Below are positions 1 to 64,000 of a stretch of DNA of 64,000 nt, one piece after another; within the stretch, counting starts at the first letter, position 1; every line of letters begins with the position of its first letter. The notes beneath the pieces are model-generated. The model worked only from the letters and a program-made list of their open reading frames with translations. It ran no database searches and was not told the origin of the DNA. The position numbers and the translations under genes are program-made. The stretch spans positions 9,153 through 73,152 of the forward strand of contig CAZYPW010000004.1 in NCBI GenBank assembly GCA_964649615.1, written 5' to 3'. The DNA is from an uncultured Gammaproteobacteria bacterium (lineage in GTDB: Bacteria > Patescibacteriota > Microgenomatia > Daviesbacterales > UBA10151).

Positions 1-2
1 TA

Positions 3-290
3 ACTCCTGCTTTTAAACAGAAGGTTAGAATTACCAGATCTGGCTGGGATCATTTAATAAACCCCTTCCATAAAAGAACTAAAGCAGAACAAGCCAGAAG
101 GTTTGAGATATTACCTCTAGCAAGAAAATTATTGGAAGAGGCCCAAACTTTTCAGGAGCATAGAAAAGATAATCTAGGACACTATTTTGCTTTTGTAGGA
201 TATTTGGGAGGAAGAAAAATTAAAGTTGTGGTTCGTTCAAAAACTTTTCATGGACAAAAGTATTTTTATTCAGTAATGATAGTTTTGTGA
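3..290 (+). CDS. partial CDS (C-terminal 95 codons; start lies upstream of window), hypothetical protein
   Basis: Open frame from window edge to TGA at 288-290 with no internal stops. Translation: ...ITRSGWDHLINPFHKRTKAEQARRFEILPLARKLLEEAQTFQEHRKDNLGHYFAFVGYLGGRKIKVVVRSKTFHGQKYFYSVMIVL. No family recognised. Absent from the ORF track because it has no in-window start. Confidence 0.3.
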   Translation, partial: TPAFKQKVRITRSGWDHLINPFHKRTKAEQARRFEILPLARKLLEEAQTFQEHRKDNLGHYFAFVGYLGGRKIKVVVRSKTFHGQKYFYSVMIVL

Positions 291-387
291 GGCGTCTTCC
301 ACTTTATGCAGATGCAATAATGGGGTCAGGGTCAAGCCCTTCGCCTCAACTATTATGATACTACTCCAAATTTCATAAATCAACTGT

Positions 388-440
388 CATTTTTACCCTC
401 TATACTTTATACATAATACTTGATACTAATTCCTCCCCAC
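388..440. repeat. copy of a ~45-nt repeat containing TATACTTTATAC and CTAATTCCT blocks
   Basis: accctctatactttatacataatacttgatactaattcct aligns with 33920-33960 (accctatactttatactttgctaaattcct). The TATACT hexamers resemble -10 boxes. Confidence 0.4.
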
Positions 441-489
441 CTCCAAAAACTCTGAATTTAAGCACTTTGGGAAATAGCCTTTATGAAGT

Positions 490-798
490 TCACTTATTAT
501 CCTGATACTTTCCGGTAATTGAGGGTCTAAAGTTTCTTAGAGCTTCTCTGTTCAAATCTACCAAACATAATTCATATAAATCAGTTTCAACATCAACTGC
601 CATTTGCCATATATCGCTTCCATAATCAGTGATATTTTCAGTTTTTGAAATTGTTCTCAAATAACTTTGGGCAAATTGCCTGCACAAATTTGTTTTGCTT
701 GGATATGCTCTTCCATTATCTTCAATGTCATCTTGGTAAGAATAATATGCAATAACTCCAATAAGAATTAATACAAAAATTACAAGCTTTTTATTCAC
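490..798 (-). CDS. hypothetical small secreted/membrane-anchored protein
   Basis: 102-aa ORF with an N-terminal hydrophobic stretch (KKLVIFVLILIGVIAYY) followed by an acidic region. No recognisable domain. Confidence 0.45.
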   Translation of the reverse strand: MNKKLVIFVLILIGVIAYYSYQDDIEDNGRAYPSKTNLCRQFAQSYLRTISKTENITDYGSDIWQMAVDVETDLYELCLVDLNREALRNFRPSITGKYQDNK

Positions 799-886
799 TT
801 ATTTAAGAATGCTTAAATTTATAAGATTTGTCAATAACTCTGTCTTTTGCTTTATTTTAAATTTTTTGTTATAATTTAGGTATAAA

Positions 887-1216
887 TTGATCATTCCCTA
901 TTTTTCAATTTTATTTATGGCACAAATAATACAAACAAATCCTAAGTTAGGCAAACCACTGGATGAAAAAAAGCTAGCTCTTTTAAAAGCCCAGGAGGCA
1001 AGAGATAAAATGTTTAAATTAGTAGTTAAAATAATTAGCTGGGAAACAGATTCATTAAACAGTATAGTGGTTAAATCTTTAGATAGGATCTCTCCCACTG
1101 AATGGTCAAATTATAAAAAATATACTCTAGGGATATCTGTCCAAAGTGTAGATAAGGTAAAGCAAAAATTAGCTGAAACTTATAAAAATATTAAAAGCCA
1201 TGGTGGTTTTAAATAA
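887..1216 (+). CDS. hypothetical protein
   Basis: 109-aa ORF starting with TTG. An internal ATG at 917 (MAQIIQTNPK...) is an alternative start. No recognisable domain. Confidence 0.35.
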   Translation: MIIPYFSILFMAQIIQTNPKLGKPLDEKKLALLKAQEARDKMFKLVVKIISWETDSLNSIVVKSLDRISPTEWSNYKKYTLGISVQSVDKVKQKLAETYKNIKSHGGFK

Positions 1217-1257
1217 AACATCTGTTATATATTCTTTTTAAAAAATTCTACAGTCTT

Positions 1258-2049
1258 TTGCATAGCTTGAGTAACAACATGTCCTACTTTAAAATCCCCA
1301 AGGTTCAATTGATCATCACTCTTTTATTAATTTATCTAACCTCTATCTTTAAGTTTCCTACCTCCACCTCTCTTTATCTTTTAATAGCTTGTGTAAGTTT
1401 GAATGTTTTTTTTGACCTGTTATTTACATATCTTAGAAAAAGAGTCTTCTTTACCCCTTATGCAGCTATTGCTTCAGGATTAATTATGGCTTTAATCATT
1501 AACCAATCAGCTAATTTGCTTCAAATTATAGCTGCAGCATTTTTTGCCATGGGACTCAAAAACTTTTTAAGGCCAGGAGGAAGGCATATTTTTAATCCTG
1601 TTGCCAGTGGGTTATTTTTAGCTGGGTTGATTTTTGGGGAATATATTGGCTGGTGGGGAGTTTCTTTTCAAACCTTTAGTCTGCAAAATATACTTTTCTT
1701 CTTAATCCTCATGCTGCCTGGTTTGGTTTCTATATTGAGGTTAAAAAAACACTATTCTTTTTTTTCCTACATTTTAATAAGCTCACTGGCCTCCCAATTG
1801 TTTTTCTCATCTGATCCATTTTCTACCCTCTTAAATCCCTCTATCCTGTTTTTTGCCTTGGTGATGTTGCCAGAACCAATGACCTCTCCTGTTAAACCCA
1901 TAAATCAAACACTCTATGGAGCAATTATTGCCCTTATCCCTTTCCTTTTTGCCCTGCCTTTGCTTAATCAAATCCAAAATTATCTTGCCTTTGATCCCCT
2001 GCTTTTTGCTTTGCTTTTAGCTAATTTAATGTTCTTTAGATATAGATAA
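1258..2049 (+). CDS. polytopic integral membrane protein, unknown function
   Basis: 263 aa, very hydrophobic with at least 7 predicted TM segments. Conserved-looking GGRHIFNPVASGLF motif. Family not confidently recognised. Confidence 0.5.
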   Translation: MHSLSNNMSYFKIPKVQLIITLLLIYLTSIFKFPTSTSLYLLIACVSLNVFFDLLFTYLRKRVFFTPYAAIASGLIMALIINQSANLLQIIAAAFFAMGLKNFLRPGGRHIFNPVASGLFLAGLIFGEYIGWWGVSFQTFSLQNILFFLILMLPGLVSILRLKKHYSFFSYILISSLASQLFFSSDPFSTLLNPSILFFALVMLPEPMTSPVKPINQTLYGAIIALIPFLFALPLLNQIQNYLAFDPLLFALLLANLMFFRYR

Positions 2050-2053
2050 ATAA

Positions 2054-2425
2054 ATGGCATATAACAAACTGACCCCTCAAGAAAAAGATATTATTGAAGG
2101 AAAAGGTACAGAGGCTCCTTTTACTGGAGAGTACGATGATTTTTATAAGGATGGGGTATTTATCTGTAAAAAATGTAATGCTCCCCTTTTTTCATCTGAG
2201 GCAAAATTTGATGCAGGTTGTGGCTGGCCTTCTTTTGATAGTGAATATCCTAATTCTTTAAAAAGACTGCCAGATCCAGATGAGAAAAGGACAGAAATTC
2301 AGTGTAATAATTGTGGAGCTCACTTAGGACATGAATTTTTAGGTGAACACTTAACAGATAAAAATGTCAGGCATTGTGTTAACTCCTTATCCATACATTT
2401 CATCCCTAAATCAAACACTCCTTAA
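2054..2425 (+). CDS. msrB: peptide-methionine (R)-S-oxide reductase MsrB
   Basis: Two CxxC zinc motifs (CKKCNAPLF ... CNNCGAHLGHEF), a GWPSF motif and the HLGHEF catalytic region typical of SelR/MsrB. About 123 aa. Confidence 0.9.
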   Translation: MAYNKLTPQEKDIIEGKGTEAPFTGEYDDFYKDGVFICKKCNAPLFSSEAKFDAGCGWPSFDSEYPNSLKRLPDPDEKRTEIQCNNCGAHLGHEFLGEHLTDKNVRHCVNSLSIHFIPKSNTP

Positions 2426-2428
2426 CTC

Positions 2429-2857
2429 TTATTCAACAATTAACATACCCTTCATGCCTGCAGCCCTGTGGCCTGGCACTCCACAGTAGAATTCAAACTC
2501 ACCTTTTTGATCTGCTACAAACTCCACAGTCTCTTCTTGTCCAGCATCAATCAGATTTGTTTTAATATTAAATTCATCAATCACAAAATTGTGGGTACCC
2601 ATGGTATTTTTGTACGTTACTCTGACAGTATCACCTTCCTTAACCCTTAATTCTGTAGGTTCAAATTTCAACCCTTTGCTGGTAACTGTTAGTTCAACTG
2701 TACCCATGGTGGATGACTGTGTGGCTGATGGTTCTTGAATCACCTCAGGTTCACCTGTTGGATTTGCTATTTGAGTTTGGGGTCTCATTAAAAGGAAATA
2801 TCCTCCTATTAAAACAGCCAATAAACCCACCACACCAACCATTATTTGTTTATTCAA
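2429..2857 (-). CDS. cupredoxin (plastocyanin/azurin-like type-1 blue copper protein), membrane anchored
   Basis: C-terminal YCGVPGHRAAGMKGMLIVE plus upstream HNFV give the His/Cys/His/Met type-1 Cu ligand pattern. N-terminal TM anchor. Probable TTG start at 2855-2857, preceded by a strong SD (aaggaggtga) on the minus strand. The ORF track extends to 2935. Confidence 0.75.
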   Translation of the reverse strand: MNKQIMVGVVGLLAVLIGGYFLLMRPQTQIANPTGEPEVIQEPSATQSSTMGTVELTVTSKGLKFEPTELRVKEGDTVRVTYKNTMGTHNFVIDEFNIKTNLIDAGQEETVEFVADQKGEFEFYCGVPGHRAAGMKGMLIVE

Positions 2858-2924
2858 AATCCTCACCTCCTTTTTTAAGTATACCATCTGTTTCCTATTA
2901 AAAAAAAGGGTTAAAATATTAAAG

Positions 2925-3419
2925 ATGAAGATCAATATTCATGAAGATTATTTAAGAAGCATCCTTTTTGGATTACAGGATGGCCTGGTCTCCACCACTG
3001 GAGTAGCAATAGGAATTACCACAGGCATACAAGATAAACCAATCATTATATTGGCCTCCTTGGTAGCAGTCACAGTTGAGGCTTCCTCCATGGCTGCAGG
3101 ATTATATTCCTCTGAAAAAGCAGTCCATCAGATGGATAAAACTGGAAAGCATACAGACAATCTGCTGCTGGGTGCAGTACTGATGTTTTTTTCTTATTTG
3201 ATAGCAGGTTTTATCCCCATTACTCCCATAATTTTGTTTGATTTATCCATTGCTCCTTCTATTAGCATATTTTTAGCTTTCCTGTCACTTTTTATTTTGG
3301 GGTATATCAAAGGAAAAATAGTTGACCATAAAGCCTTTAGGTCTGCCATAGAAATGTTTATCATTGGAGGCGTTGCTACAGCCTTAGGCATATTAGTGGG
3401 ATTTATTCTGAAAGTTTAA
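2925..3419 (+). CDS. VIT1/CCC1-family (DUF125) membrane protein, putative Fe/Mn transporter
   Basis: GLQDGLVSTTGVAIGI matches the G-x-x-DGLVST signature of the VIT family. C-terminal hydrophobic helices. Confidence 0.6.
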   Translation: MKINIHEDYLRSILFGLQDGLVSTTGVAIGITTGIQDKPIIILASLVAVTVEASSMAAGLYSSEKAVHQMDKTGKHTDNLLLGAVLMFFSYLIAGFIPITPIILFDLSIAPSISIFLAFLSLFILGYIKGKIVDHKAFRSAIEMFIIGGVATALGILVGFILKV

Positions 3420-3428
3420 CTATCTATC

Positions 3429-3457
3429 TTGACATAGCTTGATTTTTGGCTTACACT
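3429..3457 (+). promoter_or_regulatory. sigma70-like promoter candidate (TTGACA-17-TACACT)
   Basis: ttgaca (3429-3434), a 17-nt spacer, then tacact (3452-3457), just upstream of ORF 3471. Similar TATACT-like -10 hexamers occur upstream of dgkA (25951-25956) and recR (33688-33730). Confidence 0.3.
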
Positions 3458-3470
3458 ATTTATCTACCTT

Positions 3471-3713
3471 ATGAGGGAAAAACCATCTACTCCAGTAGAA
3501 CAAGAAACTTCTACAGATGATGAATCTTCTGGATCTTTATTAAGACAGCTCAGAGGAATATTTGGACTTTCTAAATTACCTCTTGTTTTAAGTTCCACTC
3601 CCAGAAGAAATTATGGTAGGCGTTCAAGAAGGAGAATCTCTTCTGCTATAGGACTCTTTAAAGGTATAAAAAAAACATCAAGTTTTTCATCTACTTCACA
3701 TACTTCCTATTAA
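3471..3713 (+). CDS. hypothetical small basic Ser/Arg-rich protein (doubtful)
   Basis: 80-aa low-complexity ORF. Only support is the ORF itself plus the upstream promoter-like sequence. Confidence 0.2.
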   Translation: MREKPSTPVEQETSTDDESSGSLLRQLRGIFGLSKLPLVLSSTPRRNYGRRSRRRISSAIGLFKGIKKTSSFSSTSHTSY

Positions 3714-3740
3714 AATTAATCAAAATGTTAAAATAAGCAT

Positions 3741-4850
3741 ATGTGGAAAGTAGGAATTGGAATATTAATCCTTTTTATTTTGGCAATTGGATTAACTATT
3801 TATAGAAGTAATCCTCCTCAGAAATCTCAGACTCCATTTTTTGTTCAACCTTCCGCTACCATTTCACCTTCCCCAAGTGTAGAAACACCAAAGATAGAAG
3901 TGATTGCCCAAAATTTAGAAGTGCCATGGGCCCTTAGCTTTTTGCCAGATAATTCTATTTTAGTTACAGAAAGAAAAGGCACAGTTAAATTAGTAAAAAA
4001 TGGTGCAGTCTCAGAAATTGCTTTGGATATTAAAGTTAGGCAAACTGGAGAATCAGGGCTGCATGGAATTGCTGTGGACCCAAAGTACCCTCAAGAACCT
4101 TTTGTTTATCTCTACTATACATACTCTGCAGATTCTGATAACACTTTAAATAAAGTTTCCAAATTTACTTTTGAAGGTCCGCCAGCTGGTAGATTAAAAA
4201 ATGAGCAAGTTTTAGTTGATAAAATCCCAGGAGCGCTTTTTCATGATGGAGGAAGAATAAAATTTGGTCCCGCTTCGCGAGGCGAGCCAGATGGCGCACT
4301 TTTTGTAACCACAGGTGATGCAGCCAATCCATCTTTATCTCAAGATAAAAACTCGCTTGCTGGAAAAATCTTAAGAATTGTTAACTCTAAAGTTGAGATC
4401 TATTCCTATGGGCACAGAAATCCACAAGGCATTGCTTGGGATAATGAAGGCAAACTTTGGGAGACTGAACATGGTCAATCTGCCACAGATGAAGTTAATT
4501 TAATAGAAGAAGGCAAAAATTATGGTTGGCCGACAATTCGCGGAGATCAAACTAAAGATGGGATGGTTAGTCCAAGGCTTCACAGTGGTACAAATACCTG
4601 GGCTCCGGCCGGGATGGCTTTTTTCAATGGGTCTATTTATTATGGTGGATTACGTGGCCAGGCACTTTTCCAGCTGAAATTAGATAATATGGAATTAATA
4701 GAACACTTTAAAGGAGAGTTCGGCAAAATTCGGGATGTAATTTTAGGTCCGGATCAGATGCTTTATATTACCACTTCCAACAGAGATGGGAGAGGTAATC
4801 CTTTAGTGGAAGATGACCGAATAATTAAAGTTAACCCAGAAAAACTTTAA
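3741..4850 (+). CDS. PQQ-dependent soluble glucose/sorbosone dehydrogenase family beta-propeller protein, N-terminally anchored
   Basis: LEVPWALSFLPDNSILVTERKGTV and GGRIKFGP...DG.LFVTTGD are typical of sGDH/GSDH (PF07995). N-terminal TM segment. Confidence 0.75.
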   Translation: MWKVGIGILILFILAIGLTIYRSNPPQKSQTPFFVQPSATISPSPSVETPKIEVIAQNLEVPWALSFLPDNSILVTERKGTVKLVKNGAVSEIALDIKVRQTGESGLHGIAVDPKYPQEPFVYLYYTYSADSDNTLNKVSKFTFEGPPAGRLKNEQVLVDKIPGALFHDGGRIKFGPASRGEPDGALFVTTGDAANPSLSQDKNSLAGKILRIVNSKVEIYSYGHRNPQGIAWDNEGKLWETEHGQSATDEVNLIEEGKNYGWPTIRGDQTKDGMVSPRLHSGTNTWAPAGMAFFNGSIYYGGLRGQALFQLKLDNMELIEHFKGEFGKIRDVILGPDQMLYITTSNRDGRGNPLVEDDRIIKVNPEKL

Positions 4851-4875
4851 TCCTTTAAGGCTAATATGGTATATT

Positions 4876-5985
4876 ATGAAGATGAACAAGCCCAAGATAA
4901 CTTACTCTCAAGTTGGCGATGATTATTCCACCAAAGACCCAGTTAAAGTACTCGCTCAAACTGCTGCTTCACAAACTGCTAAAAATTTAACAAATCAGTT
5001 CCAAGAAATATCAGAATCCAGAGGAGAATCCGCCTATGTCTGGAAACAGGATGATATCCTGATGGCTTCAGTGATAGAAGGTTTGGGAACAAAGAGTTTA
5101 GTGGCTGATGAAACAAGAAAAATCACAGGTAAAACTTACTACGATATTGTTGCTCATGACACCATTGCCTACATTATTAATGATCTTGTTTCTGTTGGGG
5201 CAAAGCCTTTAGTTATTCATGCTTACTGGGCAATTGAAGATAACTCCTGGTTAGAAGATAAGCAACGCATGGAAGATCTAATTACAGGATGGAAAAATGC
5301 CTGTGATTTATCAGGAGCTGCTTGGGGTGGTGGTGAAACTGCCACAGATAAAGGAATTATTGAAAAAGGTACCATAGATTTAGCGGGATCAGCAGTAGGA
5401 ATTATTGGACCAGCGGAAAGATTTATTAATAGTAAAAAATTAACAGTTGGTGATAGGATAATACTTATAAAAAGTACCGGAATTAACGCCAGTGGCATAT
5501 CTCTTGCCAGAGCAATTGCTAAACGTGTACCCGAAGGTTATGGAACAAAACTTTCTGATGGCACAATTTTTGGTGAGGCAATTCTAATCAAATGTAATAT
5601 TTATGCAAAATTAACTCAAGATCTTTTGGATCAGGGTATAGATATTCATTATATGAATTATATTTCCGGACATGGTTTAAGAAAAATTATGAGAGCAAAA
5701 AGAGATTTTACTTACATGGTTGAAAATATTTTTGAACCACAGGAAATTTTTAAATTTATTCAGCAACATGCAGGGATTGATGATTATGAAATGTATCAAA
5801 CTTATAATATGGGACAGGATTGTGTTATTTTCTTAACTAAAGAAGATGTGGAAAAAGCCTTAGAAATAATAAAAGAAAATGGATTTGAGGGAATGGATGC
5901 AGGATATATTGAGGCAGGTGAAAGAAAAGTTTTAATAAAGCCCAAAAATATCATCTTTGGAGGAGAGACTTTGGATCTTCGTTAA
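4876..5985 (+). CDS. purM: phosphoribosylformylglycinamidine cyclo-ligase (AIR synthetase) PurM
   Basis: GLGTK motif (VIEGLGTKSLVA) and the AHDTIAYIINDLVSVGAKPL region of the PurM/AIRS fold. Sits in the purine cluster. 3' end overlaps the convergent prs. Confidence 0.7.
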   Translation: MKMNKPKITYSQVGDDYSTKDPVKVLAQTAASQTAKNLTNQFQEISESRGESAYVWKQDDILMASVIEGLGTKSLVADETRKITGKTYYDIVAHDTIAYIINDLVSVGAKPLVIHAYWAIEDNSWLEDKQRMEDLITGWKNACDLSGAAWGGGETATDKGIIEKGTIDLAGSAVGIIGPAERFINSKKLTVGDRIILIKSTGINASGISLARAIAKRVPEGYGTKLSDGTIFGEAILIKCNIYAKLTQDLLDQGIDIHYMNYISGHGLRKIMRAKRDFTYMVENIFEPQEIFKFIQQHAGIDDYEMYQTYNMGQDCVIFLTKEDVEKALEIIKENGFEGMDAGYIEAGERKVLIKPKNIIFGGETLDLR

Positions 5986-6968
5986 CCTCGCTCTTCATAC
6001 GTTCTGTGGGCCTTGGGAATCAGTTTTTCACTCATTGAATCGCCGCTATAGATACACTTAATTGCTTCTGCGAGTAGCGGCGCCACAGAAACAATTGTAA
6101 TTTTTGCATTATTTCTCATCTCATTTCTGACAGGCACGGTATCCGTAATAAAAATTCTCTCAAAATTTGCCTCTTTAATTCTTTTGACGGCAGGATCTGA
6201 AAAAAGTCCATGAGTTGCAACAGCTGATACAGTTTTTGCCCCTCTAGCTTTTATTAATCTTGCCGCCTCACAAATTGTCCCGGCAGTATCGATCATATCA
6301 TCAACAATTAATACATCCTTATTCTCAACTTCTCCAATCAAATCCAAAGCCTTAGATTCGTTTGGCTTTTGAGGGTTCCTTTCTTTATAAACTATTGCTA
6401 TGCCGTCAGCATTTAATAAATCTGCATAAAATGTGGCCTTTAAAACTCCACCTTTATCTGGTGAGGCAACTATCAAATTTTTGGGGAAAGTTTTTTGCAA
6501 AACCGGCAAAAAAGAGTAAGAGGCATATAAATTATCCCAAGGGATCTCTACAAATCCGGGTTCCTGTTCGCTGTGAATATCCACAGTCACAATCCTGTCT
6601 GCCCCGGCATATTCAATAAGCCTAGCAACAATCGAGGCACTGATAGGCACTCTTGGCCGATCTTTCCTGTCCTGTCTGGAATATCCGAAATAAGGAATAA
6701 TTGCAGAAACCTCAGTTGCAGAAGACCTTTTGGCAGCATCAATAATTAAAAAAAGTTCCATAATATTGTCGCTGACAGGAGGGCAGGTTGGCTGGATTAT
6801 GAAAACGTCCCGTTTTCTTAAATTTTCAGGAATAATAACTCGTTTTTCACCATCTGCAAAAGTAGAAATAGTCTCATCCACATTTTTCCCCAAAATTTGG
6901 CCAATTCTCTGCGCTAGCTTTAAATTAGCTGTTCCTGTTAATAAAACAAAACCATTATCATTGGCCAT
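5982..6968 (-). CDS. prs: ribose-phosphate pyrophosphokinase
   Basis: N-terminal RIGQILG region, PRPP-binding DMIDTAGT loop and C-terminal GAKTVSAVATHGLFS characteristic of Prs. Confidence 0.9.
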   Translation of the reverse strand: MANDNGFVLLTGTANLKLAQRIGQILGKNVDETISTFADGEKRVIIPENLRKRDVFIIQPTCPPVSDNIMELFLIIDAAKRSSATEVSAIIPYFGYSRQDRKDRPRVPISASIVARLIEYAGADRIVTVDIHSEQEPGFVEIPWDNLYASYSFLPVLQKTFPKNLIVASPDKGGVLKATFYADLLNADGIAIVYKERNPQKPNESKALDLIGEVENKDVLIVDDMIDTAGTICEAARLIKARGAKTVSAVATHGLFSDPAVKRIKEANFERIFITDTVPVRNEMRNNAKITIVSVAPLLAEAIKCIYSGDSMSEKLIPKAHRTYEERG

Positions 6969-6983
6969 AAAAGTTATACTTAA

Positions 6984-7919
6984 TTATACAATATTTTTTA
7001 GATTTTCTTTAATTCTTTTTTCTATTGGATATTCTCCTGCTTGGAATTTTTTACCAGTGATTTTTTCATAAATTGTGATATACCTTTCCGAAACTGCTTT
7101 TTGTAAGCTACTTGGCATTTTAGGAAGCCTGCCATCACCTTTATATCCGCGCCTGGCGTACCAAAGCCTTAAAAATTCTTTATCAAAATTTTCAGGTTCT
7201 AGTCCCTTTTTAAACCTATCTTGATATGTTCTTTTGACCCAAAATCTGGAAGAATCCGGAGTATGAATTTCATCAATTAAAATTAATTTTCCCTTATTAT
7301 CTAAGCCAAATTCATATTTAGTATCAACTAAAATAATTCCGGCTTTTTTACAAATTTTAGTCCCTCTTTCAAATAATCCTAGTGCAGCTAGCTTCATTTG
7401 TTTCCATATTTTTGGGGAAACAACCCGTTTTTGCAGAATATCTTCTTCCGTTAATCTTTGGTCATGGCCTGATTCTGCTTTGGTGGTTGGAGTTATGACC
7501 GGTTTTGAAAGTTTCTGGTTTTTTTGTAATCCTTGCGGAAATTTTATGCCGTAAATTACTCTTTCTCCTGCCTGATAAGACCCCCAAATAGAAGTATTGG
7601 TAATACCTGAAATATAACCCCTAACCACCATTTCTATGGGAATAGGAGTAGCATTTTTACCAATAGTCACATTTGGATCAGGGACTGAAATCATATGGTT
7701 AGGAATTATATCTTTTGTCTTTTCAAACCAAAATTGAGCCAATAAATTTAATACTGCACCTTTGTACGGGATATGCCCTAAGATAACATCAAATGCAGAG
7801 ATTCTGTCTGTAGTAATTAAAATTCTTCTTTGACCTTCAACAATATAGAAGTCCCTGACTTTACCGCTATGTTTTTCACCAAAACCTTTTAAATTTACAG
7901 TTTTTAATATCCTGCTCAT
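6984..7919 (-). CDS. purC: SAICAR synthetase PurC (long form)
   Basis: ILITTDRISAFD and GKVRDFY motifs. Length ~311 aa. Confidence 0.9.
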   Translation of the reverse strand: MSRILKTVNLKGFGEKHSGKVRDFYIVEGQRRILITTDRISAFDVILGHIPYKGAVLNLLAQFWFEKTKDIIPNHMISVPDPNVTIGKNATPIPIEMVVRGYISGITNTSIWGSYQAGERVIYGIKFPQGLQKNQKLSKPVITPTTKAESGHDQRLTEEDILQKRVVSPKIWKQMKLAALGLFERGTKICKKAGIILVDTKYEFGLDNKGKLILIDEIHTPDSSRFWVKRTYQDRFKKGLEPENFDKEFLRLWYARRGYKGDGRLPKMPSSLQKAVSERYITIYEKITGKKFQAGEYPIEKRIKENLKNIV

Positions 7920-7921
7920 TT

Positions 7922-8404
7922 CTACTCTTTTAATTTAGCTGCCTTTTCCTCAACACCTAAAGCCAGTTTATTTTTGTATTCTATTAATTTTTTCTCAAGT
8001 TCTTTATCTGAAGTTGCCAAAATTTGTACTGCTAGAAGCCCTGCGTTTTTAGCATTGTTTATCCCAACTGTGGCAACAGGAACTCCGGGGGGCATCTGCA
8101 AAGTTGCTAAAAAAGCATCTATCCCGTTTATCGGACCACTCTTTAAGGGAATCCCAATTACAGGAAATGGGAAGTGCGCGGCAACTATACCAGCTAAATG
8201 TGCAGCCAGTCCTGCTCCGCAAATTATTACTTTTACTCCATCTGCTTTGGCTTTCTCCACCAATTCTTTAGTTCTTTCAGGAGACCTATGTGCAGAGGAA
8301 ATCGTTAACTCATATTCCACTCCAAATTCTTCCAAAATTTTTCCAGCCTCCTTCATGGTGCCTAAATCAGAGTCAGATGCAGATATAATGAGTACTTTTT
8401 TCAT
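7922..8404 (-). CDS. purE: phosphoribosylaminoimidazole carboxylase catalytic subunit / N5-CAIR mutase PurE
   Basis: MKKVLIISASDSDL...SSAHRSPERT...IICGAGLAAHLAG typical of PurE. No purK is present in the window, so it may be a class II enzyme (inference). Confidence 0.9.
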   Translation of the reverse strand: MKKVLIISASDSDLGTMKEAGKILEEFGVEYELTISSAHRSPERTKELVEKAKADGVKVIICGAGLAAHLAGIVAAHFPFPVIGIPLKSGPINGIDAFLATLQMPPGVPVATVGINNAKNAGLLAVQILATSDKELEKKLIEYKNKLALGVEEKAAKLKE

Positions 8405-9792
8405 GAATATTTTAAACTAGCAATTTTTTGTGCAATTGTCAAAGACTTATTTTTGGCAGTACCTGTATGATTTTTTACATCAAGCAAATCCAGAATATCT
8501 GCGCTTTTTAAATATTTTCCGATTTCCGGATTGCTCTCTAACAAATCTTCCATCTGGTTCACTTCTCCATTTTGAATAACCTCCCATGCTTTCATAGAGA
8601 TTTCTCTTAAAACTTCATGCATTTTTTGCCTGTTGGCACCTTTTTTAACAGCCTCAACAATAATTACCTCTGTTACAGAAAAAGGCCAATATGTTAATAA
8701 GTTTTTCGTTATTCGTTTATCGTTTATCGTTAATCCATCAATAATATTATTTGCAGATATTAACATTTCATCTATGCTTAAAAACATCTCAGGGATAGCA
8801 ACCCTTCTATTGGCAGAATCATCCAGAGTCCGCTCAAGTAACATGTGTGAAGCATTATCCCAGGACGTTCTGGATAAACTAACAACCAGTCTTGCAAGCG
8901 AGCAGATCTGTTCGGATTTAACAGGATTTTTCTTAAAAGGCATGGCAGATGAACCAACTTGTTTATCCCCAAATGGCTCCTGCCATTCTCCAAAATTTGC
9001 CGACTGCATAATACGCAAATCAAAAGCAAACTTATTCAAACTTTGCGCAATTGATGCAAGTAAATTCCCCAACCAAACCTCTATTTTTCTGGGAGATGTT
9101 TGATTTGTGATTTCATATGCTTCTATCCCCAGTTGCTCTAATACATTAACTTCCATCTCTTCGGCTTTTTTCTCATCCAGCAATTTTATATAACTTGCGG
9201 ATGTTCCCACCGCCCCTTTCATACCTTTGCCCTTTAAATTCTTTTTAACAAATTGTAAAAGTTCTAAGTCCATTAAAAGATCTTGCGCATAAAACGCAAA
9301 TCTATAACCTAACGTTGTAGGTTCTGCCGGTTGCAAGTGGGTATACCCCATACAAACAAAGCCAGCATATTGTTCAATTTTTTTGCCAAAACTTTTCAGC
9401 AGTTTAATTAATCCGTTTTCTATAATACTCAACGCTTCAGAAATTCTGATAGTTTCACCATTATCAGAAATATCCATTGAAGTAGCACCAAGGTGAATTT
9501 TTCCTCCCCCAATCTTTGCCTTTTCTGCAAACTCTTTGATAGCTGCAACAACATCATGCCTTACGTCTTTTTCAATTTCCCAAATTCTTTCTATATTCAA
9601 ATTATCCTGATGATTTTCTAAATCTTCCAGTTCTTCTTTAGATACCAAACCTTCTTCACTTTGAGCCCTTGCTAACTCTACCCAAACCTTTCTCCAGATT
9701 TTGTATTTATTTTCTTCAGACCAAATTTTCCTCATTTCGCCTGAGCCATACCTCCAGGAAAATACTGATGTATAATTTTTAAAATCTTTCAT
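8401..9792 (-). CDS. purB: adenylosuccinate lyase PurB
   Basis: Fumarate-lyase signature GSSAMPFKKNP and HLGATSMDI. Confidence 0.9.
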   Translation of the reverse strand: MKDFKNYTSVFSWRYGSGEMRKIWSEENKYKIWRKVWVELARAQSEEGLVSKEELEDLENHQDNLNIERIWEIEKDVRHDVVAAIKEFAEKAKIGGGKIHLGATSMDISDNGETIRISEALSIIENGLIKLLKSFGKKIEQYAGFVCMGYTHLQPAEPTTLGYRFAFYAQDLLMDLELLQFVKKNLKGKGMKGAVGTSASYIKLLDEKKAEEMEVNVLEQLGIEAYEITNQTSPRKIEVWLGNLLASIAQSLNKFAFDLRIMQSANFGEWQEPFGDKQVGSSAMPFKKNPVKSEQICSLARLVVSLSRTSWDNASHMLLERTLDDSANRRVAIPEMFLSIDEMLISANNIIDGLTINDKRITKNLLTYWPFSVTEVIIVEAVKKGANRQKMHEVLREISMKAWEVIQNGEVNQMEDLLESNPEIGKYLKSADILDLLDVKNHTGTAKNKSLTIAQKIASLKYS

Positions 9793-9794
9793 AA

Positions 9795-11330
9795 TTAATG
9801 CCTAAATGCCCTCCTTTTTGAAAATACCATAGTAATCCCCAGCTCATCAGCAGCATCTATTGAGGCTTTATCATTTACAGACCCGCCTTGCTGCAAAATT
9901 GCAGATATATCATATTGTGCAGCCAATCGTACGCAGTCGTCAAATGGGAAAAAGCTATCCGAAATTAAGATACCTTCTTTAGCATAGTCTGCTGCTTGCT
10001 CCAAAGCAATTTTGGTTGCCCCCACTCTTGAAGTTTGACCCGAACCAATACCGCGAGTCTGCGGAATTTCTTTATCTATTACAATGACTGCATTAGACCT
10101 GACTGCTTTGACTGCTTTAAAACCAAATTTCATCAACTCTAATTGTTTTTCTGTAGGCTTGTTTTTAGTTACAACCTCCCAGTCCTTAAAACTATCTTCT
10201 ATATTATCATCAAAATCCTGAAGTAATGCTGCACCGGAAAAATATTTAAGGTCCCATTTTTCTGATCTTACAGAAGGGATCTCACCGAAGGTATAAATCC
10301 CCATGCTCTTTCTGACCTTTTTCAATAACTCTAACGCTTGATCGCTTATACCCGGTACTGCCACAATATCTATATTTCCTTCTTTCTCATTTTTAAAAGT
10401 AGCAACCACTTTAGCAGCAGCTTCGTCCATTTTTTTATTTATCACCATCACTCCCCCAAAAGCAGAAACAGGATCTGCTTTAACAGCTCTATCTAGCGCT
10501 TCCTCTGCATCTTTCCCGGTTGCTATTCCGCAAGGGCTTAAATGTTTGATCACACAAGCCGCAGCTTCTTTAAATTGCCTGACTGTTTCCAGACCTGCAT
10601 AAATATCACCAATATTGGTACCGGATAATTCCCTGCCCCAAAGGTGTTTTAATTTTGAGAGAGGTGAATTTGTTTTCGGTAATAAATAAAATGCGCCCTG
10701 CTGATGAGGATTTTCTCCATAACGTAGAATATTTGTTTTTCGCAACGGAATTGTTATTTCGTTGGGAAACTCCTGCCTGCCGGCAGGCAGATCTCCTTCG
10801 GAAAAATAATTTCCAATTTGGCTGTCATAAAAAGATAAATGATAAAAAGATTTGGCTGCCAGCTCTTTTCTTTTTTGCACGCTCTTTATAGCATCATCCA
10901 ACTGACCATAATCATTTGAATCTACCATCACTACTACATTTTCATAATTTTTACCGGCTGCTCTAATCATTGTTGGACCCCCCACATCTATATTTTCAAC
11001 ACCGGGTTTCTGTTCAAATGGATAAAGATTACAAACAACAACATCAATTTGTGGAACACCTAATTTTTTTGCTTCTTCAATATGTTTAGGATTTTTCCGG
11101 TCAAACAATATGCCACTTTCTATTTGAAAAGAAATGGTTTTCATCCTACCATCAAAGCAGTCTCTGGGGTTTCCGGTAATTTCTTCAATTGGAGTAACTT
11201 CAATCCCACTTTTTTTAAGTGTTTCAAAAGTCCCGCCTGTGGAGATTATAGTGTAGCCATTTTTTACTAAAACTTTTGCAAAATCTTCTATGCCGGATTT
11301 GTCATATACACTTAAAAGCGCATACTTCAT
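9795..11330 (-). CDS. purH: bifunctional AICAR transformylase / IMP cyclohydrolase PurH
   Basis: N-terminal MGS-like domain (ALLSVYDKSGIEDFAK...ISTGGT) plus a C-terminal AICARFT domain. 511 aa. Confidence 0.9.
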   Translation of the reverse strand: MKYALLSVYDKSGIEDFAKVLVKNGYTIISTGGTFETLKKSGIEVTPIEEITGNPRDCFDGRMKTISFQIESGILFDRKNPKHIEEAKKLGVPQIDVVVCNLYPFEQKPGVENIDVGGPTMIRAAGKNYENVVVMVDSNDYGQLDDAIKSVQKRKELAAKSFYHLSFYDSQIGNYFSEGDLPAGRQEFPNEITIPLRKTNILRYGENPHQQGAFYLLPKTNSPLSKLKHLWGRELSGTNIGDIYAGLETVRQFKEAAACVIKHLSPCGIATGKDAEEALDRAVKADPVSAFGGVMVINKKMDEAAAKVVATFKNEKEGNIDIVAVPGISDQALELLKKVRKSMGIYTFGEIPSVRSEKWDLKYFSGAALLQDFDDNIEDSFKDWEVVTKNKPTEKQLELMKFGFKAVKAVRSNAVIVIDKEIPQTRGIGSGQTSRVGATKIALEQAADYAKEGILISDSFFPFDDCVRLAAQYDISAILQQGGSVNDKASIDAADELGITMVFSKRRAFRH

Positions 11331-12454
11331 GTTAGTATTTTTCTAAGTTCTCCTTTTTCTATTGCCTCTTTAATTTCCATTGCTACTCGCCTTCCCATAG
11401 AAATATTTTTCCCGTATAAATACCCGCTATATGGAGTGGCAAAAATCCCGGGACTTCCCGGCATTCGCGGGGAAACATCAAAAACAATAATTTCCTTTTT
11501 AGGAGGGCCAGGAATGATTATTGTTTGTAAACCAAACGGCCCTATGACTCCTGGCTTATATAGTTTCTGAGAAGCTTTCACAAATCTTTCTCCCATTGCA
11601 AATGCATCTTCTAGTAGAGATTCCAGTACAGTCACTGATACATGGCCTGCCTCTTCAAAAGTTATCCCATACTTATCTCTAACAAGTTTATAATCATCCG
11701 GCGCTACCTTCGTATATCCTTCTGCATTAGTTTGCCTTCTTGTATCTGTTCCTATTAATTCAACTCTTTTATGCAAAGGAGAATAGAAATAATTGAAGTT
11801 AACTTGAACACCTACTAAGTATTCTTCTAATATGGCTCTATCAAGAGCTTCTTGAGTGATTCTACCCTGTCCAATTAATTCTTGTGACCGAGAATAAAAA
11901 GTTTCAGGGGAGTTAACTATAAAAAATCCCCTCTCGAAACCAAGATATTTAGCCATTACTTTCACAACACAGGGGCCATCGATTTCGCTTGGATTTTTAA
12001 ATTGTTTCGGATATCTAATCCCTGCCTCTTCCATAATTTTATATTGATCCACATTATTCCCAGTTCCTCGCTCTTCACATTTTAATAAAAACTTGTTTCC
12101 AAACATGGGGACTTTAAATTTTTTCTCAATTGCATTGTAATCGTTTATATAAACCTCAAAAGACCTGTGGGGAATAAATATGGCATTTCTTTTTAAGAGT
12201 TCTTTTTGAACTTTCTCCGATAAAATATCTTTGAAATTTTCTAACTCAATAACTTCATCAACACAACCTATTTCTCCATTACTTTTGTAATATTTGGCAT
12301 AGGTTTTATCTCTACCCTTTTGCACAATTACCAAAGTTTTAAAACCTAAATCTTTAGCTCCCCTGCAAACATCTAACGCAGAGTGACTACCTAGAACGGC
12401 TATTGTAATATCAGAAAGTTTTAAGTTTTGAATTGTAGTTTTGAGTTTTGACAT
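11327..12454 (-). CDS. purP: archaeal-type 5-formaminoimidazole-4-carboxamide ribonucleotide synthetase PurP (paralogue 1)
   Basis: ATP-grasp PurP family (DUF1246/DUF1297). Motifs LGSHSALD, FYSPL..VEL.G.D.R..TN, PFGLQ and MGRRVAMEIK match PurP as recalled from Methanocaldococcus. Confidence 0.75.
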   Translation of the reverse strand: MSKLKTTIQNLKLSDITIAVLGSHSALDVCRGAKDLGFKTLVIVQKGRDKTYAKYYKSNGEIGCVDEVIELENFKDILSEKVQKELLKRNAIFIPHRSFEVYINDYNAIEKKFKVPMFGNKFLLKCEERGTGNNVDQYKIMEEAGIRYPKQFKNPSEIDGPCVVKVMAKYLGFERGFFIVNSPETFYSRSQELIGQGRITQEALDRAILEEYLVGVQVNFNYFYSPLHKRVELIGTDTRRQTNAEGYTKVAPDDYKLVRDKYGITFEEAGHVSVTVLESLLEDAFAMGERFVKASQKLYKPGVIGPFGLQTIIIPGPPKKEIIVFDVSPRMPGSPGIFATPYSGYLYGKNISMGRRVAMEIKEAIEKGELRKILT

Positions 12455-12467
12455 TTGAGTTTTGAGT

Positions 12468-13484
12468 TTAATCTAAAACCTCCTTTAGCTTATTTTGCGA
12501 AATTGCATTCTTAATCTCGCGGGCGATACGGCGTCCTGTAGACATTGGTTCATCATACAGTAAATATGTATATGGAGATCCATTAATAAAACAATTTGTC
12601 CCTGCAACTATTCGGGCTGAGATTTCTATTACATAAATTTCCTCAGAAGATGTAATAATTGTTTCCAGACAAAACGGCCCAAATAATCCTTTCGGAGAAA
12701 CTATTTTTTGAGATGTTTCAATAACTCTTTGAGCCATATCCACAGCATCTGCAACCATAGATTCCCGAACAGCCATTGGAATGTTTGCAACAACTTCAAA
12801 AGATGGTTCTATATTTAACCCTCTTTGGTTTTTAGCAGGAATCCTACCTAATGAGTCAACATTTGTCTCATATCTTTTATCAACACTCATTAACTCTACT
12901 TTTTTGGTTAACGGTGAATAAAAGAAATGAAAATAAACAGGTACTCCTATTACATATTCCTGAACCATAAACCGCTCTTCCGAAAAGGTTTTTAATTTTT
13001 CATCAAGTTCTTTCTGATTTCTGGCAGTAAAATACCCCTTCCCACCGGCAGCACCATATGATTTTACAATCACCGGCCTATCAGTCTTATCACCTTTTCT
13101 AAATCTGTGGGGAACCTTAATTCCTGCTTCTTCCATCCATATTCTTTGCATCTTTCTGTCCTCCTCCCAATCTAGTACTTTCTTATTTCCAAAATAAGGA
13201 ACTTTCATCTTTTTATTTTCATCCATTCCTAAATATGCCACAAAAGATCCATGTGGAATTATTATGCAATTATCTTTAAGTAACTTTCTTTCTAAGTTTG
13301 GGAAATCGCGCCAGGATTTAATTTTTATTATTTCATCAATGAAGTTTTCGTATGATTTATAAAGTGGAATTCTATCAGAAGTACAAACTACAGCAGTTTT
13401 AAAACCCTCCTGTTTTGCACCCTTGAGAATCTGCAGCGCAGAGTGAGAACCTAAAGTGACAATAGTTATATTTTTAGTTCCCAT
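12468..13484 (-). CDS. purP: archaeal-type PurP family protein (paralogue 2)
   Basis: Same family motifs as paralogue 1 (LGSHSALQILKGAKQEGF, FFYSPLTKKVELMSVDKRYETN, PFCLE, STGRRIAREIKN). About 45% identity to its neighbour by eye. Confidence 0.75.
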   Translation of the reverse strand: MGTKNITIVTLGSHSALQILKGAKQEGFKTAVVCTSDRIPLYKSYENFIDEIIKIKSWRDFPNLERKLLKDNCIIIPHGSFVAYLGMDENKKMKVPYFGNKKVLDWEEDRKMQRIWMEEAGIKVPHRFRKGDKTDRPVIVKSYGAAGGKGYFTARNQKELDEKLKTFSEERFMVQEYVIGVPVYFHFFYSPLTKKVELMSVDKRYETNVDSLGRIPAKNQRGLNIEPSFEVVANIPMAVRESMVADAVDMAQRVIETSQKIVSPKGLFGPFCLETIITSSEEIYVIEISARIVAGTNCFINGSPYTYLLYDEPMSTGRRIAREIKNAISQNKLKEVLD

Positions 13485-13486
13485 AA

Positions 13487-15222
<1,736 letters not shown>

Positions 15223-15234
15223 AATAATATTATA

Positions 15235-16755
15235 TCATTCCCACTCCATAGTTGCTGGAGGTTTGTTGGTGATATCATAAACTACACGATTTACTTCCGG
15301 AACTTCTGTCACAATCCGAACAGATATTTTTTCTAAAACCTCATAAGGCAATTTTGCAAAGTTTGCAGACATGGCATCTGTTGCTTCTATTGCTCTAATT
15401 GCTATTGTTTCACCATATGCGCGATTATCTCCCCTAACTCCGGTTGTTTTAATTCCAGTAAAAACAGCAAATGTTTGCCAGAGCTTTTCATTCTTTAATT
15501 CTTCAGTCACAATTGCATCTGCTTTTCTTAAAATTTCCAACTTTTCTTCAGTTACTTCCCCAATAATTCTGACAGCCAGACCAGGTCCGGGAAAAGGTTG
15601 TCTTTGGGTAATACTTTCAGGCAGTCCTAAAATATCTCCGATTTTTCTGACCTGGTCTTTATAAAAATTTCTTAAAGGCTCTACTAAAACTAATTTCATA
15701 TTTTCTGGTAATCCCCCTACATTATGATGTGACTTAATATTTTGTGCATGCTTGCTCCCCTTTGATTCAATTACATCAGGATAAATTGTTCCTTGCACCA
15801 AAAATTTTGCATTAATTTTCTTTGCTTCTTTATCAAATACTTCAATAAAGGTTTTCCCAATAGCTTTTCTTTTTTCTTCTGGGTCAGTTATACCTTTTAA
15901 TGCTTTTAGCATCTCTCTCGAAGCATCTATAATATCAACATTCATTTTGTAGCGATCTTTAAAAATCTTCTTTAGATTTTCTGTTTCACCCTCCCTCATT
16001 AATCCGGAGTCCACATAAACTGATGTTAAATTTTTACCAATTGCTTTATGTGCTAAAAGTGCTGCAACTGATGAATCAACTCCACCGGACAGTGCACAAA
16101 TTACTCTAGCTTCTCCAATTGAATCCTTTATATCTTCTATAATATTTTCTACAAAGTCTTCATTTATTTCTGATTTTTTTGGAGTGAACCCACATATCAT
16201 TAAAAAGTTTTCTAAAACTTGTGCGCCAAATTCGCTGTGCACAACTTCCGGATGAAATTGAATCCCATAAATTTTATCCTGGCGGTTTTCAATAACTGCA
16301 TAGGGAATTGTTTTTGTGGTAGCAAAATTTTCAAAACCTTTTGGCAATTTCACCACATTATCTCCATGACTCATCCAAACATTAAAACTCTTTGGTAAAT
16401 CTTTTAATAATTCTGAATTCTGAATTCCAGATTCTAAATTTAAAACTGCTGGTCCATATTCTTTTCTGTATCCAGGCTTAACTTCTCCGCCTAATAAATG
16501 ACACATTAATTGCTGTCCATAACAAATGCCTAAAATCGGAATTCCCAAATTAAAAATTTCTTTTTCAACAGTTGGTGAATTTTTTTCATAAACAGATGCC
16601 GGGCCTCCTGAAAGAATAATTCCCTTAGGTTTTAGTTCTTTTATTTTCTCCAATGCAACTTCGGGAGTTGCAATGTAAACTTCTACCCCTAATTCCCTGA
16701 TTCTTCTGGAAATTAAATGTGCGGTTTGTGATCCAAAATCAACTAGTATAATCAT
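15235..16755 (-). CDS. guaA: GMP synthase (glutamine-hydrolysing)
   Basis: N-terminal class-I GATase (MIILVDFGSQTAHLISRRIRELGV...ICYGQQL), ATP-PPase SGGVDSSV motif and C-terminal dimerisation domain. Confidence 0.95.
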   Translation of the reverse strand: MIILVDFGSQTAHLISRRIRELGVEVYIATPEVALEKIKELKPKGIILSGGPASVYEKNSPTVEKEIFNLGIPILGICYGQQLMCHLLGGEVKPGYRKEYGPAVLNLESGIQNSELLKDLPKSFNVWMSHGDNVVKLPKGFENFATTKTIPYAVIENRQDKIYGIQFHPEVVHSEFGAQVLENFLMICGFTPKKSEINEDFVENIIEDIKDSIGEARVICALSGGVDSSVAALLAHKAIGKNLTSVYVDSGLMREGETENLKKIFKDRYKMNVDIIDASREMLKALKGITDPEEKRKAIGKTFIEVFDKEAKKINAKFLVQGTIYPDVIESKGSKHAQNIKSHHNVGGLPENMKLVLVEPLRNFYKDQVRKIGDILGLPESITQRQPFPGPGLAVRIIGEVTEEKLEILRKADAIVTEELKNEKLWQTFAVFTGIKTTGVRGDNRAYGETIAIRAIEATDAMSANFAKLPYEVLEKISVRIVTEVPEVNRVVYDITNKPPATMEWE

Positions 16756-16766
16756 ATATTTTTTAC

Positions 16767-16848
16767 TGTCATCCTGAACAAAGTGAAGGATCTCTAGATT
16801 TACTCAAGAACAAGTCTAGAGATTCCTCTCTAATCGCTCGGAATGACA
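16767..16848. repeat. 82-nt imperfect palindromic (MITE/REP-like) element filling the purQ-guaA spacer
   Basis: tgtcatcctgaac...gctcggaatgaca termini are inverted repeats. Internal arms aggatctctagatt / gtctagagattcctc are also complementary. A related copy lies inside purL at 18655-18725. Confidence 0.6.
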
Positions 16849-16850
16849 AT

Positions 16851-17630
16851 TTATTTTCCTTCCTTTACAAACTGTACCATATCTTCAAAGATAAAAGCTC
16901 CATGTGGTTTTTCAATTTTTTCTCTTCTCCAATTTGGATATTGGGTTATATCCACAAATTTTTCTGGGTGTGGCATAAGTCCTAAAACTCTACCTGTTGG
17001 ATCTGTTACTCCGGCTATGGCATTTAAAGATCCATTTGGATTTTGGGGATAAGTTTGTGTAGGATTTCCATTACCATCAATATATCTGAAGATCACCAAA
17101 TTCTGTGCTTCTATTTTCTTCAGTGTCTCTGTGTTTGCAAAGAACTTTCCCTCTCCGTGATTTATCGCAAACCAGCCAATATTTTTTTCTCCCTTTAAAA
17201 ATACACATTTACTTTTTTCAAGTCTTAACTTTATCCATCTGCATTCAAAATGTCCGCTGTCATTAGATGTTAAAGTAGCATCCATTTCTCCCAGATTTCC
17301 AAAAGGCAATAATCCTGTTCTGATAAGAGTTTGGAAACCGTTACAAAGACCAACAATAATCCCTCCCTTATCTCTAAACTTTTCAATTTCCTTTTTTAAA
17401 AAACTCATAAGTTCCACTGCCAGAATTTTACCTGAAGCAATATCATCACCATAGGAAAATCCTCCAGGAAGTGCCAGAATATTAAAATTCCTTAAACTTT
17501 TGGATTTATCCCGTAGTTCATTAACATGAACAAATTTAGGGGAACCTCCAAACTTTTTGAAAGCATAGAAAAGTTCATTATCACAATTAGTCCCATCTGA
17601 CTGTAATATACAAACCTTTACACTCCTCAT
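16851..17630 (-). CDS. purQ: FGAM synthase glutaminase subunit PurQ
   Basis: VCILQSDGTNCD, LALPGGFSYGDD and catalytic GLCNGFQ. Start ATG overlaps the purL TGA in an ATGA arrangement; the ORF track extends 30 nt further. Confidence 0.85.
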   Translation of the reverse strand: MRSVKVCILQSDGTNCDNELFYAFKKFGGSPKFVHVNELRDKSKSLRNFNILALPGGFSYGDDIASGKILAVELMSFLKKEIEKFRDKGGIIVGLCNGFQTLIRTGLLPFGNLGEMDATLTSNDSGHFECRWIKLRLEKSKCVFLKGEKNIGWFAINHGEGKFFANTETLKKIEAQNLVIFRYIDGNGNPTQTYPQNPNGSLNAIAGVTDPTGRVLGLMPHPEKFVDITQYPNWRREKIEKPHGAFIFEDMVQFVKEGK

Positions 17631-20383
17631 CCGAATATTTCCTTCATTGGTTTCTGCCAAGCATCTTGTAATTGCTTCATATCCGCGCTAAATAATCCCT
17701 TAACTCCTAATTTCTCCTCTTTTATCGTTTTCCCTAATATCTTAAAAGGTATTCCTTTGAATAATTTCTTAGCATTTTCCTCATCATCTACTTCAACAAT
17801 AAAACATCCTGCTGTTTCGTTAAATAGAAAATCACCTCGAAGGTGGGCTTTGACTCCTTCGAAGTAAAGCTTTACTCCACAATTTCCTCCAACTGCCATT
17901 TCAAAAATTGCAGTAATTAATCCTCCTTCTGAAACATCATGAGACGCTAAAACCTGTCCACTAATAATTGCTTTGTGCACTTTCTTCAAAACCTTAGGTA
18001 GTAGTTTTAAATCCACTTTTGGTACACCTCCCAGGTGGGCCATGACTCCTGGGAGGTGAGCTGCTTGGCCTACCAAAACTACAGTTGATCCCGTCTTTTT
18101 AAAATCAGAAGATACTGTTTTTTTAACATCCGGTATTTTTCCGAAAACTGACATAACTAAAGTCGGTGGGCTATGTATTATTACTCCATTAGACCCCCGA
18201 TAGGTGGCAAATAAACTGTCTTTTCCGGAAATCACAGGCAAATTTAGCGCTTTCATAAAATCAACTACTGCATCTACAGCTCTATCTAATTTTCCCAACC
18301 ATTCTGCATCAGGATATGGCCATATATAGTTGTTTATCAAAGAGGCATTCTTATAATCTCCACCAACAGCAACATAATTTGAGATTGCCTCAGTTGCAGA
18401 CCAGATACTTCCCCAGTAAGAATCCTCTCTTGTTAACTTTGGATTAAGTCCGTGGGAAACAACTACTCCATAAGGTTTATCTAAAATTGGTTTTACAATG
18501 GCTGCATCTTGAGGTCCATCCATCCCTTCTCCGGCATATGGATGTAGCGCATTTGTTCCTTGAACATTGTGATCATAAAGCCTTAATATTGGTTCTTTAG
18601 AATTTACATCACCTGATGCTAAAACTTTTTCTAAAATCTTAGCCCAATCCACTTTGTCATTCTGAACGATTAGTGAAGAATCCCTAGATTTAATCTTGAG
18701 ATTCCTCGCTTCGCTCGGAATGACAGCGGGAGAAGTTGCCTTCATTACCCTTTGAGGCAATCCCCCAAACAAAAACTTCATTTCCAAATCTCCTACTTTT
18801 TCCTTACCATAAAAAACTTGTAACTTTTTACTTCCATCAAACTGCGCAATTTCAGTTGCTTCACTATTATATTTGTTAGCAATTTCCAAAAACTTTTTAA
18901 GATTCTTCTTAGGCAAGATTACCAACATTCTTTCTTGTGATTCTGAAACCCAAATCTCCCATGGTGCAAGTCCCGGATATTTAACAGGAGCCTTTTCTAG
19001 GTGTACCTTTACTCCTAACTTTTCTCCCATCTCTCCAATAGCAGATGAAAATCCTCCAGCTCCCAAATCCTGTACAGCCCTTATTAAATTTTTATCTCTA
19101 GCTTCTAAAATGGCGTCAAACATCCTTTTTTCCTCAATGGCATTACCAATTTGCACAGCAGTGGTATTAACTTCTATAGTTTTTTCGCTCATTACAGCAG
19201 AGGAAAAAGTTGCCCCATGTATCCCATCTCTGCCAGTCCTTCCTCCAACTACTACTCCTATATCACCAATCTCAGGAGAACCTTTTTTAGCTTTGCTTTT
19301 TGGTAAGATTCCATAAGCTCCCACTAACACAATTGGCTTGGCTTTAAAATCCTCATCAAAATGAAATGATCCATTGTTGGTAGGGATTCCTATTCTGTTT
19401 CCATAATCTTTCACTGCTGTAACTACTCTTTTTAAAATATAGTCAGGTGGTAAAGTTCCAGCAGGCAGTTTATTTTTATCTAAGCCAGGAGGGGCTAAAC
19501 AAAAGATATCTGTAGAAACTATAGCCTTTGCACCTTGCCCTGTGGCCACCACATCTCTAAAAACTCCCCCGGATCCGGTCATAGCTCCTCCGTATGGTTC
19601 AATCGCAGATGGAGCATTATGGGTTTCTGCTTTACCATTAATGGCCCATCCCCCGTAAAAATCCATTACTCCGGCATTATCAACAAATGCAGAAACTATA
19701 TTTTTATTGTGTTTCAAAGCTTCTTTTTTAAGACGAGTAAATAAAGGCTCTTTTTCTTTTCCATCAATAATTAGTTTGGCTTTAAAAGTTTTGTGAGCAC
19801 AATGTTCACTCCATGTTTGAGCAATAGTTTCCAGCTCCAAATCAGTTGGATCTCTTTTAATATTTTTAAAACAACTTTGAATTGTTTTCATTTCCTCAAG
19901 ATTTAAAAATAGTTTATACCTTGATAATTCCATTAATTCTTCACCAGTCATATTTCTTAATTTGATAATAGTAGTTTTACCTGAAGTTCCTTTAATTATT
20001 AATGTTTTCGGCTCTTCTGTAACTATATGTTCAACCATAGGATTAAAAAGGCCTTTTAAAACTTCTTTGCTGGGTGAATGAAGAAAACCATATTCATGAG
20101 AAGAATCGGCTGCAATTAATTTAATTCCTAAATCTTCTGAGGCTTTTAGAATAGATCCTACCTCAGGATTCATTACCCCAGGTTTGTAAGCAATTTCTAT
20201 GATTTCTTTAGCGCCTTCTATTATTGGAGAATTTAAAGTATATGTTTGAATAATACTTTCACATAAAAATTTTTCAGCTAATTCCTTGGCTTTCTTTTCT
20301 GAAACCCCTTCTAACCTGTATACCTTAGCTTGTTTTACATCTCCCTTATTCTCAATACTTTTAACCCTGACAACTTGTATCAT
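17627..20383 (-). CDS. purL: FGAM synthase PurS-PurL fusion (phosphoribosylformylglycinamidine synthase II with N-terminal PurS domain)
   Basis: A ~80-aa PurS-like N-terminus (MIQVVRVKSIENKG...) is fused to PurL AIRS-like tandem domains (EPYGGAMTGSGGVFRD, DLGAGGFSSAIGEM). The preferred ATG at 20383 immediately follows the purD stop. Confidence 0.9.
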   Translation of the reverse strand: MIQVVRVKSIENKGDVKQAKVYRLEGVSEKKAKELAEKFLCESIIQTYTLNSPIIEGAKEIIEIAYKPGVMNPEVGSILKASEDLGIKLIAADSSHEYGFLHSPSKEVLKGLFNPMVEHIVTEEPKTLIIKGTSGKTTIIKLRNMTGEELMELSRYKLFLNLEEMKTIQSCFKNIKRDPTDLELETIAQTWSEHCAHKTFKAKLIIDGKEKEPLFTRLKKEALKHNKNIVSAFVDNAGVMDFYGGWAINGKAETHNAPSAIEPYGGAMTGSGGVFRDVVATGQGAKAIVSTDIFCLAPPGLDKNKLPAGTLPPDYILKRVVTAVKDYGNRIGIPTNNGSFHFDEDFKAKPIVLVGAYGILPKSKAKKGSPEIGDIGVVVGGRTGRDGIHGATFSSAVMSEKTIEVNTTAVQIGNAIEEKRMFDAILEARDKNLIRAVQDLGAGGFSSAIGEMGEKLGVKVHLEKAPVKYPGLAPWEIWVSESQERMLVILPKKNLKKFLEIANKYNSEATEIAQFDGSKKLQVFYGKEKVGDLEMKFLFGGLPQRVMKATSPAVIPSEARNLKIKSRDSSLIVQNDKVDWAKILEKVLASGDVNSKEPILRLYDHNVQGTNALHPYAGEGMDGPQDAAIVKPILDKPYGVVVSHGLNPKLTREDSYWGSIWSATEAISNYVAVGGDYKNASLINNYIWPYPDAEWLGKLDRAVDAVVDFMKALNLPVISGKDSLFATYRGSNGVIIHSPPTLVMSVFGKIPDVKKTVSSDFKKTGSTVVLVGQAAHLPGVMAHLGGVPKVDLKLLPKVLKKVHKAIISGQVLASHDVSEGGLITAIFEMAVGGNCGVKLYFEGVKAHLRGDFLFNETAGCFIVEVDDEENAKKLFKGIPFKILGKTIKEEKLGVKGLFSADMKQLQDAWQKPMKEIFG
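18655..18725. repeat. 71-nt palindromic element inserted in-frame inside purL coding sequence
   Basis: tgtcattctgaacgattagtgaagaatccctagatttaatcttgagattcctcgcttcgctcggaatgaca shares termini and inner arms with 16767-16848. The gtcat...atgac core is 69 nt (23 codons) and encodes a linker ...ATSPAVIPSEARNLKIKSRDSSLIVQNDK... without breaking the frame. Confidence 0.6.
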
Positions 20384-21678
20384 CTTTGTAATCTTTGAAG
20401 ATCCCTCCAACCAATATCAGTTCTATAATGCAAATTATCTCCTTCAATACTAATAAGCGCCATGGCGTCATATGCTTTTTTTCTTGCCTCAACTAAATCC
20501 TTACCTTCTCCCACAAGATGAAATACCCTACCGCCATTTGCATAGAATTTATTACCTTTCCTTTTAATCCCTGCCCCATAAATTGATATACGAGGTAACC
20601 GCATAGCCTGTTCTAATCCAAAAATTTGTTTACCCTTAACGTTTGAATAATCATCAGGATATCCTTTTGAACAACCAGCAATACTTATACGAACCTTTTC
20701 ATCAAATTCGATTTTTAGTTGATTAAGCCTTTTTTCTAAAACTGTTTCGACTATATCCACATAATCTGTTTTTATGCTTGGCAAAATAACCTCTGCTTCC
20801 GGATCTCCCCACCTGCAATTAAACTCAATAATCTTAACCCCATTCTTTGTTAGCATACCTCCTAGATATAAAATTCCCTTATACGGTCTTCCTTCTTCCG
20901 TCATGCCAGAGAGTGTCGGCCTGATAATTGTTTGTTCTATATTGCGAATAATCGAAGTAGAGATAGCACCTGTTGGAGCAACACTACCTATACCGCCTGT
21001 GTTTGGCCCCTTATCACCATCATAAATCGTTTTATGATCTTGGGAAGATTTGGTAATAATGAAATTTTCACCATCACATATGGCAAAAAGTGTAAATTCC
21101 TCACCCACGAGTGCTTCTTCAATTAGAAATGTTTCACCTGATTTTTCAAACTTACTCATTTCTCTGATTGCCTTTTTTGCCTCTTTTTTATTTTCTGCTC
21201 TTATAACTCCTTTTCCTAAAGCAAGACCCGAGGCTTTGATAAATAAAAGCTGATCAGAAAGTTTGTTGATGTAATCAATTGCTTCTTTTTGATTGGTAAA
21301 GGACTTAAACCTCGGAACCGGAAGATTATATTTGACCATAAAGTTTCTGGCCCAATCTTTACTCCATTCGAGTTCTGATGCTTCTTGAGTGGGACCAAAA
21401 GCTTTGATTCCCAATTTTTGGAATTTATCAACATAACCTGCCGCAATAATATCATCTTGCCCAACATCTACTAAACCTATTTTTTCCTTTTTACAAACCT
21501 TTAAAATTCCATCAAAATCCATCATTCCAATTTCCGGATAATTTTTGATTTTGTCATTTCTAAAATCTGTTAAACCATTACCGGGCGTTATAATTACTTT
21601 TTTTACCAATTTAGATTTGGCATAAGTTACTGCTAAAGCGTGTTCTCTACCATTTTGTCCAATTACTAAAATATTCAT
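20380..21678 (-). CDS. purD: phosphoribosylamine-glycine ligase PurD
   Basis: MNILVIGQNGREHALA N-terminus and an ATP-grasp core. The ATG overlaps the purN stop (ATGA). Confidence 0.9.
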   Translation of the reverse strand: MNILVIGQNGREHALAVTYAKSKLVKKVIITPGNGLTDFRNDKIKNYPEIGMMDFDGILKVCKKEKIGLVDVGQDDIIAAGYVDKFQKLGIKAFGPTQEASELEWSKDWARNFMVKYNLPVPRFKSFTNQKEAIDYINKLSDQLLFIKASGLALGKGVIRAENKKEAKKAIREMSKFEKSGETFLIEEALVGEEFTLFAICDGENFIITKSSQDHKTIYDGDKGPNTGGIGSVAPTGAISTSIIRNIEQTIIRPTLSGMTEEGRPYKGILYLGGMLTKNGVKIIEFNCRWGDPEAEVILPSIKTDYVDIVETVLEKRLNQLKIEFDEKVRISIAGCSKGYPDDYSNVKGKQIFGLEQAMRLPRISIYGAGIKRKGNKFYANGGRVFHLVGEGKDLVEARKKAYDAMALISIEGDNLHYRTDIGWRDLQRLQR

Positions 21679-22283
21679 GATTCCTCCCCGCATAATTTTG
21701 CTAATATATCAACATACAGCTGGTTTTCTTTAACTTTTAGTCTTGTATATAAAGATTCCACAGTATCTCCAGGTAGAATCTTTTCAAAGCATCTTCCTAA
21801 AACTGGCCCAAAATCAAATTCATGGGAAAGAAAATGATTTGTACATCCAGCATATGTTGCTTTTTGATCTAGAAAATTCTGCATTGCTTTATCTGTCATT
21901 TTACCTTTATTCCATAAGGCATCTGTTCCATCCGGATTTTTAACTTTTCCATACATGGTGTCCGGAATTAACCCAGGGTGTGTATTTAAAATTCGATTTG
22001 GAAAAGCATCAATTACTTCATCCAAAATAATTTGCTTCCATCCAGCCAGACAAATAAAATCCGAATTTAATTTTTTTAAAAGAGGTAAGAGTTCTTCTTT
22101 TTTTGGAATTATTTTAATGGGGAGTTGGGATTTTTCAGCTCTCTTTAGCCATGATGCATCAGGTGTATCGGATATCACTGCCACAATTTCTGCCTTAATT
22201 TCTTTGGAATTTATCCCATCAATAATTGCTGACAAGTTTGTACCCTCTCCAATGTTAGAAATAAGTACAGCAATTCTCTTCAT
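21675..22283 (-). CDS. purN: phosphoribosylglycinamide formyltransferase PurN
   Basis: MKRIAVLISNIGEGTNLSAIIDG and formyltransferase core LNTHPGLIP with His/Asp catalytic residues. 202 aa. Confidence 0.8.
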   Translation of the reverse strand: MKRIAVLISNIGEGTNLSAIIDGINSKEIKAEIVAVISDTPDASWLKRAEKSQLPIKIIPKKEELLPLLKKLNSDFICLAGWKQIILDEVIDAFPNRILNTHPGLIPDTMYGKVKNPDGTDALWNKGKMTDKAMQNFLDQKATYAGCTNHFLSHEFDFGPVLGRCFEKILPGDTVESLYTRLKVKENQLYVDILAKLCGEES

Positions 22284-22286
22284 AAA

Positions 22287-23708
22287 TTAATCTATTATTT
22301 TTATCTCCTTTGCTCTCTCCCCAATATCAACCGGATATTTGCCTGTAAAACAGGATGTGCAAAGGCTGTCTTCTGAAATTCCTACGGCTTTTAGAAGCCC
22401 TGGATAAGACAAATAATACAGAGCGTCAACCCCAATTTCTTTTTCGATTTCTTTGACCGTTTTTCTGGCTCCAATTAGATCCTTTTGCCTTGGTGTATCA
22501 ACACCATAAAAATCAGGGTATTTAACAGGAGGCGAGGAAATTAAAAAGTATACTTTTTTAGCACCTGCCCCTTTTATCATATCTATAATTTGCTTGCAGG
22601 TAGTACCCCTTACAACTGAATCATCAATTAAAACCACAATTTTCCCTTTTAGAATATGCTTTAGGGGATTTAATTTTAATCTCACTCCTTGATTTCTGGT
22701 ATGTTGTTCAGGCATGATAAATGTTCTGTGAATATAACGGTTCTTAATAAGCGCCGGGTAAAAAGGAATTCCTGACTCTTTGGAAAATCCTATTGCAGCA
22801 GGAATTCCAGAGTCAGGCACCGGCACTACCACATCTCCCTTTACCTTAAATTCCTTAGACAATTCTACTCCTAAATTTTGCCTCACCTCATCAACACTTT
22901 TACCCATTAAATAACTATCTGGCCTGGCAAAATAAACAAATTCAAAAACATCTAATTTTTCCTTCCCTTTTTCTATCTGATAACTTTTTAAGCCACTGCT
23001 ATCTATAGAAATCATCTCTCCGGGTTTAACATCTCTTATAAATTTTGCCCCAATTATATCCAGTGCGCATGATTCTGATGCAACAATAAACCCTCCATTC
23101 AATTTTCCTAAACACAAAGGCCTTATTCCAAAAGAGTCCCTGACAGCAACAATTTTCTCTTTTTCCATAATCAATAAACAAAATACTCCTGTAAGTAACG
23201 GGTAGGCCTTTTTAATTGATTCTTCCAAAGATAAATCCTGTCCCATGTAAAAGGCTATTGCTTTTGCAATCATTTCAGAATCATTTGCTACCTTTATTGG
23301 AATATTTTTTTCTGACAAGAATTCTTTTAATTTTTGTGTAGATGGCAGATTACCATTATGAGCTAAAGCAATTAACTCGCCATTTTTCAATCTTTCTATC
23401 ACAGGTTGGGCATGTTCAATTTTCGAATCACCTGATGTGGAATAACGGTTATGGCCAATCGCCAAATGGCCTTTTAATTTCTTTAAATCTTTTTCTGCGA
23501 AAACTGCAGAAACCAACCCCATGCCTTTATGAACATAAATTTGTTTTCCATCTGAAGATGCTATACCTGAAGATTCCTGACCCCGATGTTGAAGAGCCCA
23601 AAGCCCGGGATGAACTAAACGTGCCGTCTCAAATCCCTTACCGTATACTCCGAATATCCCACACTTTTCTTTTAACTTATAATCAAAAGTAGGATTTTGT
23701 TTTCTCAT
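22287..23708 (-). CDS. purF: amidophosphoribosyltransferase PurF
   Basis: N-terminal nucleophile CGIFGVYG (Ntn GATase) and a PRTase domain with the VLIDDSVVRGTT loop. Confidence 0.9.
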   Translation of the reverse strand: MRKQNPTFDYKLKEKCGIFGVYGKGFETARLVHPGLWALQHRGQESSGIASSDGKQIYVHKGMGLVSAVFAEKDLKKLKGHLAIGHNRYSTSGDSKIEHAQPVIERLKNGELIALAHNGNLPSTQKLKEFLSEKNIPIKVANDSEMIAKAIAFYMGQDLSLEESIKKAYPLLTGVFCLLIMEKEKIVAVRDSFGIRPLCLGKLNGGFIVASESCALDIIGAKFIRDVKPGEMISIDSSGLKSYQIEKGKEKLDVFEFVYFARPDSYLMGKSVDEVRQNLGVELSKEFKVKGDVVVPVPDSGIPAAIGFSKESGIPFYPALIKNRYIHRTFIMPEQHTRNQGVRLKLNPLKHILKGKIVVLIDDSVVRGTTCKQIIDMIKGAGAKKVYFLISSPPVKYPDFYGVDTPRQKDLIGARKTVKEIEKEIGVDALYYLSYPGLLKAVGISEDSLCTSCFTGKYPVDIGERAKEIKIID

Positions 23709-23763
23709 AGCTTAATATAACTTAAGGATGGTCTTTAGTCAAGTCAACAGGAGAAAAATTTAA

Positions 23764-24018
23764 TTACTTTGGATTAATATTAATCTGGCTTTTTAATAAA
23801 TCCATTTCTTCCTGAAAAATCTTATCAAAGTTTGGAACTTTAGATAGAAGAAAATATCTAACAGAGTTACCAGTTTGATCTTGAGAGTTTAATTCTTCAA
23901 TTTTTGCCATATCTTCATCTGTTAAAACTGGGGCTATTTTGATATATGCTGCCTGTAACGCTAAATTTACTAACTCATCAGCTACTTTTTGTTGATTCTG
24001 TGTTAAGTCATTCATCAT
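23764..24018 (-). CDS. hypothetical small acidic protein, co-oriented with and abutting the 633-aa gene
   Basis: 84 aa. Its start abuts the stop of the upstream 633-aa ORF (coordinates share 24018). Confidence 0.4.
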   Translation of the reverse strand: MMNDLTQNQQKVADELVNLALQAAYIKIAPVLTDEDMAKIEELNSQDQTGNSVRYFLLSKVPNFDKIFQEEMDLLKSQININPK

Positions 24019-25919
24019 TATTGAGTCTCCTCTCTAACTTGTTGTGTAATGTTCTCACTAATCTCTTGCCATTTTCTTGGGTCTAAACCTGAACCAGCTG
24101 TTTTTAATTTAAACCAAGTATCTAAATTATCGCTATTAACATTCATTTTCCAGACATTCCCTAACACAATTTTATCACCATCTACTACTGGGGAGAGAAG
24201 ACCAGGTCTTTTATTCTCTTTCGAATATATTATTGAAGCTCTTATTCTAGAAGTAAAATCACCAACCATCTGATCAAAAGTTCCTGAACCATAATAAGAA
24301 TCGAGCTCCTTTTTTAATAATTCAAGTGTCTTGAGCATTTTAGGATCACCTTCTGAGTGTGCGATATTTTGGCTCCCCAGCTGAGCCGCCTCCTGGGCTA
24401 CATCAGGATTCATTGCTTTCGCAAGGTCAGCCTCAGCTAATCCTTTTACAGAGTATCCTTCTATATTATAGGGATCTGCGCTAGGGTTATTTGGTTGTAT
24501 TTTTTCTTGAAAATCATCACGTATAGTAAAATCATTCCAAGCATATTGGTTGTTCCCTAATCCTCTTCCACTTGCAAATTCCTGTAATGTAGTTGGCTCT
24601 GTAGTCATAAAAGGACTACGAGTCTCAGGTGGAGGTTTTGGTCCTGACTCTCCTGCCCCAGCGCTTGCTGGAACTCTAGAATCTTGGCCAGACTGTACAG
24701 CGCCTATCGTATCCCTTGGAATCCCAGCAAGTAACACTAATACCAGCGGGAGAACTGCTAATCTACAACGTCTTCTCTGTTCCCCTGTTGCTCTTATTCT
24801 CATTAAAGCATCCACTTTACGGGCTATCGCTGGATCAACCTTAGATTCTCTTTCACCCCACCTTTCCCTAAATCCTCTAATCTTATTTACTAATGCATCA
24901 ACACCCAGTACACCAATTCCTATTAAATCTCTCATAAATTCTCTAACTCTTGATGCATAACTAAGTCCCTCTAATTCAGAAAATTTCCCTTCTATTGTGA
25001 CTGGGCGGGATTCCGATGAACTTCGTGGACCATTTGAAGGAGGAGGTATTACTATTACAGCTGGATCTGAGGGTAGTTCTGCAGGAGCTGGTTCTTCAGC
25101 AAAACCTCCAAAAGTATGCCCCATCTCCTCATGAACAACTCCAATTTTATCTCTAACTGGATCAGATGGGAAAAGTTGAGGAACCTCTTTTGATGGAAAA
25201 GCAGTTGTCTCTTCTTTTTTGGGAACTTGTAATAACCTGCTGTCTTTTAGACGTGCTATGGCTGCTTGTTTGTCTTCTTCTTGAGACCCAGTTGAGGTGA
25301 GAGGATTTTTCCAGATCCTTCTGGCTTCTTCAGCTATCCTAGATTTTTCCATTGGGTTACTTTCATCTAGAGCATTTGGGAAAGCTTCTGTATATGGAAT
25401 ACTACTATCTTCAAGTACCCGGGCTTCCTCCTGATATGTTCTTAACTGACCCTCTAGGCGCTCTATCATCTGGGGGCTACTCCATCTACTTGCTCTTTGT
25501 TGCTCTAATTCAGCTTTTGTATTAGCTATATCATCTTTTGCACTAGCTATTAACCCGCTTACATCTAAACCTTCATTCCTCTCGTAGATCTCTCCAGTTT
25601 CTGGATTTTTGAATGTAGTTTTTAAAGCATGCTCAGGACGGTCGGTTATAACTAAAATACCATGTCCAGACATACCCCTTAATCCTTTTTGAAACGTCCT
25701 GAATGCAGCAAACTGATTCCGTTGCTGATTAGTTAAAAGCCCGGTATCTGCTAAATCATCAATTTCTATATTAGGAGCTATATCTCTATGGAGTCTCTCT
25801 ATCTTCACTCCCCATCTGTGAGTAGTTCCATTGAAGGCTTTCATTACTTGTTCTCTAGTGGCAACGCCTTCTGGAGGAGGCGTTGCTTCAACTGGAGGAC
25901 GATCGGACAGTTCAGCCAT
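24018..25919 (-). CDS. large hypothetical Pro/Glu-rich protein with HExxH motif; composition atypical for the locus
   Basis: 633-aa ORF noticeably GC-richer than its neighbours (stretches of ~45-50% G+C by eye). Contains VVHEEMGHTFGG (HExxH), proline-rich linkers and one internal hydrophobic segment (AVLPLVLVLLAGIP). No family recognised. Confidence 0.5.
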   Translation of the reverse strand: MAELSDRPPVEATPPPEGVATREQVMKAFNGTTHRWGVKIERLHRDIAPNIEIDDLADTGLLTNQQRNQFAAFRTFQKGLRGMSGHGILVITDRPEHALKTTFKNPETGEIYERNEGLDVSGLIASAKDDIANTKAELEQQRASRWSSPQMIERLEGQLRTYQEEARVLEDSSIPYTEAFPNALDESNPMEKSRIAEEARRIWKNPLTSTGSQEEDKQAAIARLKDSRLLQVPKKEETTAFPSKEVPQLFPSDPVRDKIGVVHEEMGHTFGGFAEEPAPAELPSDPAVIVIPPPSNGPRSSSESRPVTIEGKFSELEGLSYASRVREFMRDLIGIGVLGVDALVNKIRGFRERWGERESKVDPAIARKVDALMRIRATGEQRRRCRLAVLPLVLVLLAGIPRDTIGAVQSGQDSRVPASAGAGESGPKPPPETRSPFMTTEPTTLQEFASGRGLGNNQYAWNDFTIRDDFQEKIQPNNPSADPYNIEGYSVKGLAEADLAKAMNPDVAQEAAQLGSQNIAHSEGDPKMLKTLELLKKELDSYYGSGTFDQMVGDFTSRIRASIIYSKENKRPGLLSPVVDGDKIVLGNVWKMNVNSDNLDTWFKLKTAGSGLDPRKWQEISENITQQVREETQ

Positions 25920-25984
25920 ACTTAATTTAGTCTATTAAATAGCTTATCAAAATACAAGTTAAGATGATATACTAAAACAAGATT

Positions 25985-26341
25985 ATGGATTCCAAAAGAT
26001 TTAGTATCCTTTCTTTTAAATATGCATTCGAGGGTATGTTTGCCGCTTTGAAAGAAGAACTTAATTTAAAAATTCATTTTATAATTGCCCTTTTAGTTTT
26101 AGGCCTGTCATATTTTTTGCAAATTCAAAGACAGGATTGGATTAATGTCATAATTATCATTGGTTTAGTCTTTACAGTAGAGTTAACCAATACTGCAATT
26201 GAGGCAGTTGTGGATGCTTTTACTGATAAAGAGCACCCAGGTGCTAAACTTGCCAAAGACATCTCAGCCGGAGCAGTATTAGTGGTTTCAATTGTGGCAG
26301 CTATCATTGGAATAATTATCTTCCTGCCATACTTATCTTAA
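25985..26341 (+). CDS. dgkA: diacylglycerol kinase
   Basis: ELTNTAIEAVVD motif and three TM helices typical of prokaryotic DgkA. A TATACT -10-like box lies ~25 nt upstream. Confidence 0.8.
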   Translation: MDSKRFSILSFKYAFEGMFAALKEELNLKIHFIIALLVLGLSYFLQIQRQDWINVIIIIGLVFTVELTNTAIEAVVDAFTDKEHPGAKLAKDISAGAVLVVSIVAAIIGIIIFLPYLS

Positions 26342-26883
26342 TGGATAACTTAGGATTTTTCTTTTTAATATTTGGATTAAATAATCAGAATAATTTTTTA
26401 GATTCTCTAATGATTTTTGGGGCAGAATATGTAATTTATATTTCTTTTGCACTAATCTTTGTTCTGGCTTTTAGAGGGCAGATTAAAGAAAGAAAAGCTT
26501 TAATCTTAGTCTGTTTATCTATACCAATTGTGGTACTAATGATTAAGTTTATTCATCTTTTTTTATTTGAGCCAAGACCATATATTGCACAGGATATCTC
26601 CCCTTTGATACCTGATACCAAAGAAGATGCCTCTTTTCCCTCCAGACACACTGCTTTGATGTTTACTCTCGCCTTTTCATATTTCTTTTATCAATCCAAA
26701 TGGAGATTCCATTTTTTAATTATGGCTCTTTGGGTAAGCCTATCAAGAATTTTTGTGGGGGTACATTACCCACTGGATATTATAGGAGGAATTATGACAG
26801 CTTTTGTTTCTGTTTTTATTGCCTGGAAAATTAAGGAAAAGTTAAAAAGAGGTCTTGGTCTTAACCAATCTTTGCAAAGCTAA
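26341..26883 (+). CDS. PAP2-family phosphatase (undecaprenyl-diphosphatase-like)
   Basis: PAP2 motifs KFIHLFLFEPRP (KxxxxxxRP), SFPSRHT (PSGH) and SRIFVGVHYPLD (SRxxxxxHxxxD). Confidence 0.8.
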   Translation: MDNLGFFFLIFGLNNQNNFLDSLMIFGAEYVIYISFALIFVLAFRGQIKERKALILVCLSIPIVVLMIKFIHLFLFEPRPYIAQDISPLIPDTKEDASFPSRHTALMFTLAFSYFFYQSKWRFHFLIMALWVSLSRIFVGVHYPLDIIGGIMTAFVSVFIAWKIKEKLKRGLGLNQSLQS

Positions 26884-28104
26884 AATATATGAGGCCAGAC
26901 GAAGATTAACTTTTTTCCCTTTGTGAATTTTCCAAACCTTTTCAAAAGCATTTTCCATCTTCTCTTTTAGCTTACTGTTTACTCTTTTCAAATCCCATTT
27001 TTGATTATGCATATTTTGATACCACTCAAAATACGAAACAGTAACCCCACCGGAATTTGCCAAAACATCAGGCATGACAATAATTCCTTTTTTATATAGG
27101 ATCTCATCACCCTCAGGTGTAATTGGCCCATTTGCCATTTCAAAAATTATTTTGGCTTGTATATTTTTGGCATTTTTAGAAGTTATCACATTTTCCATTG
27201 CTGCCGGAATTAAAACATCCACATCCAACTCCAATAATTGCTCATTTGTAATGATCCCATCATCCTTGGGTGCCAAGTCACAAACTGATCCAATACAATA
27301 ACACCCGGCAAGTTTACCTTTTTCTAACCTGCAAGCCCTAACCAAATCTATATTAAAACCCTGCTCGCTGTTATCAAAAATCCCACCCTTTACATCTGAG
27401 ATAGCCACTATTTTAAAACCATTTTCATATAAAATTTTTGCAAAATTGGAACCGACATTTCCAAAGCCTTGAATAGCAACAGTCAATGGTTTTTTGAATC
27501 CTAAATTTTGAACTAACTTTTCCAAGACAAAGAATCCACCCATCCCTGTAGCTTCCTCCCTTCCCAGAGACCCGCCATTAGCAATAGATTTTCCAGTTAC
27601 TACTGCTTTTGTTTTATCCCCTGTTGCTTTTGCATATTCATCTTCAAACCAATCCATTATTTTGAAATTAGTATTTACATCAGGAGCAGGTACATCAACA
27701 GTCGGACCAATATTAAGAGCCAGCCTTTTTGCAAACTCTCTAGTTAACCTTTCCAATTCCCTCTCAGTTAAATCCTTAGGATCTATTCCTACTCCACCTT
27801 TACCTCCTCCAAAAGGCACATCAGCGATAGCATTTTTAATCATCATCCAAAACGCCAGAGCCTTGACTTCATCCATATCCACATTGGGATGAAAACGCAA
27901 GCCTCCTTTATACGGCCCTAGCCAATTATTGTATTGCACTCTATAGCCTTTAAAACCGACAACCTCACCATTATCCTTTTTTAGAGGCACATTTAACTTA
28001 ATTACTCTTTGGGGCACAGATAAAACTTTAACAACTGAGGGGCCTAATTTTATAACATCTGCCGCTTCTTTTAGTCTTTTTAATGCACTATCAAAGGTAT
28101 TCAT
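26842..28104 (-). CDS. gdh: Glu/Leu/Phe/Val dehydrogenase family, glutamate dehydrogenase
   Basis: Glycine-rich catalytic motif PFGGGKGGVGIDPK, NAD(P) Rossmann motif GFGNVG and ~420 aa length. Confidence 0.9.
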   Translation of the reverse strand: MNTFDSALKRLKEAADVIKLGPSVVKVLSVPQRVIKLNVPLKKDNGEVVGFKGYRVQYNNWLGPYKGGLRFHPNVDMDEVKALAFWMMIKNAIADVPFGGGKGGVGIDPKDLTERELERLTREFAKRLALNIGPTVDVPAPDVNTNFKIMDWFEDEYAKATGDKTKAVVTGKSIANGGSLGREEATGMGGFFVLEKLVQNLGFKKPLTVAIQGFGNVGSNFAKILYENGFKIVAISDVKGGIFDNSEQGFNIDLVRACRLEKGKLAGCYCIGSVCDLAPKDDGIITNEQLLELDVDVLIPAAMENVITSKNAKNIQAKIIFEMANGPITPEGDEILYKKGIIVMPDVLANSGGVTVSYFEWYQNMHNQKWDLKRVNSKLKEKMENAFEKVWKIHKGKKVNLRLASYILALQRLVKTKTSF

Positions 28105-29363
28105 CTTAAGATTTTCTCAAACTTTTCACCGCTTTGGAAAGGCCCAATAATTTGTACGTTATACCTATCTTTTTTAAATAACTCTTTGGCCACTGATTGT
28201 ACATCTTCTATTGTGACAAGATCAATTTTTTCTAAATATTCCTCAAATGTTTCAATTTTATGCTCCAGTATAAAATTGGTACCAAAATATTCTGCTAAAA
28301 AGTTAGTAGATTCACTATGCAAAGCTAACCTGCCTCTAATCATCTCTTTGGCTTTTTTTAGCTCGTCTTCACTTATTTTTTCCATTACCATTCTCATAAG
28401 TTCTGCATAAATTACTTCCAATCCTTCATAAACTTTTTCTAACTTAAGTCCGCCAGAAACTGTAAATGTTCCGGTGTCGGCATATGAATTACTGGATGCA
28501 CTAATCCGATAAGCCAAGCCCCTTCTTTCTCTTACTTGTACAAATAATCTTGAAGACATGCCTTCCCCTAAAATTACAGACAAAATATCAGCAGTATATC
28601 TTTTATCATCATATCTATCATATCCTTCCGTTCCCAATATCAAATTAGCCTGATCTGTTTGTTTATAAAAAATATTAACTCTGGGCTTAATCTGTTTTAT
28701 GCTCTTGAAAGGTTTAAATTTGGCTGTAGTTCTCTGCGGAATATCCAAAAAATAATTGGTTGCTAATCTTTCAATATCTCTTGGAAGCTTACCTGCATAT
28801 ACCAAAACTGTGTTTTCCGATGAATATAACGACTCCATATATCCAACAAAGTCACTTCTTATAAAAGAGCTAATTGTTTTTTCGTCTCCTCCTAAATCCC
28901 AACCTAATGGTTGATCACCAAACTGTAACCGCTCATAAAGATCCCAGATTAAACGGGCTGGGATATCACGCAACATCCTAAGCTCTTCTGTAATAACTCC
29001 TTTTTCCCTTTCAATTTCCGTTTTTGATAAAAGCGATTCTTTTATCATTGAGGATAAAATATCTGAGGCCAATTCTATATTCTTGCTCGCAGATTTGATC
29101 CAATAATAAGTAACTTCTTTAGAGGTAGCTGCATTATTGATTGCTCCAATACCATCAATTAAACTTGAGATTTGTTCTGCTGTGGAGAATTTTGTAGAAC
29201 CTTTAAAAAACATGTGCTCCAAAAAATGTGAGATTCCACTAACTCTTTTCGTTTCATAGCGGGAACCTGCTCCTACTGCTATAAGTGAAGTCACAGAATC
29301 AAGATGTGGCATAGAAACAGTTATTAAGGTTAAACCATTTTTTAATTTAGTTAGTTTGTGCAT
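28101..29363 (-). CDS. M16-family (insulinase/pitrilysin-like) zinc peptidase
   Basis: Inverted zincin motif HFLEHMFFKGS (HxxEH) near the N-terminus. 420 aa. Confidence 0.8.
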   Translation of the reverse strand: MHKLTKLKNGLTLITVSMPHLDSVTSLIAVGAGSRYETKRVSGISHFLEHMFFKGSTKFSTAEQISSLIDGIGAINNAATSKEVTYYWIKSASKNIELASDILSSMIKESLLSKTEIEREKGVITEELRMLRDIPARLIWDLYERLQFGDQPLGWDLGGDEKTISSFIRSDFVGYMESLYSSENTVLVYAGKLPRDIERLATNYFLDIPQRTTAKFKPFKSIKQIKPRVNIFYKQTDQANLILGTEGYDRYDDKRYTADILSVILGEGMSSRLFVQVRERRGLAYRISASSNSYADTGTFTVSGGLKLEKVYEGLEVIYAELMRMVMEKISEDELKKAKEMIRGRLALHSESTNFLAEYFGTNFILEHKIETFEEYLEKIDLVTIEDVQSVAKELFKKDRYNVQIIGPFQSGEKFEKILR

Positions 29364-30018
29364 AATTTTTAATATGCCCTAGTATCTTAGAAACAGTTTC
29401 ATCAATGTTTAAATTTGTATTATCAAAAACTACTGCGCCTTCTGGAATTCTCATAGGGGATGCTTTTCTTTCACTATCTTTTTTATCCCTTTCAACCATA
29501 TCCGCTAAAACATCCTCATATTTTATAGACTGGTCTTTTTTATGGAGCTGCTTATATCTTCTTTGGGATCTTGTTTCAACTGATGCGGTTAAGAAAAATT
29601 TAAATTTTGCCTCTGGAAAAATTTCTGAACCAATATCACGCCCTCCCATAACTATCTTACCTATCTGACCTAACTTTCGTTGAATACCCCGCATGACTTC
29701 TCTAACCTGCGGAAATGCTGAAACAATTGGCACTAATTTAGAAATCTCCGGGGTATGCAAAGCATCTGTCACATCAACCCCATCCAAAAACATTTTCCAG
29801 TGGTGATTAGTTTCAAATTTTACATCCAAATTTTTATAAATTTCTAAAATTTTGCCTTGATTATTTACTGATATATTTTGCTGGAGCATCTTTAGACAAC
29901 CAGCTCTATAGATCATTCCTGTATCAATATATTTATATCCTAATTTTTGGGAAAGTAGAAATCCTACTGAATTTTTTCCGCTTGAGGTTGGTCCATCAAT
30001 AGTTACAATATCTTCCAC
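29347..30018 (-). CDS. cmk: cytidylate kinase
   Basis: IDGPTSSGKNSV P-loop, YIDTGMIYRA, GRDIGSEIFPEA and C-terminal RRYKQL typical of Cmk. Confidence 0.8.
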   Translation of the reverse strand: MEDIVTIDGPTSSGKNSVGFLLSQKLGYKYIDTGMIYRAGCLKMLQQNISVNNQGKILEIYKNLDVKFETNHHWKMFLDGVDVTDALHTPEISKLVPIVSAFPQVREVMRGIQRKLGQIGKIVMGGRDIGSEIFPEAKFKFFLTASVETRSQRRYKQLHKKDQSIKYEDVLADMVERDKKDSERKASPMRIPEGAVVFDNTNLNIDETVSKILGHIKNYAQTN

Positions 30019-30036
30019 AATGTATTAGTCTACCAC

Positions 30037-31209
30037 TTAATCCTTGGGCTTTGGAATATAGTACTTTTTACCTTTAAGTTTTTCTGGTAGTAAATCTTTT
30101 TTGGTATATTTGTCATAACCTTTTCCATAATCTAAATCTTCCATCAGTTTAGTCGGAGCATTTCTTAAATTCATTGGTATAGGTAAATTACCTAATTGCT
30201 GGACGTCTTGCAAAGCTTTAAAATATGCCTCATATGAAGATCTATCTTTTCTGGCCAGTGTTAAATATACCACCCCATGTGCTAAGTTAATCTGGCATTC
30301 CGGATAGCCAATTGTTTCACAAGCCCTAAAAACTTCATTGGCCACTACTAAAGCAGTAGGTTGAGCCTGACCAATATCTTCTGAGGCAAATATAACCATT
30401 CTGCGGGCAATAAATAAAGGGTCTTCTCCGGCAGAAACCATGCGGGCCAGATAATACAGCGCACTGTCCGCATTTGAGGCCCTCATGGATTTTATAAAAG
30501 CGGAAATTGTATTATAATGTTCCTCACCGGCTTTATCATACATTAATGCTTTTTTCTGAAATGCCTCTTCAATTTCCTTAACAGAAATTTTTTTATTCAG
30601 ACCGGCAGCAATCTCCAAAGTATTTAGCAGCACCCTGGCATCTCCACCTGAAAGTTCCATTAATAAGTCCTTACTTTTTTTATCTATTTTTACCCCTAAC
30701 TCTTTTAAACCCCTTTTGATAATTTCTGATAAATCAGCTGTGGACAGCGGCTCTAAAACCAATACCCTGGATCTGGAAAGTAAAGGGCTGATTATTTCAA
30801 AGGACGGATTTTCTGTGGTAGCGCCGATCAGGATAATTTGGCCTGTTTCAACCAGCGGCAAAAAAGCATCCTGTTGGGCTTTATTAAATCTGTGGATTTC
30901 ATCTATGAAAACAATGGGCGGAGGCAGCAGACTATTTTGACGGGAGGATTTAACATTATCAATAATTTTCTTTATATCGGCAATACCTGTATTTACTGCC
31001 GAAAACTCTAAAAATTCAGATTTAGTCTCGATAGCAATAATCCTGGCAATGGTTGTTTTACCAACTCCCGGAGGTCCCCATAGAACCATAGAAAAAATCT
31101 TTTTGTTCTTAAGCGATTGAAAAAGTAATTTATCTTCTGAGAGTAAATGCCTTTGTCCAACAAAGTCTTCTAAAGTCTTAGGCCTTAACCGGTCTGCAAG
31201 TGGAATCAT
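30037..31209 (-). CDS. rarA: replication-associated recombination protein A (AAA+ ATPase RarA/MgsA)
   Basis: LADRLRPKTLEDFVGQ, Walker A GPPGVGKTT, Walker B FIDEIHRF and C-terminal MgsA domains. Confidence 0.85.
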   Translation of the reverse strand: MIPLADRLRPKTLEDFVGQRHLLSEDKLLFQSLKNKKIFSMVLWGPPGVGKTTIARIIAIETKSEFLEFSAVNTGIADIKKIIDNVKSSRQNSLLPPPIVFIDEIHRFNKAQQDAFLPLVETGQIILIGATTENPSFEIISPLLSRSRVLVLEPLSTADLSEIIKRGLKELGVKIDKKSKDLLMELSGGDARVLLNTLEIAAGLNKKISVKEIEEAFQKKALMYDKAGEEHYNTISAFIKSMRASNADSALYYLARMVSAGEDPLFIARRMVIFASEDIGQAQPTALVVANEVFRACETIGYPECQINLAHGVVYLTLARKDRSSYEAYFKALQDVQQLGNLPIPMNLRNAPTKLMEDLDYGKGYDKYTKKDLLPEKLKGKKYYIPKPKD

Positions 31210-32564
31210 TGTCTAAGCCTTGGACCTTCTGGAGTATCTTCAACTTCATATCCTAATTTTTTAATTTTATCTCTTAATTCATCAGACTCTTTAAAGTCTC
31301 CTGATTTTCTGGCTGTCTCTCTAAGATTTACAAGCTTCATCACTTGATTAGGAACCTCAAGTGGTTGACCCAAATATTTATCTAAGTTTAACCCCAAAAT
31401 TTTATCCATCTCCAGCAGTACTTTTGCTTTTAAAGATGTAGGCTCATCACTGTGTACCATTTCCCAAAGCACCCCAACAGCTTGTGGTATATTTAGGTCA
31501 TTATTAGCAGCCTTAAGGAATCTCTGCCAAAATGGGTCATTCTGTAGATTACCTTGATTTGACAAACTAATCTCGCTATCCCAACCTCTAATTTGCTCCC
31601 TTAGGTTGTTTAAAGCGTTCTGTGCAGCAATTAAAGACTGCCAAGTAAAATTTAACTTATCTCTGTAATGTGCTGTTAGACATAAGTATCTGAAACTTAT
31701 GGGATCCAGATCTTTATTTTCCAAATCCCGTAGTCTGTAAAAATTTCCTGCTGACTTGGCCATCTTTTGATCCTGTACTAAAAGATGTTCTCCTTCGACA
31801 AAAAAGTTAACAAATTTTTTGCCAGTTTTTCCTTCAGACTGGGCAATTTCGTTTTCATGATGAGGAAATAGTAAATCTATCCCTCCTGCATGTATATCAA
31901 AGGTCCCACCTAGATATTCCTGGCTCATCACCGAACATTCAATATGCCAACCGGGTCTTCCTTTCCCCCAAGGGGAATCATATCCAACCTCGTCCGTCTC
32001 AACTGCTTTCCACAGTGCAAAATCAGATACATCATCTTTACTATATTCATCTGCCTTTACTCTAACACCAATTTTAAGTTCTCTATTTTCTAACCCGGAT
32101 AATTTGCCATAACTTTTAAACTTGGAAATATCAAAATATACTGATCCGTCTTTCTCAACATAAGCCAAGCCTTTTTTTATTAACTCTTCTATATATTTAA
32201 TCATCTTGCCAATATGTTCTGTAGCCTTAGGATAAACACTGGCAGATTTTATATTTAGTTTCTTAAGATCTTCAAAAAAGGCTTTTTCATAAGGAGCTGA
32301 AAACTGACCTATCTCCTCACCTCTCTCCTTTGCCCCTTTAATGATCTTGTCATCAATATCCGTAATATTCATTACTCTTTTGACCTCATATACATTACTT
32401 TCCAAAACTCTTTGCAAGATATCTTCAAAAATAAAAGTTCGCAAGTTACCAATATGGACAAAGTCATAAGCGGTGGGTCCACAGCTATAATAGCCAACCT
32501 GGGGTAGATTCAATGGAGTGAATTCATCTATTGTGCGTGTTAAATAATTATAAAGTTTTAACAT
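31206..32564 (-). CDS. cysS: cysteinyl-tRNA synthetase
   Basis: Class I HIGN (CGPTAYDFVHIGNLRTF) and KMAKSAGN (KMSKS) motifs. Zinc-binding Cys at the N-terminus. Confidence 0.9.
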   Translation of the reverse strand: MLKLYNYLTRTIDEFTPLNLPQVGYYSCGPTAYDFVHIGNLRTFIFEDILQRVLESNVYEVKRVMNITDIDDKIIKGAKERGEEIGQFSAPYEKAFFEDLKKLNIKSASVYPKATEHIGKMIKYIEELIKKGLAYVEKDGSVYFDISKFKSYGKLSGLENRELKIGVRVKADEYSKDDVSDFALWKAVETDEVGYDSPWGKGRPGWHIECSVMSQEYLGGTFDIHAGGIDLLFPHHENEIAQSEGKTGKKFVNFFVEGEHLLVQDQKMAKSAGNFYRLRDLENKDLDPISFRYLCLTAHYRDKLNFTWQSLIAAQNALNNLREQIRGWDSEISLSNQGNLQNDPFWQRFLKAANNDLNIPQAVGVLWEMVHSDEPTSLKAKVLLEMDKILGLNLDKYLGQPLEVPNQVMKLVNLRETARKSGDFKESDELRDKIKKLGYEVEDTPEGPRLRQ

Positions 32565-33013
32565 TACCCGCCGACTCCTCTTTTAAACTCCACCTTACCG
32601 GCATAAGCAACTGCCGGATTAACAGGCTGTTTCTTCTTTTCTTCTTTTTTCATCTCTGTTGTCTGTTTTTCCTGCTGCTCGGTTTGTAGTCTTCTCTGCT
32701 CTTTCTGCTTGTTTTCCTTCCTGACTTTTTGTTGTTCTGCTTCTAAATTTTTAAGCCAACCTCTGGTGTAAACAAGTTGTTTTTGTCTGTCTAGTTCTCT
32801 TTTTTGATCCTCTTGTTGCTTTTGTTGAACTTGTTGGGGAGTAGGTTGAGTGCCAACAACAGATTGTACTCCCTGTTCGATTGCCTCACCCACTGAGTCT
32901 TTGGCATCCTTGGTTACTTCTGCTACTGCCCCTTTCATCTCTCCTGCAAATTGTTTAACTCCACCCCCAGAATCAGACATGGATATAGTATAAAGTAAAA
33001 ACTCAAAAGTCAA
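32564..33013 (-). CDS. hypothetical low-complexity Gln/Lys/Glu-rich protein
   Basis: 149-aa ORF whose stop abuts the cysS start. Likely true start is internal (MSDSGGG...). No domain recognised. Confidence 0.35.
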   Translation of the reverse strand: MTFEFLLYTISMSDSGGGVKQFAGEMKGAVAEVTKDAKDSVGEAIEQGVQSVVGTQPTPQQVQQKQQEDQKRELDRQKQLVYTRGWLKNLEAEQQKVRKENKQKEQRRLQTEQQEKQTTEMKKEEKKKQPVNPAVAYAGKVEFKRGVGG

Positions 33014-33090
33014 AAGTGTTGTTGTTTTCTTTGAAAACTTTTAATTTTTGAATTGTAATTTTGAATTTTGCATTTTGACTTTTGAATTAT
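32990..33090. repeat. AT-rich intergenic repeat with (CAAAAGT)/(TTTTGA) tandem units, related to 44680-44777
   Basis: aaaactcaaaagtcaaaagt ... ttttgaattttgcattttgacttttgaatt. Both ends match the spacer upstream of frr at 44680-44777. Confidence 0.4.
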
Positions 33091-33091
33091 C

Positions 33092-33688
33092 TTAATATTC
33101 TTTTCTGCCTTCCAATGCCCGAGATAAAGTTGTTTCATCAGCATATTCTATATCTGATCCAACAGGCAATCCCCTGGCAATACGGGTTACTTTAATTCCC
33201 AAGGGAAAAATTAATCTTTGTATATACATTGCTGTGGCTTCACCTTCCATAGTAGGATTAGTGGCTAAAATTAATTCTGTTACTTTTCCATCCTTCAATC
33301 TTGGTAATAGTTCCCTAATATGCAATTCATCCGGTCCGATATTTTCCAAAGGAGAAATAACTCCATGCAGGACATGGTAAAATCCGCTAAATTTAGCTTT
33401 TTCTAAGGCCAAAACGTCCAGCGGATTTTCTACCACCATAATTATAGATTGATCACGAGAAGAATCCTCACAGATATCACAGGGATTTTCTTCTCCAATA
33501 TTAAAACAAGTCGTGCAGATAACTATTTTATCTTTCATCTCTAAGGCTGCTTTTGCTAACATTTGCGATTGTTCAACTGGCGCATGAAGTAAATAAAAGG
33601 TCAATCTTTCTGCGGTCTTGGGACCAATGCCCGGAAGCCGTTCAAAGGCCTCAATTAAATTTTGGATAGGTTTGGGAACTCGAGCCAT
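33092..33688 (-). CDS. recR: recombination protein RecR
   Basis: LPGIGPKTAERL helix-hairpin-helix, C4 zinc finger (CTTCFNIGEENPCDIC) and Toprim domain. Confidence 0.9.
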   Translation of the reverse strand: MARVPKPIQNLIEAFERLPGIGPKTAERLTFYLLHAPVEQSQMLAKAALEMKDKIVICTTCFNIGEENPCDICEDSSRDQSIIMVVENPLDVLALEKAKFSGFYHVLHGVISPLENIGPDELHIRELLPRLKDGKVTELILATNPTMEGEATAMYIQRLIFPLGIKVTRIARGLPVGSDIEYADETTLSRALEGRKEY

Positions 33689-33729
33689 GGTTGATAGTAT
33701 ATTGTATAGAGTATAAAGTATAAAGCAAG

Positions 33730-33858
33730 ATGGTTGACAAAATTAGAACATTCACAGATCTAATAGCTTGGAAGGAAGCCCACAAATTGGCAATAATAAT
33801 CTACAATTCAACTGAAAAATTCCCTCTAAGTGAAAGGCAGCAAATCAAACTATCTTAG
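33730..33858 (+). pseudogene. truncated remnant of a four-helix-bundle (23S rRNA IVS-type, TIGR02436-like) protein gene
   Basis: The 42-codon ORF MVDKIRTFTDLIAWKEAHKLAIIIYNSTEKFPLSERQQIKLS matches the N-terminal consensus (F.DL.AWQKAH.L...IY..T.KFP..E) and then terminates. Flanked by inverted repeats agtataaagtata (33710-33722) and tatactttatact (33928-33940). Confidence 0.5.
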
Positions 33859-33943
33859 TGGATAAATTATTGATGGGTTTAATTAAATCTCTGAGAAGTA
33901 AAAATTAATATTATATACTACATACCCTATACTTTATACTTTG

Positions 33944-34222
33944 CTAAATTCCTGGGATACCCATACCACCCATCATGGGTTTCATTTCATCAGCTGCTAC
34001 TTTTTGTGATTGTTTAAGTGCTTCATTAACAGCTTCAGTAATTTTTTCAAAGTCTGACTCACCAGATATTGAAACTACTTTTTGGTCTGCTGTCATCACC
34101 ACAATTACACCTCTGTGTTCTACAGTAATTTTAATTCCTGCTAATTTTTTCTGTATTTCCATTGCCTGGTCTCTCATCTTTTTAAGATCCCCTAGTTGTT
34201 TTAAATTATCCATGAAACCCAT
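33944..34222 (-). CDS. ybaB: nucleoid-associated protein YbaB/EbfC
   Basis: 92 aa. MGFMDNLKQLGDLKKMRDQAMEIQKKL...MMGGMGIPGI is typical of the YbaB family. Sits in the conserved dnaX-ybaB-recR neighbourhood. Confidence 0.85.
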   Translation of the reverse strand: MGFMDNLKQLGDLKKMRDQAMEIQKKLAGIKITVEHRGVIVVMTADQKVVSISGESDFEKITEAVNEALKQSQKVAADEMKPMMGGMGIPGI

Positions 34223-34223
34223 A

Positions 34224-35066
34224 TTATTTTCCTGCTTTCTTCGCTGATTCTACCACATTTTTTAATAGAGACACAATTGTTAAAGGGCCTATCCCCCCAA
34301 CTGTTGGGCAATATAATTTGGCAATTTTAGAAACTTCTTCTTCTTTAATATCCCCATAAATTTGCATCTTTCCATTTATTATTTCCTTTCCAACTCCCAC
34401 TCCCACCACATATGCTCCTTTTTTTAAATTAGATTTATTAACAATATTTTTAACTCCGGTAGCAGAGATAACTACATCTCCTTTTTTAATAATTGAATTT
34501 GGGTTTTTAGTATCTTTAACTACCACCGCAACTTTAAACCCTTTTTTTACTAAAAGTTTAAGAGTTGGCCCGCCTGCTGCTTTACCCTTACCTATCAAGA
34601 CTATTTTTTTATTTTTTAAAAAAGCTGCTGTTTTTTTAAAGCCTTCCAGTAAAGAAAAAGCTGTGAGCATTTCCCATACCCCTAAAGCTGTTGCTCCGGA
34701 AAATGGTGAGCCAGGCAAAAATCCATCCACATCTTTTTGAGGATCTACTTTTGTCACCAATTCATCAAAATTCCAACCTTCGTACACCGGATATTGAATG
34801 ATTACCCCATGAACTTTTTTATCTTTGTTTAGTCTTTCAAGTATTTTCAAAACTTCATTAAATTGATTTTTTGAGAATTCAAAGAGCCTGGCATTAATGC
34901 CAATTCTTTTGGCAGTTTTTATTTTGTTTTGAACATAAATTCTTGATGATGGATCATTTCCTGCCAAAATTATGGCCAGAGCAGGGTGAATATTTTTTCC
35001 TTGAATATCTTTTTCTAATTTTTTAAGAATTGCTTCTGCTACATCCTTCCCAGATACTTTTGCCAT
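34224..35066 (-). CDS. folD: bifunctional methylenetetrahydrofolate dehydrogenase/cyclohydrolase FolD
   Basis: KDVDGF and CPTVGGIGPLTIVSLL motifs. ~280 aa. Confidence 0.8.
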   Translation of the reverse strand: MAKVSGKDVAEAILKKLEKDIQGKNIHPALAIILAGNDPSSRIYVQNKIKTAKRIGINARLFEFSKNQFNEVLKILERLNKDKKVHGVIIQYPVYEGWNFDELVTKVDPQKDVDGFLPGSPFSGATALGVWEMLTAFSLLEGFKKTAAFLKNKKIVLIGKGKAAGGPTLKLLVKKGFKVAVVVKDTKNPNSIIKKGDVVISATGVKNIVNKSNLKKGAYVVGVGVGKEIINGKMQIYGDIKEEEVSKIAKLYCPTVGGIGPLTIVSLLKNVVESAKKAGK

Positions 35067-35069
35067 AGC

Positions 35070-36359
35070 TCATTGTATACCAAGGACAGGGAATTTTCCA
35101 GCAAAGGTTTCTACTTCTTTTCTTATTTGCTTTAAGTTTTTATTTTGCTTTAATTTTGCTTTAGCTTCTTTTAAGAAATCTTTTCTTTTATCCTGTTCTT
35201 TCGGAAGGTCTAAACCTCTTATTTCCTCAAGTGCTCTTTTAATCCAACCGGCAATTTTAATCATATCTTTTTCTTTCATACCTCTAGTTGTTAAAGCAGG
35301 TGTACCTAACCTTATACCAGATGGGTAAAAAGGAGATGTCGGTTCCCCCGGAATTGTGTTTTTATTAACAGTTATCCCTGCTTCCTCCAAGGCATACTGG
35401 GCCTGATATCCTAAACCATATCCATATTTGGTCAAAGATAAAAGTACTAAATGTGTTTCAGAAACTGTTCCTAATTCTTTTGCCAAAATAGCTGCATTTT
35501 TAGCAATTTGTTTTCCATAAGTTTTAAAGGAAGGTTTTAAAGCTTCTTCCAAAGATACTGCTATTGCTGCTGTCTGGTGATTATGCGGACCACCCTGTGT
35601 TCCGGGAATTATAGCTTTTTCTATTTTAGATTTTATATCAGGATCTTTTTTTAAGCCTCTATCTGTAACCAAAATCATCGCTCCTCTTGGACCACGCAGA
35701 GTTTTATGAGTGGTGGTCATAATAATATCCACATAATCAACTGGTGATTGGTGCACTCCTGCAATAATCAATCCCGTGATATGAGAACAATCTGCCACTA
35801 AAGTCGCACCAGTCATATCAGCGATTTTTCTAAACTTTTTATAATCCAGCTTATATGGGTAAGCTGTTGTTCCAGCCCAAATTAATTTTGGTTTATGCTT
35901 TAAAGCTAGCGTTTCCAATTCTTCAAAGTCTATCTTCCAATCTTTACCCACATTATAGTTAACTGCTTTATAAAAAATAGAAGAAAAACTCAAATTCGCC
36001 CCGTGAGTTAAATGTCCACCAGATGCTATAGAAAGCCCCATCACAACATCCCCGGGATTACAAACAGCCATTGTAATCTCTAAGTTGGCTGGAGAACCAG
36101 AATAAGGTTGGACAAAAGCCAAAGGCACACCAAATAACCTTTTAGCTAAATCTATAGCATAATTTTCTATCTTGTCTATAACTTCATTACCGCCATAATA
36201 TCTTCTACCTGGAAAACCTTCTGAATATTTGTTGGTAAGTATTGAACCAAGAGCCGCTAGTACGTCCTCTGATACATAATTTTCAGATGGGATCATCTCC
36301 AATCCGTACTTTTGTCTATATGCTTCTTCTTTAATTAATTTAAAGACTTTTGATACCAT
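35070..36359 (-). CDS. glyA: serine hydroxymethyltransferase
   Basis: LEMIPSENYVS motif and PLP-lysine motif TTTHKTLRGPRGAMI. Confidence 0.95.
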   Translation of the reverse strand: MVSKVFKLIKEEAYRQKYGLEMIPSENYVSEDVLAALGSILTNKYSEGFPGRRYYGGNEVIDKIENYAIDLAKRLFGVPLAFVQPYSGSPANLEITMAVCNPGDVVMGLSIASGGHLTHGANLSFSSIFYKAVNYNVGKDWKIDFEELETLALKHKPKLIWAGTTAYPYKLDYKKFRKIADMTGATLVADCSHITGLIIAGVHQSPVDYVDIIMTTTHKTLRGPRGAMILVTDRGLKKDPDIKSKIEKAIIPGTQGGPHNHQTAAIAVSLEEALKPSFKTYGKQIAKNAAILAKELGTVSETHLVLLSLTKYGYGLGYQAQYALEEAGITVNKNTIPGEPTSPFYPSGIRLGTPALTTRGMKEKDMIKIAGWIKRALEEIRGLDLPKEQDKRKDFLKEAKAKLKQNKNLKQIRKEVETFAGKFPVLGIQ

Positions 36360-36405
36360 GAAGGAGTTAATTGTTAACTAGAAGTAGTTAATTGTCAATA
36401 TGTTC

Positions 36406-38037
36406 TTAATTTACAGTATCAGAATTAAATATTTCTGCTGCAGCCCTAATTATTTCATCATCTGCTGCTACCTCTATATTGGCAATATCTTCTTCTCTGG
36501 CAGGATGAGTACCTAAAATAGTGGCCACTTTAATTTGCCTGGCTAAAATATCAGACAGTATGGATTCTAAAATTTCCCTATTTTTGGGGGCTTCCAGAAT
36601 TCTTTGGTGGAAAGAATAGGGAACCTCAATCACTACTGTGGTATCTGTACATTCAGAAATATTAATAGAACGAAGCAGCGCTTCAAGTGAAAAATTATAA
36701 GGCCTAATTGTTTCTAAAACAAAATTCCATTTCTCTTTAAGCTTTAAAATATCAGAAGAGGTAGAAATATTAAATTGGTTGTTGTCAGTTTTCTGTTCTC
36801 TGTTTTCTGTTTCTGGTTTTTCAGTTGTCTGTTTATTTGTTTCAGAAACTGATTCACTGGCAACTGATTGACTTTCACCTGACAACTGAGAACTGAGACC
36901 TGATAACTGACATACCTCCACCATTACCAATTCCAAAGGCAAACTTTGGATTGAGGTAAACTTTAATTTTTCTAAAGAAGTTTGCAAAAGGTCTAAAATT
37001 TTTATTAGATCTGCATTATTAAAATCCTTAGACAAACTTTCTAATTTAGAATAATTTTCTTCTGCATATTGAGGTTTAACTAAACTTTCACCCAAACCAT
37101 TTTTTATAAAAACTATATTTCTTAAAACATCCATTAAACTACTGGTAAAAATTTTTGCATCAATTCCTTTGGCAAAAATTTTATCTAAACTGATTAAAGC
37201 AGCTTTCATATCTTTTTTTGATAAATTATCTAAAAGCAAAAAAAGATCTTCTGTTTGCCCGCTTTTGAAAATTTCTGCTAAAACTTCCACAGTTTTCTTC
37301 CCTTCAACTGATGAAACCTGATCCAAAAATTTAATTCCATCTCTAAAACTGCCTTCTGCTTTTTTAGCTAAAAATTCCAATGCTTCTTTATTAATCTCCA
37401 ATTTTTCTTCTTTCACTACTTTACTTAAAGCCTCAATTAACTGCTCAGTTGTGGCTGGTTTAAAATCCAACCTTTGAACCCTAGAGAGAATTGTTTGGGG
37501 AACTTTTTGCACATCAGTAGTTGCTAAAATAAAAAGGGTGTGTGAGGGTGGCTCTTCCAAAGTTTTAAGCAGGGCATTAAAAGCCTCAGTGGTTAACATA
37601 TGCACCTCATCAATAATATAAACTTTTTTAGAAGCCTGCGTTGGTGCTAGTTTTATTTTTTCCCTAAGGGCTCTAATATCATCAATTCCTCTATTTGAGG
37701 CAGCATCTATTTCTATAAGGTCCAGATTACTGCCATCTGTGATGGACATACAGGTTTGACATTTATTGCATGGAATGTTATTAGTTTGTAGTTTGTAGTT
37801 CGTAGAATTATTGTTTTTACTACCAACTACCAACTCTGAACTCTGAACTAATTCACAATTAACCATTTTGGCTAAAATTCTGGCAGTAGAAGTTTTGCCT
37901 GTCCCCCTGGGGCCTACAAAAAGATAGGCATGGGATAATTTATTTGCCAAAAATGATGAAAATAAAAGTTTTTTAATAGCTTCCTGGCCAACTAGTTGAT
38001 CCAGAGTTTGGGGGCGGTATTTTAAATAAAATGCCAT
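36406..38037 (-). CDS. dnaX: DNA polymerase III subunit gamma/tau
   Basis: YRPQTLDQLVGQEAI, Walker A GPRGTGKTS, zinc module CNKCQTC and Walker B DEVHML. Carries two repetitive/palindromic in-frame insertions (see findings). Confidence 0.9.
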   Translation of the reverse strand: MAFYLKYRPQTLDQLVGQEAIKKLLFSSFLANKLSHAYLFVGPRGTGKTSTARILAKMVNCELVQSSELVVGSKNNNSTNYKLQTNNIPCNKCQTCMSITDGSNLDLIEIDAASNRGIDDIRALREKIKLAPTQASKKVYIIDEVHMLTTEAFNALLKTLEEPPSHTLFILATTDVQKVPQTILSRVQRLDFKPATTEQLIEALSKVVKEEKLEINKEALEFLAKKAEGSFRDGIKFLDQVSSVEGKKTVEVLAEIFKSGQTEDLFLLLDNLSKKDMKAALISLDKIFAKGIDAKIFTSSLMDVLRNIVFIKNGLGESLVKPQYAEENYSKLESLSKDFNNADLIKILDLLQTSLEKLKFTSIQSLPLELVMVEVCQLSGLSSQLSGESQSVASESVSETNKQTTEKPETENREQKTDNNQFNISTSSDILKLKEKWNFVLETIRPYNFSLEALLRSINISECTDTTVVIEVPYSFHQRILEAPKNREILESILSDILARQIKVATILGTHPAREEDIANIEVAADDEIIRAAAEIFNSDTVN

Positions 38038-38044
38038 ATTAAAA

Positions 38045-38458
38045 TTAATTATGGTGAATGCCTAAAAGATGGCTTAAACCATGTTCAACTAAAGTCTTAA
38101 TTTCTTCCTCAACAGAAATCCCATCCATTGAAGCATCCTCAATAGCCTGAGGACAAGAAATGACAATATCCCCTAACCTTAAAATTCTATCAGGGGAAGC
38201 CACAAAACCAATCCTGGGGATATGTTGTAAACTAACAGGATTAGGATCTTCTAGGGCAAAAGATAAAATATCTGTGGTGGAATCTAGTCCCCGGTATTTA
38301 CGGTTTAACTCATGCATCTTTCTATCTCCCACAATATTTATTCCCACCTCAACCTTGCCAGAAATTCTATGTTTTTGTAAAATCTCCAAAACTGTTAGCT
38401 TGATAGCGTTTTTATTGATGTTATATCTTGGATCAGAATTTACTATTATATTTATCAT
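38045..38458 (-). CDS. ybeY: rRNA maturation endoribonuclease YbeY
   Basis: HGLSHLLGIHH matches the H-x-x-x-H-x-x-x-x-x-H metal-binding motif. Confidence 0.85.
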   Translation of the reverse strand: MINIIVNSDPRYNINKNAIKLTVLEILQKHRISGKVEVGINIVGDRKMHELNRKYRGLDSTTDILSFALEDPNPVSLQHIPRIGFVASPDRILRLGDIVISCPQAIEDASMDGISVEEEIKTLVEHGLSHLLGIHHN

Positions 38459-38895
38459 TGTAATAATTTCTCTTTCACTATAGCGCTAACAGTAGCACCA
38501 TCTGCTCTGCCTGCTGCCTTACCCATCACTACACTCATTACTTTACCCATATCAGCAATGCTTTTGGCTCCTAATTCATTTATAGAGCTTTCTACTATTT
38601 TAGTCAATTCCTCAAATGATAATGCTTGGGGCAAATACTCTTCTAATATTTTAGCCTCAGATTCTTCTTTACTGGCTAATTCTTCTCTGCCCCCTGCTCT
38701 AAAAGACTCTCTTGCCTCTTTTCTTTTTTTAACCTCTTTTTGAATGATGGAAATTATTTCCTGATCAACCAAAGGAGTACTTTTAGCTATTTCCCCATTT
38801 TTAATTTCAGACAAAAGCAGCCTTAAGGTGGAAACTTTTACTTCATCTCGAGCTAATTGTGCCTCTTTTAGGTCAGTTTGTAGTTTAGAAAGCAT
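38455..38895 (-). CDS. yqeY: GatB/YqeY domain protein
   Basis: MLSKLQTDLKEAQLARDEVKVSTLRLLLSEIKN is typical of YqeY. Confidence 0.75.
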   Translation of the reverse strand: MLSKLQTDLKEAQLARDEVKVSTLRLLLSEIKNGEIAKSTPLVDQEIISIIQKEVKKRKEARESFRAGGREELASKEESEAKILEEYLPQALSFEELTKIVESSINELGAKSIADMGKVMSVVMGKAAGRADGATVSAIVKEKLLQ

Positions 38896-38897
38896 AT

Positions 38898-39095
38898 TTA
38901 CCCATTTAATCTTTTGGCCCTCATTATTTTTCTGCGCTTTTCAGCCAAATATTCTTGCCTTAGCTCTGATCTTTTCTTATGGTATGAGCGGTCCCTGATC
39001 TCTTGCACCCAGCCTTCTGCTACCACCCTTCTTTGAAATTTTTTAATCACTGAATCTGTTGAATCACCAGGCCCAGCTTTTACTATAATACTCAA
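38898..39095 (-). CDS. rpsU: 30S ribosomal protein S21
   Basis: 65 aa, basic. KFQRRVVAEGWVQEIRDRSYHKKRSELRQ is typical of S21. Confidence 0.85.
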   Translation of the reverse strand: MSIIVKAGPGDSTDSVIKKFQRRVVAEGWVQEIRDRSYHKKRSELRQEYLAEKRRKIMRAKRLNG

Positions 39096-39116
39096 AAAAA
39101 CACCTCCTTTTAATTT

Positions 39117-39449
39117 TTAAACTTGTTTTTTCCATTGTCCACCTAACAAATGAAAATGTAAATGGGGTACATGCTGTGCTTTACCGCCATTTACTACTAC
39201 CCTGTAAAGATTTTCTTTCAAATTATACTCTGAAACTAATTTTTTTGCCACTTGAAAAATCTCTACCAAAAGTTGACCATGATCTTTTTCTAAATTACTA
39301 AATGCAGGAATATGCATTTTGGGAACTATCACCAAGTGTATATCTGCTGCTGGGTTAATGTCTGGAAAAACTATTAAACTTTCTGATTCAAAGCTAAATT
39401 CCTTTGGTATTTCTTTATTGATAATTTTACAAAAAATACAATCACTCAT
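39117..39449 (-). CDS. HIT-family nucleotide hydrolase
   Basis: Histidine triad HLHFHLLGG near the C-terminus. N-terminal CIFCKI. Confidence 0.85.
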   Translation of the reverse strand: MSDCIFCKIINKEIPKEFSFESESLIVFPDINPAADIHLVIVPKMHIPAFSNLEKDHGQLLVEIFQVAKKLVSEYNLKENLYRVVVNGGKAQHVPHLHFHLLGGQWKKQV

Positions 39450-40561
39450 TATCCTCCCACAAGCTTTTTCAAAAGATCCAACGTCCTAGTTTGCCTTAAG
39501 GCATGGCGCAGGTGCAATTTTGGTTCCTGGGCTTCAAATTGCTTTTTCACTCTGGCATCTTGGATTTTATCTATCTCTGCTTGTAACTGCTCATCTGTGA
39601 TGGTGACATTCTCTTGCCTGGCTATATCTGCTAACCCTAGCTCCATCCTGACATTTTTCTCAGCCTGCGGCCTCCATTCAGTCTTGATTTGGTCCAGAGT
39701 TTTATTCTGGCCTTTTAGATAATCTTCCAGTAAAAGCCCCATATCAGCTACCCTTCTTTGGAGTGAAACTAACATTCTGTTTAATTCATCCTGGATTAAT
39801 ACTTCTGGTAAATCTACTGTAGTAATCTTTTCTACTTCCTGCAGTATTGACTCCTCATAATCAAGCTCATTATTATAGTTAACATTATCTTCTAGATCCT
39901 TTCTTACTTTGGTTTTTAAATCTACTAAATTAGTTCCTCCCATAGCCTTAGCAAAATCATCATTAGGTTGATCTGATGGTGCGCTAGCAGGAACTGCTGA
40001 TTGAGTTTGCTGTCCACCTTGAAAATTTATAGAACCTGCCTGATTTATATTCTGTGTTGCTGAGGGCTGAGGGCTGAGGGCTGTTGGCTGACCAACTGGC
40101 TGCCTTACTTTCCATCTTTTATATAAATCATCAATTACTTTGTTTATTTCTTCATCAGTAACAGGCTTTATGGCAGGCCTTACAGCTTTGATTATTTTGT
40201 AATTTCCCACTTTCACAGCTGGCCTGTTTGTCACTGTTGCTTTAAATTGCAGTTGAGTACCCTTCACAAAAGATAACAGGTCATATTTTGGATAATCTAT
40301 TGGGACAATTTCACTCCCCTTTAGAGCTTCTATTAAAAAGTTGGGCATAGCAACCTTTAAAACTTCATCCTGGAGCCTTTGGCCCAATTGCTGTTCCACC
40401 ATATTAAGTGGTGCCTGGCCTTTTCTAAAACCGGATATTTCTATATCTTGAGCCATTCTCTGCAGAGTCTGATCCCAGGTTGGGGCTAAATCACTCCAAG
40501 GTACAGTAATGCTAACTTCTATTATAGATTTAGGTAAGTTGGTAATATTTTTTGTAATCAT
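39449..40561 (-). CDS. tig: trigger factor (N-terminal ribosome-binding domain present; short, Q-rich insert)
   Basis: GFRKGQAPLNMV signature loop of the Tig N-domain. Contains a GGCTGAG x3 tandem repeat at ~40046-40070. Confidence 0.7.
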   Translation of the reverse strand: MITKNITNLPKSIIEVSITVPWSDLAPTWDQTLQRMAQDIEISGFRKGQAPLNMVEQQLGQRLQDEVLKVAMPNFLIEALKGSEIVPIDYPKYDLLSFVKGTQLQFKATVTNRPAVKVGNYKIIKAVRPAIKPVTDEEINKVIDDLYKRWKVRQPVGQPTALSPQPSATQNINQAGSINFQGGQQTQSAVPASAPSDQPNDDFAKAMGGTNLVDLKTKVRKDLEDNVNYNNELDYEESILQEVEKITTVDLPEVLIQDELNRMLVSLQRRVADMGLLLEDYLKGQNKTLDQIKTEWRPQAEKNVRMELGLADIARQENVTITDEQLQAEIDKIQDARVKKQFEAQEPKLHLRHALRQTRTLDLLKKLVGG

Positions 40562-40597
40562 TTATGAAAGGTATTGTATTAGAAATGATCTTTAAAA

Positions 40598-42313
40598 TCA
40601 ATTAGAAGCTATTTGTTTAATTAATTCATTAAGAGTAATAAAAGAAGTTTCCTTTTCTGATCTTTTTTTAACCTCTAATTTTTCACCTGCTTGCCCTGAG
40701 CTTGTCGAATGGGTTTTTTTAGAAATAACCACCCTATATGGAATACCTATTAAATCACAATCTGCAAACTTTTCCCCAGCAGAAACTCCTACTCTATCAT
40801 CAAAAAGTACCTCCACTCCCTCTACCTGAAGTAATCCATATACTTTTTCAGCTTCTTTTCTTACCTTTTCATCCTCCATGTCTAACCCCACAAGATGTAC
40901 CATGTACGGTGCCACACTCTCCGGCCAGATAATCCCTTTCTCATCATGAAAAACTTCCACAATTGCTGCCAAAGTTCTTCCCAAACCAATCCCATAACAA
41001 CCCATGTAATATGGCTTCTCTTTTCCTTGTTGATCCACAAAATTAGCTCCCTTCATTTTAGATGAATAGTGAAATCCTAATTGAAAAATGTTTCCAACCT
41101 CAATTCCTTTTTTTGTAACTAAGGGTAAATGGTTTTTGGAAGTACATCCTTCTTTGGCCAAAGCAATATCTGCCTCAACATCAACTTTATAATCTCTACC
41201 AAGATTAACATTAAGCAAATCTCTGTGTTTTTTATTTGCTCCAGTATAAGCATTTTTAATGCTTCTCAAAGATAAATCTCCAATTACCTTAACCTTTTTG
41301 TTAAGTCCAACAGGAGATATAAAACCAGGTTCTGAACCCAATTTTCTAATTTCTTCCTCTGTAGCATGACGCAATCTATAAGCTTTTGCAGCATGAGCGA
41401 GTTTTACTTCATTTACATCTAAATCCCCACGGATTACAGCCAATATAAAATTGCCATTTTCATCAACCATCATCAAATCTTTCATCTGTTGCCACAAAGG
41501 CAACTTATGTAGCTTTACCCCGTCTTCCATAGTATTACCCCTTACTGCCTCTATTTCCTCTATTTTTTTCTCAGCTTCATTCAGATTTTTATTTTCAAAT
41601 TCAAATACTGCTACATCTTCATGGGCACTATAACCTACCTCATCCATAAGAAATTTACTTTCACCTATTTCGCTTTCTACCACAAATTCATGACAATATT
41701 CTCCGCCAATGTATCCATTATCTGATTCAACCAACAAAGTATTTAATCCTACTCTTTTAAAAATCTCTTCATATGTTTTTTCCATCTTATCGTATTCCTT
41801 CCTAAAGTCCTCCTCAGTTGCATGGAAAGAATAGGCATCTTTCATGACAAACTCTCTTAGGCGCAATAGCCCACCACGGGCCCGCATTTCATCTCTGAAT
41901 TTGACTGAAAATTGATATAAATTAAAAGGTAAATCTTTATAAGAAAGATTGAATTTCCTCACCAGATCTACCAACATCTCCTCTGCAGTTCCACCTAAGA
42001 CAAACTCCATCTCCTGCCTATCTTTAATACTCATCAGCTCAAATCCTACGGAGCTTGTTCTATTAGTTTCTTCCCATAAATACTTTGGGTGAAGCACCGG
42101 GGCAATTAACTCTTGAGCACCAGCTTTATCCATCTCTTCCTTAATAATTGTTTGAATTTTTTGATGAACCCTCCAACCTAAAGGTAAAAAATAATATCTT
42201 CCAGCTACAGATTCTCTGATAAAACCTGCTCTATAAAGCAATTTATGCGAATCCAATATTGCATCTTTAGGAGTATCTTTAATTGTTTTTCCAAATAATC
42301 TTGAGTATTTCAT
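40598..42313 (-). CDS. proS: prolyl-tRNA synthetase (bacterial type)
   Basis: Class II motifs incl. FRDEMRARGGLLRLREFVMKDAYSF (motif 2) and a GCYGIGLGR-like motif 3. Start placed at MKYSRLFG. A 24-nt block shared with thyA lies near the C-terminus. Confidence 0.9.
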   Translation of the reverse strand: MKYSRLFGKTIKDTPKDAILDSHKLLYRAGFIRESVAGRYYFLPLGWRVHQKIQTIIKEEMDKAGAQELIAPVLHPKYLWEETNRTSSVGFELMSIKDRQEMEFVLGGTAEEMLVDLVRKFNLSYKDLPFNLYQFSVKFRDEMRARGGLLRLREFVMKDAYSFHATEEDFRKEYDKMEKTYEEIFKRVGLNTLLVESDNGYIGGEYCHEFVVESEIGESKFLMDEVGYSAHEDVAVFEFENKNLNEAEKKIEEIEAVRGNTMEDGVKLHKLPLWQQMKDLMMVDENGNFILAVIRGDLDVNEVKLAHAAKAYRLRHATEEEIRKLGSEPGFISPVGLNKKVKVIGDLSLRSIKNAYTGANKKHRDLLNVNLGRDYKVDVEADIALAKEGCTSKNHLPLVTKKGIEVGNIFQLGFHYSSKMKGANFVDQQGKEKPYYMGCYGIGLGRTLAAIVEVFHDEKGIIWPESVAPYMVHLVGLDMEDEKVRKEAEKVYGLLQVEGVEVLFDDRVGVSAGEKFADCDLIGIPYRVVISKKTHSTSSGQAGEKLEVKKRSEKETSFITLNELIKQIASN

Positions 42314-42351
42314 ACTTATAATATAGCATGACTGAGTGAGCATGTACACGC

Positions 42352-43557
42352 TCAAATTACTTGGAAGGAGGAACCATCTCTGGAGACTCCGCACTCATTA
42401 AATACATCTACCCACCAAGAATAGTTGCCTGCTGATTTGACCAAATCCACTGGAAAAGTATACCAATTATTTGTTATTCCATTAAAATCATGCTGAGTGC
42501 CCGTTGTATCAACTAATCTAACATTATAAGTAACATTACTTGATTCATTCCAAGATACAGTTCTACTGTTGTTATTGTAGCCTAGTCCTGTAGGTATAGC
42601 TGGGGGTGTACAAGAAGGAGGGGCAGTAGATTCAGGTTGTGCAGACGGCTCTGCATTAGCTGGGGCAGTACTACCAACAGGCACACGAATTAAGGCAGCA
42701 GGATTATTTGTTTGCTCTCCTAAAGCTCGCAGGTACCTTTCAGGATCCTTTTCATAAGCTGCACAATCTGGAATATATTTCAATGTACCTTCTCCACATT
42801 TATCAGCTGGTTTACTATTACTAGTGGATGTTTGTTGAGTATTTTTTGAGGATTCAGTTTGTTTCTGGTTTTGATTTGATGATTTGCTTCTTTCCTGCTC
42901 AGATCTTTTTCTCTCCTCTTCCAATCTTTTTCTCTCCTCTTCAGCTTTCTTTCTCTCTTCCTCAGCTTTTTTCCTGGATTCTTCCAAATCTCTTAATGCC
43001 TTTTCTACTGCTTCTCTTTGCCTTTCAGCCTCATTTGGGTCTACTGTGTTTACCTGTGAAGGTGGCTGTGTTGCAGCCGGCTGTTGTTGCCCCCTATTAG
43101 AAGTATTCTGTATTGGGGTAGGTTGAACTGATGTTTGGCTCTGGTCCGAAGCTGCTGCTTTATCGCTTAATTGCTTTAAACTCTCTTTATATTTATCTAT
43201 GGAATTTTCAACCTGAGTAAAAAGTTGCTCTTTTTGGGCATGGTTTGTAATCTTTGATATATCCAAGACAGCTGCATTAGTTTGGGCTACCAGTTCGTCT
43301 AAAGTAATTACTGCTGATTTACCTTTATCAAACAAAATTTTGATCTCCTCAAATCTTTTATCAGATCTGGCAGCAGCAAACCAAGCTTTAGTAGAAGGAT
43401 TAAGGGAGGCCACATTATAGATTATATCCTCCAAAAATCTCTTAATGGGGTATGTTGCATCACCTGGCACTGCATTGTTGGAGATTAAAGCCAAAGCTGC
43501 TGGAGGAAATAAAACAATAGATAGTATCAGTACCAAGGTACTGATTATTTTGACCAT
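42352..43557 (-). CDS. hypothetical N-terminally anchored secreted protein with charged coiled-coil (ERKKAEEER) repeats and a C-terminal Cys-containing domain
   Basis: N-terminal TM (ISTLVLILSIVLF). Imperfect direct DNA repeats encode EERKKAEEERKRLEEERKR. The C-terminal ~90 aa has 2 Cys and aromatic residues. No family assigned. Confidence 0.45.
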   Translation of the reverse strand: MVKIISTLVLILSIVLFPPAALALISNNAVPGDATYPIKRFLEDIIYNVASLNPSTKAWFAAARSDKRFEEIKILFDKGKSAVITLDELVAQTNAAVLDISKITNHAQKEQLFTQVENSIDKYKESLKQLSDKAAASDQSQTSVQPTPIQNTSNRGQQQPAATQPPSQVNTVDPNEAERQREAVEKALRDLEESRKKAEEERKKAEEERKRLEEERKRSEQERSKSSNQNQKQTESSKNTQQTSTSNSKPADKCGEGTLKYIPDCAAYEKDPERYLRALGEQTNNPAALIRVPVGSTAPANAEPSAQPESTAPPSCTPPAIPTGLGYNNNSRTVSWNESSNVTYNVRLVDTTGTQHDFNGITNNWYTFPVDLVKSAGNYSWWVDVFNECGVSRDGSSFQVI

Positions 43558-43585
43558 AATTTAACTATACCAATTTATGATCAAT

Positions 43586-44674
43586 TTATGGAAGTAGTTT
43601 TTTGATATCAGAATAAGTTATCAGTACTGCTAAAGATAATAAAAGGACAAAGCCTACAGTATGGATCAGCTTCTCCACCTCTGCTTTAACCTTTTTGCCA
43701 ATGGCAGCCTCAATTAATAAAAAAAGTAGCCTTCCTCCATCCAGAGCAGGAATTGGTAAAACATTAAAAATTGTAAGAGTTAAAGATAAAACTCCTATAA
43801 ACCAAAGGTAAGGTAAAATAGCTTGCCAGCCTGTACTTAAGATATTACTGGTAATATTAGCAATCCCAATAGGCCCTGCCACACTTTGGGAAACTGTTTG
43901 TAAGTCTCCTCTAAATAGATTGGAAAACATCTGTCCTAGACCCATAAAAGTAACTCTGGTTAGATCATAAGAATAAGTGATACCTGAAAATAATTTTTCT
44001 CCTAAAGTAAGATATTGTTTAAAAGGGATGGGAGAAAAAGCCACTCCTATTAGATAATCTCCATTGTCTGCTTGTTTGGGAGTAATTGTTAATAACCTGG
44101 GATTTTGGCCCTCAATATCTGCCAATTTAACTTCTATCTTCGCTCCCTTTTTTTCTTGAATAAATTTTTTGCCATCTGTCAAATTGATTAATTTTTGATT
44201 ATCTATTGCTAAAATTCTATCTCCAACTTTAATCCCAGCTTGTTGTGCAGGAAAATTATTCTCAACAAACCCCACAAAAATTCCAGGCTCAATTGTTGGA
44301 TAAATAATCTTAAAGTTCTGGAAGAATAAAACCACATAAAAAATAAGCCAAGCCAAAAGTAAATTCATCACTACTCCACCTATGACTACTAAAATCCTTT
44401 GGTGAACAGATTTTGCAGCAAAGGAGCGGGGATTTTTTAAAATTTTACCATCTACCTCATCTTCACCTAGAAGTTTTACAAATCCCCCATAAGGAATCCA
44501 ATTTATAGAATATAGTGTCTCGCCAATTTTTTTGCCCCAAATCCTAGGAGGTATACCGAAACCGAATTCTTCAACCTTGATACCAAACCTTTTGGCCATC
44601 AAAAAATGGCCCAATTCATGGATTACAACTAATACCAGTAGGGTAATGATAAAAATAAGTATGGATATTATCAT
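43586..44674 (-). CDS. rseP: RIP metalloprotease RseP (site-2 protease, M50)
   Basis: HELGHFLMAKRFG (HExxH), PDZ domain and C-terminal LDGG motif. Confidence 0.85.
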   Translation of the reverse strand: MIISILIFIITLLVLVVIHELGHFLMAKRFGIKVEEFGFGIPPRIWGKKIGETLYSINWIPYGGFVKLLGEDEVDGKILKNPRSFAAKSVHQRILVVIGGVVMNLLLAWLIFYVVLFFQNFKIIYPTIEPGIFVGFVENNFPAQQAGIKVGDRILAIDNQKLINLTDGKKFIQEKKGAKIEVKLADIEGQNPRLLTITPKQADNGDYLIGVAFSPIPFKQYLTLGEKLFSGITYSYDLTRVTFMGLGQMFSNLFRGDLQTVSQSVAGPIGIANITSNILSTGWQAILPYLWFIGVLSLTLTIFNVLPIPALDGGRLLFLLIEAAIGKKVKAEVEKLIHTVGFVLLLSLAVLITYSDIKKLLP

Positions 44675-44679
44675 AAGTA

Positions 44680-44777
44680 AAAACTCAAAAGTTAAAAGTC
44701 AAAATTACAATTAAAAAATAAAAAGTTTTCTTAGAGAAAACTACCATACTTTTGATTTTTGCATTTTGAATTTTGAA
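44680..44777. repeat. AT-rich intergenic repeat related to 32990-33090
   Basis: taaaaactcaaaagttaaaagtcaaaatt ... cttttgatttttgcattttgaattttgaact, with the same terminal motifs as the recR-proximal spacer. Confidence 0.4.
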
Positions 44778-45332
44778 CTATATTTGTACTAACTCTTCCT
44801 CCTTAGTCTTCCCCAAACTTTCAACTTCTGCTATCTTTTTATCCACCAACTCCTGAAGCAGTTTTTCTCTTCTGAAAAATTCATCTTCACCAAATTTTCC
44901 ATCATCAGATTGTTTTTTCCACTCATTCCTAAAATCTTGCCTGATTTGCCTGATGGATACCTTAGTATCCTCCATTTTGTGCTGCAGAATTTTAATAAAT
45001 TCTTCTCTTCTCTCTGCAGTTAAAGGAGGGATAGGCAATCTGATTAGAGTTCCTTCATTAGAAGGGTTTAAACCTAAATTTGCTTCCTGAATTGCTTTAA
45101 TTACGTTTTGCAGCACTGAGGCATCCCAAACTTGAACTGTCAAAAGAGAGGGTTGCGGTACAGAGATATTTCCCACTTCAATCAGTTTCATAATACCCCC
45201 ATAAGCCTCAACTGGAATATTCTCAATCATGCCAGGATTTGCTCTGCCAGCCCTAATCCCTGCCAACTCCATTTTAAAATGATGCAAGGCATCTTCTATT
45301 TTTTTGTTTGGTTCAGACAGTACTGGATCCAT
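44778..45332 (-). CDS. frr: ribosome recycling factor
   Basis: 184 aa. The ...AGIRAGRANPGMIENIPVEAYGG... pattern is typical of Frr. Confidence 0.9.
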   Translation of the reverse strand: MDPVLSEPNKKIEDALHHFKMELAGIRAGRANPGMIENIPVEAYGGIMKLIEVGNISVPQPSLLTVQVWDASVLQNVIKAIQEANLGLNPSNEGTLIRLPIPPLTAERREEFIKILQHKMEDTKVSIRQIRQDFRNEWKKQSDDGKFGEDEFFRREKLLQELVDKKIAEVESLGKTKEEELVQI

Positions 45333-45460
45333 GTTTATTAAATTCTAAATACTAATATCGAAATTCGAAACAAATTCTAATATTCAAAATTCAAAAGTTT
45401 TAAACATTTGAAAATTAGAATTTTGATATTGTTTCGTATTTAGGATTTCGTGCTTCGAGT

Positions 45461-45910
45461 TTACTCTCCTAAAGATATTCGCTCAAACCTGCTAACCTGA
45501 ATATTTTCTCCCAATTTTCCCATAACTGATTTTATCAACTGGTCAACAGTCAAAGTATTATCTCTAATATACTCTTGTTTAAGTAACTGCTCTACAGATG
45601 AAGGATTCATAGAGGCAATTTGTAAAGAGAGTTCATGGGCTAAATTTTTAAAATCATCAGTTCTAGCCACAAAATCTGTTTCACAAAGCAGTTCAACTAA
45701 AACTCCAACTTTTCCAGAGTGGGAATAAACATCAACAATACCTGCTTTAGTTTCCCTGCCGCCTTTTTTAGCTCCCTTTTCAAATCCTTTTTGTTTTAGG
45801 TACTCTTTGGCTTTTTCAATATTGCCCTTAGAAGAGCTCAGGGCCTCTTTACAGTCAGCAATCCCAGCCCCTGTTTGTTCCCTTAACTTTTTAATTAAAT
45901 CTAAATTCAT
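45461..45910 (-). CDS. tsf: elongation factor Ts (short form)
   Basis: N-terminal UBA-like LIKKLREQTGAGIADCKEAL and a TDFVARTDDF core. Only 149 aa. Confidence 0.75.
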   Translation of the reverse strand: MNLDLIKKLREQTGAGIADCKEALSSSKGNIEKAKEYLKQKGFEKGAKKGGRETKAGIVDVYSHSGKVGVLVELLCETDFVARTDDFKNLAHELSLQIASMNPSSVEQLLKQEYIRDNTLTVDQLIKSVMGKLGENIQVSRFERISLGE

Positions 45911-46752
45911 ACTATTTTTTCTGATTCTTTAACTGCTGCTTTTTCTACTTGTTCTTCTGCTGCTGCAACTTCCATTTTTATCTCTTCAGGCAATTCTTCA
46001 TCAGCAGCTTTTTTCTCATCAGATAACCTTTTTTGCTCTGCCTTTTCAGCAATTTTTCCCGCCTCTTTTTTACCTTCTGAATATGCTTCTATTAAACATT
46101 CTACTAAAATTTTAATAGATTTGATGGCATCATCATTGCCTGTTACAAAATGATCTAATCTGGTGGGATCTGCATTTGAATCAGCTATGGCAAAGACTTT
46201 AATGCCCAGCCTGCCTGCTTCTTTGGTAGCAATTTCATCTGTAACAGCATCTGCTACAAAAACCCCTCCAGGCAGAACTTCCATATTCAAACAGCCTTTA
46301 TAAACTTGTTCTAATTTTTCTATTTTCCTGCTTATTAAAAGCTGTTCTTTTTTGGTATATTTTTTTAGTTGCCCTTTTTCTTTTTGCTCTTTTAATTCCT
46401 TTAATTTTTTAATATTTTTGAATACTTCATCAAAATTAGTCAAAAATCCTCCAACCCATCTCTCTGTTAAATATGGTGCTCCTGCTTTTTGGGCTGCTTC
46501 TTCAATAATAGCTCTGGCTTGTTTTTTAGTTCCTACTAACAACAAAGTTTTACCCTCTTTGCCAAAATTATATAAAGCCTCTGCAGTTTCTTTAAGCAGT
46601 TTTTCTGTTTTAGTTAAATCAATAATATGGACCCCATCTTTAGCTCCATAGATATATGGTTTCATCCTGGGGTGACCACGCCTAACCTGATGTCCAAAAT
46701 GAACACCAGCCACAAGTAGTTCCTGTAATGTTGGTAATTTATACGCTGACAT
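45907..46752 (-). CDS. rpsB: 30S ribosomal protein S2 with acidic C-terminal extension
   Basis: LLVAGVHFGHQVRRGHPRMKPYIYG and LLVGTKKQ motifs. Confidence 0.9.
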   Translation of the reverse strand: MSAYKLPTLQELLVAGVHFGHQVRRGHPRMKPYIYGAKDGVHIIDLTKTEKLLKETAEALYNFGKEGKTLLLVGTKKQARAIIEEAAQKAGAPYLTERWVGGFLTNFDEVFKNIKKLKELKEQKEKGQLKKYTKKEQLLISRKIEKLEQVYKGCLNMEVLPGGVFVADAVTDEIATKEAGRLGIKVFAIADSNADPTRLDHFVTGNDDAIKSIKILVECLIEAYSEGKKEAGKIAEKAEQKRLSDEKKAADEELPEEIKMEVAAAEEQVEKAAVKESEKIV

Positions 46753-46884
46753 TGTCTCTTCTCCTCCTCATGGCTATGGATTCAGAGACAAAACCATGAG
46801 TGTGTAATAAAAGATATTCTAACAAATTCATCAAGATAAAACAATAGGCACAAATATACACTTGGGGGTGTATCACGTTGACAC

Positions 46885-47361
46885 CTAGGGTTTTTCTAAA
46901 TCTAGAAATTTATATTTCAACCCATTATATTCATGACTTTCTTCGAAAACCACTTTTTTAAAGTTTGAGTAATCCGGGAAAAAAACATCTGCATCAGGAT
47001 TATCTTCAATTACTGTTAAGTAAAGCTTATTTGCTATCCCAATTGCCTGTTTATAAATTTCTCCACCTCCAATAATAAATACTTCTTCTTCATTTTGCAC
47101 CAGGCCTAAGGCTTCTTCTAAAGAATGGGTAACTGAAACTCCTTCTGCAAAATAATCTTCATCGCGGGTGATAACAATATTTCTTCTATTAGGCAGTGGT
47201 ACCCCAATTGATTCAAAAGTTTTCCTACCCATGATAATTGGGTGCCCAGAAGTTATTTCTTTAAATCTTTTTAAATCTTGCGGGATATGATAAATCAACC
47301 TATTATTTTTACCTATTGCCCTATTTTCTGATGCTATTGCTGCAATCATGGAAATTCGCAT
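46885..47361 (-). CDS. folA: dihydrofolate reductase
   Basis: ISMIAAIASENRAIGKNNRLIYHIPQDLKRFKEITSGHPIIMGRKTFESIG. Start at MRISM preferred; the ORF track extends to 47412. Confidence 0.8.
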   Translation of the reverse strand: MRISMIAAIASENRAIGKNNRLIYHIPQDLKRFKEITSGHPIIMGRKTFESIGVPLPNRRNIVITRDEDYFAEGVSVTHSLEEALGLVQNEEEVFIIGGGEIYKQAIGIANKLYLTVIEDNPDADVFFPDYSNFKKVVFEESHEYNGLKYKFLDLEKP

Positions 47362-47365
47362 AGTA

Positions 47366-48379
47366 CTATCCTGACATTTTACCAGTTTTCGGATCATAAA
47401 GCCCACCGGCAACAGTTAACTCTGCTTTAAGCATTGGATAAGGATCATAACCCTCAAGCTCTACCATTTCCGGTTTAAAATCATCAATAGATTTTAATTT
47501 TCCATTTATTTTTATCTTAGGAAATGGACGGGGCTTTCTTTTTAATTGCTCTTTTACTTGCGGAATATGATTTTCATAAATATGCGCATCTCCAAAAGTA
47601 TGGATAAATTCTCCTGGTTTAAGTCCGGCAATCTTTGCCAAAACTATTGTAAGTAATGCGTAGCTTGCAATATTGAAAGGCACCCCCAAAAATAAATCAG
47701 AAGAGCGTTGATATAATTGCAGAGATAATTTTCCATTCCTGTTTGAAATTTGAAACATATTATGACAAATTGGAAATCTTGATGCATCTTCATTTGTAGC
47801 CATGGTATATAAATATTCCGGATTCCAGGAATTTACAATTAAGTTTTTTGCATCCGGGTCATCTTTCATCTCCTGTAATATCCACTTAAGTTGATCTATA
47901 GTTCGACCCTTTTTTCTGGCCTGCCCTGAGCTTGTCGAATGGGTTGGCCATTTTCTCCACATCTCTCCATAAATTCTTGGTAATTCCCCGTGCTCTTTAG
48001 CAAACTTTTTATCTGTTTTTATTTTCTCTATAAATTCTTCCTTACTTTTGACTTTTGACTTTTGACTTTTGACTTTGTATATCTTATACGGATAATCATC
48101 CCAAATATGCACATTTTGATCTACCAAATATTTAATATTGGTCTGTCCTGACATAAACCAATAGAGCTCATGTATTACTCCTTTCCAGTAAACTTTTTTG
48201 GTAGTTAAAAGCGGGAATCCGCCAGCTGGCGGACTTTGGGACAAATCATATCTTGTTTGCCTGCCAAAAAGAGAGTACAGCACAATCCCTGTTCCCCGAT
48301 CCACTTTCCTTTCTCCATGTTCCAAGGCTTCCTTTAATAAATCTAAGTATTGATATTCAGGATGTTTCTGCTTTACCAT
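47366..48379 (-). CDS. thyA: thymidylate synthase ThyA carrying several short in-frame insertions
   Basis: GFPLLTTKK and HELYWF motifs and the catalytic-Cys region (FPICHNMFQ). Insertions relative to the E. coli ThyA sequence as recalled: SPPAG (palindrome), KVKSQKSKVKSK (heptamer repeat) and HSTSSGQARKK (block shared with proS). Confidence 0.9.
   Translation of the reverse strand: MVKQKHPEYQYLDLLKEALEHGERKVDRGTGIVLYSLFGRQTRYDLSQSPPAGGFPLLTTKKVYWKGVIHELYWFMSGQTNIKYLVDQNVHIWDDYPYKIYKVKSQKSKVKSKEEFIEKIKTDKKFAKEHGELPRIYGEMWRKWPTHSTSSGQARKKGRTIDQLKWILQEMKDDPDAKNLIVNSWNPEYLYTMATNEDASRFPICHNMFQISNRNGKLSLQLYQRSSDLFLGVPFNIASYALLTIVLAKIAGLKPGEFIHTFGDAHIYENHIPQVKEQLKRKPRPFPKIKINGKLKSIDDFKPEMVELEGYDPYPMLKAELTVAGGLYDPKTGKMSG
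48044..48076. repeat. (CTTTTGA)x4 heptamer tandem repeat inside thyA
   Basis: acttttgacttttgacttttgacttttgactttg. Encodes KVKSQKSKVKSK on the coding strand. Confidence 0.6.
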
Positions 48380-48401
48380 TTTTTAATTTCTAATAAAAAC
48401 A

Positions 48402-48470
48402 GCGAAGTCTGAGTCATAAAAGCAATCTGAAGATTTTGTGTGTAAGTTGCTAGTCACAAAATCTTCACAT
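48402..48470. repeat. intergenic hairpin element (perfect 12-bp stem), family member X
   Basis: gcgaagtc...gaagattttgtg[tgtaagttgctagt]cacaaaatcttc has a perfect 12-bp stem at 48429-48466. Related copy at 49127-49210. Confidence 0.5.
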
Positions 48471-48545
48471 AGTGAAACTAGAGTATAACTTTAATGATTA
48501 ATAATTTCTAGTCGAACGGTGCTTTTTGACCAGATGAGCTGATTT

Positions 48546-49109
48546 CTACACTTGTCTTTCTACTTTCTTCGGGCTGACTCTACCTCCCTGGTGTTGCCCC
48601 CTATACTTTATAGTTTTTCCTTCTATCTTATGAAAAATTATATTACAAATTCTGGCACCCAGCTGTAACTTTACGGGAAAAGGAGAAAGATTTGTGAGTC
48701 CCATCGTAAGCTTACCCACATATCCCGGATCTGTTTTGCTATTAAGCAGCAAAAGCCCTGATCTAAAAAGGGAAGTTCGCGGGTGAAGTATTGGCATTAA
48801 ATCTTCCGGTGTATTTATCTCCTCATATGTTTGCACCAGATAATATTCTCCAGGCTTTATTGTTACCTCCAAAACCTTCCCTTCCACAAACTCTGCAACT
48901 AATTTTGTTTCCACTCCCTTCCTGTTACCTAAAACCTGTCCACTGTCCACTTCTATAAAAGCCCCGCCTTTTATGATTTTATGCACAGAACCTAACCTTA
49001 AATCCACCCCCACACCCTCTGGATAATTTAGTTCTCTTTTACCCAGGTTTTTTATTAACCCATACTTTTTTATTCTTTTGTGGATTTGATTAATTCCAAG
49101 TACAGACAT
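48546..49109 (-). CDS. dCTP deaminase/dUTPase-family protein (second paralogue)
   Basis: Dcd/dUTPase-fold motifs RTSLFRSGL and DPGYVGKLTMGL. ATG start at 49109 preferred over the GTG start at 49136. Confidence 0.7.
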   Translation of the reverse strand: MSVLGINQIHKRIKKYGLIKNLGKRELNYPEGVGVDLRLGSVHKIIKGGAFIEVDSGQVLGNRKGVETKLVAEFVEGKVLEVTIKPGEYYLVQTYEEINTPEDLMPILHPRTSLFRSGLLLLNSKTDPGYVGKLTMGLTNLSPFPVKLQLGARICNIIFHKIEGKTIKYRGQHQGGRVSPKKVERQV

Positions 49110-49126
49110 AGTAAATTTATAAGGAG

Positions 49127-49210
49127 GCGAAGTCACGAGTTAGAAAAAATGTTGAGGATTTTGTGCAGAGTGACTTAATGATTATGAATCGCTAAACCAC
49201 AAAATTCTCA
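49127..49210. repeat. intergenic hairpin element, family member Y
   Basis: gcgaagtcacgag...gaggattttgtg[32 nt]cacaaaattctc has an 11/12 stem. Shares gcgaagtc, gattttgtg/cacaaaat and taatgatta blocks with 48402-48470. Confidence 0.5.
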
Positions 49211-49226
49211 CCAAGCGAGCAAGTCT

Positions 49227-49892
49227 CTACCGTGCGAGCGATTTTTTCAACCGTGACGAGCCGACTTTCTTTCTTCCCATTATATTTGAAACCTCTGGCA
49301 AATCTGAACCACCATACCTGTTATTAGGAGAATTTTTATATGATCTTGAAACAGGAGCAGACAGCTTTTCAAAAGAAAAAGCACAAATTGGAGCCCCTTC
49401 ATAAATAACCACTCTTTTGCCTTTTAAAAATGTGCCGAATTCCAAAACCGGATGTCCATCCCAACCTGGATCAAACCTGGCTGCAGTGGAATGTACCACC
49501 ACTCCCAGTCTGGCCAAAGAGGATTTTCCATGCAGGTGTCCCACAATATTATCTGGTAAAGTTAATTTTTCTTTAGTGGTAGCAATCACAAAATCTTTAT
49601 CAGATAGAACAAAAGGCTGGCCCGGCTTAAGTTCTATAAATTTCATCATAGATTCCATCTCTTCTTTGCTGGTGTGTTTGGTATCAATAATATCCCAACC
49701 ATCACCGGTAAAAACCCGCAGTTTATTCCCTAAATGAAAATCTATGGTCACCTCATCAACGGAATCCTCCCAATCCTTTGGCAAAGGATTAATTTTGATA
49801 ATCCCTTTCTTGATATGTTCTCTAATTGCCCAATCAGGCAGGGTCCCTACCATATTTGGATCAGAGATTTTCTTGCGTGTCTTCTTTGGCAT
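49227..49892 (-). CDS. dcd: dCTP deaminase
   Basis: DFHLGNKLRVF and SSLARLGVVVHSTAARFDPGWDGHPVLEF are typical of Dcd. Confidence 0.8.
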   Translation of the reverse strand: MPKKTRKKISDPNMVGTLPDWAIREHIKKGIIKINPLPKDWEDSVDEVTIDFHLGNKLRVFTGDGWDIIDTKHTSKEEMESMMKFIELKPGQPFVLSDKDFVIATTKEKLTLPDNIVGHLHGKSSLARLGVVVHSTAARFDPGWDGHPVLEFGTFLKGKRVVIYEGAPICAFSFEKLSAPVSRSYKNSPNNRYGGSDLPEVSNIMGRKKVGSSRLKKSLAR

Positions 49893-50068
49893 CTTAATAG
49901 TGACAATTTAAACTCTTAAGCTGTATAATGTCAATATGAAAAAGACAGCTCAACAGATTCAAGATAGTATTTTTAGAAAAATGTCAGCGGATAAAAAAAT
50001 CAAATTTGGTTCAAGTATGTGGAGGTTTGCCAAACAGTTAGCTGGTGATAAAATAGACTTTAGAATCA

Positions 50069-50626
50069 ATGGATCCACATCATCTACTGGTAAAAATAGT
50101 TAAAATTTTAAACTCCTTAAAAATTCCATACCTTGTAACTGGAGGTGTCGCAATTTATGTCTGGGGTAGACCACGGTTTACAGCAGATATAGATTTGGTA
50201 GTAGAATTACAGGAAAAAGATGTCAAAAAATTGGTTCAGACTCTGATTAAGGAAGGTTACGTAGATGAAGATGCGGTAAGGGAAGCTATCACCAATCAAG
50301 GCGAATTCAACTTTATTGATCAGGAAGAAGGCATTAAGGTTGATTTTTGGATACTAAAAAAAGATGAGTTTGATAAATCTAAATTTAAAAGAAGAATAGC
50401 TAAAAAGGTATTAAATCAAAATATTTATTTTATCTCACCTGAAGACTTAATTTTAGTAAAACTTTTATGGTTTAAGGAAAGCCGGTCATTCAGACACTTG
50501 GAAGATATTCTGTCAATCTTGCAAATGCTCGGGAAAAAAGTTAACTTTGGTTATTTAAGAGAGTGGGCCAAAAAACAAAATACCCTGGGAGTTTTAGAAG
50601 AACAAATTGCTCTGGTATCAAGATAA
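50069..50626 (+). CDS. nucleotidyltransferase-fold protein (Pol-beta superfamily-like), orphan
   Basis: GRPRFTADIDLVV resembles the G-x-x-R-x-T-x-DxD NTase motif. A 55-codon ORF (49935-50102) overlaps its start in another frame. Confidence 0.45.
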   Translation: MDPHHLLVKIVKILNSLKIPYLVTGGVAIYVWGRPRFTADIDLVVELQEKDVKKLVQTLIKEGYVDEDAVREAITNQGEFNFIDQEEGIKVDFWILKKDEFDKSKFKRRIAKKVLNQNIYFISPEDLILVKLLWFKESRSFRHLEDILSILQMLGKKVNFGYLREWAKKQNTLGVLEEQIALVSR

Positions 50627-50663
50627 CAATTTAACCCTTAAAGGCTTTTTTCAAGTAGGAATT

Positions 50664-51533
50664 TTATTTTTCAATACTGCCCCGAATCCAAGTTCCTGGA
50701 TGTTTAGGGTTAAAAGTGTTTCTTACATTAACTGGAATCCTTTTATCCCATACCGGTCCCAATGCTAGATAATGAAATACTTTAGCGCCGGACATACCAA
50801 GCTCAGCCATTTCTTCGTAAAGAAGATAGGGTATAGTTGCAGCCTGTGGAACTATATTCGGATCTGCTGTTAAAACACCATTTGTGTCTGTCCAATTTTC
50901 ATATACTACTGCATTTAATCCACCTGCTAAATATGCCCCTGTAATATCTGACCCGCCTCTGGGAAAAGTTCTAATTCTACTTTTACTATCTTGACCATAA
51001 TATCCTGGAACTACAAATCTTTCGACACCTCGCAACCTTTGGGATATCAATCTGTAAGATTCTTCTTGATTAAACACCCCGTCTTCATGAAATTTTATTA
51101 TTTCTGCAGCATCAACAAATTCTACTTCTAAGTATCTTGCTAAAATTCTTCCAGAAAGCCATTCGCCACGAGATGCAGCCCAAGCCACTGTTAAATCTTC
51201 ATTTTCTTTTTTGACCATCAATCCATTTTTTATTGCTTCTAAATCATCGTCTATGCAGATCTCTAATTCATCCGCTATACTTAAAAAACGTTTCTCAATA
51301 AAATCAAAAGTGCCTCTGAAAGATTCACCCCTAAAAGATAATTCCCCACAATTTATTAATAGATCAGTCGTCTTTACAGAATCTTTTTTATCCTTTTCTT
51401 TTCCAGGAGCGGAGGGAACTATAATCCTGCGTCTACAATCTTTATTTATGATATTTCCCACAGCAATAAATCCTCCAGCGTTTGCTAAAGAACTACCTCC
51501 GTATTTTGCTATTATATCTTTTTCTATATTCAT
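50664..51533 (-). CDS. aspartokinase-like amino-acid kinase, catalytic domain only (no ACT domains)
   Basis: N-terminal IAKYGGSSLA (KFGG-type) and C-terminal RGGSDITGAYLAGGLNA...ENWTDTNGVLTADPNIV match the aspartokinase catalytic domain (PF00696). Ends without ACT regulatory domains. Start placed at MNIEKD. Confidence 0.65.
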   Translation of the reverse strand: MNIEKDIIAKYGGSSLANAGGFIAVGNIINKDCRRRIIVPSAPGKEKDKKDSVKTTDLLINCGELSFRGESFRGTFDFIEKRFLSIADELEICIDDDLEAIKNGLMVKKENEDLTVAWAASRGEWLSGRILARYLEVEFVDAAEIIKFHEDGVFNQEESYRLISQRLRGVERFVVPGYYGQDSKSRIRTFPRGGSDITGAYLAGGLNAVVYENWTDTNGVLTADPNIVPQAATIPYLLYEEMAELGMSGAKVFHYLALGPVWDKRIPVNVRNTFNPKHPGTWIRGSIEK

Positions 51534-51547
51534 AGATTTTTCGCCAC

Positions 51548-51577
51548 AAAAAAACCTCCCTGGTGGGAGGCTTCGTA
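51548..51577 (-). terminator. intrinsic terminator / attenuator hairpin 14 nt upstream of the aspartokinase start
   Basis: The minus strand reads gaagcctcccaccagggaggttttttt: a 6-bp GC stem (cctccc/gggagg) followed by a T7 run. The 5' arm can instead pair with the upstream ggagctttcgta (11/12 pairs) as an antiterminator. Confidence 0.55.
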
Positions 51578-51604
51578 ACTGTCTTTTATTTGACAATTTT
51601 TACA

Positions 51605-51673
51605 CTACGAAAGCTCCTCCCTATGAGAGGTAGTTTTAGTAGTTTTCTTTAATGCATTCATTAAGCTATTCAT
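51605..51673 (-). promoter_or_regulatory. candidate Thr-rich leader peptide ORF of a transcription-attenuation leader
   Basis: The minus-strand ORF atg aat agc tta atg aat gca tta aag aaa act act aaa act acc tct cat agg gag gag ctt tcg tag encodes MNSLMNALKKTTKTTSHREELS. Its stop lies inside the antiterminator 5' arm, and its Thr codons overlap stem 1. Confidence 0.4.
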
Positions 51674-51832
51674 GGTTAATAAGATATCATATTTTTGACA
51701 ATTTATCAAGATAAAGTTTTAAAATATCCTGACTGATTTCTTCTTTAGATTTCATTTTTCCATTTTTCTATCCATGCATAAAAGTGATCAAAATAATGTG
51801 TATTATAATAAATAGTGTGGTATAATAATTAT

Positions 51833-52096
51833 ATGAATGGTTTATTTTCTAAAATAATATCTATAACCGAACTCCGTCGTAAATTTGGTGAAGTTACCGA
51901 AAATTTGGCCAAAACCGATGCAGTAATCTTAACCAAAGGAGGTGAACCTTTTGCAATCTTGAAGGCAGCTCCAGAGGAAAAGAGAAAACTCTTGATAAAA
52001 ACAGCCGGAGCCTGGAAAGATACAGCATTGGATAATGATATTTTGTGGAAGAAAGTATCCAAAAAAAAGTCCCGTAAAAAGCCAATCTCTTTATGA
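51833..52096 (+). CDS. type II antitoxin (Phd/YefM-like)
   Basis: The small protein ISITELRRKFGEVTENLAKTDAVILTKGGEPFAILK precedes and overlaps a PIN toxin gene by 4 nt. ATG at 51833 preferred. Confidence 0.6.
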   Translation: MNGLFSKIISITELRRKFGEVTENLAKTDAVILTKGGEPFAILKAAPEEKRKLLIKTAGAWKDTALDNDILWKKVSKKKSRKKPISL

Positions 52097-52491
52097 AGGC
52101 GTACTTAATTGATACTTCAGTTATAATAAACTATCTCAGACATAAAGAATCTACAGTTGAAACCATAAATAATTTAAGCGGAGAACTTACTTCATCCTAT
52201 ATTTGTCTGGCAGAACTTTATGAAGGGATTTCCCGCGTCCGGGAAAAAGAAAAAGCAGAGAAAGTTGTGCTGGATTTTTTTGTTGGATTAGATCGAACTT
52301 ACAGTTTAGACGAAGATATCGCCAAACACTTTGGACAAATCAAAGCTAATCTTAAAATGAAAGGCCAAGTTATAGAGGACTTGGATATTCTGCTGGCAGT
52401 AACCTGTATTGCCAAGGGTCTTACTTTAATAACATCAAACCCTAAACATTTCTCAAGAGTTGCCAATTTAGAAATATTAACAGTAAATTAA
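52093..52491 (+). CDS. vapC: PIN-domain toxin VapC
   Basis: MKAYLIDTSVIINYL with acidic PIN residues (D7, E41, D-like in LITSN). 132 aa. Confidence 0.8.
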   Translation: MKAYLIDTSVIINYLRHKESTVETINNLSGELTSSYICLAELYEGISRVREKEKAEKVVLDFFVGLDRTYSLDEDIAKHFGQIKANLKMKGQVIEDLDILLAVTCIAKGLTLITSNPKHFSRVANLEILTVN

Positions 52492-52680
52492 CTGCTATCA
52501 TTTATATCACGGCCGTAGCATAAATGAAATTACTTCTAATCTGTTTGATTATTCGTTCTGTCAAAAACAGACGTTCTATAACTGGTACAAATCCCTACAG
52601 AACTTTTTGGACAAAATAGTCCTTTAGGAAAAACAGTTATTTTAAGATGAAGTTTCTAGTAAGCCAAATTTAACTTCATC

Positions 52681-53055
52681 CTACTGATCAAATCTTCCAG
52701 CCTGATAAGAGTTTCTTAAGACCCTAGTTATATCCCAAAAAACTCTCTGTAAACCTTCACGGAGAGGATGTGGGAACTCCTGTAATGCTAAGTTGAGTTC
52801 TGACATGGTACCGACTGTCCCCTCTACACGGTGTCTATCAACCACAAGATCTACTGTCGTCAATCCCAACACAAATGCTAGCTTCTCAAATGTACCCATG
52901 GTTAAATTTGATTTACCACCTAAAACCCGTGATAGCTGGGACTTGGAAATTCCTGCTCTTCTTGCCACCTGTGATTGGGACATACCACCTTCCTCTACTT
53001 TCCTTATAAGCTCTTGTCTCCACCTCTCATTTGCCTGATTATTTTCTGCAGTCAT
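52681..53055 (-). CDS. XRE-family HTH transcriptional regulator with C-terminal extension; GC-richer than surroundings
   Basis: GMSQSQVARRAGISKSQLSRVLGGKSN HTH. The coding DNA has visibly higher G+C than its flanks. Confidence 0.7.
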   Translation of the reverse strand: MTAENNQANERWRQELIRKVEEGGMSQSQVARRAGISKSQLSRVLGGKSNLTMGTFEKLAFVLGLTTVDLVVDRHRVEGTVGTMSELNLALQEFPHPLREGLQRVFWDITRVLRNSYQAGRFDQ

Positions 53056-53140
53056 ATTAAAAGATTTTAGTACTTATTTTGTAAATGTCAAAAAAATAGA
53101 TAATCTTGACAAAATTTATATAAAATGTTAAGATTTTAAC

Positions 53141-53785
53141 ATGATAAGCGTCTCTGATGCCTTAAATGAAATAATTTCCACCCAACCTTTTATAGAAGAA
53201 GGTTTAGCTCGTGGACTTATAAACTATTCTGCATATGCTCGAGAAGTAAAACCGATGTTTGAAAAAAGACTTTATAAAGATCTAACTGAAGGATCTATTG
53301 TGATGGCTTTAAAAAGGATTAGTGAAAAGCTAAATAAAAAGCCTAAAAAAGAAAATAGTCTAAATTTGACTAATTTGACTGTTAGATCTAATTTAACTGA
53401 ATTTACTTATCTTTATTCAGAATCTTTACCTAATAAGCAAAAAGAATTGTTTAATCATTTATCTGAAGAAAAGGATGTTTATTGTGCAGTATCTCAGGGG
53501 ATAAGGGAAACTACTTTTATAGCCAGTCCTGAGGCTACTTTAGCAATTGAAAGGATTTTCTCATCTGCAAACTTGATTGCTAAAATAGAAGATCTCTCCT
53601 CTGTTTCCATACATCTACCAAAAGAGGTAGTGTATATTCCTGGAGTTTATTATTCAGTGTTGAAAATGTTGGCTTGGGAAAATATAAATGTGATAGAAGT
53701 TTTATCAACTTACACTGAGTTGACAATTATTTTGGAAACTAAAGATGTGGATAAGGCTTTTTCTATTCTAAAAAATATTTCTTAA
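53141..53785 (+). CDS. hypothetical protein with ACT-like C-terminal fold (putative small-molecule-binding regulatory protein)
   Basis: The C-terminal pattern SVSIHLPKEVVYIPGVYYSVLKMLAWENINVIEVLSTYTELTIILE looks like an ACT fold (tentative). Divergent from the XRE gene. Confidence 0.4.
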   Translation: MISVSDALNEIISTQPFIEEGLARGLINYSAYAREVKPMFEKRLYKDLTEGSIVMALKRISEKLNKKPKKENSLNLTNLTVRSNLTEFTYLYSESLPNKQKELFNHLSEEKDVYCAVSQGIRETTFIASPEATLAIERIFSSANLIAKIEDLSSVSIHLPKEVVYIPGVYYSVLKMLAWENINVIEVLSTYTELTIILETKDVDKAFSILKNIS

Positions 53786-53787
53786 AT

Positions 53788-54276
53788 TTATTTAACTTCT
53801 GATAATTTATCAAGATAAATATTTAAATAGTTGATATCATCCTCCAGATATTTATATTCCAAATTTTGCGTATTTTTCGGATAAGCTACATATAAATCAT
53901 TTAATATTTTTTTATGATTTGTGAATTGGGTTTTTACTGCAGCCACTTTATCTTTTAAATTATTTGCAATTATTAAATCTGTTATTTGTCCTGCTGTTGT
54001 TGAATACCTCAAAGATGAGGGTAGCAAAAAGTCATAGCTTTTATGATCCAAAATAGCCGCAATTTCTGCTAATCTGGCATCGAGCAAAGAACTCATATAA
54101 TCTAATTTATCTGTCGGGTTAGATTTAAAGTTAAGATATATTTTTTCCTGAACTCTTTTTAAACTAAATAACAGCGGGTTATCCGGAGCGGCGCTTTGGG
54201 ATAAGATCAAAGATAAAGCAGTAATAGCTAAAATAACTATTAATATAACTTGAATCCTGGTTTGCATTTTTTTCAT
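53788..54276 (-). CDS. hypothetical N-terminally anchored/secreted protein
   Basis: 162 aa with signal/anchor IQVILIVILAITALSLILS. No recognised domain. Confidence 0.45.
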   Translation of the reverse strand: MKKMQTRIQVILIVILAITALSLILSQSAAPDNPLLFSLKRVQEKIYLNFKSNPTDKLDYMSSLLDARLAEIAAILDHKSYDFLLPSSLRYSTTAGQITDLIIANNLKDKVAAVKTQFTNHKKILNDLYVAYPKNTQNLEYKYLEDDINYLNIYLDKLSEVK

Positions 54277-54947
54277 ACTTTTAGTGCGCGAAGCGCGCGA
54301 GCTTTGCTTAGAATCTTTAAAATCTCTCTGTGGATTTTCTCTTCGGGGTTCATTTTATCATTCTCCATACAATTTATAACAACCCAATTTTTTTCTGACT
54401 GGGAAAGTTCCAGATAAATTTGGGCCGCTTTTTCTTCATGTTCCAAACTTTTTTCATGAATATCAGTCAGATGAGCTTTTAAGGCATTCTCTTGTCCCAT
54501 TTTTGGATCAACATTTAAAAGAATCACTAAATCTGGTTTTGGCATGCCATTAGTTTGATATTCCAGCTGATCCACCCATTTTATAAAATCTTCTCTCTTG
54601 CTCTCATCTAAATTTGCTCCCAAGTGGGCTTTAGATGCAGAAACATATCTGTTAGCAATAATTAATTTTCCATTTTGCAGCCAGTTTTCAATTTCTGGTT
54701 TTGCTAAAAGTCTATCCGCTGCATAAGCTTCAGCTATCCAATATGGATCCACCTTATTTATAGCCCCAAATTCTCCCTCCAAATATCTTTTAACTAATTT
54801 TCCATATTCATTTTCCTGATATCTTGGAAAGCTTATCACCTCAAAAGGAATGCTTTTTTCCTGAAAATATTTACTTAAAAATTCAATCTGGGTAGTTTTC
54901 CCAGATCCATCTATCCCATCTATAACAATAAGCAAACCTTTGTTCAT
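54273..54947 (-). CDS. tmk: thymidylate kinase
   Basis: LLIVIDGIDGSGKTTQ P-loop, DRY-like ANRYVSAS and a lid region. Start placed at MNKGL; the ORF track extends 33 nt further. Confidence 0.85.
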   Translation of the reverse strand: MNKGLLIVIDGIDGSGKTTQIEFLSKYFQEKSIPFEVISFPRYQENEYGKLVKRYLEGEFGAINKVDPYWIAEAYAADRLLAKPEIENWLQNGKLIIANRYVSASKAHLGANLDESKREDFIKWVDQLEYQTNGMPKPDLVILLNVDPKMGQENALKAHLTDIHEKSLEHEEKAAQIYLELSQSEKNWVVINCMENDKMNPEEKIHREILKILSKARALRALKV

Positions 54948-55294
54948 AATATAACCTCTAATCCATTCTTGGAATAACAACCAATAAATGGCTGCTTTTT
55001 TCTCCTTAAAGTATTTATAGCACTTATAATCTCGTCCATAAAGGGAATAATCTCTTCTGGTTTAACATTTGGAAAGTCCAAAACCATCACACTTACCTTT
55101 TCCTCGCCTTCAATCGATTTTAGATAATCTTTATCAAAACTTAAAATAATCCGTTTTTCAACAAGTGCTTTTGTTCTAACTGTTGAATCAGAAACACCAT
55201 GTAGAGATCGCTGGATTCTTTTAACATCATGTCTTCTCTTTTGTAAATAAGAAATTAAAGTTGGAGGAAAATTTTCATCAGCGAGTAATTTCAT
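54944..55294 (-). CDS. DUF5615-family (PIN-like) putative toxin
   Basis: MKLLADENFPPTLISYL N-terminus is typical of the DUF5615 partner of DUF433 proteins. Overlaps the upstream DUF433 gene. Confidence 0.55.
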   Translation of the reverse strand: MKLLADENFPPTLISYLQKRRHDVKRIQRSLHGVSDSTVRTKALVEKRIILSFDKDYLKSIEGEEKVSVMVLDFPNVKPEEIIPFMDEIISAINTLRRKKQPFIGCYSKNGLEVIL

Positions 55295-55541
55295 GAAGGA
55301 TTACTGGAACTTTTTCAATCTCCGCACGATTTAATTCTACTTTTTTAACTAGTTTTTTGGCATAGTCAATTGCTGCCAGAATTTCTGATTTTTTAAGCTC
55401 TTTATATTCTTTTAGTATATCATTTACACTCATCCCAGCACCTAAAAAGTTCATTATAAGCTCAACAGTAATTCTAGTTCCAGCAATTATCGGTTTACCA
55501 GATAAAATTTTCGGGTCAGAAATAATTTTTGATCTTGCCAT
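55278..55541 (-). CDS. DUF433-family putative antitoxin
   Basis: ISDPKILSGKPIIAGTRITVELIMNFLGAGMSVNDILKEY matches the DUF433 pattern. Confidence 0.6.
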   Translation of the reverse strand: MARSKIISDPKILSGKPIIAGTRITVELIMNFLGAGMSVNDILKEYKELKKSEILAAIDYAKKLVKKVELNRAEIEKVPVILHEITR

Positions 55542-55601
55542 ATAAGTATTATACTACAATAAAACCTCAGCGGACCTATAACTTCTTTTATAATTCTAAA
55601 T

Positions 55602-56378
55602 TTGATATGCTTTCTTTTAATGGAAAATGTAGATTTACCTAAATCACCCAGTCCCAACAAATTCTCAGAAAGATTTATTAAACCTGTTCTAGAAAGATTT
55701 CAAAGATTAAAGGAAGGAAGAGCTACAACTTTTGAATCTCAAAATCCTTTTGGGTTCGCAACTCCAGACTTTAGCAATTTATCAGAAGACCAAAAAAGAG
55801 AATTATGGATTACTCAAGGAGGTAAAGAATTTAAAGGTGAGGTGGGTGAAGTTAGAAGATATGTAATTGGAGTAAGACCTCACGTTGTTGATCAAGTTAA
55901 AAAGAATGGTTTTGACCCAGAGAAAAAAAGGATGGGCTATACAGCTTTCTTACCCCATTTTATAGGAGGAACAGAGGGTAAAGGAGTATACGGAACTACT
56001 AATCCTACTATGGCTAGTAGAGAATATGGGCCATCCATAATCGTGGCTGATTTTGCTTTAGGGAAAGTAGCTACACCAGATAAAAATCATATTTTAAAAG
56101 TTTTAAATAAATTGCATGATCCTATTAGATGGAGTCAATCTCTTTACAGTGCGATAGCAATGGTTTGGGGAACAGGATCCTTTTTACTGGGTGAAACTGT
56201 TGTATCTCCACAGGCAGCTGTGGCTATACATACTGCATCTCTAGAAGATTTTATTAAAAAAATCCAGCAACACAGAGAATGGATTGTAGCTAAAGATCCT
56301 AAAAGAGTGAAGATAGTAGATGTTTTTCCTTATCTTGAGGCCTATCAGCAAAAGGAATCAGAATTAACAAGAAGATAA
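55602..56378 (+). CDS. hypothetical protein, no recognisable domain
   Basis: 258-aa ORF (possible start MENVDLPKS at 55620). Convergent with pyrG (4-nt spacer). Confidence 0.4.
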   Translation: MICFLLMENVDLPKSPSPNKFSERFIKPVLERFQRLKEGRATTFESQNPFGFATPDFSNLSEDQKRELWITQGGKEFKGEVGEVRRYVIGVRPHVVDQVKKNGFDPEKKRMGYTAFLPHFIGGTEGKGVYGTTNPTMASREYGPSIIVADFALGKVATPDKNHILKVLNKLHDPIRWSQSLYSAIAMVWGTGSFLLGETVVSPQAAVAIHTASLEDFIKKIQQHREWIVAKDPKRVKIVDVFPYLEAYQQKESELTRR

Positions 56379-56382
56379 TAAT

Positions 56383-58026
56383 TTAATTCTTGCTTACTGC
56401 CTCTATAAATGCAAGAAATAGAGGGTGTGGAGAAAGAGGCCTTGATTTATATTCCGGATGGCCCTGGGTGGCCATATAAAAAGGATGGGTCTCTTTGGGA
56501 AATTCTATTATCTCCACTAAATTCTCCTTCGCTGACCTGGCTGAAAATACCATGCCCTTGTTTTCAAAATCTTTAGAATACTCATTATTAAATTCATACC
56601 TGTGCCTGTGCCTTTCTGAAGTTAGTCCTTCAGGATTTTTAAGCTGGCCATATTCCTTGTATATTTCATATGCTTGAGTGCCTTTTGCAACAATAGCATC
56701 CCAGGAACCTAACCTCATTGTTCCACCATATGCTCTTTTAGCCATGAATTTTTTTTGTTTAGGCATTAAATGAATTACAGGATGCTTAGTCCTTTTATCA
56801 TTTTCAGTGGTATTGGCATCTTTCCAGCCTAAAATATCCCTGGCAAACCCTATTACCGAAAGCTGCATCCCATAACAAAGCCCCAGATAGGGAATCTTTC
56901 TATCCCTAGCATATGAGGCTGCAGCTATCATCCCCTCAGCCCCCCTTTCTCCCCAGCCAATTGGCACAATTAACCCATCAGGATTTCCTATAATTTCTAC
57001 TCCTTCCTTTTCCACTTTCTCAGCATCTATCCATAAAGTTTGAACTTTAACCCCAATATTAAACGAGGCATGATCTATAGCATCAAGTAAGGCTGCATAA
57101 GAATCTCTTAACTGATAATCCCCTGTGCCAAAATATTTTCCCACAATGGCAATGGTAACCACTTTAGCTTTTTTGCTGTTTATTCTTTCCACTAAATTTT
57201 CCCATGCCTTCAAATCAGGTTTTTTTACCTTCAGGCCCAATTTTTTAAGTATTCTTTCTTCCAAACCTTGTTTGTGTAAAACCAAAGGAATCTCATAGAC
57301 TGATGGTAAATCCGGATTAGAGATAATATCCTCCGGTTTCATATTACAAAACAGGGCAAATCTTTCCCTTCTTCTTTGATCCAGATATTTTTCAGATCTG
57401 GTAATCACAAAATCAGGCTGAATTCCTAAAGAGTTTAAGGTCCTGACAGATAGTTGAGTGGGTTTGGTTTTTGGCTCGCCAAGGTGAGGAGGTGTTGGTA
57501 CATATGAAACATGAATATGTAAAACATCACCCGGCTTTTGTAATGTCAAAATTCTTGATGCTTCATAGTAAAAAACATTCTGGTACTCACCTGCTGTTCC
57601 CCCCAGCTCAATAATGACAATGTCGGCATTTTTTACCTTTCCTAGGTGATTTATCCTGTCAATAATTTCATTAGTCAAATGTGGAATAGCTTCTACATCC
57701 TCCCCCTGGTATTCAAATCTTCTTTCCCGATCAATTACTGACTGATAGATTCTACCCATGGTGACAAAATTTTCCTTACCCATATCCTCATCCAAAAACT
57801 TCTCATAAGTTCCGATATCCATATCAGCTTCTGTTCCGTCTTCACACAGGAATGGATCACCATGTTCTATTGGATTGATTGTTCCTGCATCCAAATTTAA
57901 GTAATTTTCAAATTTAATGGGGGCAACTTTGTAACCTGCAGATTTTAGCAGGAAAGCAATTGAGGCAGCTGTTGTGCCTTTTCCAATACCAGAAATTACA
58001 CCACCTGAAACAAATATATATTTCAT
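56383..58026 (-). CDS. pyrG: CTP synthase
   Basis: N-terminal synthetase domain MKYIFVSGGVISGIGKGTTAASIA and C-terminal GATase GLCYGMQL. Confidence 0.95.
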   Translation of the reverse strand: MKYIFVSGGVISGIGKGTTAASIAFLLKSAGYKVAPIKFENYLNLDAGTINPIEHGDPFLCEDGTEADMDIGTYEKFLDEDMGKENFVTMGRIYQSVIDRERRFEYQGEDVEAIPHLTNEIIDRINHLGKVKNADIVIIELGGTAGEYQNVFYYEASRILTLQKPGDVLHIHVSYVPTPPHLGEPKTKPTQLSVRTLNSLGIQPDFVITRSEKYLDQRRRERFALFCNMKPEDIISNPDLPSVYEIPLVLHKQGLEERILKKLGLKVKKPDLKAWENLVERINSKKAKVVTIAIVGKYFGTGDYQLRDSYAALLDAIDHASFNIGVKVQTLWIDAEKVEKEGVEIIGNPDGLIVPIGWGERGAEGMIAAASYARDRKIPYLGLCYGMQLSVIGFARDILGWKDANTTENDKRTKHPVIHLMPKQKKFMAKRAYGGTMRLGSWDAIVAKGTQAYEIYKEYGQLKNPEGLTSERHRHRYEFNNEYSKDFENKGMVFSARSAKENLVEIIEFPKETHPFYMATQGHPEYKSRPLSPHPLFLAFIEAVSKN

Positions 58027-58125
58027 GGTGTTTATTATCCAGACTAAGCCCTAAAATTACAAGTCTTATCTTTTATGTGTTATAATATTATTATGGGGTT
58101 CTAACCCCAAGATTTTCTTTTGGCT

Positions 58126-59034
58126 TTAAATAAGCTCATAAAAACCATTTCCTACTCTCCTAACTATTCCTTCTTGGACTAAAAGATTAAGACCTCTGCC
58201 GAAAGCCGATCTTCCAGGTTTTCTCTCATTCTCTTGATTTATCAATTCAGCTAAATGACTTAACTTAACTGGCTCACCTATTCTTTGCATAGCCTCTATT
58301 AATTTTCCCCTAGTTTCATCTCCACCTTTAGGACCAATATGACTTCTTTCCTGCTGATAGTTGTCTAGGAAGTAGGATAATTTTGTTGAAACCAATGGTC
58401 TGTTTGGAAGTGGGGTTAGAGTATCAGCTACTTCTTTTATTGGTAAAAGTACTTCATCATAAAACATCTTAGTTAAATCAGTTGCTTCAGCTTGGCTTAC
58501 AGTATCTCCCCCCTTAAAAACTGACTGATGGGATAAAGCCCCAATGTTAGATAAAAATGTGAGGACATTTGAAATATCACTAGGATATACATTTAGGGCA
58601 TTCCCCAGATCATACCAAGTAAAAGTAGTATCAGGATACTGTAAAATATAATTAATTATCTTATTAAAAAAGCTTCTATTTTTAAAAGCTTTCCTCTTTT
58701 TTCTCATTTCCTGATACAAATATTCCACATCATGAAGTTTTTCTTCATCCCTTAATATATAGCCAGACCAACCTTTAACCTTCTGACCTCTGTGATCTCT
58801 TCCAGGAGATTGGTAATGAAGGATACCACAAGCGCTGGAGTTGTCTGAATCATCACCCAAATTATTTAAAACAAGTGAAATAGCTCCTCTTTTAACTTGC
58901 CCTTCTAAGACCTCTTCCAAATCAACAGTTCGATGTACACCAGGATGAGTTACCAGGTACTCAACCACCTTAAAAACTGCTAGAGGGCGTCTTTCATCTG
59001 TCCGGGATTGAATAGAGCCTATCAGTCTGAACAT
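58126..59034 (-). CDS. hypothetical protein (possibly winged-helix containing), moderately GC-richer
   Basis: 302-aa ORF with no recognisable catalytic motif. C-terminal LLVQEGIVRRVGNGFYEL resembles a wHTH recognition helix/wing. Confidence 0.4.
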   Translation of the reverse strand: MFRLIGSIQSRTDERRPLAVFKVVEYLVTHPGVHRTVDLEEVLEGQVKRGAISLVLNNLGDDSDNSSACGILHYQSPGRDHRGQKVKGWSGYILRDEEKLHDVEYLYQEMRKKRKAFKNRSFFNKIINYILQYPDTTFTWYDLGNALNVYPSDISNVLTFLSNIGALSHQSVFKGGDTVSQAEATDLTKMFYDEVLLPIKEVADTLTPLPNRPLVSTKLSYFLDNYQQERSHIGPKGGDETRGKLIEAMQRIGEPVKLSHLAELINQENERKPGRSAFGRGLNLLVQEGIVRRVGNGFYELI

Positions 59035-59570
59035 GGAGTCAAACTGATGAGGGAGACCACCCTGTCCTACTTGGTAAACAAACTCACAAACATATGATGT
59101 GATAAGAAGAATGCAAAACCAAGGTGTGGCTAAAGATGCCTTCCCAGTTACTTATAGTGCTGCCTGGGCATATTGTGAACGTATGGATAAAGATGGGGAA
59201 ATAAAAGATGGCTCGTTGGTAAGGATTGGAACAGTGGTTAAACAGGCTCATCTCAGGTCTTTGGAGAGGGGTGAGGAAACAGGGTATATTTTGTCTCAAG
59301 CAGGAGCAGATTTAGCAATGTCCCTTTTACCATAATAAAGCTGTTTGGCTGTAAAATAAATTGTTCCCTGATCCATTCCTGCTAGGACTACTATTTTTGG
59401 ATCCGGGGTTAGGGTAGATAATAAGCCCCCTAATCCTCTTTCAGGATTGTAACTATCATTTTCAGCCGAGTGCAAAGAAACAAAATCTTTATATCTTTCT
59501 AGTTTTTCGGGACTTATTGCCATGGTCGAATTATAGGATATTTATTTGGTGAATACAAATTGAGGCAAGT

Positions 59571-59960
59571 CTAATTTTTATAAAGCTTCTCAAAATCTTG
59601 ATCAAAAGAAAAAAGCTCATCTTTTTTGGCTATTTGAGACAGATAAATGTCTGTAAAATCCTGCTTTCTTTTGATCATTTTTTCCAGAACCTTTGCCATC
59701 AATTCTTTCTCAACCTCAATAATTTTAATGTTTTTAAGAATTAATAGCTTAATAAGCTGTGGAAGAAATATTTTTCTTTTAATTTTGTAGAATTTCTCCA
59801 GTATCCAAACAACTTCATTTACTACTAAAATTGAAACTAATGCATTAACTTCTCTTTCCTCAATACTTTCAAAAAAACTCCTGGACTTCTGATACTGTTC
59901 TTCAACATCTCTAGTGATAAATCTTATGAGGATATTACTGTCTACAAAGACATCTTTCAT
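59571..59960 (-). CDS. vapC: PIN-domain toxin VapC
   Basis: MKDVFVDSNILIRFITRD with conserved acidic residues (D, E in VVNEVVW, D in FDQDF). 129 aa. Confidence 0.75.
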   Translation of the reverse strand: MKDVFVDSNILIRFITRDVEEQYQKSRSFFESIEEREVNALVSILVVNEVVWILEKFYKIKRKIFLPQLIKLLILKNIKIIEVEKELMAKVLEKMIKRKQDFTDIYLSQIAKKDELFSFDQDFEKLYKN

Positions 59961-60236
59961 TTACTTTTTATTCATCTTCTTCACTAAATCTCTGGCCACA
60001 ATTTTTTTTGTTTCTTCCATTACTTTAGAAAAAGGTATTCCCCTTTTTGAAGGTGGGATATATTTCAACAGACTTCCTCCGACCTGATCCACTATGGAAG
60101 TTTTCAAGGGTTTTACCAAAAGAGCACCCTTTTGGGGATATAATGCTATTCTCATTCTAGGAGCTAATTTTAACTCTTGCTGGATATCTTTGGGAATAGT
60201 TATTTGACCTTTAGAAGAAAGTAAAGTTATTTTCAT
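59961..60236 (-). CDS. AbrB/MazE-type (SpoVT/AbrB swapped-hairpin) antitoxin
   Basis: MKITLLSSKGQITIPKDIQQELKL is typical of the swapped-hairpin barrel. Immediately upstream of the VapC gene. Confidence 0.65.
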   Translation of the reverse strand: MKITLLSSKGQITIPKDIQQELKLAPRMRIALYPQKGALLVKPLKTSIVDQVGGSLLKYIPPSKRGIPFSKVMEETKKIVARDLVKKMNKK

Positions 60237-60269
60237 ATTACTTTAATTATAACATATTACTTTACTAAA

Positions 60270-62309
60270 TCAAATGACAACCTCAGATTTATCAGTTTTT
60301 GGTTTAGTCCAGGAAGCAAATTTGCAGCCTGGCCAGTTTTTACAGCCGTAAAAAGTTTTCCCTTTTCTGGTTTTTCTGACCACAATCTCTCCTCCGTCTA
60401 ATGGACATTTAGCATTAACTTTTTCCTCAAGGCTTTCTGTATGTTTACAATCAGGAAAACCACTGCAGGCTAAAAATTTACCAAACTTACCTATTCTCAC
60501 CATTAATTGTTTACCACATAAGGGACAATTTTTATCCACCATCTCAACTTCCATTTTAACTTTTTGAGCCGTTTTTTCGGTCTGCTCTAATTTTTTCTCA
60601 AAAGGATCGTAAAATGCTTTGATTGTTGGCTTCCATTGTCTTTCTCCTCTGGCAATATCATCCAGTTCATCTTCCATTTGGGCTGTGAATTGGTAATCAA
60701 AAACATCCGGAAAATACTCCATTAAAAAATCACAAACTGTAAATCCCAGGCCAGTTGGAATAAACTTTCTCTCTACTCTTTCAACATAAAACCGCTCCTG
60801 GATGGTGGAAAGGGTGGGTGCATAAGTAGAAGGCCTGCCAATCCCCAGCTCTTCCAGTTTTTTAATCAATGAGGCTTCATTATATCTGGGAGGAGGCTCA
60901 GTAAAATGCTGCCCGGGAATAAGCTGAATTAAGTTCAATAGTTGTTTTTCAGATAGCACTGGCAAAACCTGTTTTTTCTCATCTCCCTCTTTTTCAGCTT
61001 CCTTCCCATATAATTTTAACCAACCATCAAATTTAATTACACTACCAGTTACTCTCAGTAAATAATTGTCTGCTAATATATCAATAGCTGTCTGATCCAT
61101 CACTGCCTCAGACATCTGGCAAGCCACAAATCTTTTCCAAATTAAATCATATAATCTAACATGGTCTTTGTTAAAATTATCCTGTTGCCTGATGCCTGTT
61201 GCCTGTAACCTGACATCTGTTACTCTGATTGCCTCATGGGCTTCCTGGGCATTTTTGGATTTTGATTTAAAAATTCTAGCTGCTTTAGGCAAATAAGATT
61301 TGCCGATTGAATTCTCAATATATGTGCGTACTGCTCCAATTGCCTGGGCAGACAAATTAACAGAATCTGTTCTCATGTAAGTAATGAAGCCATGTTCATA
61401 TAAATTCTGGGCCAGCATCATAGTTTTTTTGGCTGACATCCCCAATTTGTTTGCTGCAGCTTGCTGAAGAGTTGAAGTTGTAAAAGGTGGATACGGAAAT
61501 CTCCTAGTTTCTTTTTGAGTTATTTTTGAAACAATGTAAGAAGCTTTCTCTAAATTTTTAACATGCCCATCTGCTTCTTCTTTACTGCTAATTTCCAATT
61601 TCTTGACATTTTGCTCTATTAAAGTTGCTATAAACCTTGATTCTTGAAGATCGTTAGATCGCAAGCTCTGCTTATTCTTGATTCTTGATTCTAATTCTGC
61701 TTCAATTATCCAATATTCCTCTGCTTTAAAGGCTTGAATCTCTCTTTCCCGCTCCACTATTAGCCTCAAAGCCACAGACTGAACTCTTCCTGCAGATAAA
61801 CCCTTTTTTACCTTTATCCAAAGCAGTGGAGACAATTTATACCCAACAAGTCTATCTAAGACCCTTCTGGCTTGCTGAGCATCTACGAGTTTTAAATCTA
61901 TCTCTCTAGGATTTTTAAAAGCTTCTTTGATTGCTTCAGGGGTAATTTCATGGAATACAACACGTTTTATGTCTTCACTTTTGAGTTTTGAGTTTTGAGT
62001 TTTGAGTTCAGAATTGCGTAGCAATTCTGCTATATGCCAGGCAATTGCTTCACCTTCCCTATCAGGATCTGTGGCTAAATATAAGTTTTTAGCATTTTTA
62101 GCTATTTTTTTTAGCTCATTAACTGTTTTTCTCTTATCTCTGGGGATTATATATTGGGGCTCAAAATTATGTTCAATATCCACTCCCAAATCAGACTTGG
62201 GCAAATCCCTGACATGCCCCATTGAGGCTTCTATTTGATATTTATCCCCTAAAAACTTTTGCAAAGTCCGGGCTTTGGTTGGCGATTCAACTATTACTAA
62301 ATTCTGCAT
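60270..62309 (-). CDS. topA: DNA topoisomerase I
   Basis: Toprim N-terminus LVIVESPTKARTLQKFLG, active-site Tyr region and two C-terminal C4 zinc ribbons (CPLCGKQL...CSGFPDC, CPLDGG...CKNWPGC). Confidence 0.95.
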   Translation of the reverse strand: MQNLVIVESPTKARTLQKFLGDKYQIEASMGHVRDLPKSDLGVDIEHNFEPQYIIPRDKRKTVNELKKIAKNAKNLYLATDPDREGEAIAWHIAELLRNSELKTQNSKLKSEDIKRVVFHEITPEAIKEAFKNPREIDLKLVDAQQARRVLDRLVGYKLSPLLWIKVKKGLSAGRVQSVALRLIVEREREIQAFKAEEYWIIEAELESRIKNKQSLRSNDLQESRFIATLIEQNVKKLEISSKEEADGHVKNLEKASYIVSKITQKETRRFPYPPFTTSTLQQAAANKLGMSAKKTMMLAQNLYEHGFITYMRTDSVNLSAQAIGAVRTYIENSIGKSYLPKAARIFKSKSKNAQEAHEAIRVTDVRLQATGIRQQDNFNKDHVRLYDLIWKRFVACQMSEAVMDQTAIDILADNYLLRVTGSVIKFDGWLKLYGKEAEKEGDEKKQVLPVLSEKQLLNLIQLIPGQHFTEPPPRYNEASLIKKLEELGIGRPSTYAPTLSTIQERFYVERVERKFIPTGLGFTVCDFLMEYFPDVFDYQFTAQMEDELDDIARGERQWKPTIKAFYDPFEKKLEQTEKTAQKVKMEVEMVDKNCPLCGKQLMVRIGKFGKFLACSGFPDCKHTESLEEKVNAKCPLDGGEIVVRKTRKGKTFYGCKNWPGCKFASWTKPKTDKSEVVI
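61978..62008. repeat. (GTTTTGA)x4 heptamer tandem repeat inside topA
   Basis: ttttgagttttgagttttgagttttgag encodes NSELKTQNSKLKS. Followed by a perfect 9-bp hairpin cagaattgc-gta-gcaattctg (62009-62029). Confidence 0.6.
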
Positions 62310-62440
62310 TTTTTACTCCTTTGGTAAAATTAGTGCGTGATTCGTTCATAGTTCATCGCACGAACTAACTATGAACTAACTAACTAACTAACTATTTACT
62401 ACTGTGGGGTAATTGTATATTGCTTGTCAATAGTTCGACT

Positions 62441-62680
62441 TCACTCAAAGTCAGAATCTAAAACTTCCGGGTTAACTTTTTCTAACTCTACCTTTAGATC
62501 TGTTGATTCATTAAACTGAAAAGTTTTTGGGGCATTAGGTGGAGCTGGGGTAGAAACTGGGGCAGTAACTGGTGAGGATTTAGGATTTACCAATGAGAGG
62601 TCTTTCTGACCTGTGACAAAATATACTGCGATCGCTGCCAAAATTGTCAACATAGCCACTAACAGAATTTTGTTTTTCAT
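62441..62680 (-). CDS. hypothetical small membrane-anchored Pro-rich protein
   Basis: 79 aa. N-terminal TM LLVAMLTILAAIAVYFV followed by a PVTAPVSTPAPPNAP stretch. Confidence 0.35.
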   Translation of the reverse strand: MKNKILLVAMLTILAAIAVYFVTGQKDLSLVNPKSSPVTAPVSTPAPPNAPKTFQFNESTDLKVELEKVNPEVLDSDFE

Positions 62681-63087
62681 TGTAGAGCCTTCCCTACCTC
62701 ACTTCTAGCTCTTAAGATCTTACCTTTTAAGGTTTGCAGCGAAGATCTAAGTTGAGCAGCAGATGAATACTTTTGAGCCCTTTGAAAGGCAATAGCCTCA
62801 GCTGCATAAGTGATCTGATAGTCTGCAGATTTAATGGCATCATCTATTCCCCCAAAAGCCACCCTGGTTTCTGTGATTCCTTTCCTTCTCCTTAACTCCT
62901 CCATAATAGCTGCCAGCTTTGAGAGATCATCTTCAAATCTATTACAGACCTTTTGATTAATGTTATAAAGGTTGGACGAGGCATGAGCAGGTATTATGTA
63001 GTATGTATTAAGTATTAAGAATAAGATTCCCATAATACCTAATACTTTATACTTACCGCCGAAGGCAGGGCGAGTTATACTTTTCAT
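62677..63087 (-). CDS. hypothetical secreted protein
   Basis: 136-aa ORF. The internal start MGILFLILNTYYIIPAHASS (at 63033) gives a signal peptide with an AHA cleavage site and is preceded by an agg SD. The gtataaagtatta motif lies just upstream. Confidence 0.35.
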   Translation of the reverse strand: MKSITRPAFGGKYKVLGIMGILFLILNTYYIIPAHASSNLYNINQKVCNRFEDDLSKLAAIMEELRRRKGITETRVAFGGIDDAIKSADYQITYAAEAIAFQRAQKYSSAAQLRSSLQTLKGKILRARSEVGKALQ

Positions 63088-64000
63088 GAAAGTAAATCTA
63101 CTCCTGCCTTAAAGATTTCTCCTTTATTCATTTTACCTTCCAAAATTAATCTGGAGAACTTAGCTTCCAGGGTATCTTGGATTAGTCTTCTTAAAGGCCT
63201 GGCTCCCAAAACTGGATCAAAACCCTTTTGTCCTAACTCTGAAACTAAACCTTCCTCAAATTCTACTAAATAACCTTTTTCTTCTAACTGTTTTTTTAAA
63301 CTGATAAGTTTTATCCTCACAATTTTTTCTAAATCAGTTGGTGATAAAGGCTTAAAAATAACCACATCATCAAACCTGTTAATAAGTTCAGGCTTAAAAA
63401 CTTTCAGCAGTTCATCATTAACTAATTTATCAATTTCACCCATATTTTTGCCTTGTTGCAACTCTTGGGCAATAGTTAAAGAAGCTGCATTTGAGGTAGC
63501 AATAATAATGGTATTCTCAAAACTAATTATTTTCCCCATCCCATCTGTTAATCTTCCATCTTCTAATACTTGTAAAAATAAAGTTAAGATTTTAGGATCT
63601 GCTTTTTCAAATTCATCAAGCAATAGCAGGGCATAGGGCCTGCTTCTAACTGCCTCAGTTAATAATCCTTCTTGACCAATCCCACCAATAAGCCTGCTAA
63701 CAGATTCTGGATTTTGATATTCAGACATATCAAATCTAATGAAAACTCCTTCTATTTTAAAATATACTGAAGCTAAAGTTTTAGCTAATTCTGTTTTACC
63801 TACCCCAGTTGGGCCAACAAACAAAAATGAGCCAATTGGCCTATCTTCCTGCTTTAAACCTGTAGCAGAACGCCTCAGAGCATCTGAGACTAACTTGACT
63901 GCTGGCTCCTGGTCTATTAATCTTTGATGGATTTCACCCTCCAAATTAAGCAGCCTGTTTTTATCTACATTTCCTACCTCAATCAAAGGCACTTTTACCC
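63084..64000 (-). CDS. Clp/Hsp100-family AAA+ ATPase (ClpC/ClpB-like), C-terminal D2 domain only; gene continues beyond window end
   Basis: Q.LIDQEPAVKLVSDALRRSATGL, the Walker A GPTGVGKTELAKTLA and the sensor-2 region GARPLRRLIQ. The open frame runs to the window edge. Confidence 0.8.
   Translation of the reverse strand, partial: VKVPLIEVGNVDKNRLLNLEGEIHQRLIDQEPAVKLVSDALRRSATGLKQEDRPIGSFLFVGPTGVGKTELAKTLASVYFKIEGVFIRFDMSEYQNPESVSRLIGGIGQEGLLTEAVRSRPYALLLLDEFEKADPKILTLFLQVLEDGRLTDGMGKIISFENTIIIATSNAASLTIAQELQQGKNMGEIDKLVNDELLKVFKPELINRFDDVVIFKPLSPTDLEKIVRIKLISLKKQLEEKGYLVEFEEGLVSELGQKGFDPVLGARPLRRLIQDTLEAKFSRLILEGKMNKGEIFKAGVDLLS

Follow-up and report, generated by a model that had tools for sequence, protein, structure and literature searches.

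The 64-kb stretch of DNA that was analysed (hereafter, the window) contains a thymidylate synthase gene, thyA, whose coding sequence holds a perfect palindrome, designated family A, with a GC content of 75%, against 35.7% for the window as a whole:

47366 to 48379, minus strand: thyA, thymidylate synthase, the host gene; 337 aa; full-length Pfam match
48218 to 48233, no strand assigned: family A palindrome TCCGCCAGCTGGCGGA, perfect, 16 bp, identical to its own reverse complement
48221 to 48235, minus strand: 15 nt extra relative to empty thyA alleles (AGT CCG CCA GCT GGC, encoding SPPAG), placed by codon alignment of filled against empty alleles

The encoded protein matches PF00303 over profile positions 2–266 of 266 (E = 1.6e-95) and the solved structure 3uwl (E = 6e-82), with the insert as the sole gap in that segment of the structural match; it is 100% identical to an annotated protein of Candidatus Daviesbacteria that is present in two assemblies. 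On the coding strand the palindrome reads caa AGT CCG CCA GCT GGC GGA ttc (Q-SPPAGG-F), and is completed by the next codon, GGA (Gly), which lies beyond the 15 extra nucleotides. When single-stranded, the 16-mer pairs with itself as a 6-bp stem capped by an AGCT loop (DNA hairpin of -5.9 kcal/mol), and in the mRNA the hairpin forms part of a 60-nt stretch with an MFE of -14.2 kcal/mol. In the window, perfect palindromes with a length of 14 bp or more and a GC content of 70% or more number only two (in thyA and purH) vs. 0.15 in second-order Markov shuffles, and matches to the 16-mer at up to three mismatches also number two vs. 0.05 expected. By our own arithmetic from base composition, the probability of this exact 16-mer in the window by chance is approximately 1e-6.

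The SPPAG segment is absent from most close relatives of this protein. Among the 120 best ThyA homologues (76–100% identity), 114 read DLS[QKEA..]GFPLLTTK, without the insert; the only carriers of DLSQ-SPPAG-GFP are the window's own protein (P0001/P0002), P0008, P0011, P0045, and P0071, and solved thymidylate synthases show a 5-residue gap at SPPAG on alignment. In a neighbour-joining tree of the 120 sequences, from which the insert columns were left out, the carriers are scattered, such that the smallest clade containing all of them comprises 98 of the 120 sequences, and each carrier is nearest to non-carriers (P0008 to P0016, d = 0.065; P0071 to P0048, 0.09; P0001 to P0005, 0.08). Thus, SPPAG in ThyA is a real 5-residue insertion whose carriers form no clade, and it is not ancestral, because it is absent from 114 of the 120 close homologues and its carriers are polyphyletic. 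The preliminary description had claimed a perfect 16-bp, GC-rich palindrome lying in frame in thyA, coincident with a 5-aa insertion, and had proposed an alignment of ThyA orthologues as a check. The palindrome held as to sequence, GC content, and reading frame; the insertion also held, given the homologues and solved structures that lack SPPAG, and the alignment did not show SPPAG to be ancestral.

At the DNA level, thyA alleles filled with the insert (the window, L001, L003, L004, and L005) were aligned by codon with empty alleles (L128, L129, L006, L007, and L130). The five filled alleles are alike (CAA AGT CCG CCA GCT GGC GGA TTC CC), and AGTCCGCCAGCTGGCGGATTC is identical in all of them, whereas codons one to two positions away differ at synonymous sites (TCC/TCT/TCG/TCA on one side and CCG/CCC/CCT on the other). 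In the closest alleles without an insert, the sequence is TCC CAA GGT TTC CCG (L128) and TCA AAA GGA TTT CCG (L129); L001 and L128 derive from groundwater metagenomes. Three further filled alleles, from metagenomes, have CTA, GAA, or CAA ahead of AGT, and the junction, in which the 16-mer is preceded by AG and followed by TTC, is the same in eight non-sister thyA alleles. Each allele seen had either a perfect copy or none; no decayed version of the insert was seen in thyA. Long recombination tracts around the insert are ruled out, as the flanks track the gene phylogeny rather than the insert state. A second site within thyA is occupied by the 16-mer in P0013/L130 (EKIRI-SPPAGG-FAKKWG). Separately, 23S_rRNA_IVP genes are present in the thyA neighbourhood of L003 and L004.

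The 16-mer is not confined to thyA. In L001 and L002 it also occurs in the neighbouring dcd/dut-like gene (N-PPAGG-E), the window orthologue of which has no copy. A genome scan for the 16-mer, restricted to one genome per species, returned at least 120 loci, a lower bound that gives no copy number per genome. Among 80 of these loci, 31 are from Patescibacteria (of many classes) and 20 from Bacteroidota (including the isolate Mucilaginibacter flavidus); other hosts are Elusimicrobiota, Cloacimonadota, Bdellovibrionales, and more. Approximately 70% of the scanned loci have a GC content below 0.48; by our estimate, chance per base should favour the 16-mer by approximately 40-fold at 65% vs. 40% GC. 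A metagenome scan with the 22-mer of thyA type also recovered the insert in a pair of diverged uvrB genes (YFP-SPPAGG-FL.IIDESH), in a pair of uvrC-like genes (ITK-SPPAGG-FP..), in three orthologues of one unidentified gene, and in a glyS-like gene; the uvrB, uvrC-like, and glyS-like genes were recognised by conserved motifs, without a family search, and there too synonymous differences flank the 16-mer. Coding regions resembling T9SS tails also hold copies. The extended thyA-type unit (AAGT..TTC) was rejected as a master copy: it occurs in other genes as well, in a number judged compatible with chance (a rough judgement, total copy number being unknown). Identical copies were also found in metagenome and viral loci. 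A phage vector was rejected as an explanation of the viral loci, as 45 of the 55 found lie at a GC content of 0.48 or above and are chance-like; a composition-matched control palindrome gave 8 viral loci and was a poor control, because it contains CTAG.

Within the window itself, a further copy of family A was identified in a gene for a PQQ-dependent sugar dehydrogenase (sGDH), assigned by PF07995:

4178 to 4193, plus strand: decayed family A copy TCCGCCAGCTGGTAGA, 2 mismatches, in phase PPAGR, within the sGDH gene at 3741-4850

Approximately 113 of 120 sGDH homologues are without an insert; the corresponding loop reads PPAGG in one (P0330), and apparent decayed inserts occur in a few others (NTPGDG, NTPHLG, and DPSDGR). 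Old copies of the element decay, as this gene shows.

The family A unit has sharp 16-bp edges, and its sites include protein-coding genes, genes for structural RNAs, and spacers. Complementarity between the flanks is at the level of chance (24% at the first position), which sets the length of the unit at exactly 16 bp; the sole flank signal is an A-rich, T-poor -1 base. A longer element is ruled out, there being no conservation past 16 bp in flank composition or complementarity, and no GTAG or CGTC tag was found in the position-specific flank composition of 98 copies. A fixed target-site duplication was also rejected: the longest word shared between 18-nt flanks has a mean of 4.2 nt vs. 3.7 nt in shuffled pairings, and only 5 of 99 copies have a flanking direct repeat of 8 nt or more, with no fixed length. 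The net length change is +15 in thyA for the 16-mer and +21 in purH for a second palindrome, family B (see below), and apparently +6 to +13 elsewhere. In 690 kb of low-GC loci there are approximately 99 exact copies (approximately 85 of them by ascertainment) vs. 13 with one to three mismatches, and loop variants that keep the stem are represented by TCCGCCAACTGGCGGA (three times) and TCCGCCAGtGGCGGA (once). Half-sites were rejected as transposon ends: 28 solo 8-mers were counted, approximately one-third from decayed copies and approximately 8 attributable to chance by our arithmetic, and no pairing was evident, in the absence of a dedicated search.

The reading phase of genic copies is strongly biased. 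For 101 copies in low-GC loci, 49 lie inside open frames of at least 120 codons, where the PPAGG phase accounts for 38 copies, RQLA for 7, and SASWR for 4 (p = 3e-10). Non-genic copies have a short ORF or none, and often lie just past gene ends or between convergent genes; some form the apex of longer T-flanked hairpins (e.g., L052 at 3767, L091 at 2260, and L073). Three Bacteroidota RNase P RNA genes have the 16-mer at hairpin tips: L080 at P3 and P12, L077 at P12, and L099 at the hairpin that follows P8. These cases and some of those at terminators are clear, but a general rule of targeting to hairpin tips was rejected, as a folding test gave an overall preference of 48% vs. 38%, a tendency short of significance (p = 0.06). 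In L069, the 16-mer takes the place of the D-loop bases AAT in each of two partial 5' copies of tRNA-Asn, between which lies a small GIY-YIG ORF; in L064, it takes the place of 8 nt in a partial copy of tRNA-Lys. In L062, L072, and L076, the 16-mer is nested within sequences resembling CGTC-type repeats. All-against-all BLAST of 141 adjoining ORFs (approximately 8 kb being visible per genome) found no recurrent neighbour gene other than small GIY-YIG proteins; the loci contain three GIY-YIG ORFs, each of them no more than 150 nt from a 16-mer copy. Rfam gathering searches of 56 loci returned no family for the element itself.

A second palindrome, family B, was identified in purH, and a doubtful relative of it in purL:

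10772 to 10791, minus strand: family B palindrome, 20-mer CCTGCCTGCCGGCAGGCAGG with 1 mismatch, in purH (9795-11330), encoding D-LPAGRQ-E
10773 to 10790, within purH: perfect 18-bp family B core CTGCCTGCCGGCAGGCAG
19451 to 19468, minus strand: possible decayed family B copy CTGCCTGCTGGAACTTTA in purL; 11 of 18 matches; LPAGT; low confidence, without orthologue comparison

The 7-aa insert in PurH is missing from 116 of 120 homologues, and its carriers are polyphyletic; L194 shares the insert DNA without a difference, and L195 lacks it. In purH, family B thus behaves like family A in thyA, being patchy, polyphyletic, and identical in DNA sequence. Copies or near-copies of family B total 14, of which 12 are in loci that had been fetched only for family A; elsewhere, family B is present in L023, L025, L026, L040, L045, L102, and L105. 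In L026 and L023, families A and B are 8–26 nt apart, and in L045 (at 7053) a family B copy forms the terminator-like apex of a T-tract-flanked hairpin between convergent genes. One-off GC-rich perfect palindromes of 16–26 bp were also observed in L003 (in a folC-like gene), L194, L064, L074, and L121.

The preliminary description had grouped thyA with purH, purL, and sGDH as products of a palindromic insertion or excision process. That process is supported; whether the sequences are insertions or excision footprints, and by what enzyme they were made, is not shown. The purH companion held, as a perfect 18-bp palindrome with a patchy, DNA-identical pattern, and the sGDH companion held as a decayed copy of the 16-mer (two mismatches, PPAGR); the purL companion is weak, resting only on the resemblance of 11 in 18 positions to the purH palindrome. 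The further remark that several of the palindromes encode P-A-G was correct, and this encoding arises because the codons are GC-rich and self-complementary and one reading phase is selected.

We infer, with a confidence that goes a little beyond an even balance, that the thyA palindrome belongs to a dispersed repeat of REP/RPE-like character (family A), non-autonomous and hairpin-forming, which has at least one sister family (family B) and is copied to new sites in low-GC bacteria. What has been shown, for both thyA and purH, is that some non-sister orthologues have an insertion of identical DNA and others have none at precisely that position. The remaining steps are inferred and not shown. 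The element would be inserted at the DNA level, replacing a few target bases, without a fixed target-site duplication, by an enzyme acting in trans; candidate routes are single-stranded DNA hairpin transposition (HUH/RAYT-like), filler insertion at breaks, and template switching at hairpin-prone DNA. Variable net length changes, together with the replacement of target bases, would favour break-associated or template-switch insertion, or single-stranded DNA hairpin transposition, over classical cut-and-paste. Genic copies would then be purged by selection unless their net length is a multiple of three, they are read in the PPAGG phase, and they fall in a tolerant surface loop; copying followed by such selection would explain why the frame is clean and the phase biased, why the sGDH copy has decayed, and why unrelated genes are hit. 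In ThyA, the predicted outcome is a neutral SPPAG passenger in the loop ahead of the FPLLTTK segment.

Some observations do not sit easily with this model. The loci examined yielded no mobilising enzyme, no donor copy, and no intermediate of insertion. Sloppy insertion conflicts with the identical junction in eight thyA alleles, and similarly with the junctions in purH, uvrB, and the uvrC-like genes. These identical junctions call for a precise site- or structure-directed process, for a single origin followed by co-conversion tracts of approximately 20 nt, or for repeated precise loss; each of these is possible, and they are not discriminated by the present data. The dyad symmetry extends to the central 4 bp, which is unneeded for a hairpin, and hints at recognition by a dimeric protein. 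Letter-perfect identity across phyla is also hard to reconcile with neutral selfish spread, unless that spread is very recent or the sequence is constrained. A bolder reading is that these are undescribed, ultra-short (15–21 nt) perfect-palindrome mobile elements common to several phyla, which have repeatedly and independently entered the same precise position of thyA, purH, uvrB, uvrC, and RNase P RNA hairpins; if so, some unknown machinery for insertion or homing, directed by sequence or structure, would have to act in trans, and its insertions might preserve the frame. We regard this reading as a serious contender, and lean slightly against it.

Two alternatives to a dispersed mobile repeat survive as unlikely. 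The first is that a conserved homodimeric DNA-binding protein recognises the 16-mer, which is then selected wherever it arises; such a protein could be a regulator or ParB/Noc-like, or the 16-mer could be the core site of a restriction-modification system or recombinase. In its favour, the two-fold symmetry is perfect, with the central AGCT included; exact copies far exceed those with one to three mismatches (approximately 99 vs. 13 in 690 kb, subject to the approximately 85 exact copies present by ascertainment); the insert DNA is unchanged in diverged thyA alleles, and the same sequence recurs across phyla; and in L001 family A is present in both thyA and the adjoining dcd-like gene, two genes of a single pathway. 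Against it, copies are located in RNase P RNA tips, partial tRNAs, terminator apices, other repeats, unrelated coding sequences, and 3' gene ends, with no common position relative to gene starts and no coherent regulon; families A and B can be only 8–26 nt apart (L026 and L023); and the sGDH copy is decaying. A binding site would also leave unexplained a 15-nt insertion at one site in non-sister alleles.

The second is an RNA-level role, in which the palindrome provides a stable, orientation-independent hairpin (as terminator, mRNA stabiliser, or processing site), and genic copies are by-products of recombination spread. This is consistent with the intergenic copies between convergent genes that form the apex of T-tract-flanked hairpins (L052 at 3767 and L091 at 2260, and family B in L045 at 7053), with the P3 and P12 tips in RNase P RNA, and with the variants in which the stem is kept and the loop changed (TCCGCCAACTGGCGGA three times, TCCGCCAGtGGCGGA once). 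However, a hairpin does not need a self-complementary loop, and yet there are approximately 99 exact copies vs. four loop variants; around half of the copies are in long ORFs, where a hairpin role is not evident; and hairpin function alone does not explain the insertion. We judge this role improbable.

Less plausible still is that the palindrome is the footprint of a lost cassette, for example, one carrying a small GIY-YIG or 23S-IVP gene, which was bounded by two copies and removed by recombination. The GIY-YIG ORF of L069 does have the 16-mer on both sides, in the partial tRNA-Asn copies, and L064 retains a remnant of the same layout; all three GIY-YIG ORFs are 150 nt or less from a copy, and 23S_rRNA_IVP genes are near thyA in L003 and L004. 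However, such a cassette would inactivate an essential gene (thyA, purH, uvrB, or RNase P RNA), a GIY-YIG gene is near only 3 of approximately 100 copies, and no cassette-filled allele of thyA or purH was present among 240 homologues; we consider this reading very unlikely. Ordinary lineage-specific evolution of a ThyA loop with a chance palindrome, or an assembly artefact, might be entertained given that the GC-rich codons of Pro, Ala, and Gly are partly self-complementary, such that short palindromes can arise, and that many of the sequences are metagenome assemblies, but this is all but excluded by the identical 16-mer in at least five independent thyA assemblies, two assemblies of this genome, and an isolate genome (L062), and by the preserved frame, the strong phase bias, the recurrence over hundreds of loci, and the chance estimate of approximately 1e-6.

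If the interpretation as a mobile palindromic repeat is correct, a 16-base selfish hairpin that annotation pipelines do not report is remodelling essential ribozymes and proteins in Patescibacteria, whose genomes are reduced, and in Bacteroidota. The element would account for the odd loops with PPAGG or LPAGRQ insertions that protein alignments show, would provide a tractable marker of recent horizontal exchange across phyla, and would point to an unidentified enzyme that places a defined short duplex at precise DNA sites. Mucilaginibacter flavidus (RT5R15) is a cultivable carrier, so that the mechanism is testable.

Neither TCCGCCAGCTGGCGGA nor CCTGCCTGCCGGCAGGCAGG, nor the string PPAGG, was found in any paper of the literature searched, which yielded by keyword only REP/RPE and organelle analogues; intragenic palindromic repeats are already known as a kind, and it is the sequences of families A and B that lack a description in that literature. 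REP-type stem-loop repeats with GTAG or CGTC tags include some copies that lie wholly inside functional ORFs, notably uvrA and uvrB; CGTC REPs have no known dedicated transposase, and some REP families are common to several species (Di Nocera et al., 2013; PMC3733652). Like REPs, families A and B are short, GC-rich, palindromic, and dispersed, are often downstream of genes, and are in some cases intragenic. Unlike REPs, they are perfect palindromes of 16 and 20 bp without a GTAG or CGTC tag or a conserved tail; their density is low (one exact and one decayed family A copy and one family B copy in the 64 kb of the window) and around half are genic; and they are identical across phyla, with the same site occupied in non-sister orthologues. 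They do not fit the REP criterion of an imperfect, looped palindrome of 20–40 bp, present tens to thousands of times per genome and mainly outside genes. RAYT-mobilised REPs also go with a RAYT (Y1/HUH transposase) gene that the repeats flank; in the approximately 8 kb per genome covered here, BLAST comparison of the adjoining ORFs brought out no recurrent family but the small GIY-YIG proteins. Nor do families A and B fit the criterion for MITEs (70–300 bp, with terminal inverted repeats and a fixed target-site duplication), the unit being 16 bp.

Rickettsia palindromic elements (RPEs) were reportedly described by Ogata et al. (2000), and are also mentioned in PMC3733652. Families A and B resemble RPEs as selfish palindromic DNA lying in frame in essential protein genes and in RNA genes, tolerated at surfaces, and patchy among orthologues; the RPE criterion of patchy, in-frame insertion into ORFs is met in thyA, purH, sGDH, uvrB, and the uvrC-like genes. 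RPEs, however, are approximately 100–150 bp, add 30–50 residues, and are restricted to Rickettsia, whereas families A and B are 16–20 bp, add 5–7 residues, and cross phyla. The GC clusters and hairpin elements of mitochondria (yeasts, other fungi, and sponges; reviews include PMC8811140) are likewise GC-rich mini-palindromes in AT-rich genomes that are optional among strains; their sites include spacers, the variable loops of rRNA, and, now and then, protein genes, where they lie in frame. The clusters of yeast are a functional analogue of families A and B, and how insertion takes place is unresolved for both. GC clusters differ in being organellar, 30–50 bp, and species-specific, and often have short AG or TAG flanking repeats, whereas families A and B have no consistent flanking repeat. 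HIP1 of cyanobacteria, which is palindromic, and the DNA uptake sequences of Neisseria and Haemophilus are also short, over-represented motifs within genes, with preferred phases and with inverted pairs at terminators. These number hundreds to thousands per genome, are lineage-specific and 8–12 bp long, and arise mostly by substitution, not by insertion. Families A and B act like REPs, MITEs, and RPEs, yet fail the defining features of each; what sets them apart is the combination of extreme shortness with perfect symmetry, identity across phyla, occupancy of RNase P RNA tips, and recurrence at the same codon in non-sister orthologues.

In three Bacteroidota, the 16-mer (family A, the perfect GC-rich palindrome found in thyA) forms the tip of P3, of P12 or of the hairpin after P8 in the gene for RNase P RNA, and one of these ribozyme genes, at L080, carries two copies.

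RNase P RNA genes containing the 16-mer (coordinates local to loci fetched from other genomes)
L080, 4274-4680
L077, 2699-3091
L099, 480-873

Elsewhere, the 16-mer is enclosed by larger, lineage-specific repeats (L024 4980-8000; L062 4200-4300 and 7000-7160; L120 6600-6850). At a Cyclobacteriaceae locus it lies inside a repeat of roughly 200-260 bp with at least six units, and in Mucilaginibacter inside 'cgtcattgcgag...' CGTC-type repeats; L120 holds an inverted pair of copies, ~225 bp apart, with matching flanks. Copies at L090 7377, L111 3380, L041 2689, and L121 1570 are flanked by A-rich repeats of 6-7 nt, similar to a heptamer tandem repeat within thyA itself (window 48045-48075, minus strand). 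The plus strand has four units of gactttt here, caaaagt when read in the coding direction, and they are translated as KSQKSKVKSK within ThyA's variable Lys-rich insert.

Low-GC genomes also contain one-off perfect palindromes, GC-rich and 16-26 bp long. Of these, AGCGCGTCTGCAGACGCGCT lies in frame within a folC-like gene; GGTCGCCGCGGCGACC has purA on one side and purP on the other. Such palindromes might represent additional families.

One-off palindromes (local coordinates)
L003, 3900-3919
L194, 7490-7505
L064, 1051-1076
L074, 9-28
L121, 1360-1379

A GC-rich hairpin in the window (54284-54302; GCGCG-AAG-CGCGC, part of gtgcgcgaagcgcgcgagc), close to where two ORFs of the minus strand meet (53788-54276 and 54273-54980), is unrelated to family A or to family B, the palindrome in purH.

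In the window, purH adjoins two neighboring ORFs (11327-12454 and 12468-13484), the first of which matches PurP-type domains (DUF1246 and DUF1297), those of the archaeal-type FAICAR synthetase. Two such purP-type genes flank purH at L194 and L195, the purH loci with and without family B, respectively. If both window ORFs are purP, this CPR genome appears to possess both routes of AICAR formylation; the assignment of the second ORF rests on the gene arrangement at L194 and L195.

Two tandem dCTP deaminase/dUTPase-like genes (48546-49136 and 49227-49892) lie upstream of thyA-folA in the window, and the order dcd-dcd-thyA-folA-rpsB-tsf-frr is kept in related Microgenomates loci with filled (L001) and empty (L006, L007, and L128) thyA alleles. 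In relatives this neighborhood contains small optional genes, which points to a hotspot for small mobile cassettes.

Optional genes near thyA-folA (local coordinates)
L003, 11015-11392, 23S_rRNA_IVP four-helix-bundle protein gene, between thyA and folA
L004, 1262-1633, 23S_rRNA_IVP four-helix-bundle protein gene, upstream of tmk
L007, 6828-7540, PIN toxin accompanied by a small, unnamed ORF, between thyA and folA

tRNA-derived sequences also carry the 16-mer. At L069, a small GIY-YIG nuclease ORF has a partial 5' tRNA-Asn copy on each side, both with the 16-mer in place of the D-loop, and an intact tRNA-Asn adjoins this arrangement.

L069, 2214-2480, minus strand, small GIY-YIG nuclease ORF, within the arrangement at 2094-2530

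A comparable partial tRNA-Lys copy with a truncated GIY-YIG-like start was found at L064 (3985-4196). Both arrangements resemble a tRNA-targeting mini-cassette.

Follow-up and report, generated by a model that had tools for sequence, protein, structure and literature searches.

The attenuators of the E. coli thr operon (thrL/thrLABC) and of trp, his, leu, phe and ilv share a short leader ORF carrying consecutive codons for the end product, mutually exclusive helices 1:2, 2:3 and 3:4, a terminator before the first gene and a leader stop codon placed such that a terminating ribosome blocks segment 2. The regulatory codons of thrL are those for Thr and Ile, and thrA, which it controls, encodes an aspartokinase. 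The classical explanations of how lysine controls aspartokinase are riboswitches and allostery; in many bacteria the lysine riboswitch (L-box) precedes lysC and dap genes and exerts end-product control by premature termination. We know of no characterised Lys-codon leader peptide, and the literature searched yielded none for aspartokinase. The prevailing view of the ultra-small CPR bacteria (Patescibacteria) is one of amino-acid scavengers that regulate little; they cannot be grown alone, gene regulation in them is scarcely known, and we found no earlier report in the literature of such attenuation in this group.

Some further systems are close in design. The mycobacterial poly-Cys short ORFs (bioRxiv 10.1101/834739) and the Corynebacterium glutamicum ilvBNC attenuator (PMC11857589), to go by their summaries, place a short ORF with amino-acid-specific codons at the 5' end of the transcript. 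In Sinorhizobium, SEP5 is a translated ORF with six Thr and three Lys codons in a cluster, located in the 5' UTR of an aspartate-pathway gene and suggested to encode a leader peptide (PMC10117765).

We analysed a 64-kb window, i.e., the whole stretch of DNA under study, from Candidatus Daviesbacteria, in which an aspartokinase gene lacking ACT domains is preceded by an element with all the above-listed features of the E. coli attenuators. On evidence that is computational throughout, we consider it likely that this element is a ribosome-mediated (leader-peptide) transcription attenuator of the kinase gene. The resemblance to the thr and trp architecture, pointed out in the initial annotation, holds as an analogy, with no Rfam membership: unlike thrL, the element has Lys as well as Thr codons, no Shine-Dalgarno sequence, an ORF at the predicted 5' end and a CPR host, and it shows neither sequence nor covariance-model similarity to thrL and falls outside the Thr_leader Rfam family. 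It is shorter than the lysine riboswitch and built on an ORF rather than on a ligand-binding junction. Set side by side with the summaries of the actinobacterial attenuators, it differs in phylum, in the amino acids (theirs being Cys or branched-chain) and in the target genes. With SEP5 it shares the Thr/Lys pair, whereas SEP5 precedes an aspartate dehydrogenase gene in an alphaproteobacterium, and the passages on SEP5 in that report describe no attenuator structure (PMC10117765). The attenuation mechanism itself is a known one, and a Lys specificity would be new.

Layout of the leader region and the kinase gene

The leader region proper occupies 51673-51548 on the minus strand, and the features of the locus are as follows.

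51681..51709, minus strand: promoter-like element from a consensus scan, with TTGATA (51709-51704), a 17-nt spacer and a TG-extended -10 box TATCTT (51686-51681)
51605..51673, minus strand: leader ORF of 22 codons plus UAG, with the product MNSLMNALKKTTKTTSHREELS
51629..51649, minus strand: putative regulatory codon cluster AAG AAA ACU ACU AAA ACU ACC (KKTTKTT), leader codons 9-15
51604..51643, minus strand: helix 1:2 (anti-antiterminator, possibly a pause hairpin), -13.4 kcal/mol
51566..51617, minus strand: antiterminator 2:3, -19.5 kcal/mol
51548..51574, minus strand: intrinsic terminator 3:4, GAAGCCUCCC (51574-51565), loop ACCA, GGGAGGUUUU (51560-51551)
50664..51533, minus strand: aspartokinase catalytic domain alone, 289 aa, no ACT domains (Pfam AA_kinase PF00696, NCBIfam, PDB 3TVI)
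53141..53785, plus strand: predicted stand-alone protein like the aspartokinase regulatory (beta) subunit, 214 aa (profile, AF2, Foldseek)

The leader ORF runs from an ATG at 51673 to a UAG at 51607-51605 and contains the four Thr codons among seven consecutive codons that had been noticed at the outset. Helix 1:2 pairs a 5' strand at 51643-51625 with a 3' strand at 51621-51604 across the loop AUA, its core CCUCUC/GGGAGG being extended by ACUAC/GUAGU, AAA/UUU and CU/AG. The antiterminator joins the 5' arm GGAGCUUUCGUA (51617-51606) to the 3' arm UACGAAGCCUCC (51577-51566) in 11 of 12 standard pairs (one U-G wobble counted) plus one C-C mismatch, and encloses a small spacer hairpin at 51598-51577; as for the leader stop codon, which had been placed inside the 5' arm, the arm includes its first two bases. 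The terminator core CCUCCC-ACCA-GGGAGG can be extended to 10 bp at -15.1 kcal/mol and is followed by a U7 tract (51554-51548) that indeed ends 14 nt before the kinase ATG at 51533. All three helices lie where the initial annotation had drawn them, and they overlap such that in silico they are mutually exclusive.

A gap of 7 nt (ATTAACC) separates the -10 box from the leader ATG, and no Shine-Dalgarno sequence was found before the leader ORF of the window. Most genes in the window lack one too, and several have a -10 box directly before their ATG. Most of the homologous leaders have a TGnTAnnnT box 6-8 nt before the ATG; the spacing from -10 box to ATG is longer in L133 and L137 (10-12 nt), L144 (~13 nt) and L002 (~21 nt). 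Because the ORF begins 6-8 nt past an extended -10 box in most copies, the leader mRNA is probably leaderless and, to judge from this promoter spacing, probably translated as such.

Folding supports an organised structure in this region: the 157-nt leader folds at -44.1 kcal/mol as against -26.7 +/- 3.75 kcal/mol for 200 dinucleotide shuffles (z = -4.6), none of which is as stable. Whereas Lys and Thr make up 14% of the residues in the 16 long ORFs of the window, they account for all seven of the consecutive leader codons. When both strands of the window were scanned for a strict terminator together with a short ATG ORF in which K/T occupy at least 6 of 7 codons, one site was returned, namely this leader, and terminator 3:4 is the sole strict intrinsic terminator in the 64 kb. 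It was recovered by a custom scan after being missed by a standard one, probably because its stem can extend into the U-tract.

No Rfam family was matched at the gathering threshold in the window or in eight related loci, and neither the lysine riboswitch nor the T-box was matched in the window or the relatives. At E <= 10 in the window, Thr_leader was absent and Phe_leader was the sole leader family, scoring 26 bits where 55 are required and through the terminator alone; its match, like those of STnc100 and csRNA, stems from the terminator hairpin, and we discarded all three.

The gene downstream is predicted to encode an aspartokinase-like enzyme and not another amino-acid kinase. Its best NCBIfam model is the aspartate kinase NF006540 (261 bits, model positions 3-288 of 454), the missing ACT half accounting for a score below the full-length cut-off of 434; in the PDB it matches the catalytic domain of 3TVI best (residues 3-278, 233 bits). 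The motifs KYGGSS (KxGGSS), SAPGK, ASRGE (SRGE), RGGSD and WTDTNG (WTD) align with those of 3TVI, and we take the Glu and Arg of these motifs to bind aspartate, by reference to E. coli AKIII. The chain ends at residue 289, where the catalytic domain ends in NCBIfam and 3TVI, and tandem ACT domains in the same chain are lacking, as had been proposed; in the Clostridium acetobutylicum aspartokinase 3TVI this domain is defined as residues 1-282 (PMC4142519). About 20 close homologues are similarly short (283-320 aa as called), and a 289-aa Daviesbacteria protein is 100% identical. The length of 310 aa first assigned to the kinase has to be revised: it belongs to the maximal TTG ORF, which starts at 51596 inside the leader, whereas homology and the deposited annotation back the ATG at 51533 and 289 aa. 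Recognition of the leader thus corrects over-extended kinase calls of this kind.

The kinase in the window and in L001 has pyrimidine-deoxynucleotide and ribosomal genes as neighbours, and no DAP, Lys or Thr pathway genes occur in the 64-kb window. We considered whether the gene might supply a missing UMP kinase, pyrH being absent between tsf and frr and PyrH belonging to the same fold family; this was rejected since every NCBIfam match is an aspartate kinase, 3TVI leads the PDB matches and RGGSD, SRGE and WTD are kept. A phage-type DNA-modification or nucleoside-antibiotic cluster, as might be read from the kinase, two dCTP-deaminase-like genes and a thymidylate synthase gene, was likewise rejected, since thyA, folA, tmk, pyrG, rpsB, tsf, frr, proS and tig mark an ordinary CPR chromosome.

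These features would operate as follows. Transcription would start at the leader AUG or 1 nt earlier, with the ribosome loading on the leaderless 5' end. With charged Lys-tRNA and Thr-tRNA plentiful, the ribosome would reach the UAG at the 3' edge of segment 2 and cover that segment, upon which the 3:4 terminator would form and RNA polymerase would stop 14 nt before the kinase ATG; if the ribosome were absent, helix 1:2 would form and termination would ensue as well. Were Lys-tRNA or Thr-tRNA scarce, the ribosome would stall on KKTTKTT, covering segment 1 and leaving segment 2 free to pair with segment 3, such that no terminator forms and the kinase is transcribed. As the 14 nt between terminator and ATG leave no room for a second promoter, expression of the kinase depends on read-through, and the gene is most likely on only when Lys or Thr is scarce. 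The element thereby offers a well-defined regulatory hypothesis for CPR that can be checked in silico. If true, it would mean that CPR cells couple translation to transcription and start on leaderless mRNAs, and that some of them actively regulate the aspartate-family pathway instead of relying wholly on scavenging.

Recurrence in Daviesbacteria and other CPR lineages

The element was found before aspartokinase genes of at least five CPR lineages, where it always combines an in-frame ATG ORF and a cluster of Lys/Thr codons with a terminator and an antiterminator that competes with it. The Daviesbacteria type lies upstream of the short kinase in eight complete loci (the window, L001, L133, L134, L136, L137, L138 and L143) and one truncated locus (L139, the partial sequence of which is carried by a second contig, L140). 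Their leader peptides include TKKTAKAT, SKKTTKAA, TKKTTTEKA, KKIKAT (L136), SKKTTKKT and KKTTKST. The L134 leader heads a complete DAP/lysine operon comprising the short aspartokinase, a full-length aspartokinase, dapB, dapA, asd, an aminotransferase gene and lysA. The leaders of the other lineages are unrelated in nucleotide sequence and use synonymous codons, with the design being shared:

L144: leader EKTIAKS, ACT-less kinase
L002 (Levybacteria): leader IKKVKKQ, no Thr, before a full-length aspartokinase and then class I LysRS
L003 (Berkelbacteria): leader TATTKTTKK, full-length aspartokinase
L105: leader KTTTTTK

Three close relatives (L135, L141 and L142) have no leader; hence, the element is dispensable for the kinase. 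It is also lacking in the other CPR loci L008, L050 and L052, and before the nearest full-length aspartokinase (L145; 49% identity, GC 54%), which has a normal Shine-Dalgarno sequence and whose host is apparently not a CPR bacterium. About 120 loci from Arcobacter, Prevotella, Anaerolineae and others gave no match to a K/T ORF plus terminator, with a single unconvincing exception in Saprospirales (L045/L109).

In the relatives, the leader ORF and all three helices are kept, with compensatory changes. Across nine sequences, a small sample whose alignment was fitted to the terminator-state structure, the terminator state is 90.7% paired with 8 pairs showing double changes, as against 47-58% in slid controls, a level of pairing reached by none of 500 shuffles. 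The terminator helix 3:4 by itself has 98.9% of its cells paired, with 2 compensatory pairs. For the antiterminator the same nine sequences give 83.3% of cells paired and 4 compensatory pairs (slid controls 28-66%), and helix 1:2 displays the compensatory versions CCUUCC/GGAGGG and CCUUUC/GAAAGG. A covariance-model alignment was used in place of plain MAFFT plus RNAalifold, which, because the hairpin was aligned out of register, gave a partial structure. In CPR genomes the element could also be annotated with this covariance model.

Selection on the leader frame and competing explanations

All 12 complete leaders contain an in-frame ATG ORF, frame 0 being open throughout, whereas stops interrupt frame +1 in 12 and frame +2 in 11. 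The AAG AAA codons lie at a distance of 24, 27 or 30 nt from the ATG, in frame every time, and a 3-nt insertion in L134 keeps the frame. Despite hairpin indels of 1 or 2 nt, the leader stop (UAG/UAA) stays within 4 nt of the same place, inside segment 2 or at its edge. From these patterns of sequence conservation we conclude that the leader reading frame is under selection.

We then modelled the translating ribosome by constraint folding of the 12 leaders with a ribosome footprint mask. In this model the terminator of all 12 leaders has an advantage of ~-13 to -17 kcal/mol, which shrinks to ~-7 to +1 kcal/mol with the A site on the K/T cluster and in no other position, and in the window leader the antiterminator competes best with the A site on codons 12-15 (T K T T). 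When one leader per lineage is counted, Lys or Thr occupies 23 of the 31 codons inside the modelled stall window and 9 of the 71 outside it (Fisher p = 2e-9). The initial annotation had called the element a Thr-codon attenuator: the attenuator part of that reading is upheld by the conservation and the helices, whereas the Thr part has to be widened, the regulatory codons by comparison of the leaders being Lys plus Thr, with Lys at least as conserved across lineages. A leader may have anywhere from 0 to 5 Thr codons, Ile or Ala occurs in some of them, and regulatory codons can be few (KKIKAT in L136, EKTIAKS in L144), so that Lys and Thr are candidates for the amino acids sensed. Within the Daviesbacteria group the K/T codons have nearly no synonymous variation, and they double as the 5' strand of lower helix 1:2 (ACUAC/GUAGU, AAA/UUU), so that an RNA-level constraint alone could explain their conservation there; the argument at the amino-acid level draws on the four other lineages, with one sequence each.

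The near-invariance in nucleotides of the stretch AAGAAAACUACUAAA, part of helix 1:2, in the Daviesbacteria group bears on a first alternative, which we regard as unlikely: a terminator/antiterminator switch run by a riboswitch ligand, an uncharged tRNA or an RNA-binding protein acting on the 1:2 hairpin, e.g., the ACT protein encoded nearby, with Lys or Thr bound, in the manner of TRAP or PyrR, with the small ORF being incidental. The compensatory changes in that hairpin, the lack of a Shine-Dalgarno sequence ahead of the ORF and the nearby gene for an ACT-domain protein would all suit such a switch. However, outside Daviesbacteria the nucleotides and hairpin shapes are unrelated, and it is the ORF, the synonymous K/T codons and their position relative to the helices that recur. 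The ATG sits at the predicted transcript start, always in frame with the K/T codons despite the variable spacing, and the stop codon is held at segment 2. Moreover, there is neither a riboswitch nor a T-box match in Rfam, nor a conserved junction resembling a ligand pocket, and the ACT-like gene is not near most of the leader-bearing loci, adjoining the kinase mainly where the leader is missing.

A second alternative, to which we give somewhat less credence still, keeps the leader-peptide attenuator and replaces the Lys/Thr supply by another signal, namely general translation capacity or slowing on A-rich Lys codons, or has the short transcript released as a small RNA. It could draw on the above variability in the number and kind of regulatory codons, on the placement of the kinase beside pyrimidine-deoxynucleotide and ribosomal genes rather than amino-acid genes in the window and L001, and on trans-acting attenuator-derived sRNAs and leader peptides of Sinorhizobium, as outlined in two reports (PMC6614838, PMC7298713). 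Yet the controlled gene encodes an aspartokinase in every case, and Lys and Thr are the end products of that enzyme's pathway; operons of relatives continue into DAP/lysine genes (L134) or lysyl-tRNA synthetase (L002), and the enrichment in K/T does not extend beyond the modelled stall window. As the C-terminal peptide is not conserved, owing to the different frames of the copies, a functional peptide is disfavoured too. That there is no regulation at all is very improbable; on this view the hairpin would be a constitutive terminator/insulator or would end a separate small transcript, with the ORF and pairings having arisen by chance in an AT-rich spacer. GGAGG/CCUCC-type repeats do pair promiscuously and a 22-codon open frame has a 9-44% chance in shuffled sequence of equal composition, but a constitutive terminator so close to the ATG, with no room for another promoter, would silence the kinase, and the whole arrangement is unique in the window and kept across five lineages with covariation.

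The separate ACT-like protein

The ACT-like protein that had been flagged as separately encoded has a predicted fold like that of aspartokinase regulatory subunits. In this protein, tandem ACT domains come after an N-terminal helical domain (DUF7523), and the matches to the ACT_7 and aspartate-kinase C-terminal profiles are weak. Its AF2 model has a pLDDT of 83.5, and each of the 50 best Foldseek matches in the PDB is a regulatory domain or subunit of an aspartokinase (E = 5e-9 to 8e-8, target-normalised TM 0.6-0.69); direct BLASTP against a full-length aspartokinase gave no match, the relation being visible by profile and fold only. In the known alpha2-beta2 aspartokinases the alpha chain keeps its own ACT pair (PMC4142519). 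The window kinase differs from those of Corynebacterium, Thermus, Mycobacterium and Pseudomonas (PDB 3AAW, 2ZHO, 4GO5, 5YEI) in having a chain without any ACT domain, and the 214-aa protein, though like their beta subunits in predicted fold, differs by the extra DUF7523 domain. This protein is possibly a partner of the kinase, and not a part of the attenuator; it is the gene neighbourhood that suggests the partnership. In view of the additional domain, the location of its gene on the opposite strand 1.6 kb away from the kinase and the apparent size of the ACT-like family, far in excess of that of the short kinases, we put the partnership forward as tentative.

As a broader reading, we tentatively raise a scenario that we hold to be possible though on balance doubtful: after loss of the ACT domains, feedback control in Daviesbacteria would have moved from the protein to the nascent RNA and the ribosome, CPR would carry widespread leaderless Lys/Thr-codon attenuators on aspartokinase and DAP-lysine operons, and the ACT module would persist as a separate protein, next to the kinase mainly where the attenuator is absent. 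An ACT-like homologue divergently adjoins the kinase gene in L135, L141 and L089.

The leader of the aspartokinase gene

In front of the short kinase gene (50664-51533, minus strand), the initial annotation had placed a leader-peptide attenuator with a 22-codon ORF, three helices and a terminator with T7 lying 14 nt 5' of the kinase ATG. All of these are found in the sequence:

Promoter-like element, minus strand, starting at 51709: TTGATA, 17-nt spacer, TATCTT with an upstream TG
Leader ORF, minus strand, ATG 51673 to UAG 51607-51605: 22 codons encoding MNSLMNALKKTTKTTSHREELS
Small spacer hairpin, minus strand, between the leader ORF and the terminator hairpin
Terminator hairpin, minus strand: GAAGCCUCCC-ACCA-GGGAGGUUUU, its 3' arm entering a U7 tract that ends at 51548

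Seven bases separate the -10-like TATCTT from the leader ATG, and 14 separate the U7 tract from the kinase ATG (51533). Helix 1:2, the anti-antiterminator, consists of CCUCUC/GGGAGG and three short stacks (-13.4 kcal/mol); helix 2:3, the antiterminator, is formed by GGAGCUUUCGUA/UACGAAGCCUCC with 11 of 12 standard pairs and reaches -19.5 kcal/mol together with the enclosed spacer hairpin; helix 3:4, the terminator, has -15.1 kcal/mol. The leader fold as a whole is much more stable than shuffled versions (z = -4.6). A scan of both strands of the 64 kb under strict rules for intrinsic terminators returned this terminator as the only one, and on this sample such terminators are almost absent from the genome. 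Relaxed rules gave nine hairpin and T-run candidates, of which the leader terminator is the strongest; the candidates are mostly weak and lie within genes. Given its quality, its 14-nt distance from the start codon and the position of the sole promoter upstream of it, it is difficult to account for this terminator other than as a device of regulation.

Each of 12 leaders was folded with its sequence masked from the 5' end to 8-12 nt past each successive A-site codon, and the best terminator-containing structure was set against the best one without segment 4. With the ribosome upstream of the run of Lys/Thr codons (the K/T cluster; KKTTKTT in the window), the terminator has an advantage of ~9-17 kcal/mol in most leaders, and of ~5-9 kcal/mol in L137, L002, L003 and L105, because helix 1:2 is intact. 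A ribosome at or near the stop codon covers segment 2, which gives the terminator an advantage of 12-17 kcal/mol. With the A site on the K/T cluster, this preference drops to about -7 to +1 kcal/mol, the stall codons in the window being 12-15 (T K T T). Counting one leader per lineage, Lys and Thr make up 23 of the 31 stall-window codons versus 9 of 71 elsewhere (Fisher p = 2e-9). Modelled in this way, the leaders behave as attenuators of the trp/thr type should.

The enterobacterial thr, trp, his, leu and phe attenuators work in the same manner, and the window element has every structural feature of their class, in agreement with the E. coli-type architecture originally proposed. The suggested Rfam search placed it in none of the Rfam leader families. 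Actinobacteria are known to have regulatory leaderless short ORFs (10.1101/834739; PMC11857589), and a short ORF with Thr/Lys codons has been noted 5' of an aspartate-pathway gene in Sinorhizobium (PMC10117765). The part of the literature covered contained no account of such an element from the Candidate Phyla Radiation (CPR), nor of one with Lys codons in front of an aspartokinase. Since the structural features are all present, no Rfam family includes the element and no such CPR report was found, we place it, on evidence that is computational throughout, as a further case in this known attenuator class.

Conservation and translation of the leader

Upstream regions were obtained for 14 short-kinase contigs. 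A complete and clearly homologous leader is found in eight Daviesbacteria-type loci, counting the window; L139 has a copy truncated at the 5' end, and another contig, L140, carries the same partial sequence. The same design in unrelated nucleotide sequence recurs in four loci of other lineages, each lineage being represented by a single sequence. The leader is thus conserved in relatives.

Leader peptides of the window and related loci
Window: MNSLMNALKKTTKTTSHREELS
L001: MSINSMNLTKKTAKATFQRREFS
L133: MNINILLSKKTTKAAFQRRELS
L134: MSYNFINLTKKTTTEKAFQRREIS
L136: MHNNLVNLLKKIKATHFNTGGFVV
L137: MNINFLVVTSKKTTKKTAALSEGLLL
L138: MNYSVMNLKKTTKSTSLKEGAFVV
L143: MSTNLISLIKKTTKSTFQEREIS
L144, another ACT-less kinase downstream: MKLMEKTIAKSNRRKGEAI
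L002 (Levybacteria), full-length aspartokinase downstream: MYIRNFIKKVKKQLPARGFSCCS
L003 (Berkelbacteria), full-length aspartokinase downstream: MFQVTATTKTTKKMPASTPVVLSL
L105 (metagenome contig): MSLLAIKTTTTTKPRGLRL

The description as a Thr-codon leader holds in part: Thr codons do occur in the window cluster, but across the loci the Lys codons (KK..K) are the most constant feature, whereas Thr codons vary from 0 to 5. In L134 the leader is followed by the short kinase, a full-length aspartokinase, dapB, dapA, asd, an aminotransferase and lysA, and in L002 a class I lysyl-tRNA synthetase gene starts 20 nt after the full-length aspartokinase. These gene arrangements tie the leader strongly to the aspartate family and especially to lysine; the amino acid sensed may be Lys, Thr or both. 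The tandem aspartokinases of L134 (6001-12864), one short and ACT-less and the other full-length with 450 aa, are only 27% identical to each other. The L002 synthetase gene (7337-9592) encodes a 751-aa fusion with a B3_4 domain.

A covariance model built from eight leader sequences finds a single match in the window (135.7 bits) and, with weak scores, recovers the leaders of L002 and L105, each exactly in its place. Pairing statistics were computed on a nine-sequence alignment fitted to this model and not to the antiterminator. In the terminator state 90.7% of cells are paired and 8 pairs show compensatory change; none of 500 shuffles matches the observed pairing or covariation, and slid controls give 47-58%. 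The corresponding values for the antiterminator are 83.3% and 4 pairs, with the pairing equalled in 2/500 shuffles, the covariation score in 15/500, and slid controls at 28-66%. As the nine sequences are few and related to one another, the covariation is supportive of these structures rather than conclusive.

The distance from the leader ATG to the AAG AAA codons is 24, 27 or 30 nt among the copies, which puts the two in one frame, and a 3-nt insertion in L134 preserves the frame. Frame 0 is open in 12/12 leaders, and the remaining two frames are closed in 12/12 and 11/12; composition-matched shuffles give an open-frame chance of 0.09-0.44 per leader. In L136 and L138, which have 1- or 2-nt indels inside the hairpin, the ORF extends just 4 nt to the next stop. 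Because UAG and UAA both occur, in different frames, within the conserved string CGUAGUGUAA, a ribosome on the leader ORF is predicted always to stop within segment 2 or at its edge. Within the Daviesbacteria group, synonymous changes in the K/T codons are few, and these codons also serve as one strand of helix 1:2. Outside the cluster the peptide sequence is not conserved, which would fit a leader peptide that matters only through being translated.

The leader ATG is preceded at 6-8 nt by an extended -10 box (TGnTAnnnT) in the window, L001, L134, L136, L138, L143, L003 and L105, the spacing being longer in L133, L137, L144 and L002. The leader ORF is preceded by no Shine-Dalgarno sequence. 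This is no objection to it, because a similar motif occurs in just 3 of 22 window genes checked (rpsB, hit and topA), and in several genes the ATG follows a -10-like hexamer at a distance of 6-9 nt (e.g., those starting at 53141, plus strand, and at 53055 and 58026, minus strand). These features suggest that leaderless mRNAs are common in this organism, and the leader ORF itself is plausibly translated in this way.

The kinase and the ACT-like protein

A protein of Candidatus Daviesbacteria, which belongs to the CPR, matches the window kinase at 100% identity. The kinase has 289 aa; the 310-aa ORF given earlier begins at a TTG inside the leader. Its NCBIfam matches are all aspartate kinases, the best being NF006540 (261 bits, model positions 3-288 of 454). 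Its best solved relative is the Clostridium acetobutylicum aspartokinase 3TVI (residues 3-278, 233 bits), with which its KYGGSS, SAPGK, ASRGE, RGGSD and WTDTNG motifs align. As the catalytic domain of 3TVI comprises residues 1-282 (PMC4142519), these alignments identify the kinase as an aspartokinase catalytic domain that ends where the ACT domains would begin, as had been proposed. Some 20 close homologues, at 57-80% identity, share this short length; the matches that rank after them, at ~48%, are full-length. The kinase as a substitute for a missing pyrH was rejected on the same NCBIfam and 3TVI matches.

The separately encoded ACT-like protein (53141-53785, plus strand; 214 aa) is borne out by its predicted structure. 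Matches to ACT_7 and to an aspartate-kinase C-terminal profile are weak; an AF2 model from a 30-sequence alignment (pLDDT 83.5) retrieves only aspartokinase regulatory domains or beta subunits among the best 50 Foldseek PDB matches (E ~5e-9 to 8e-8). Residues 1-66 form a separate helical domain, DUF7523. The gene divergently adjoins the kinase in L135 and L141, and adjoins a full-length aspartokinase in L089. Three close kinase relatives have no leader upstream of the kinase and instead a TTGACA-17-TAnAAT promoter 8-9 nt before its ATG:

L135, 1059-1798: no leader
L141, 668-1398: no leader
L142, 1-64: no leader; the sequence ends just upstream of the kinase, before any neighbour gene

This tiny sample hints at a complementary, either/or distribution of attenuator and ACT subunit. 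With >360 database proteins, many at 58-77% identity, the ACT-like family looks much larger than the set of ~20 close short kinases. One member is annotated as 'aspartate kinase' yet has only 221 aa.

Gene neighbourhood

A nucleotide-modification gene cluster around the kinase was rejected, the window being ordinary chromosome (topA, pyrG, tmk, kinase, two dCTP-deaminase-like genes, thyA, folA, rpsB, tsf, frr, rseP, proS, tig) with toxin-antitoxin modules breaking it up. The 64 kb contain no genes of the DAP, Lys or Thr pathways. The usual place of pyrH (UMP kinase) is between tsf and frr; at 44778-46752 (minus strand) rpsB, tsf and frr are adjacent, with pyrH absent and 129 nt between tsf and frr, and EF-Ts is unusually short (149 aa). 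Pyrimidine-deoxynucleotide genes surround the kinase (46885-49892, 54273-54980 and 56383-58026, all minus strand): two tandem dCTP-deaminase/dUTPase-like paralogues, thyA (337 aa) and a folA overlapping it, with tmk and pyrG upstream. In L001 the first dcd-like gene follows within 4 nt of the kinase, and at this distance the attenuator might also affect the dcd-like genes there.

Accessory genes break the conserved order at 50069-50626 and 51815-52491 (plus strand) and at 52681-53055, 54944-55294 and 59571-60236 (minus strand). One of them, an AbiEii/DUF6036-like nucleotidyltransferase that L001 lacks, separates the kinase from the dcd-like gene, and a Phd/PIN pair and an HTH gene separate it from the ACT-like gene. 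A DUF5615 gene and a further PIN gene, which has a small ORF upstream, are also present. The ORFs at 55602-56378 (plus, 258 aa), 58126-59034 (minus, 302 aa) and 62677-63087 (minus, 136 aa) have no Pfam match, and the first two no NCBIfam match either. Two DUF5667 proteins are encoded at 53788-54276 and 42352-43557 (minus strand); in relatives, the gene of the 162-aa protein is conserved at its place between tmk and the kinase.
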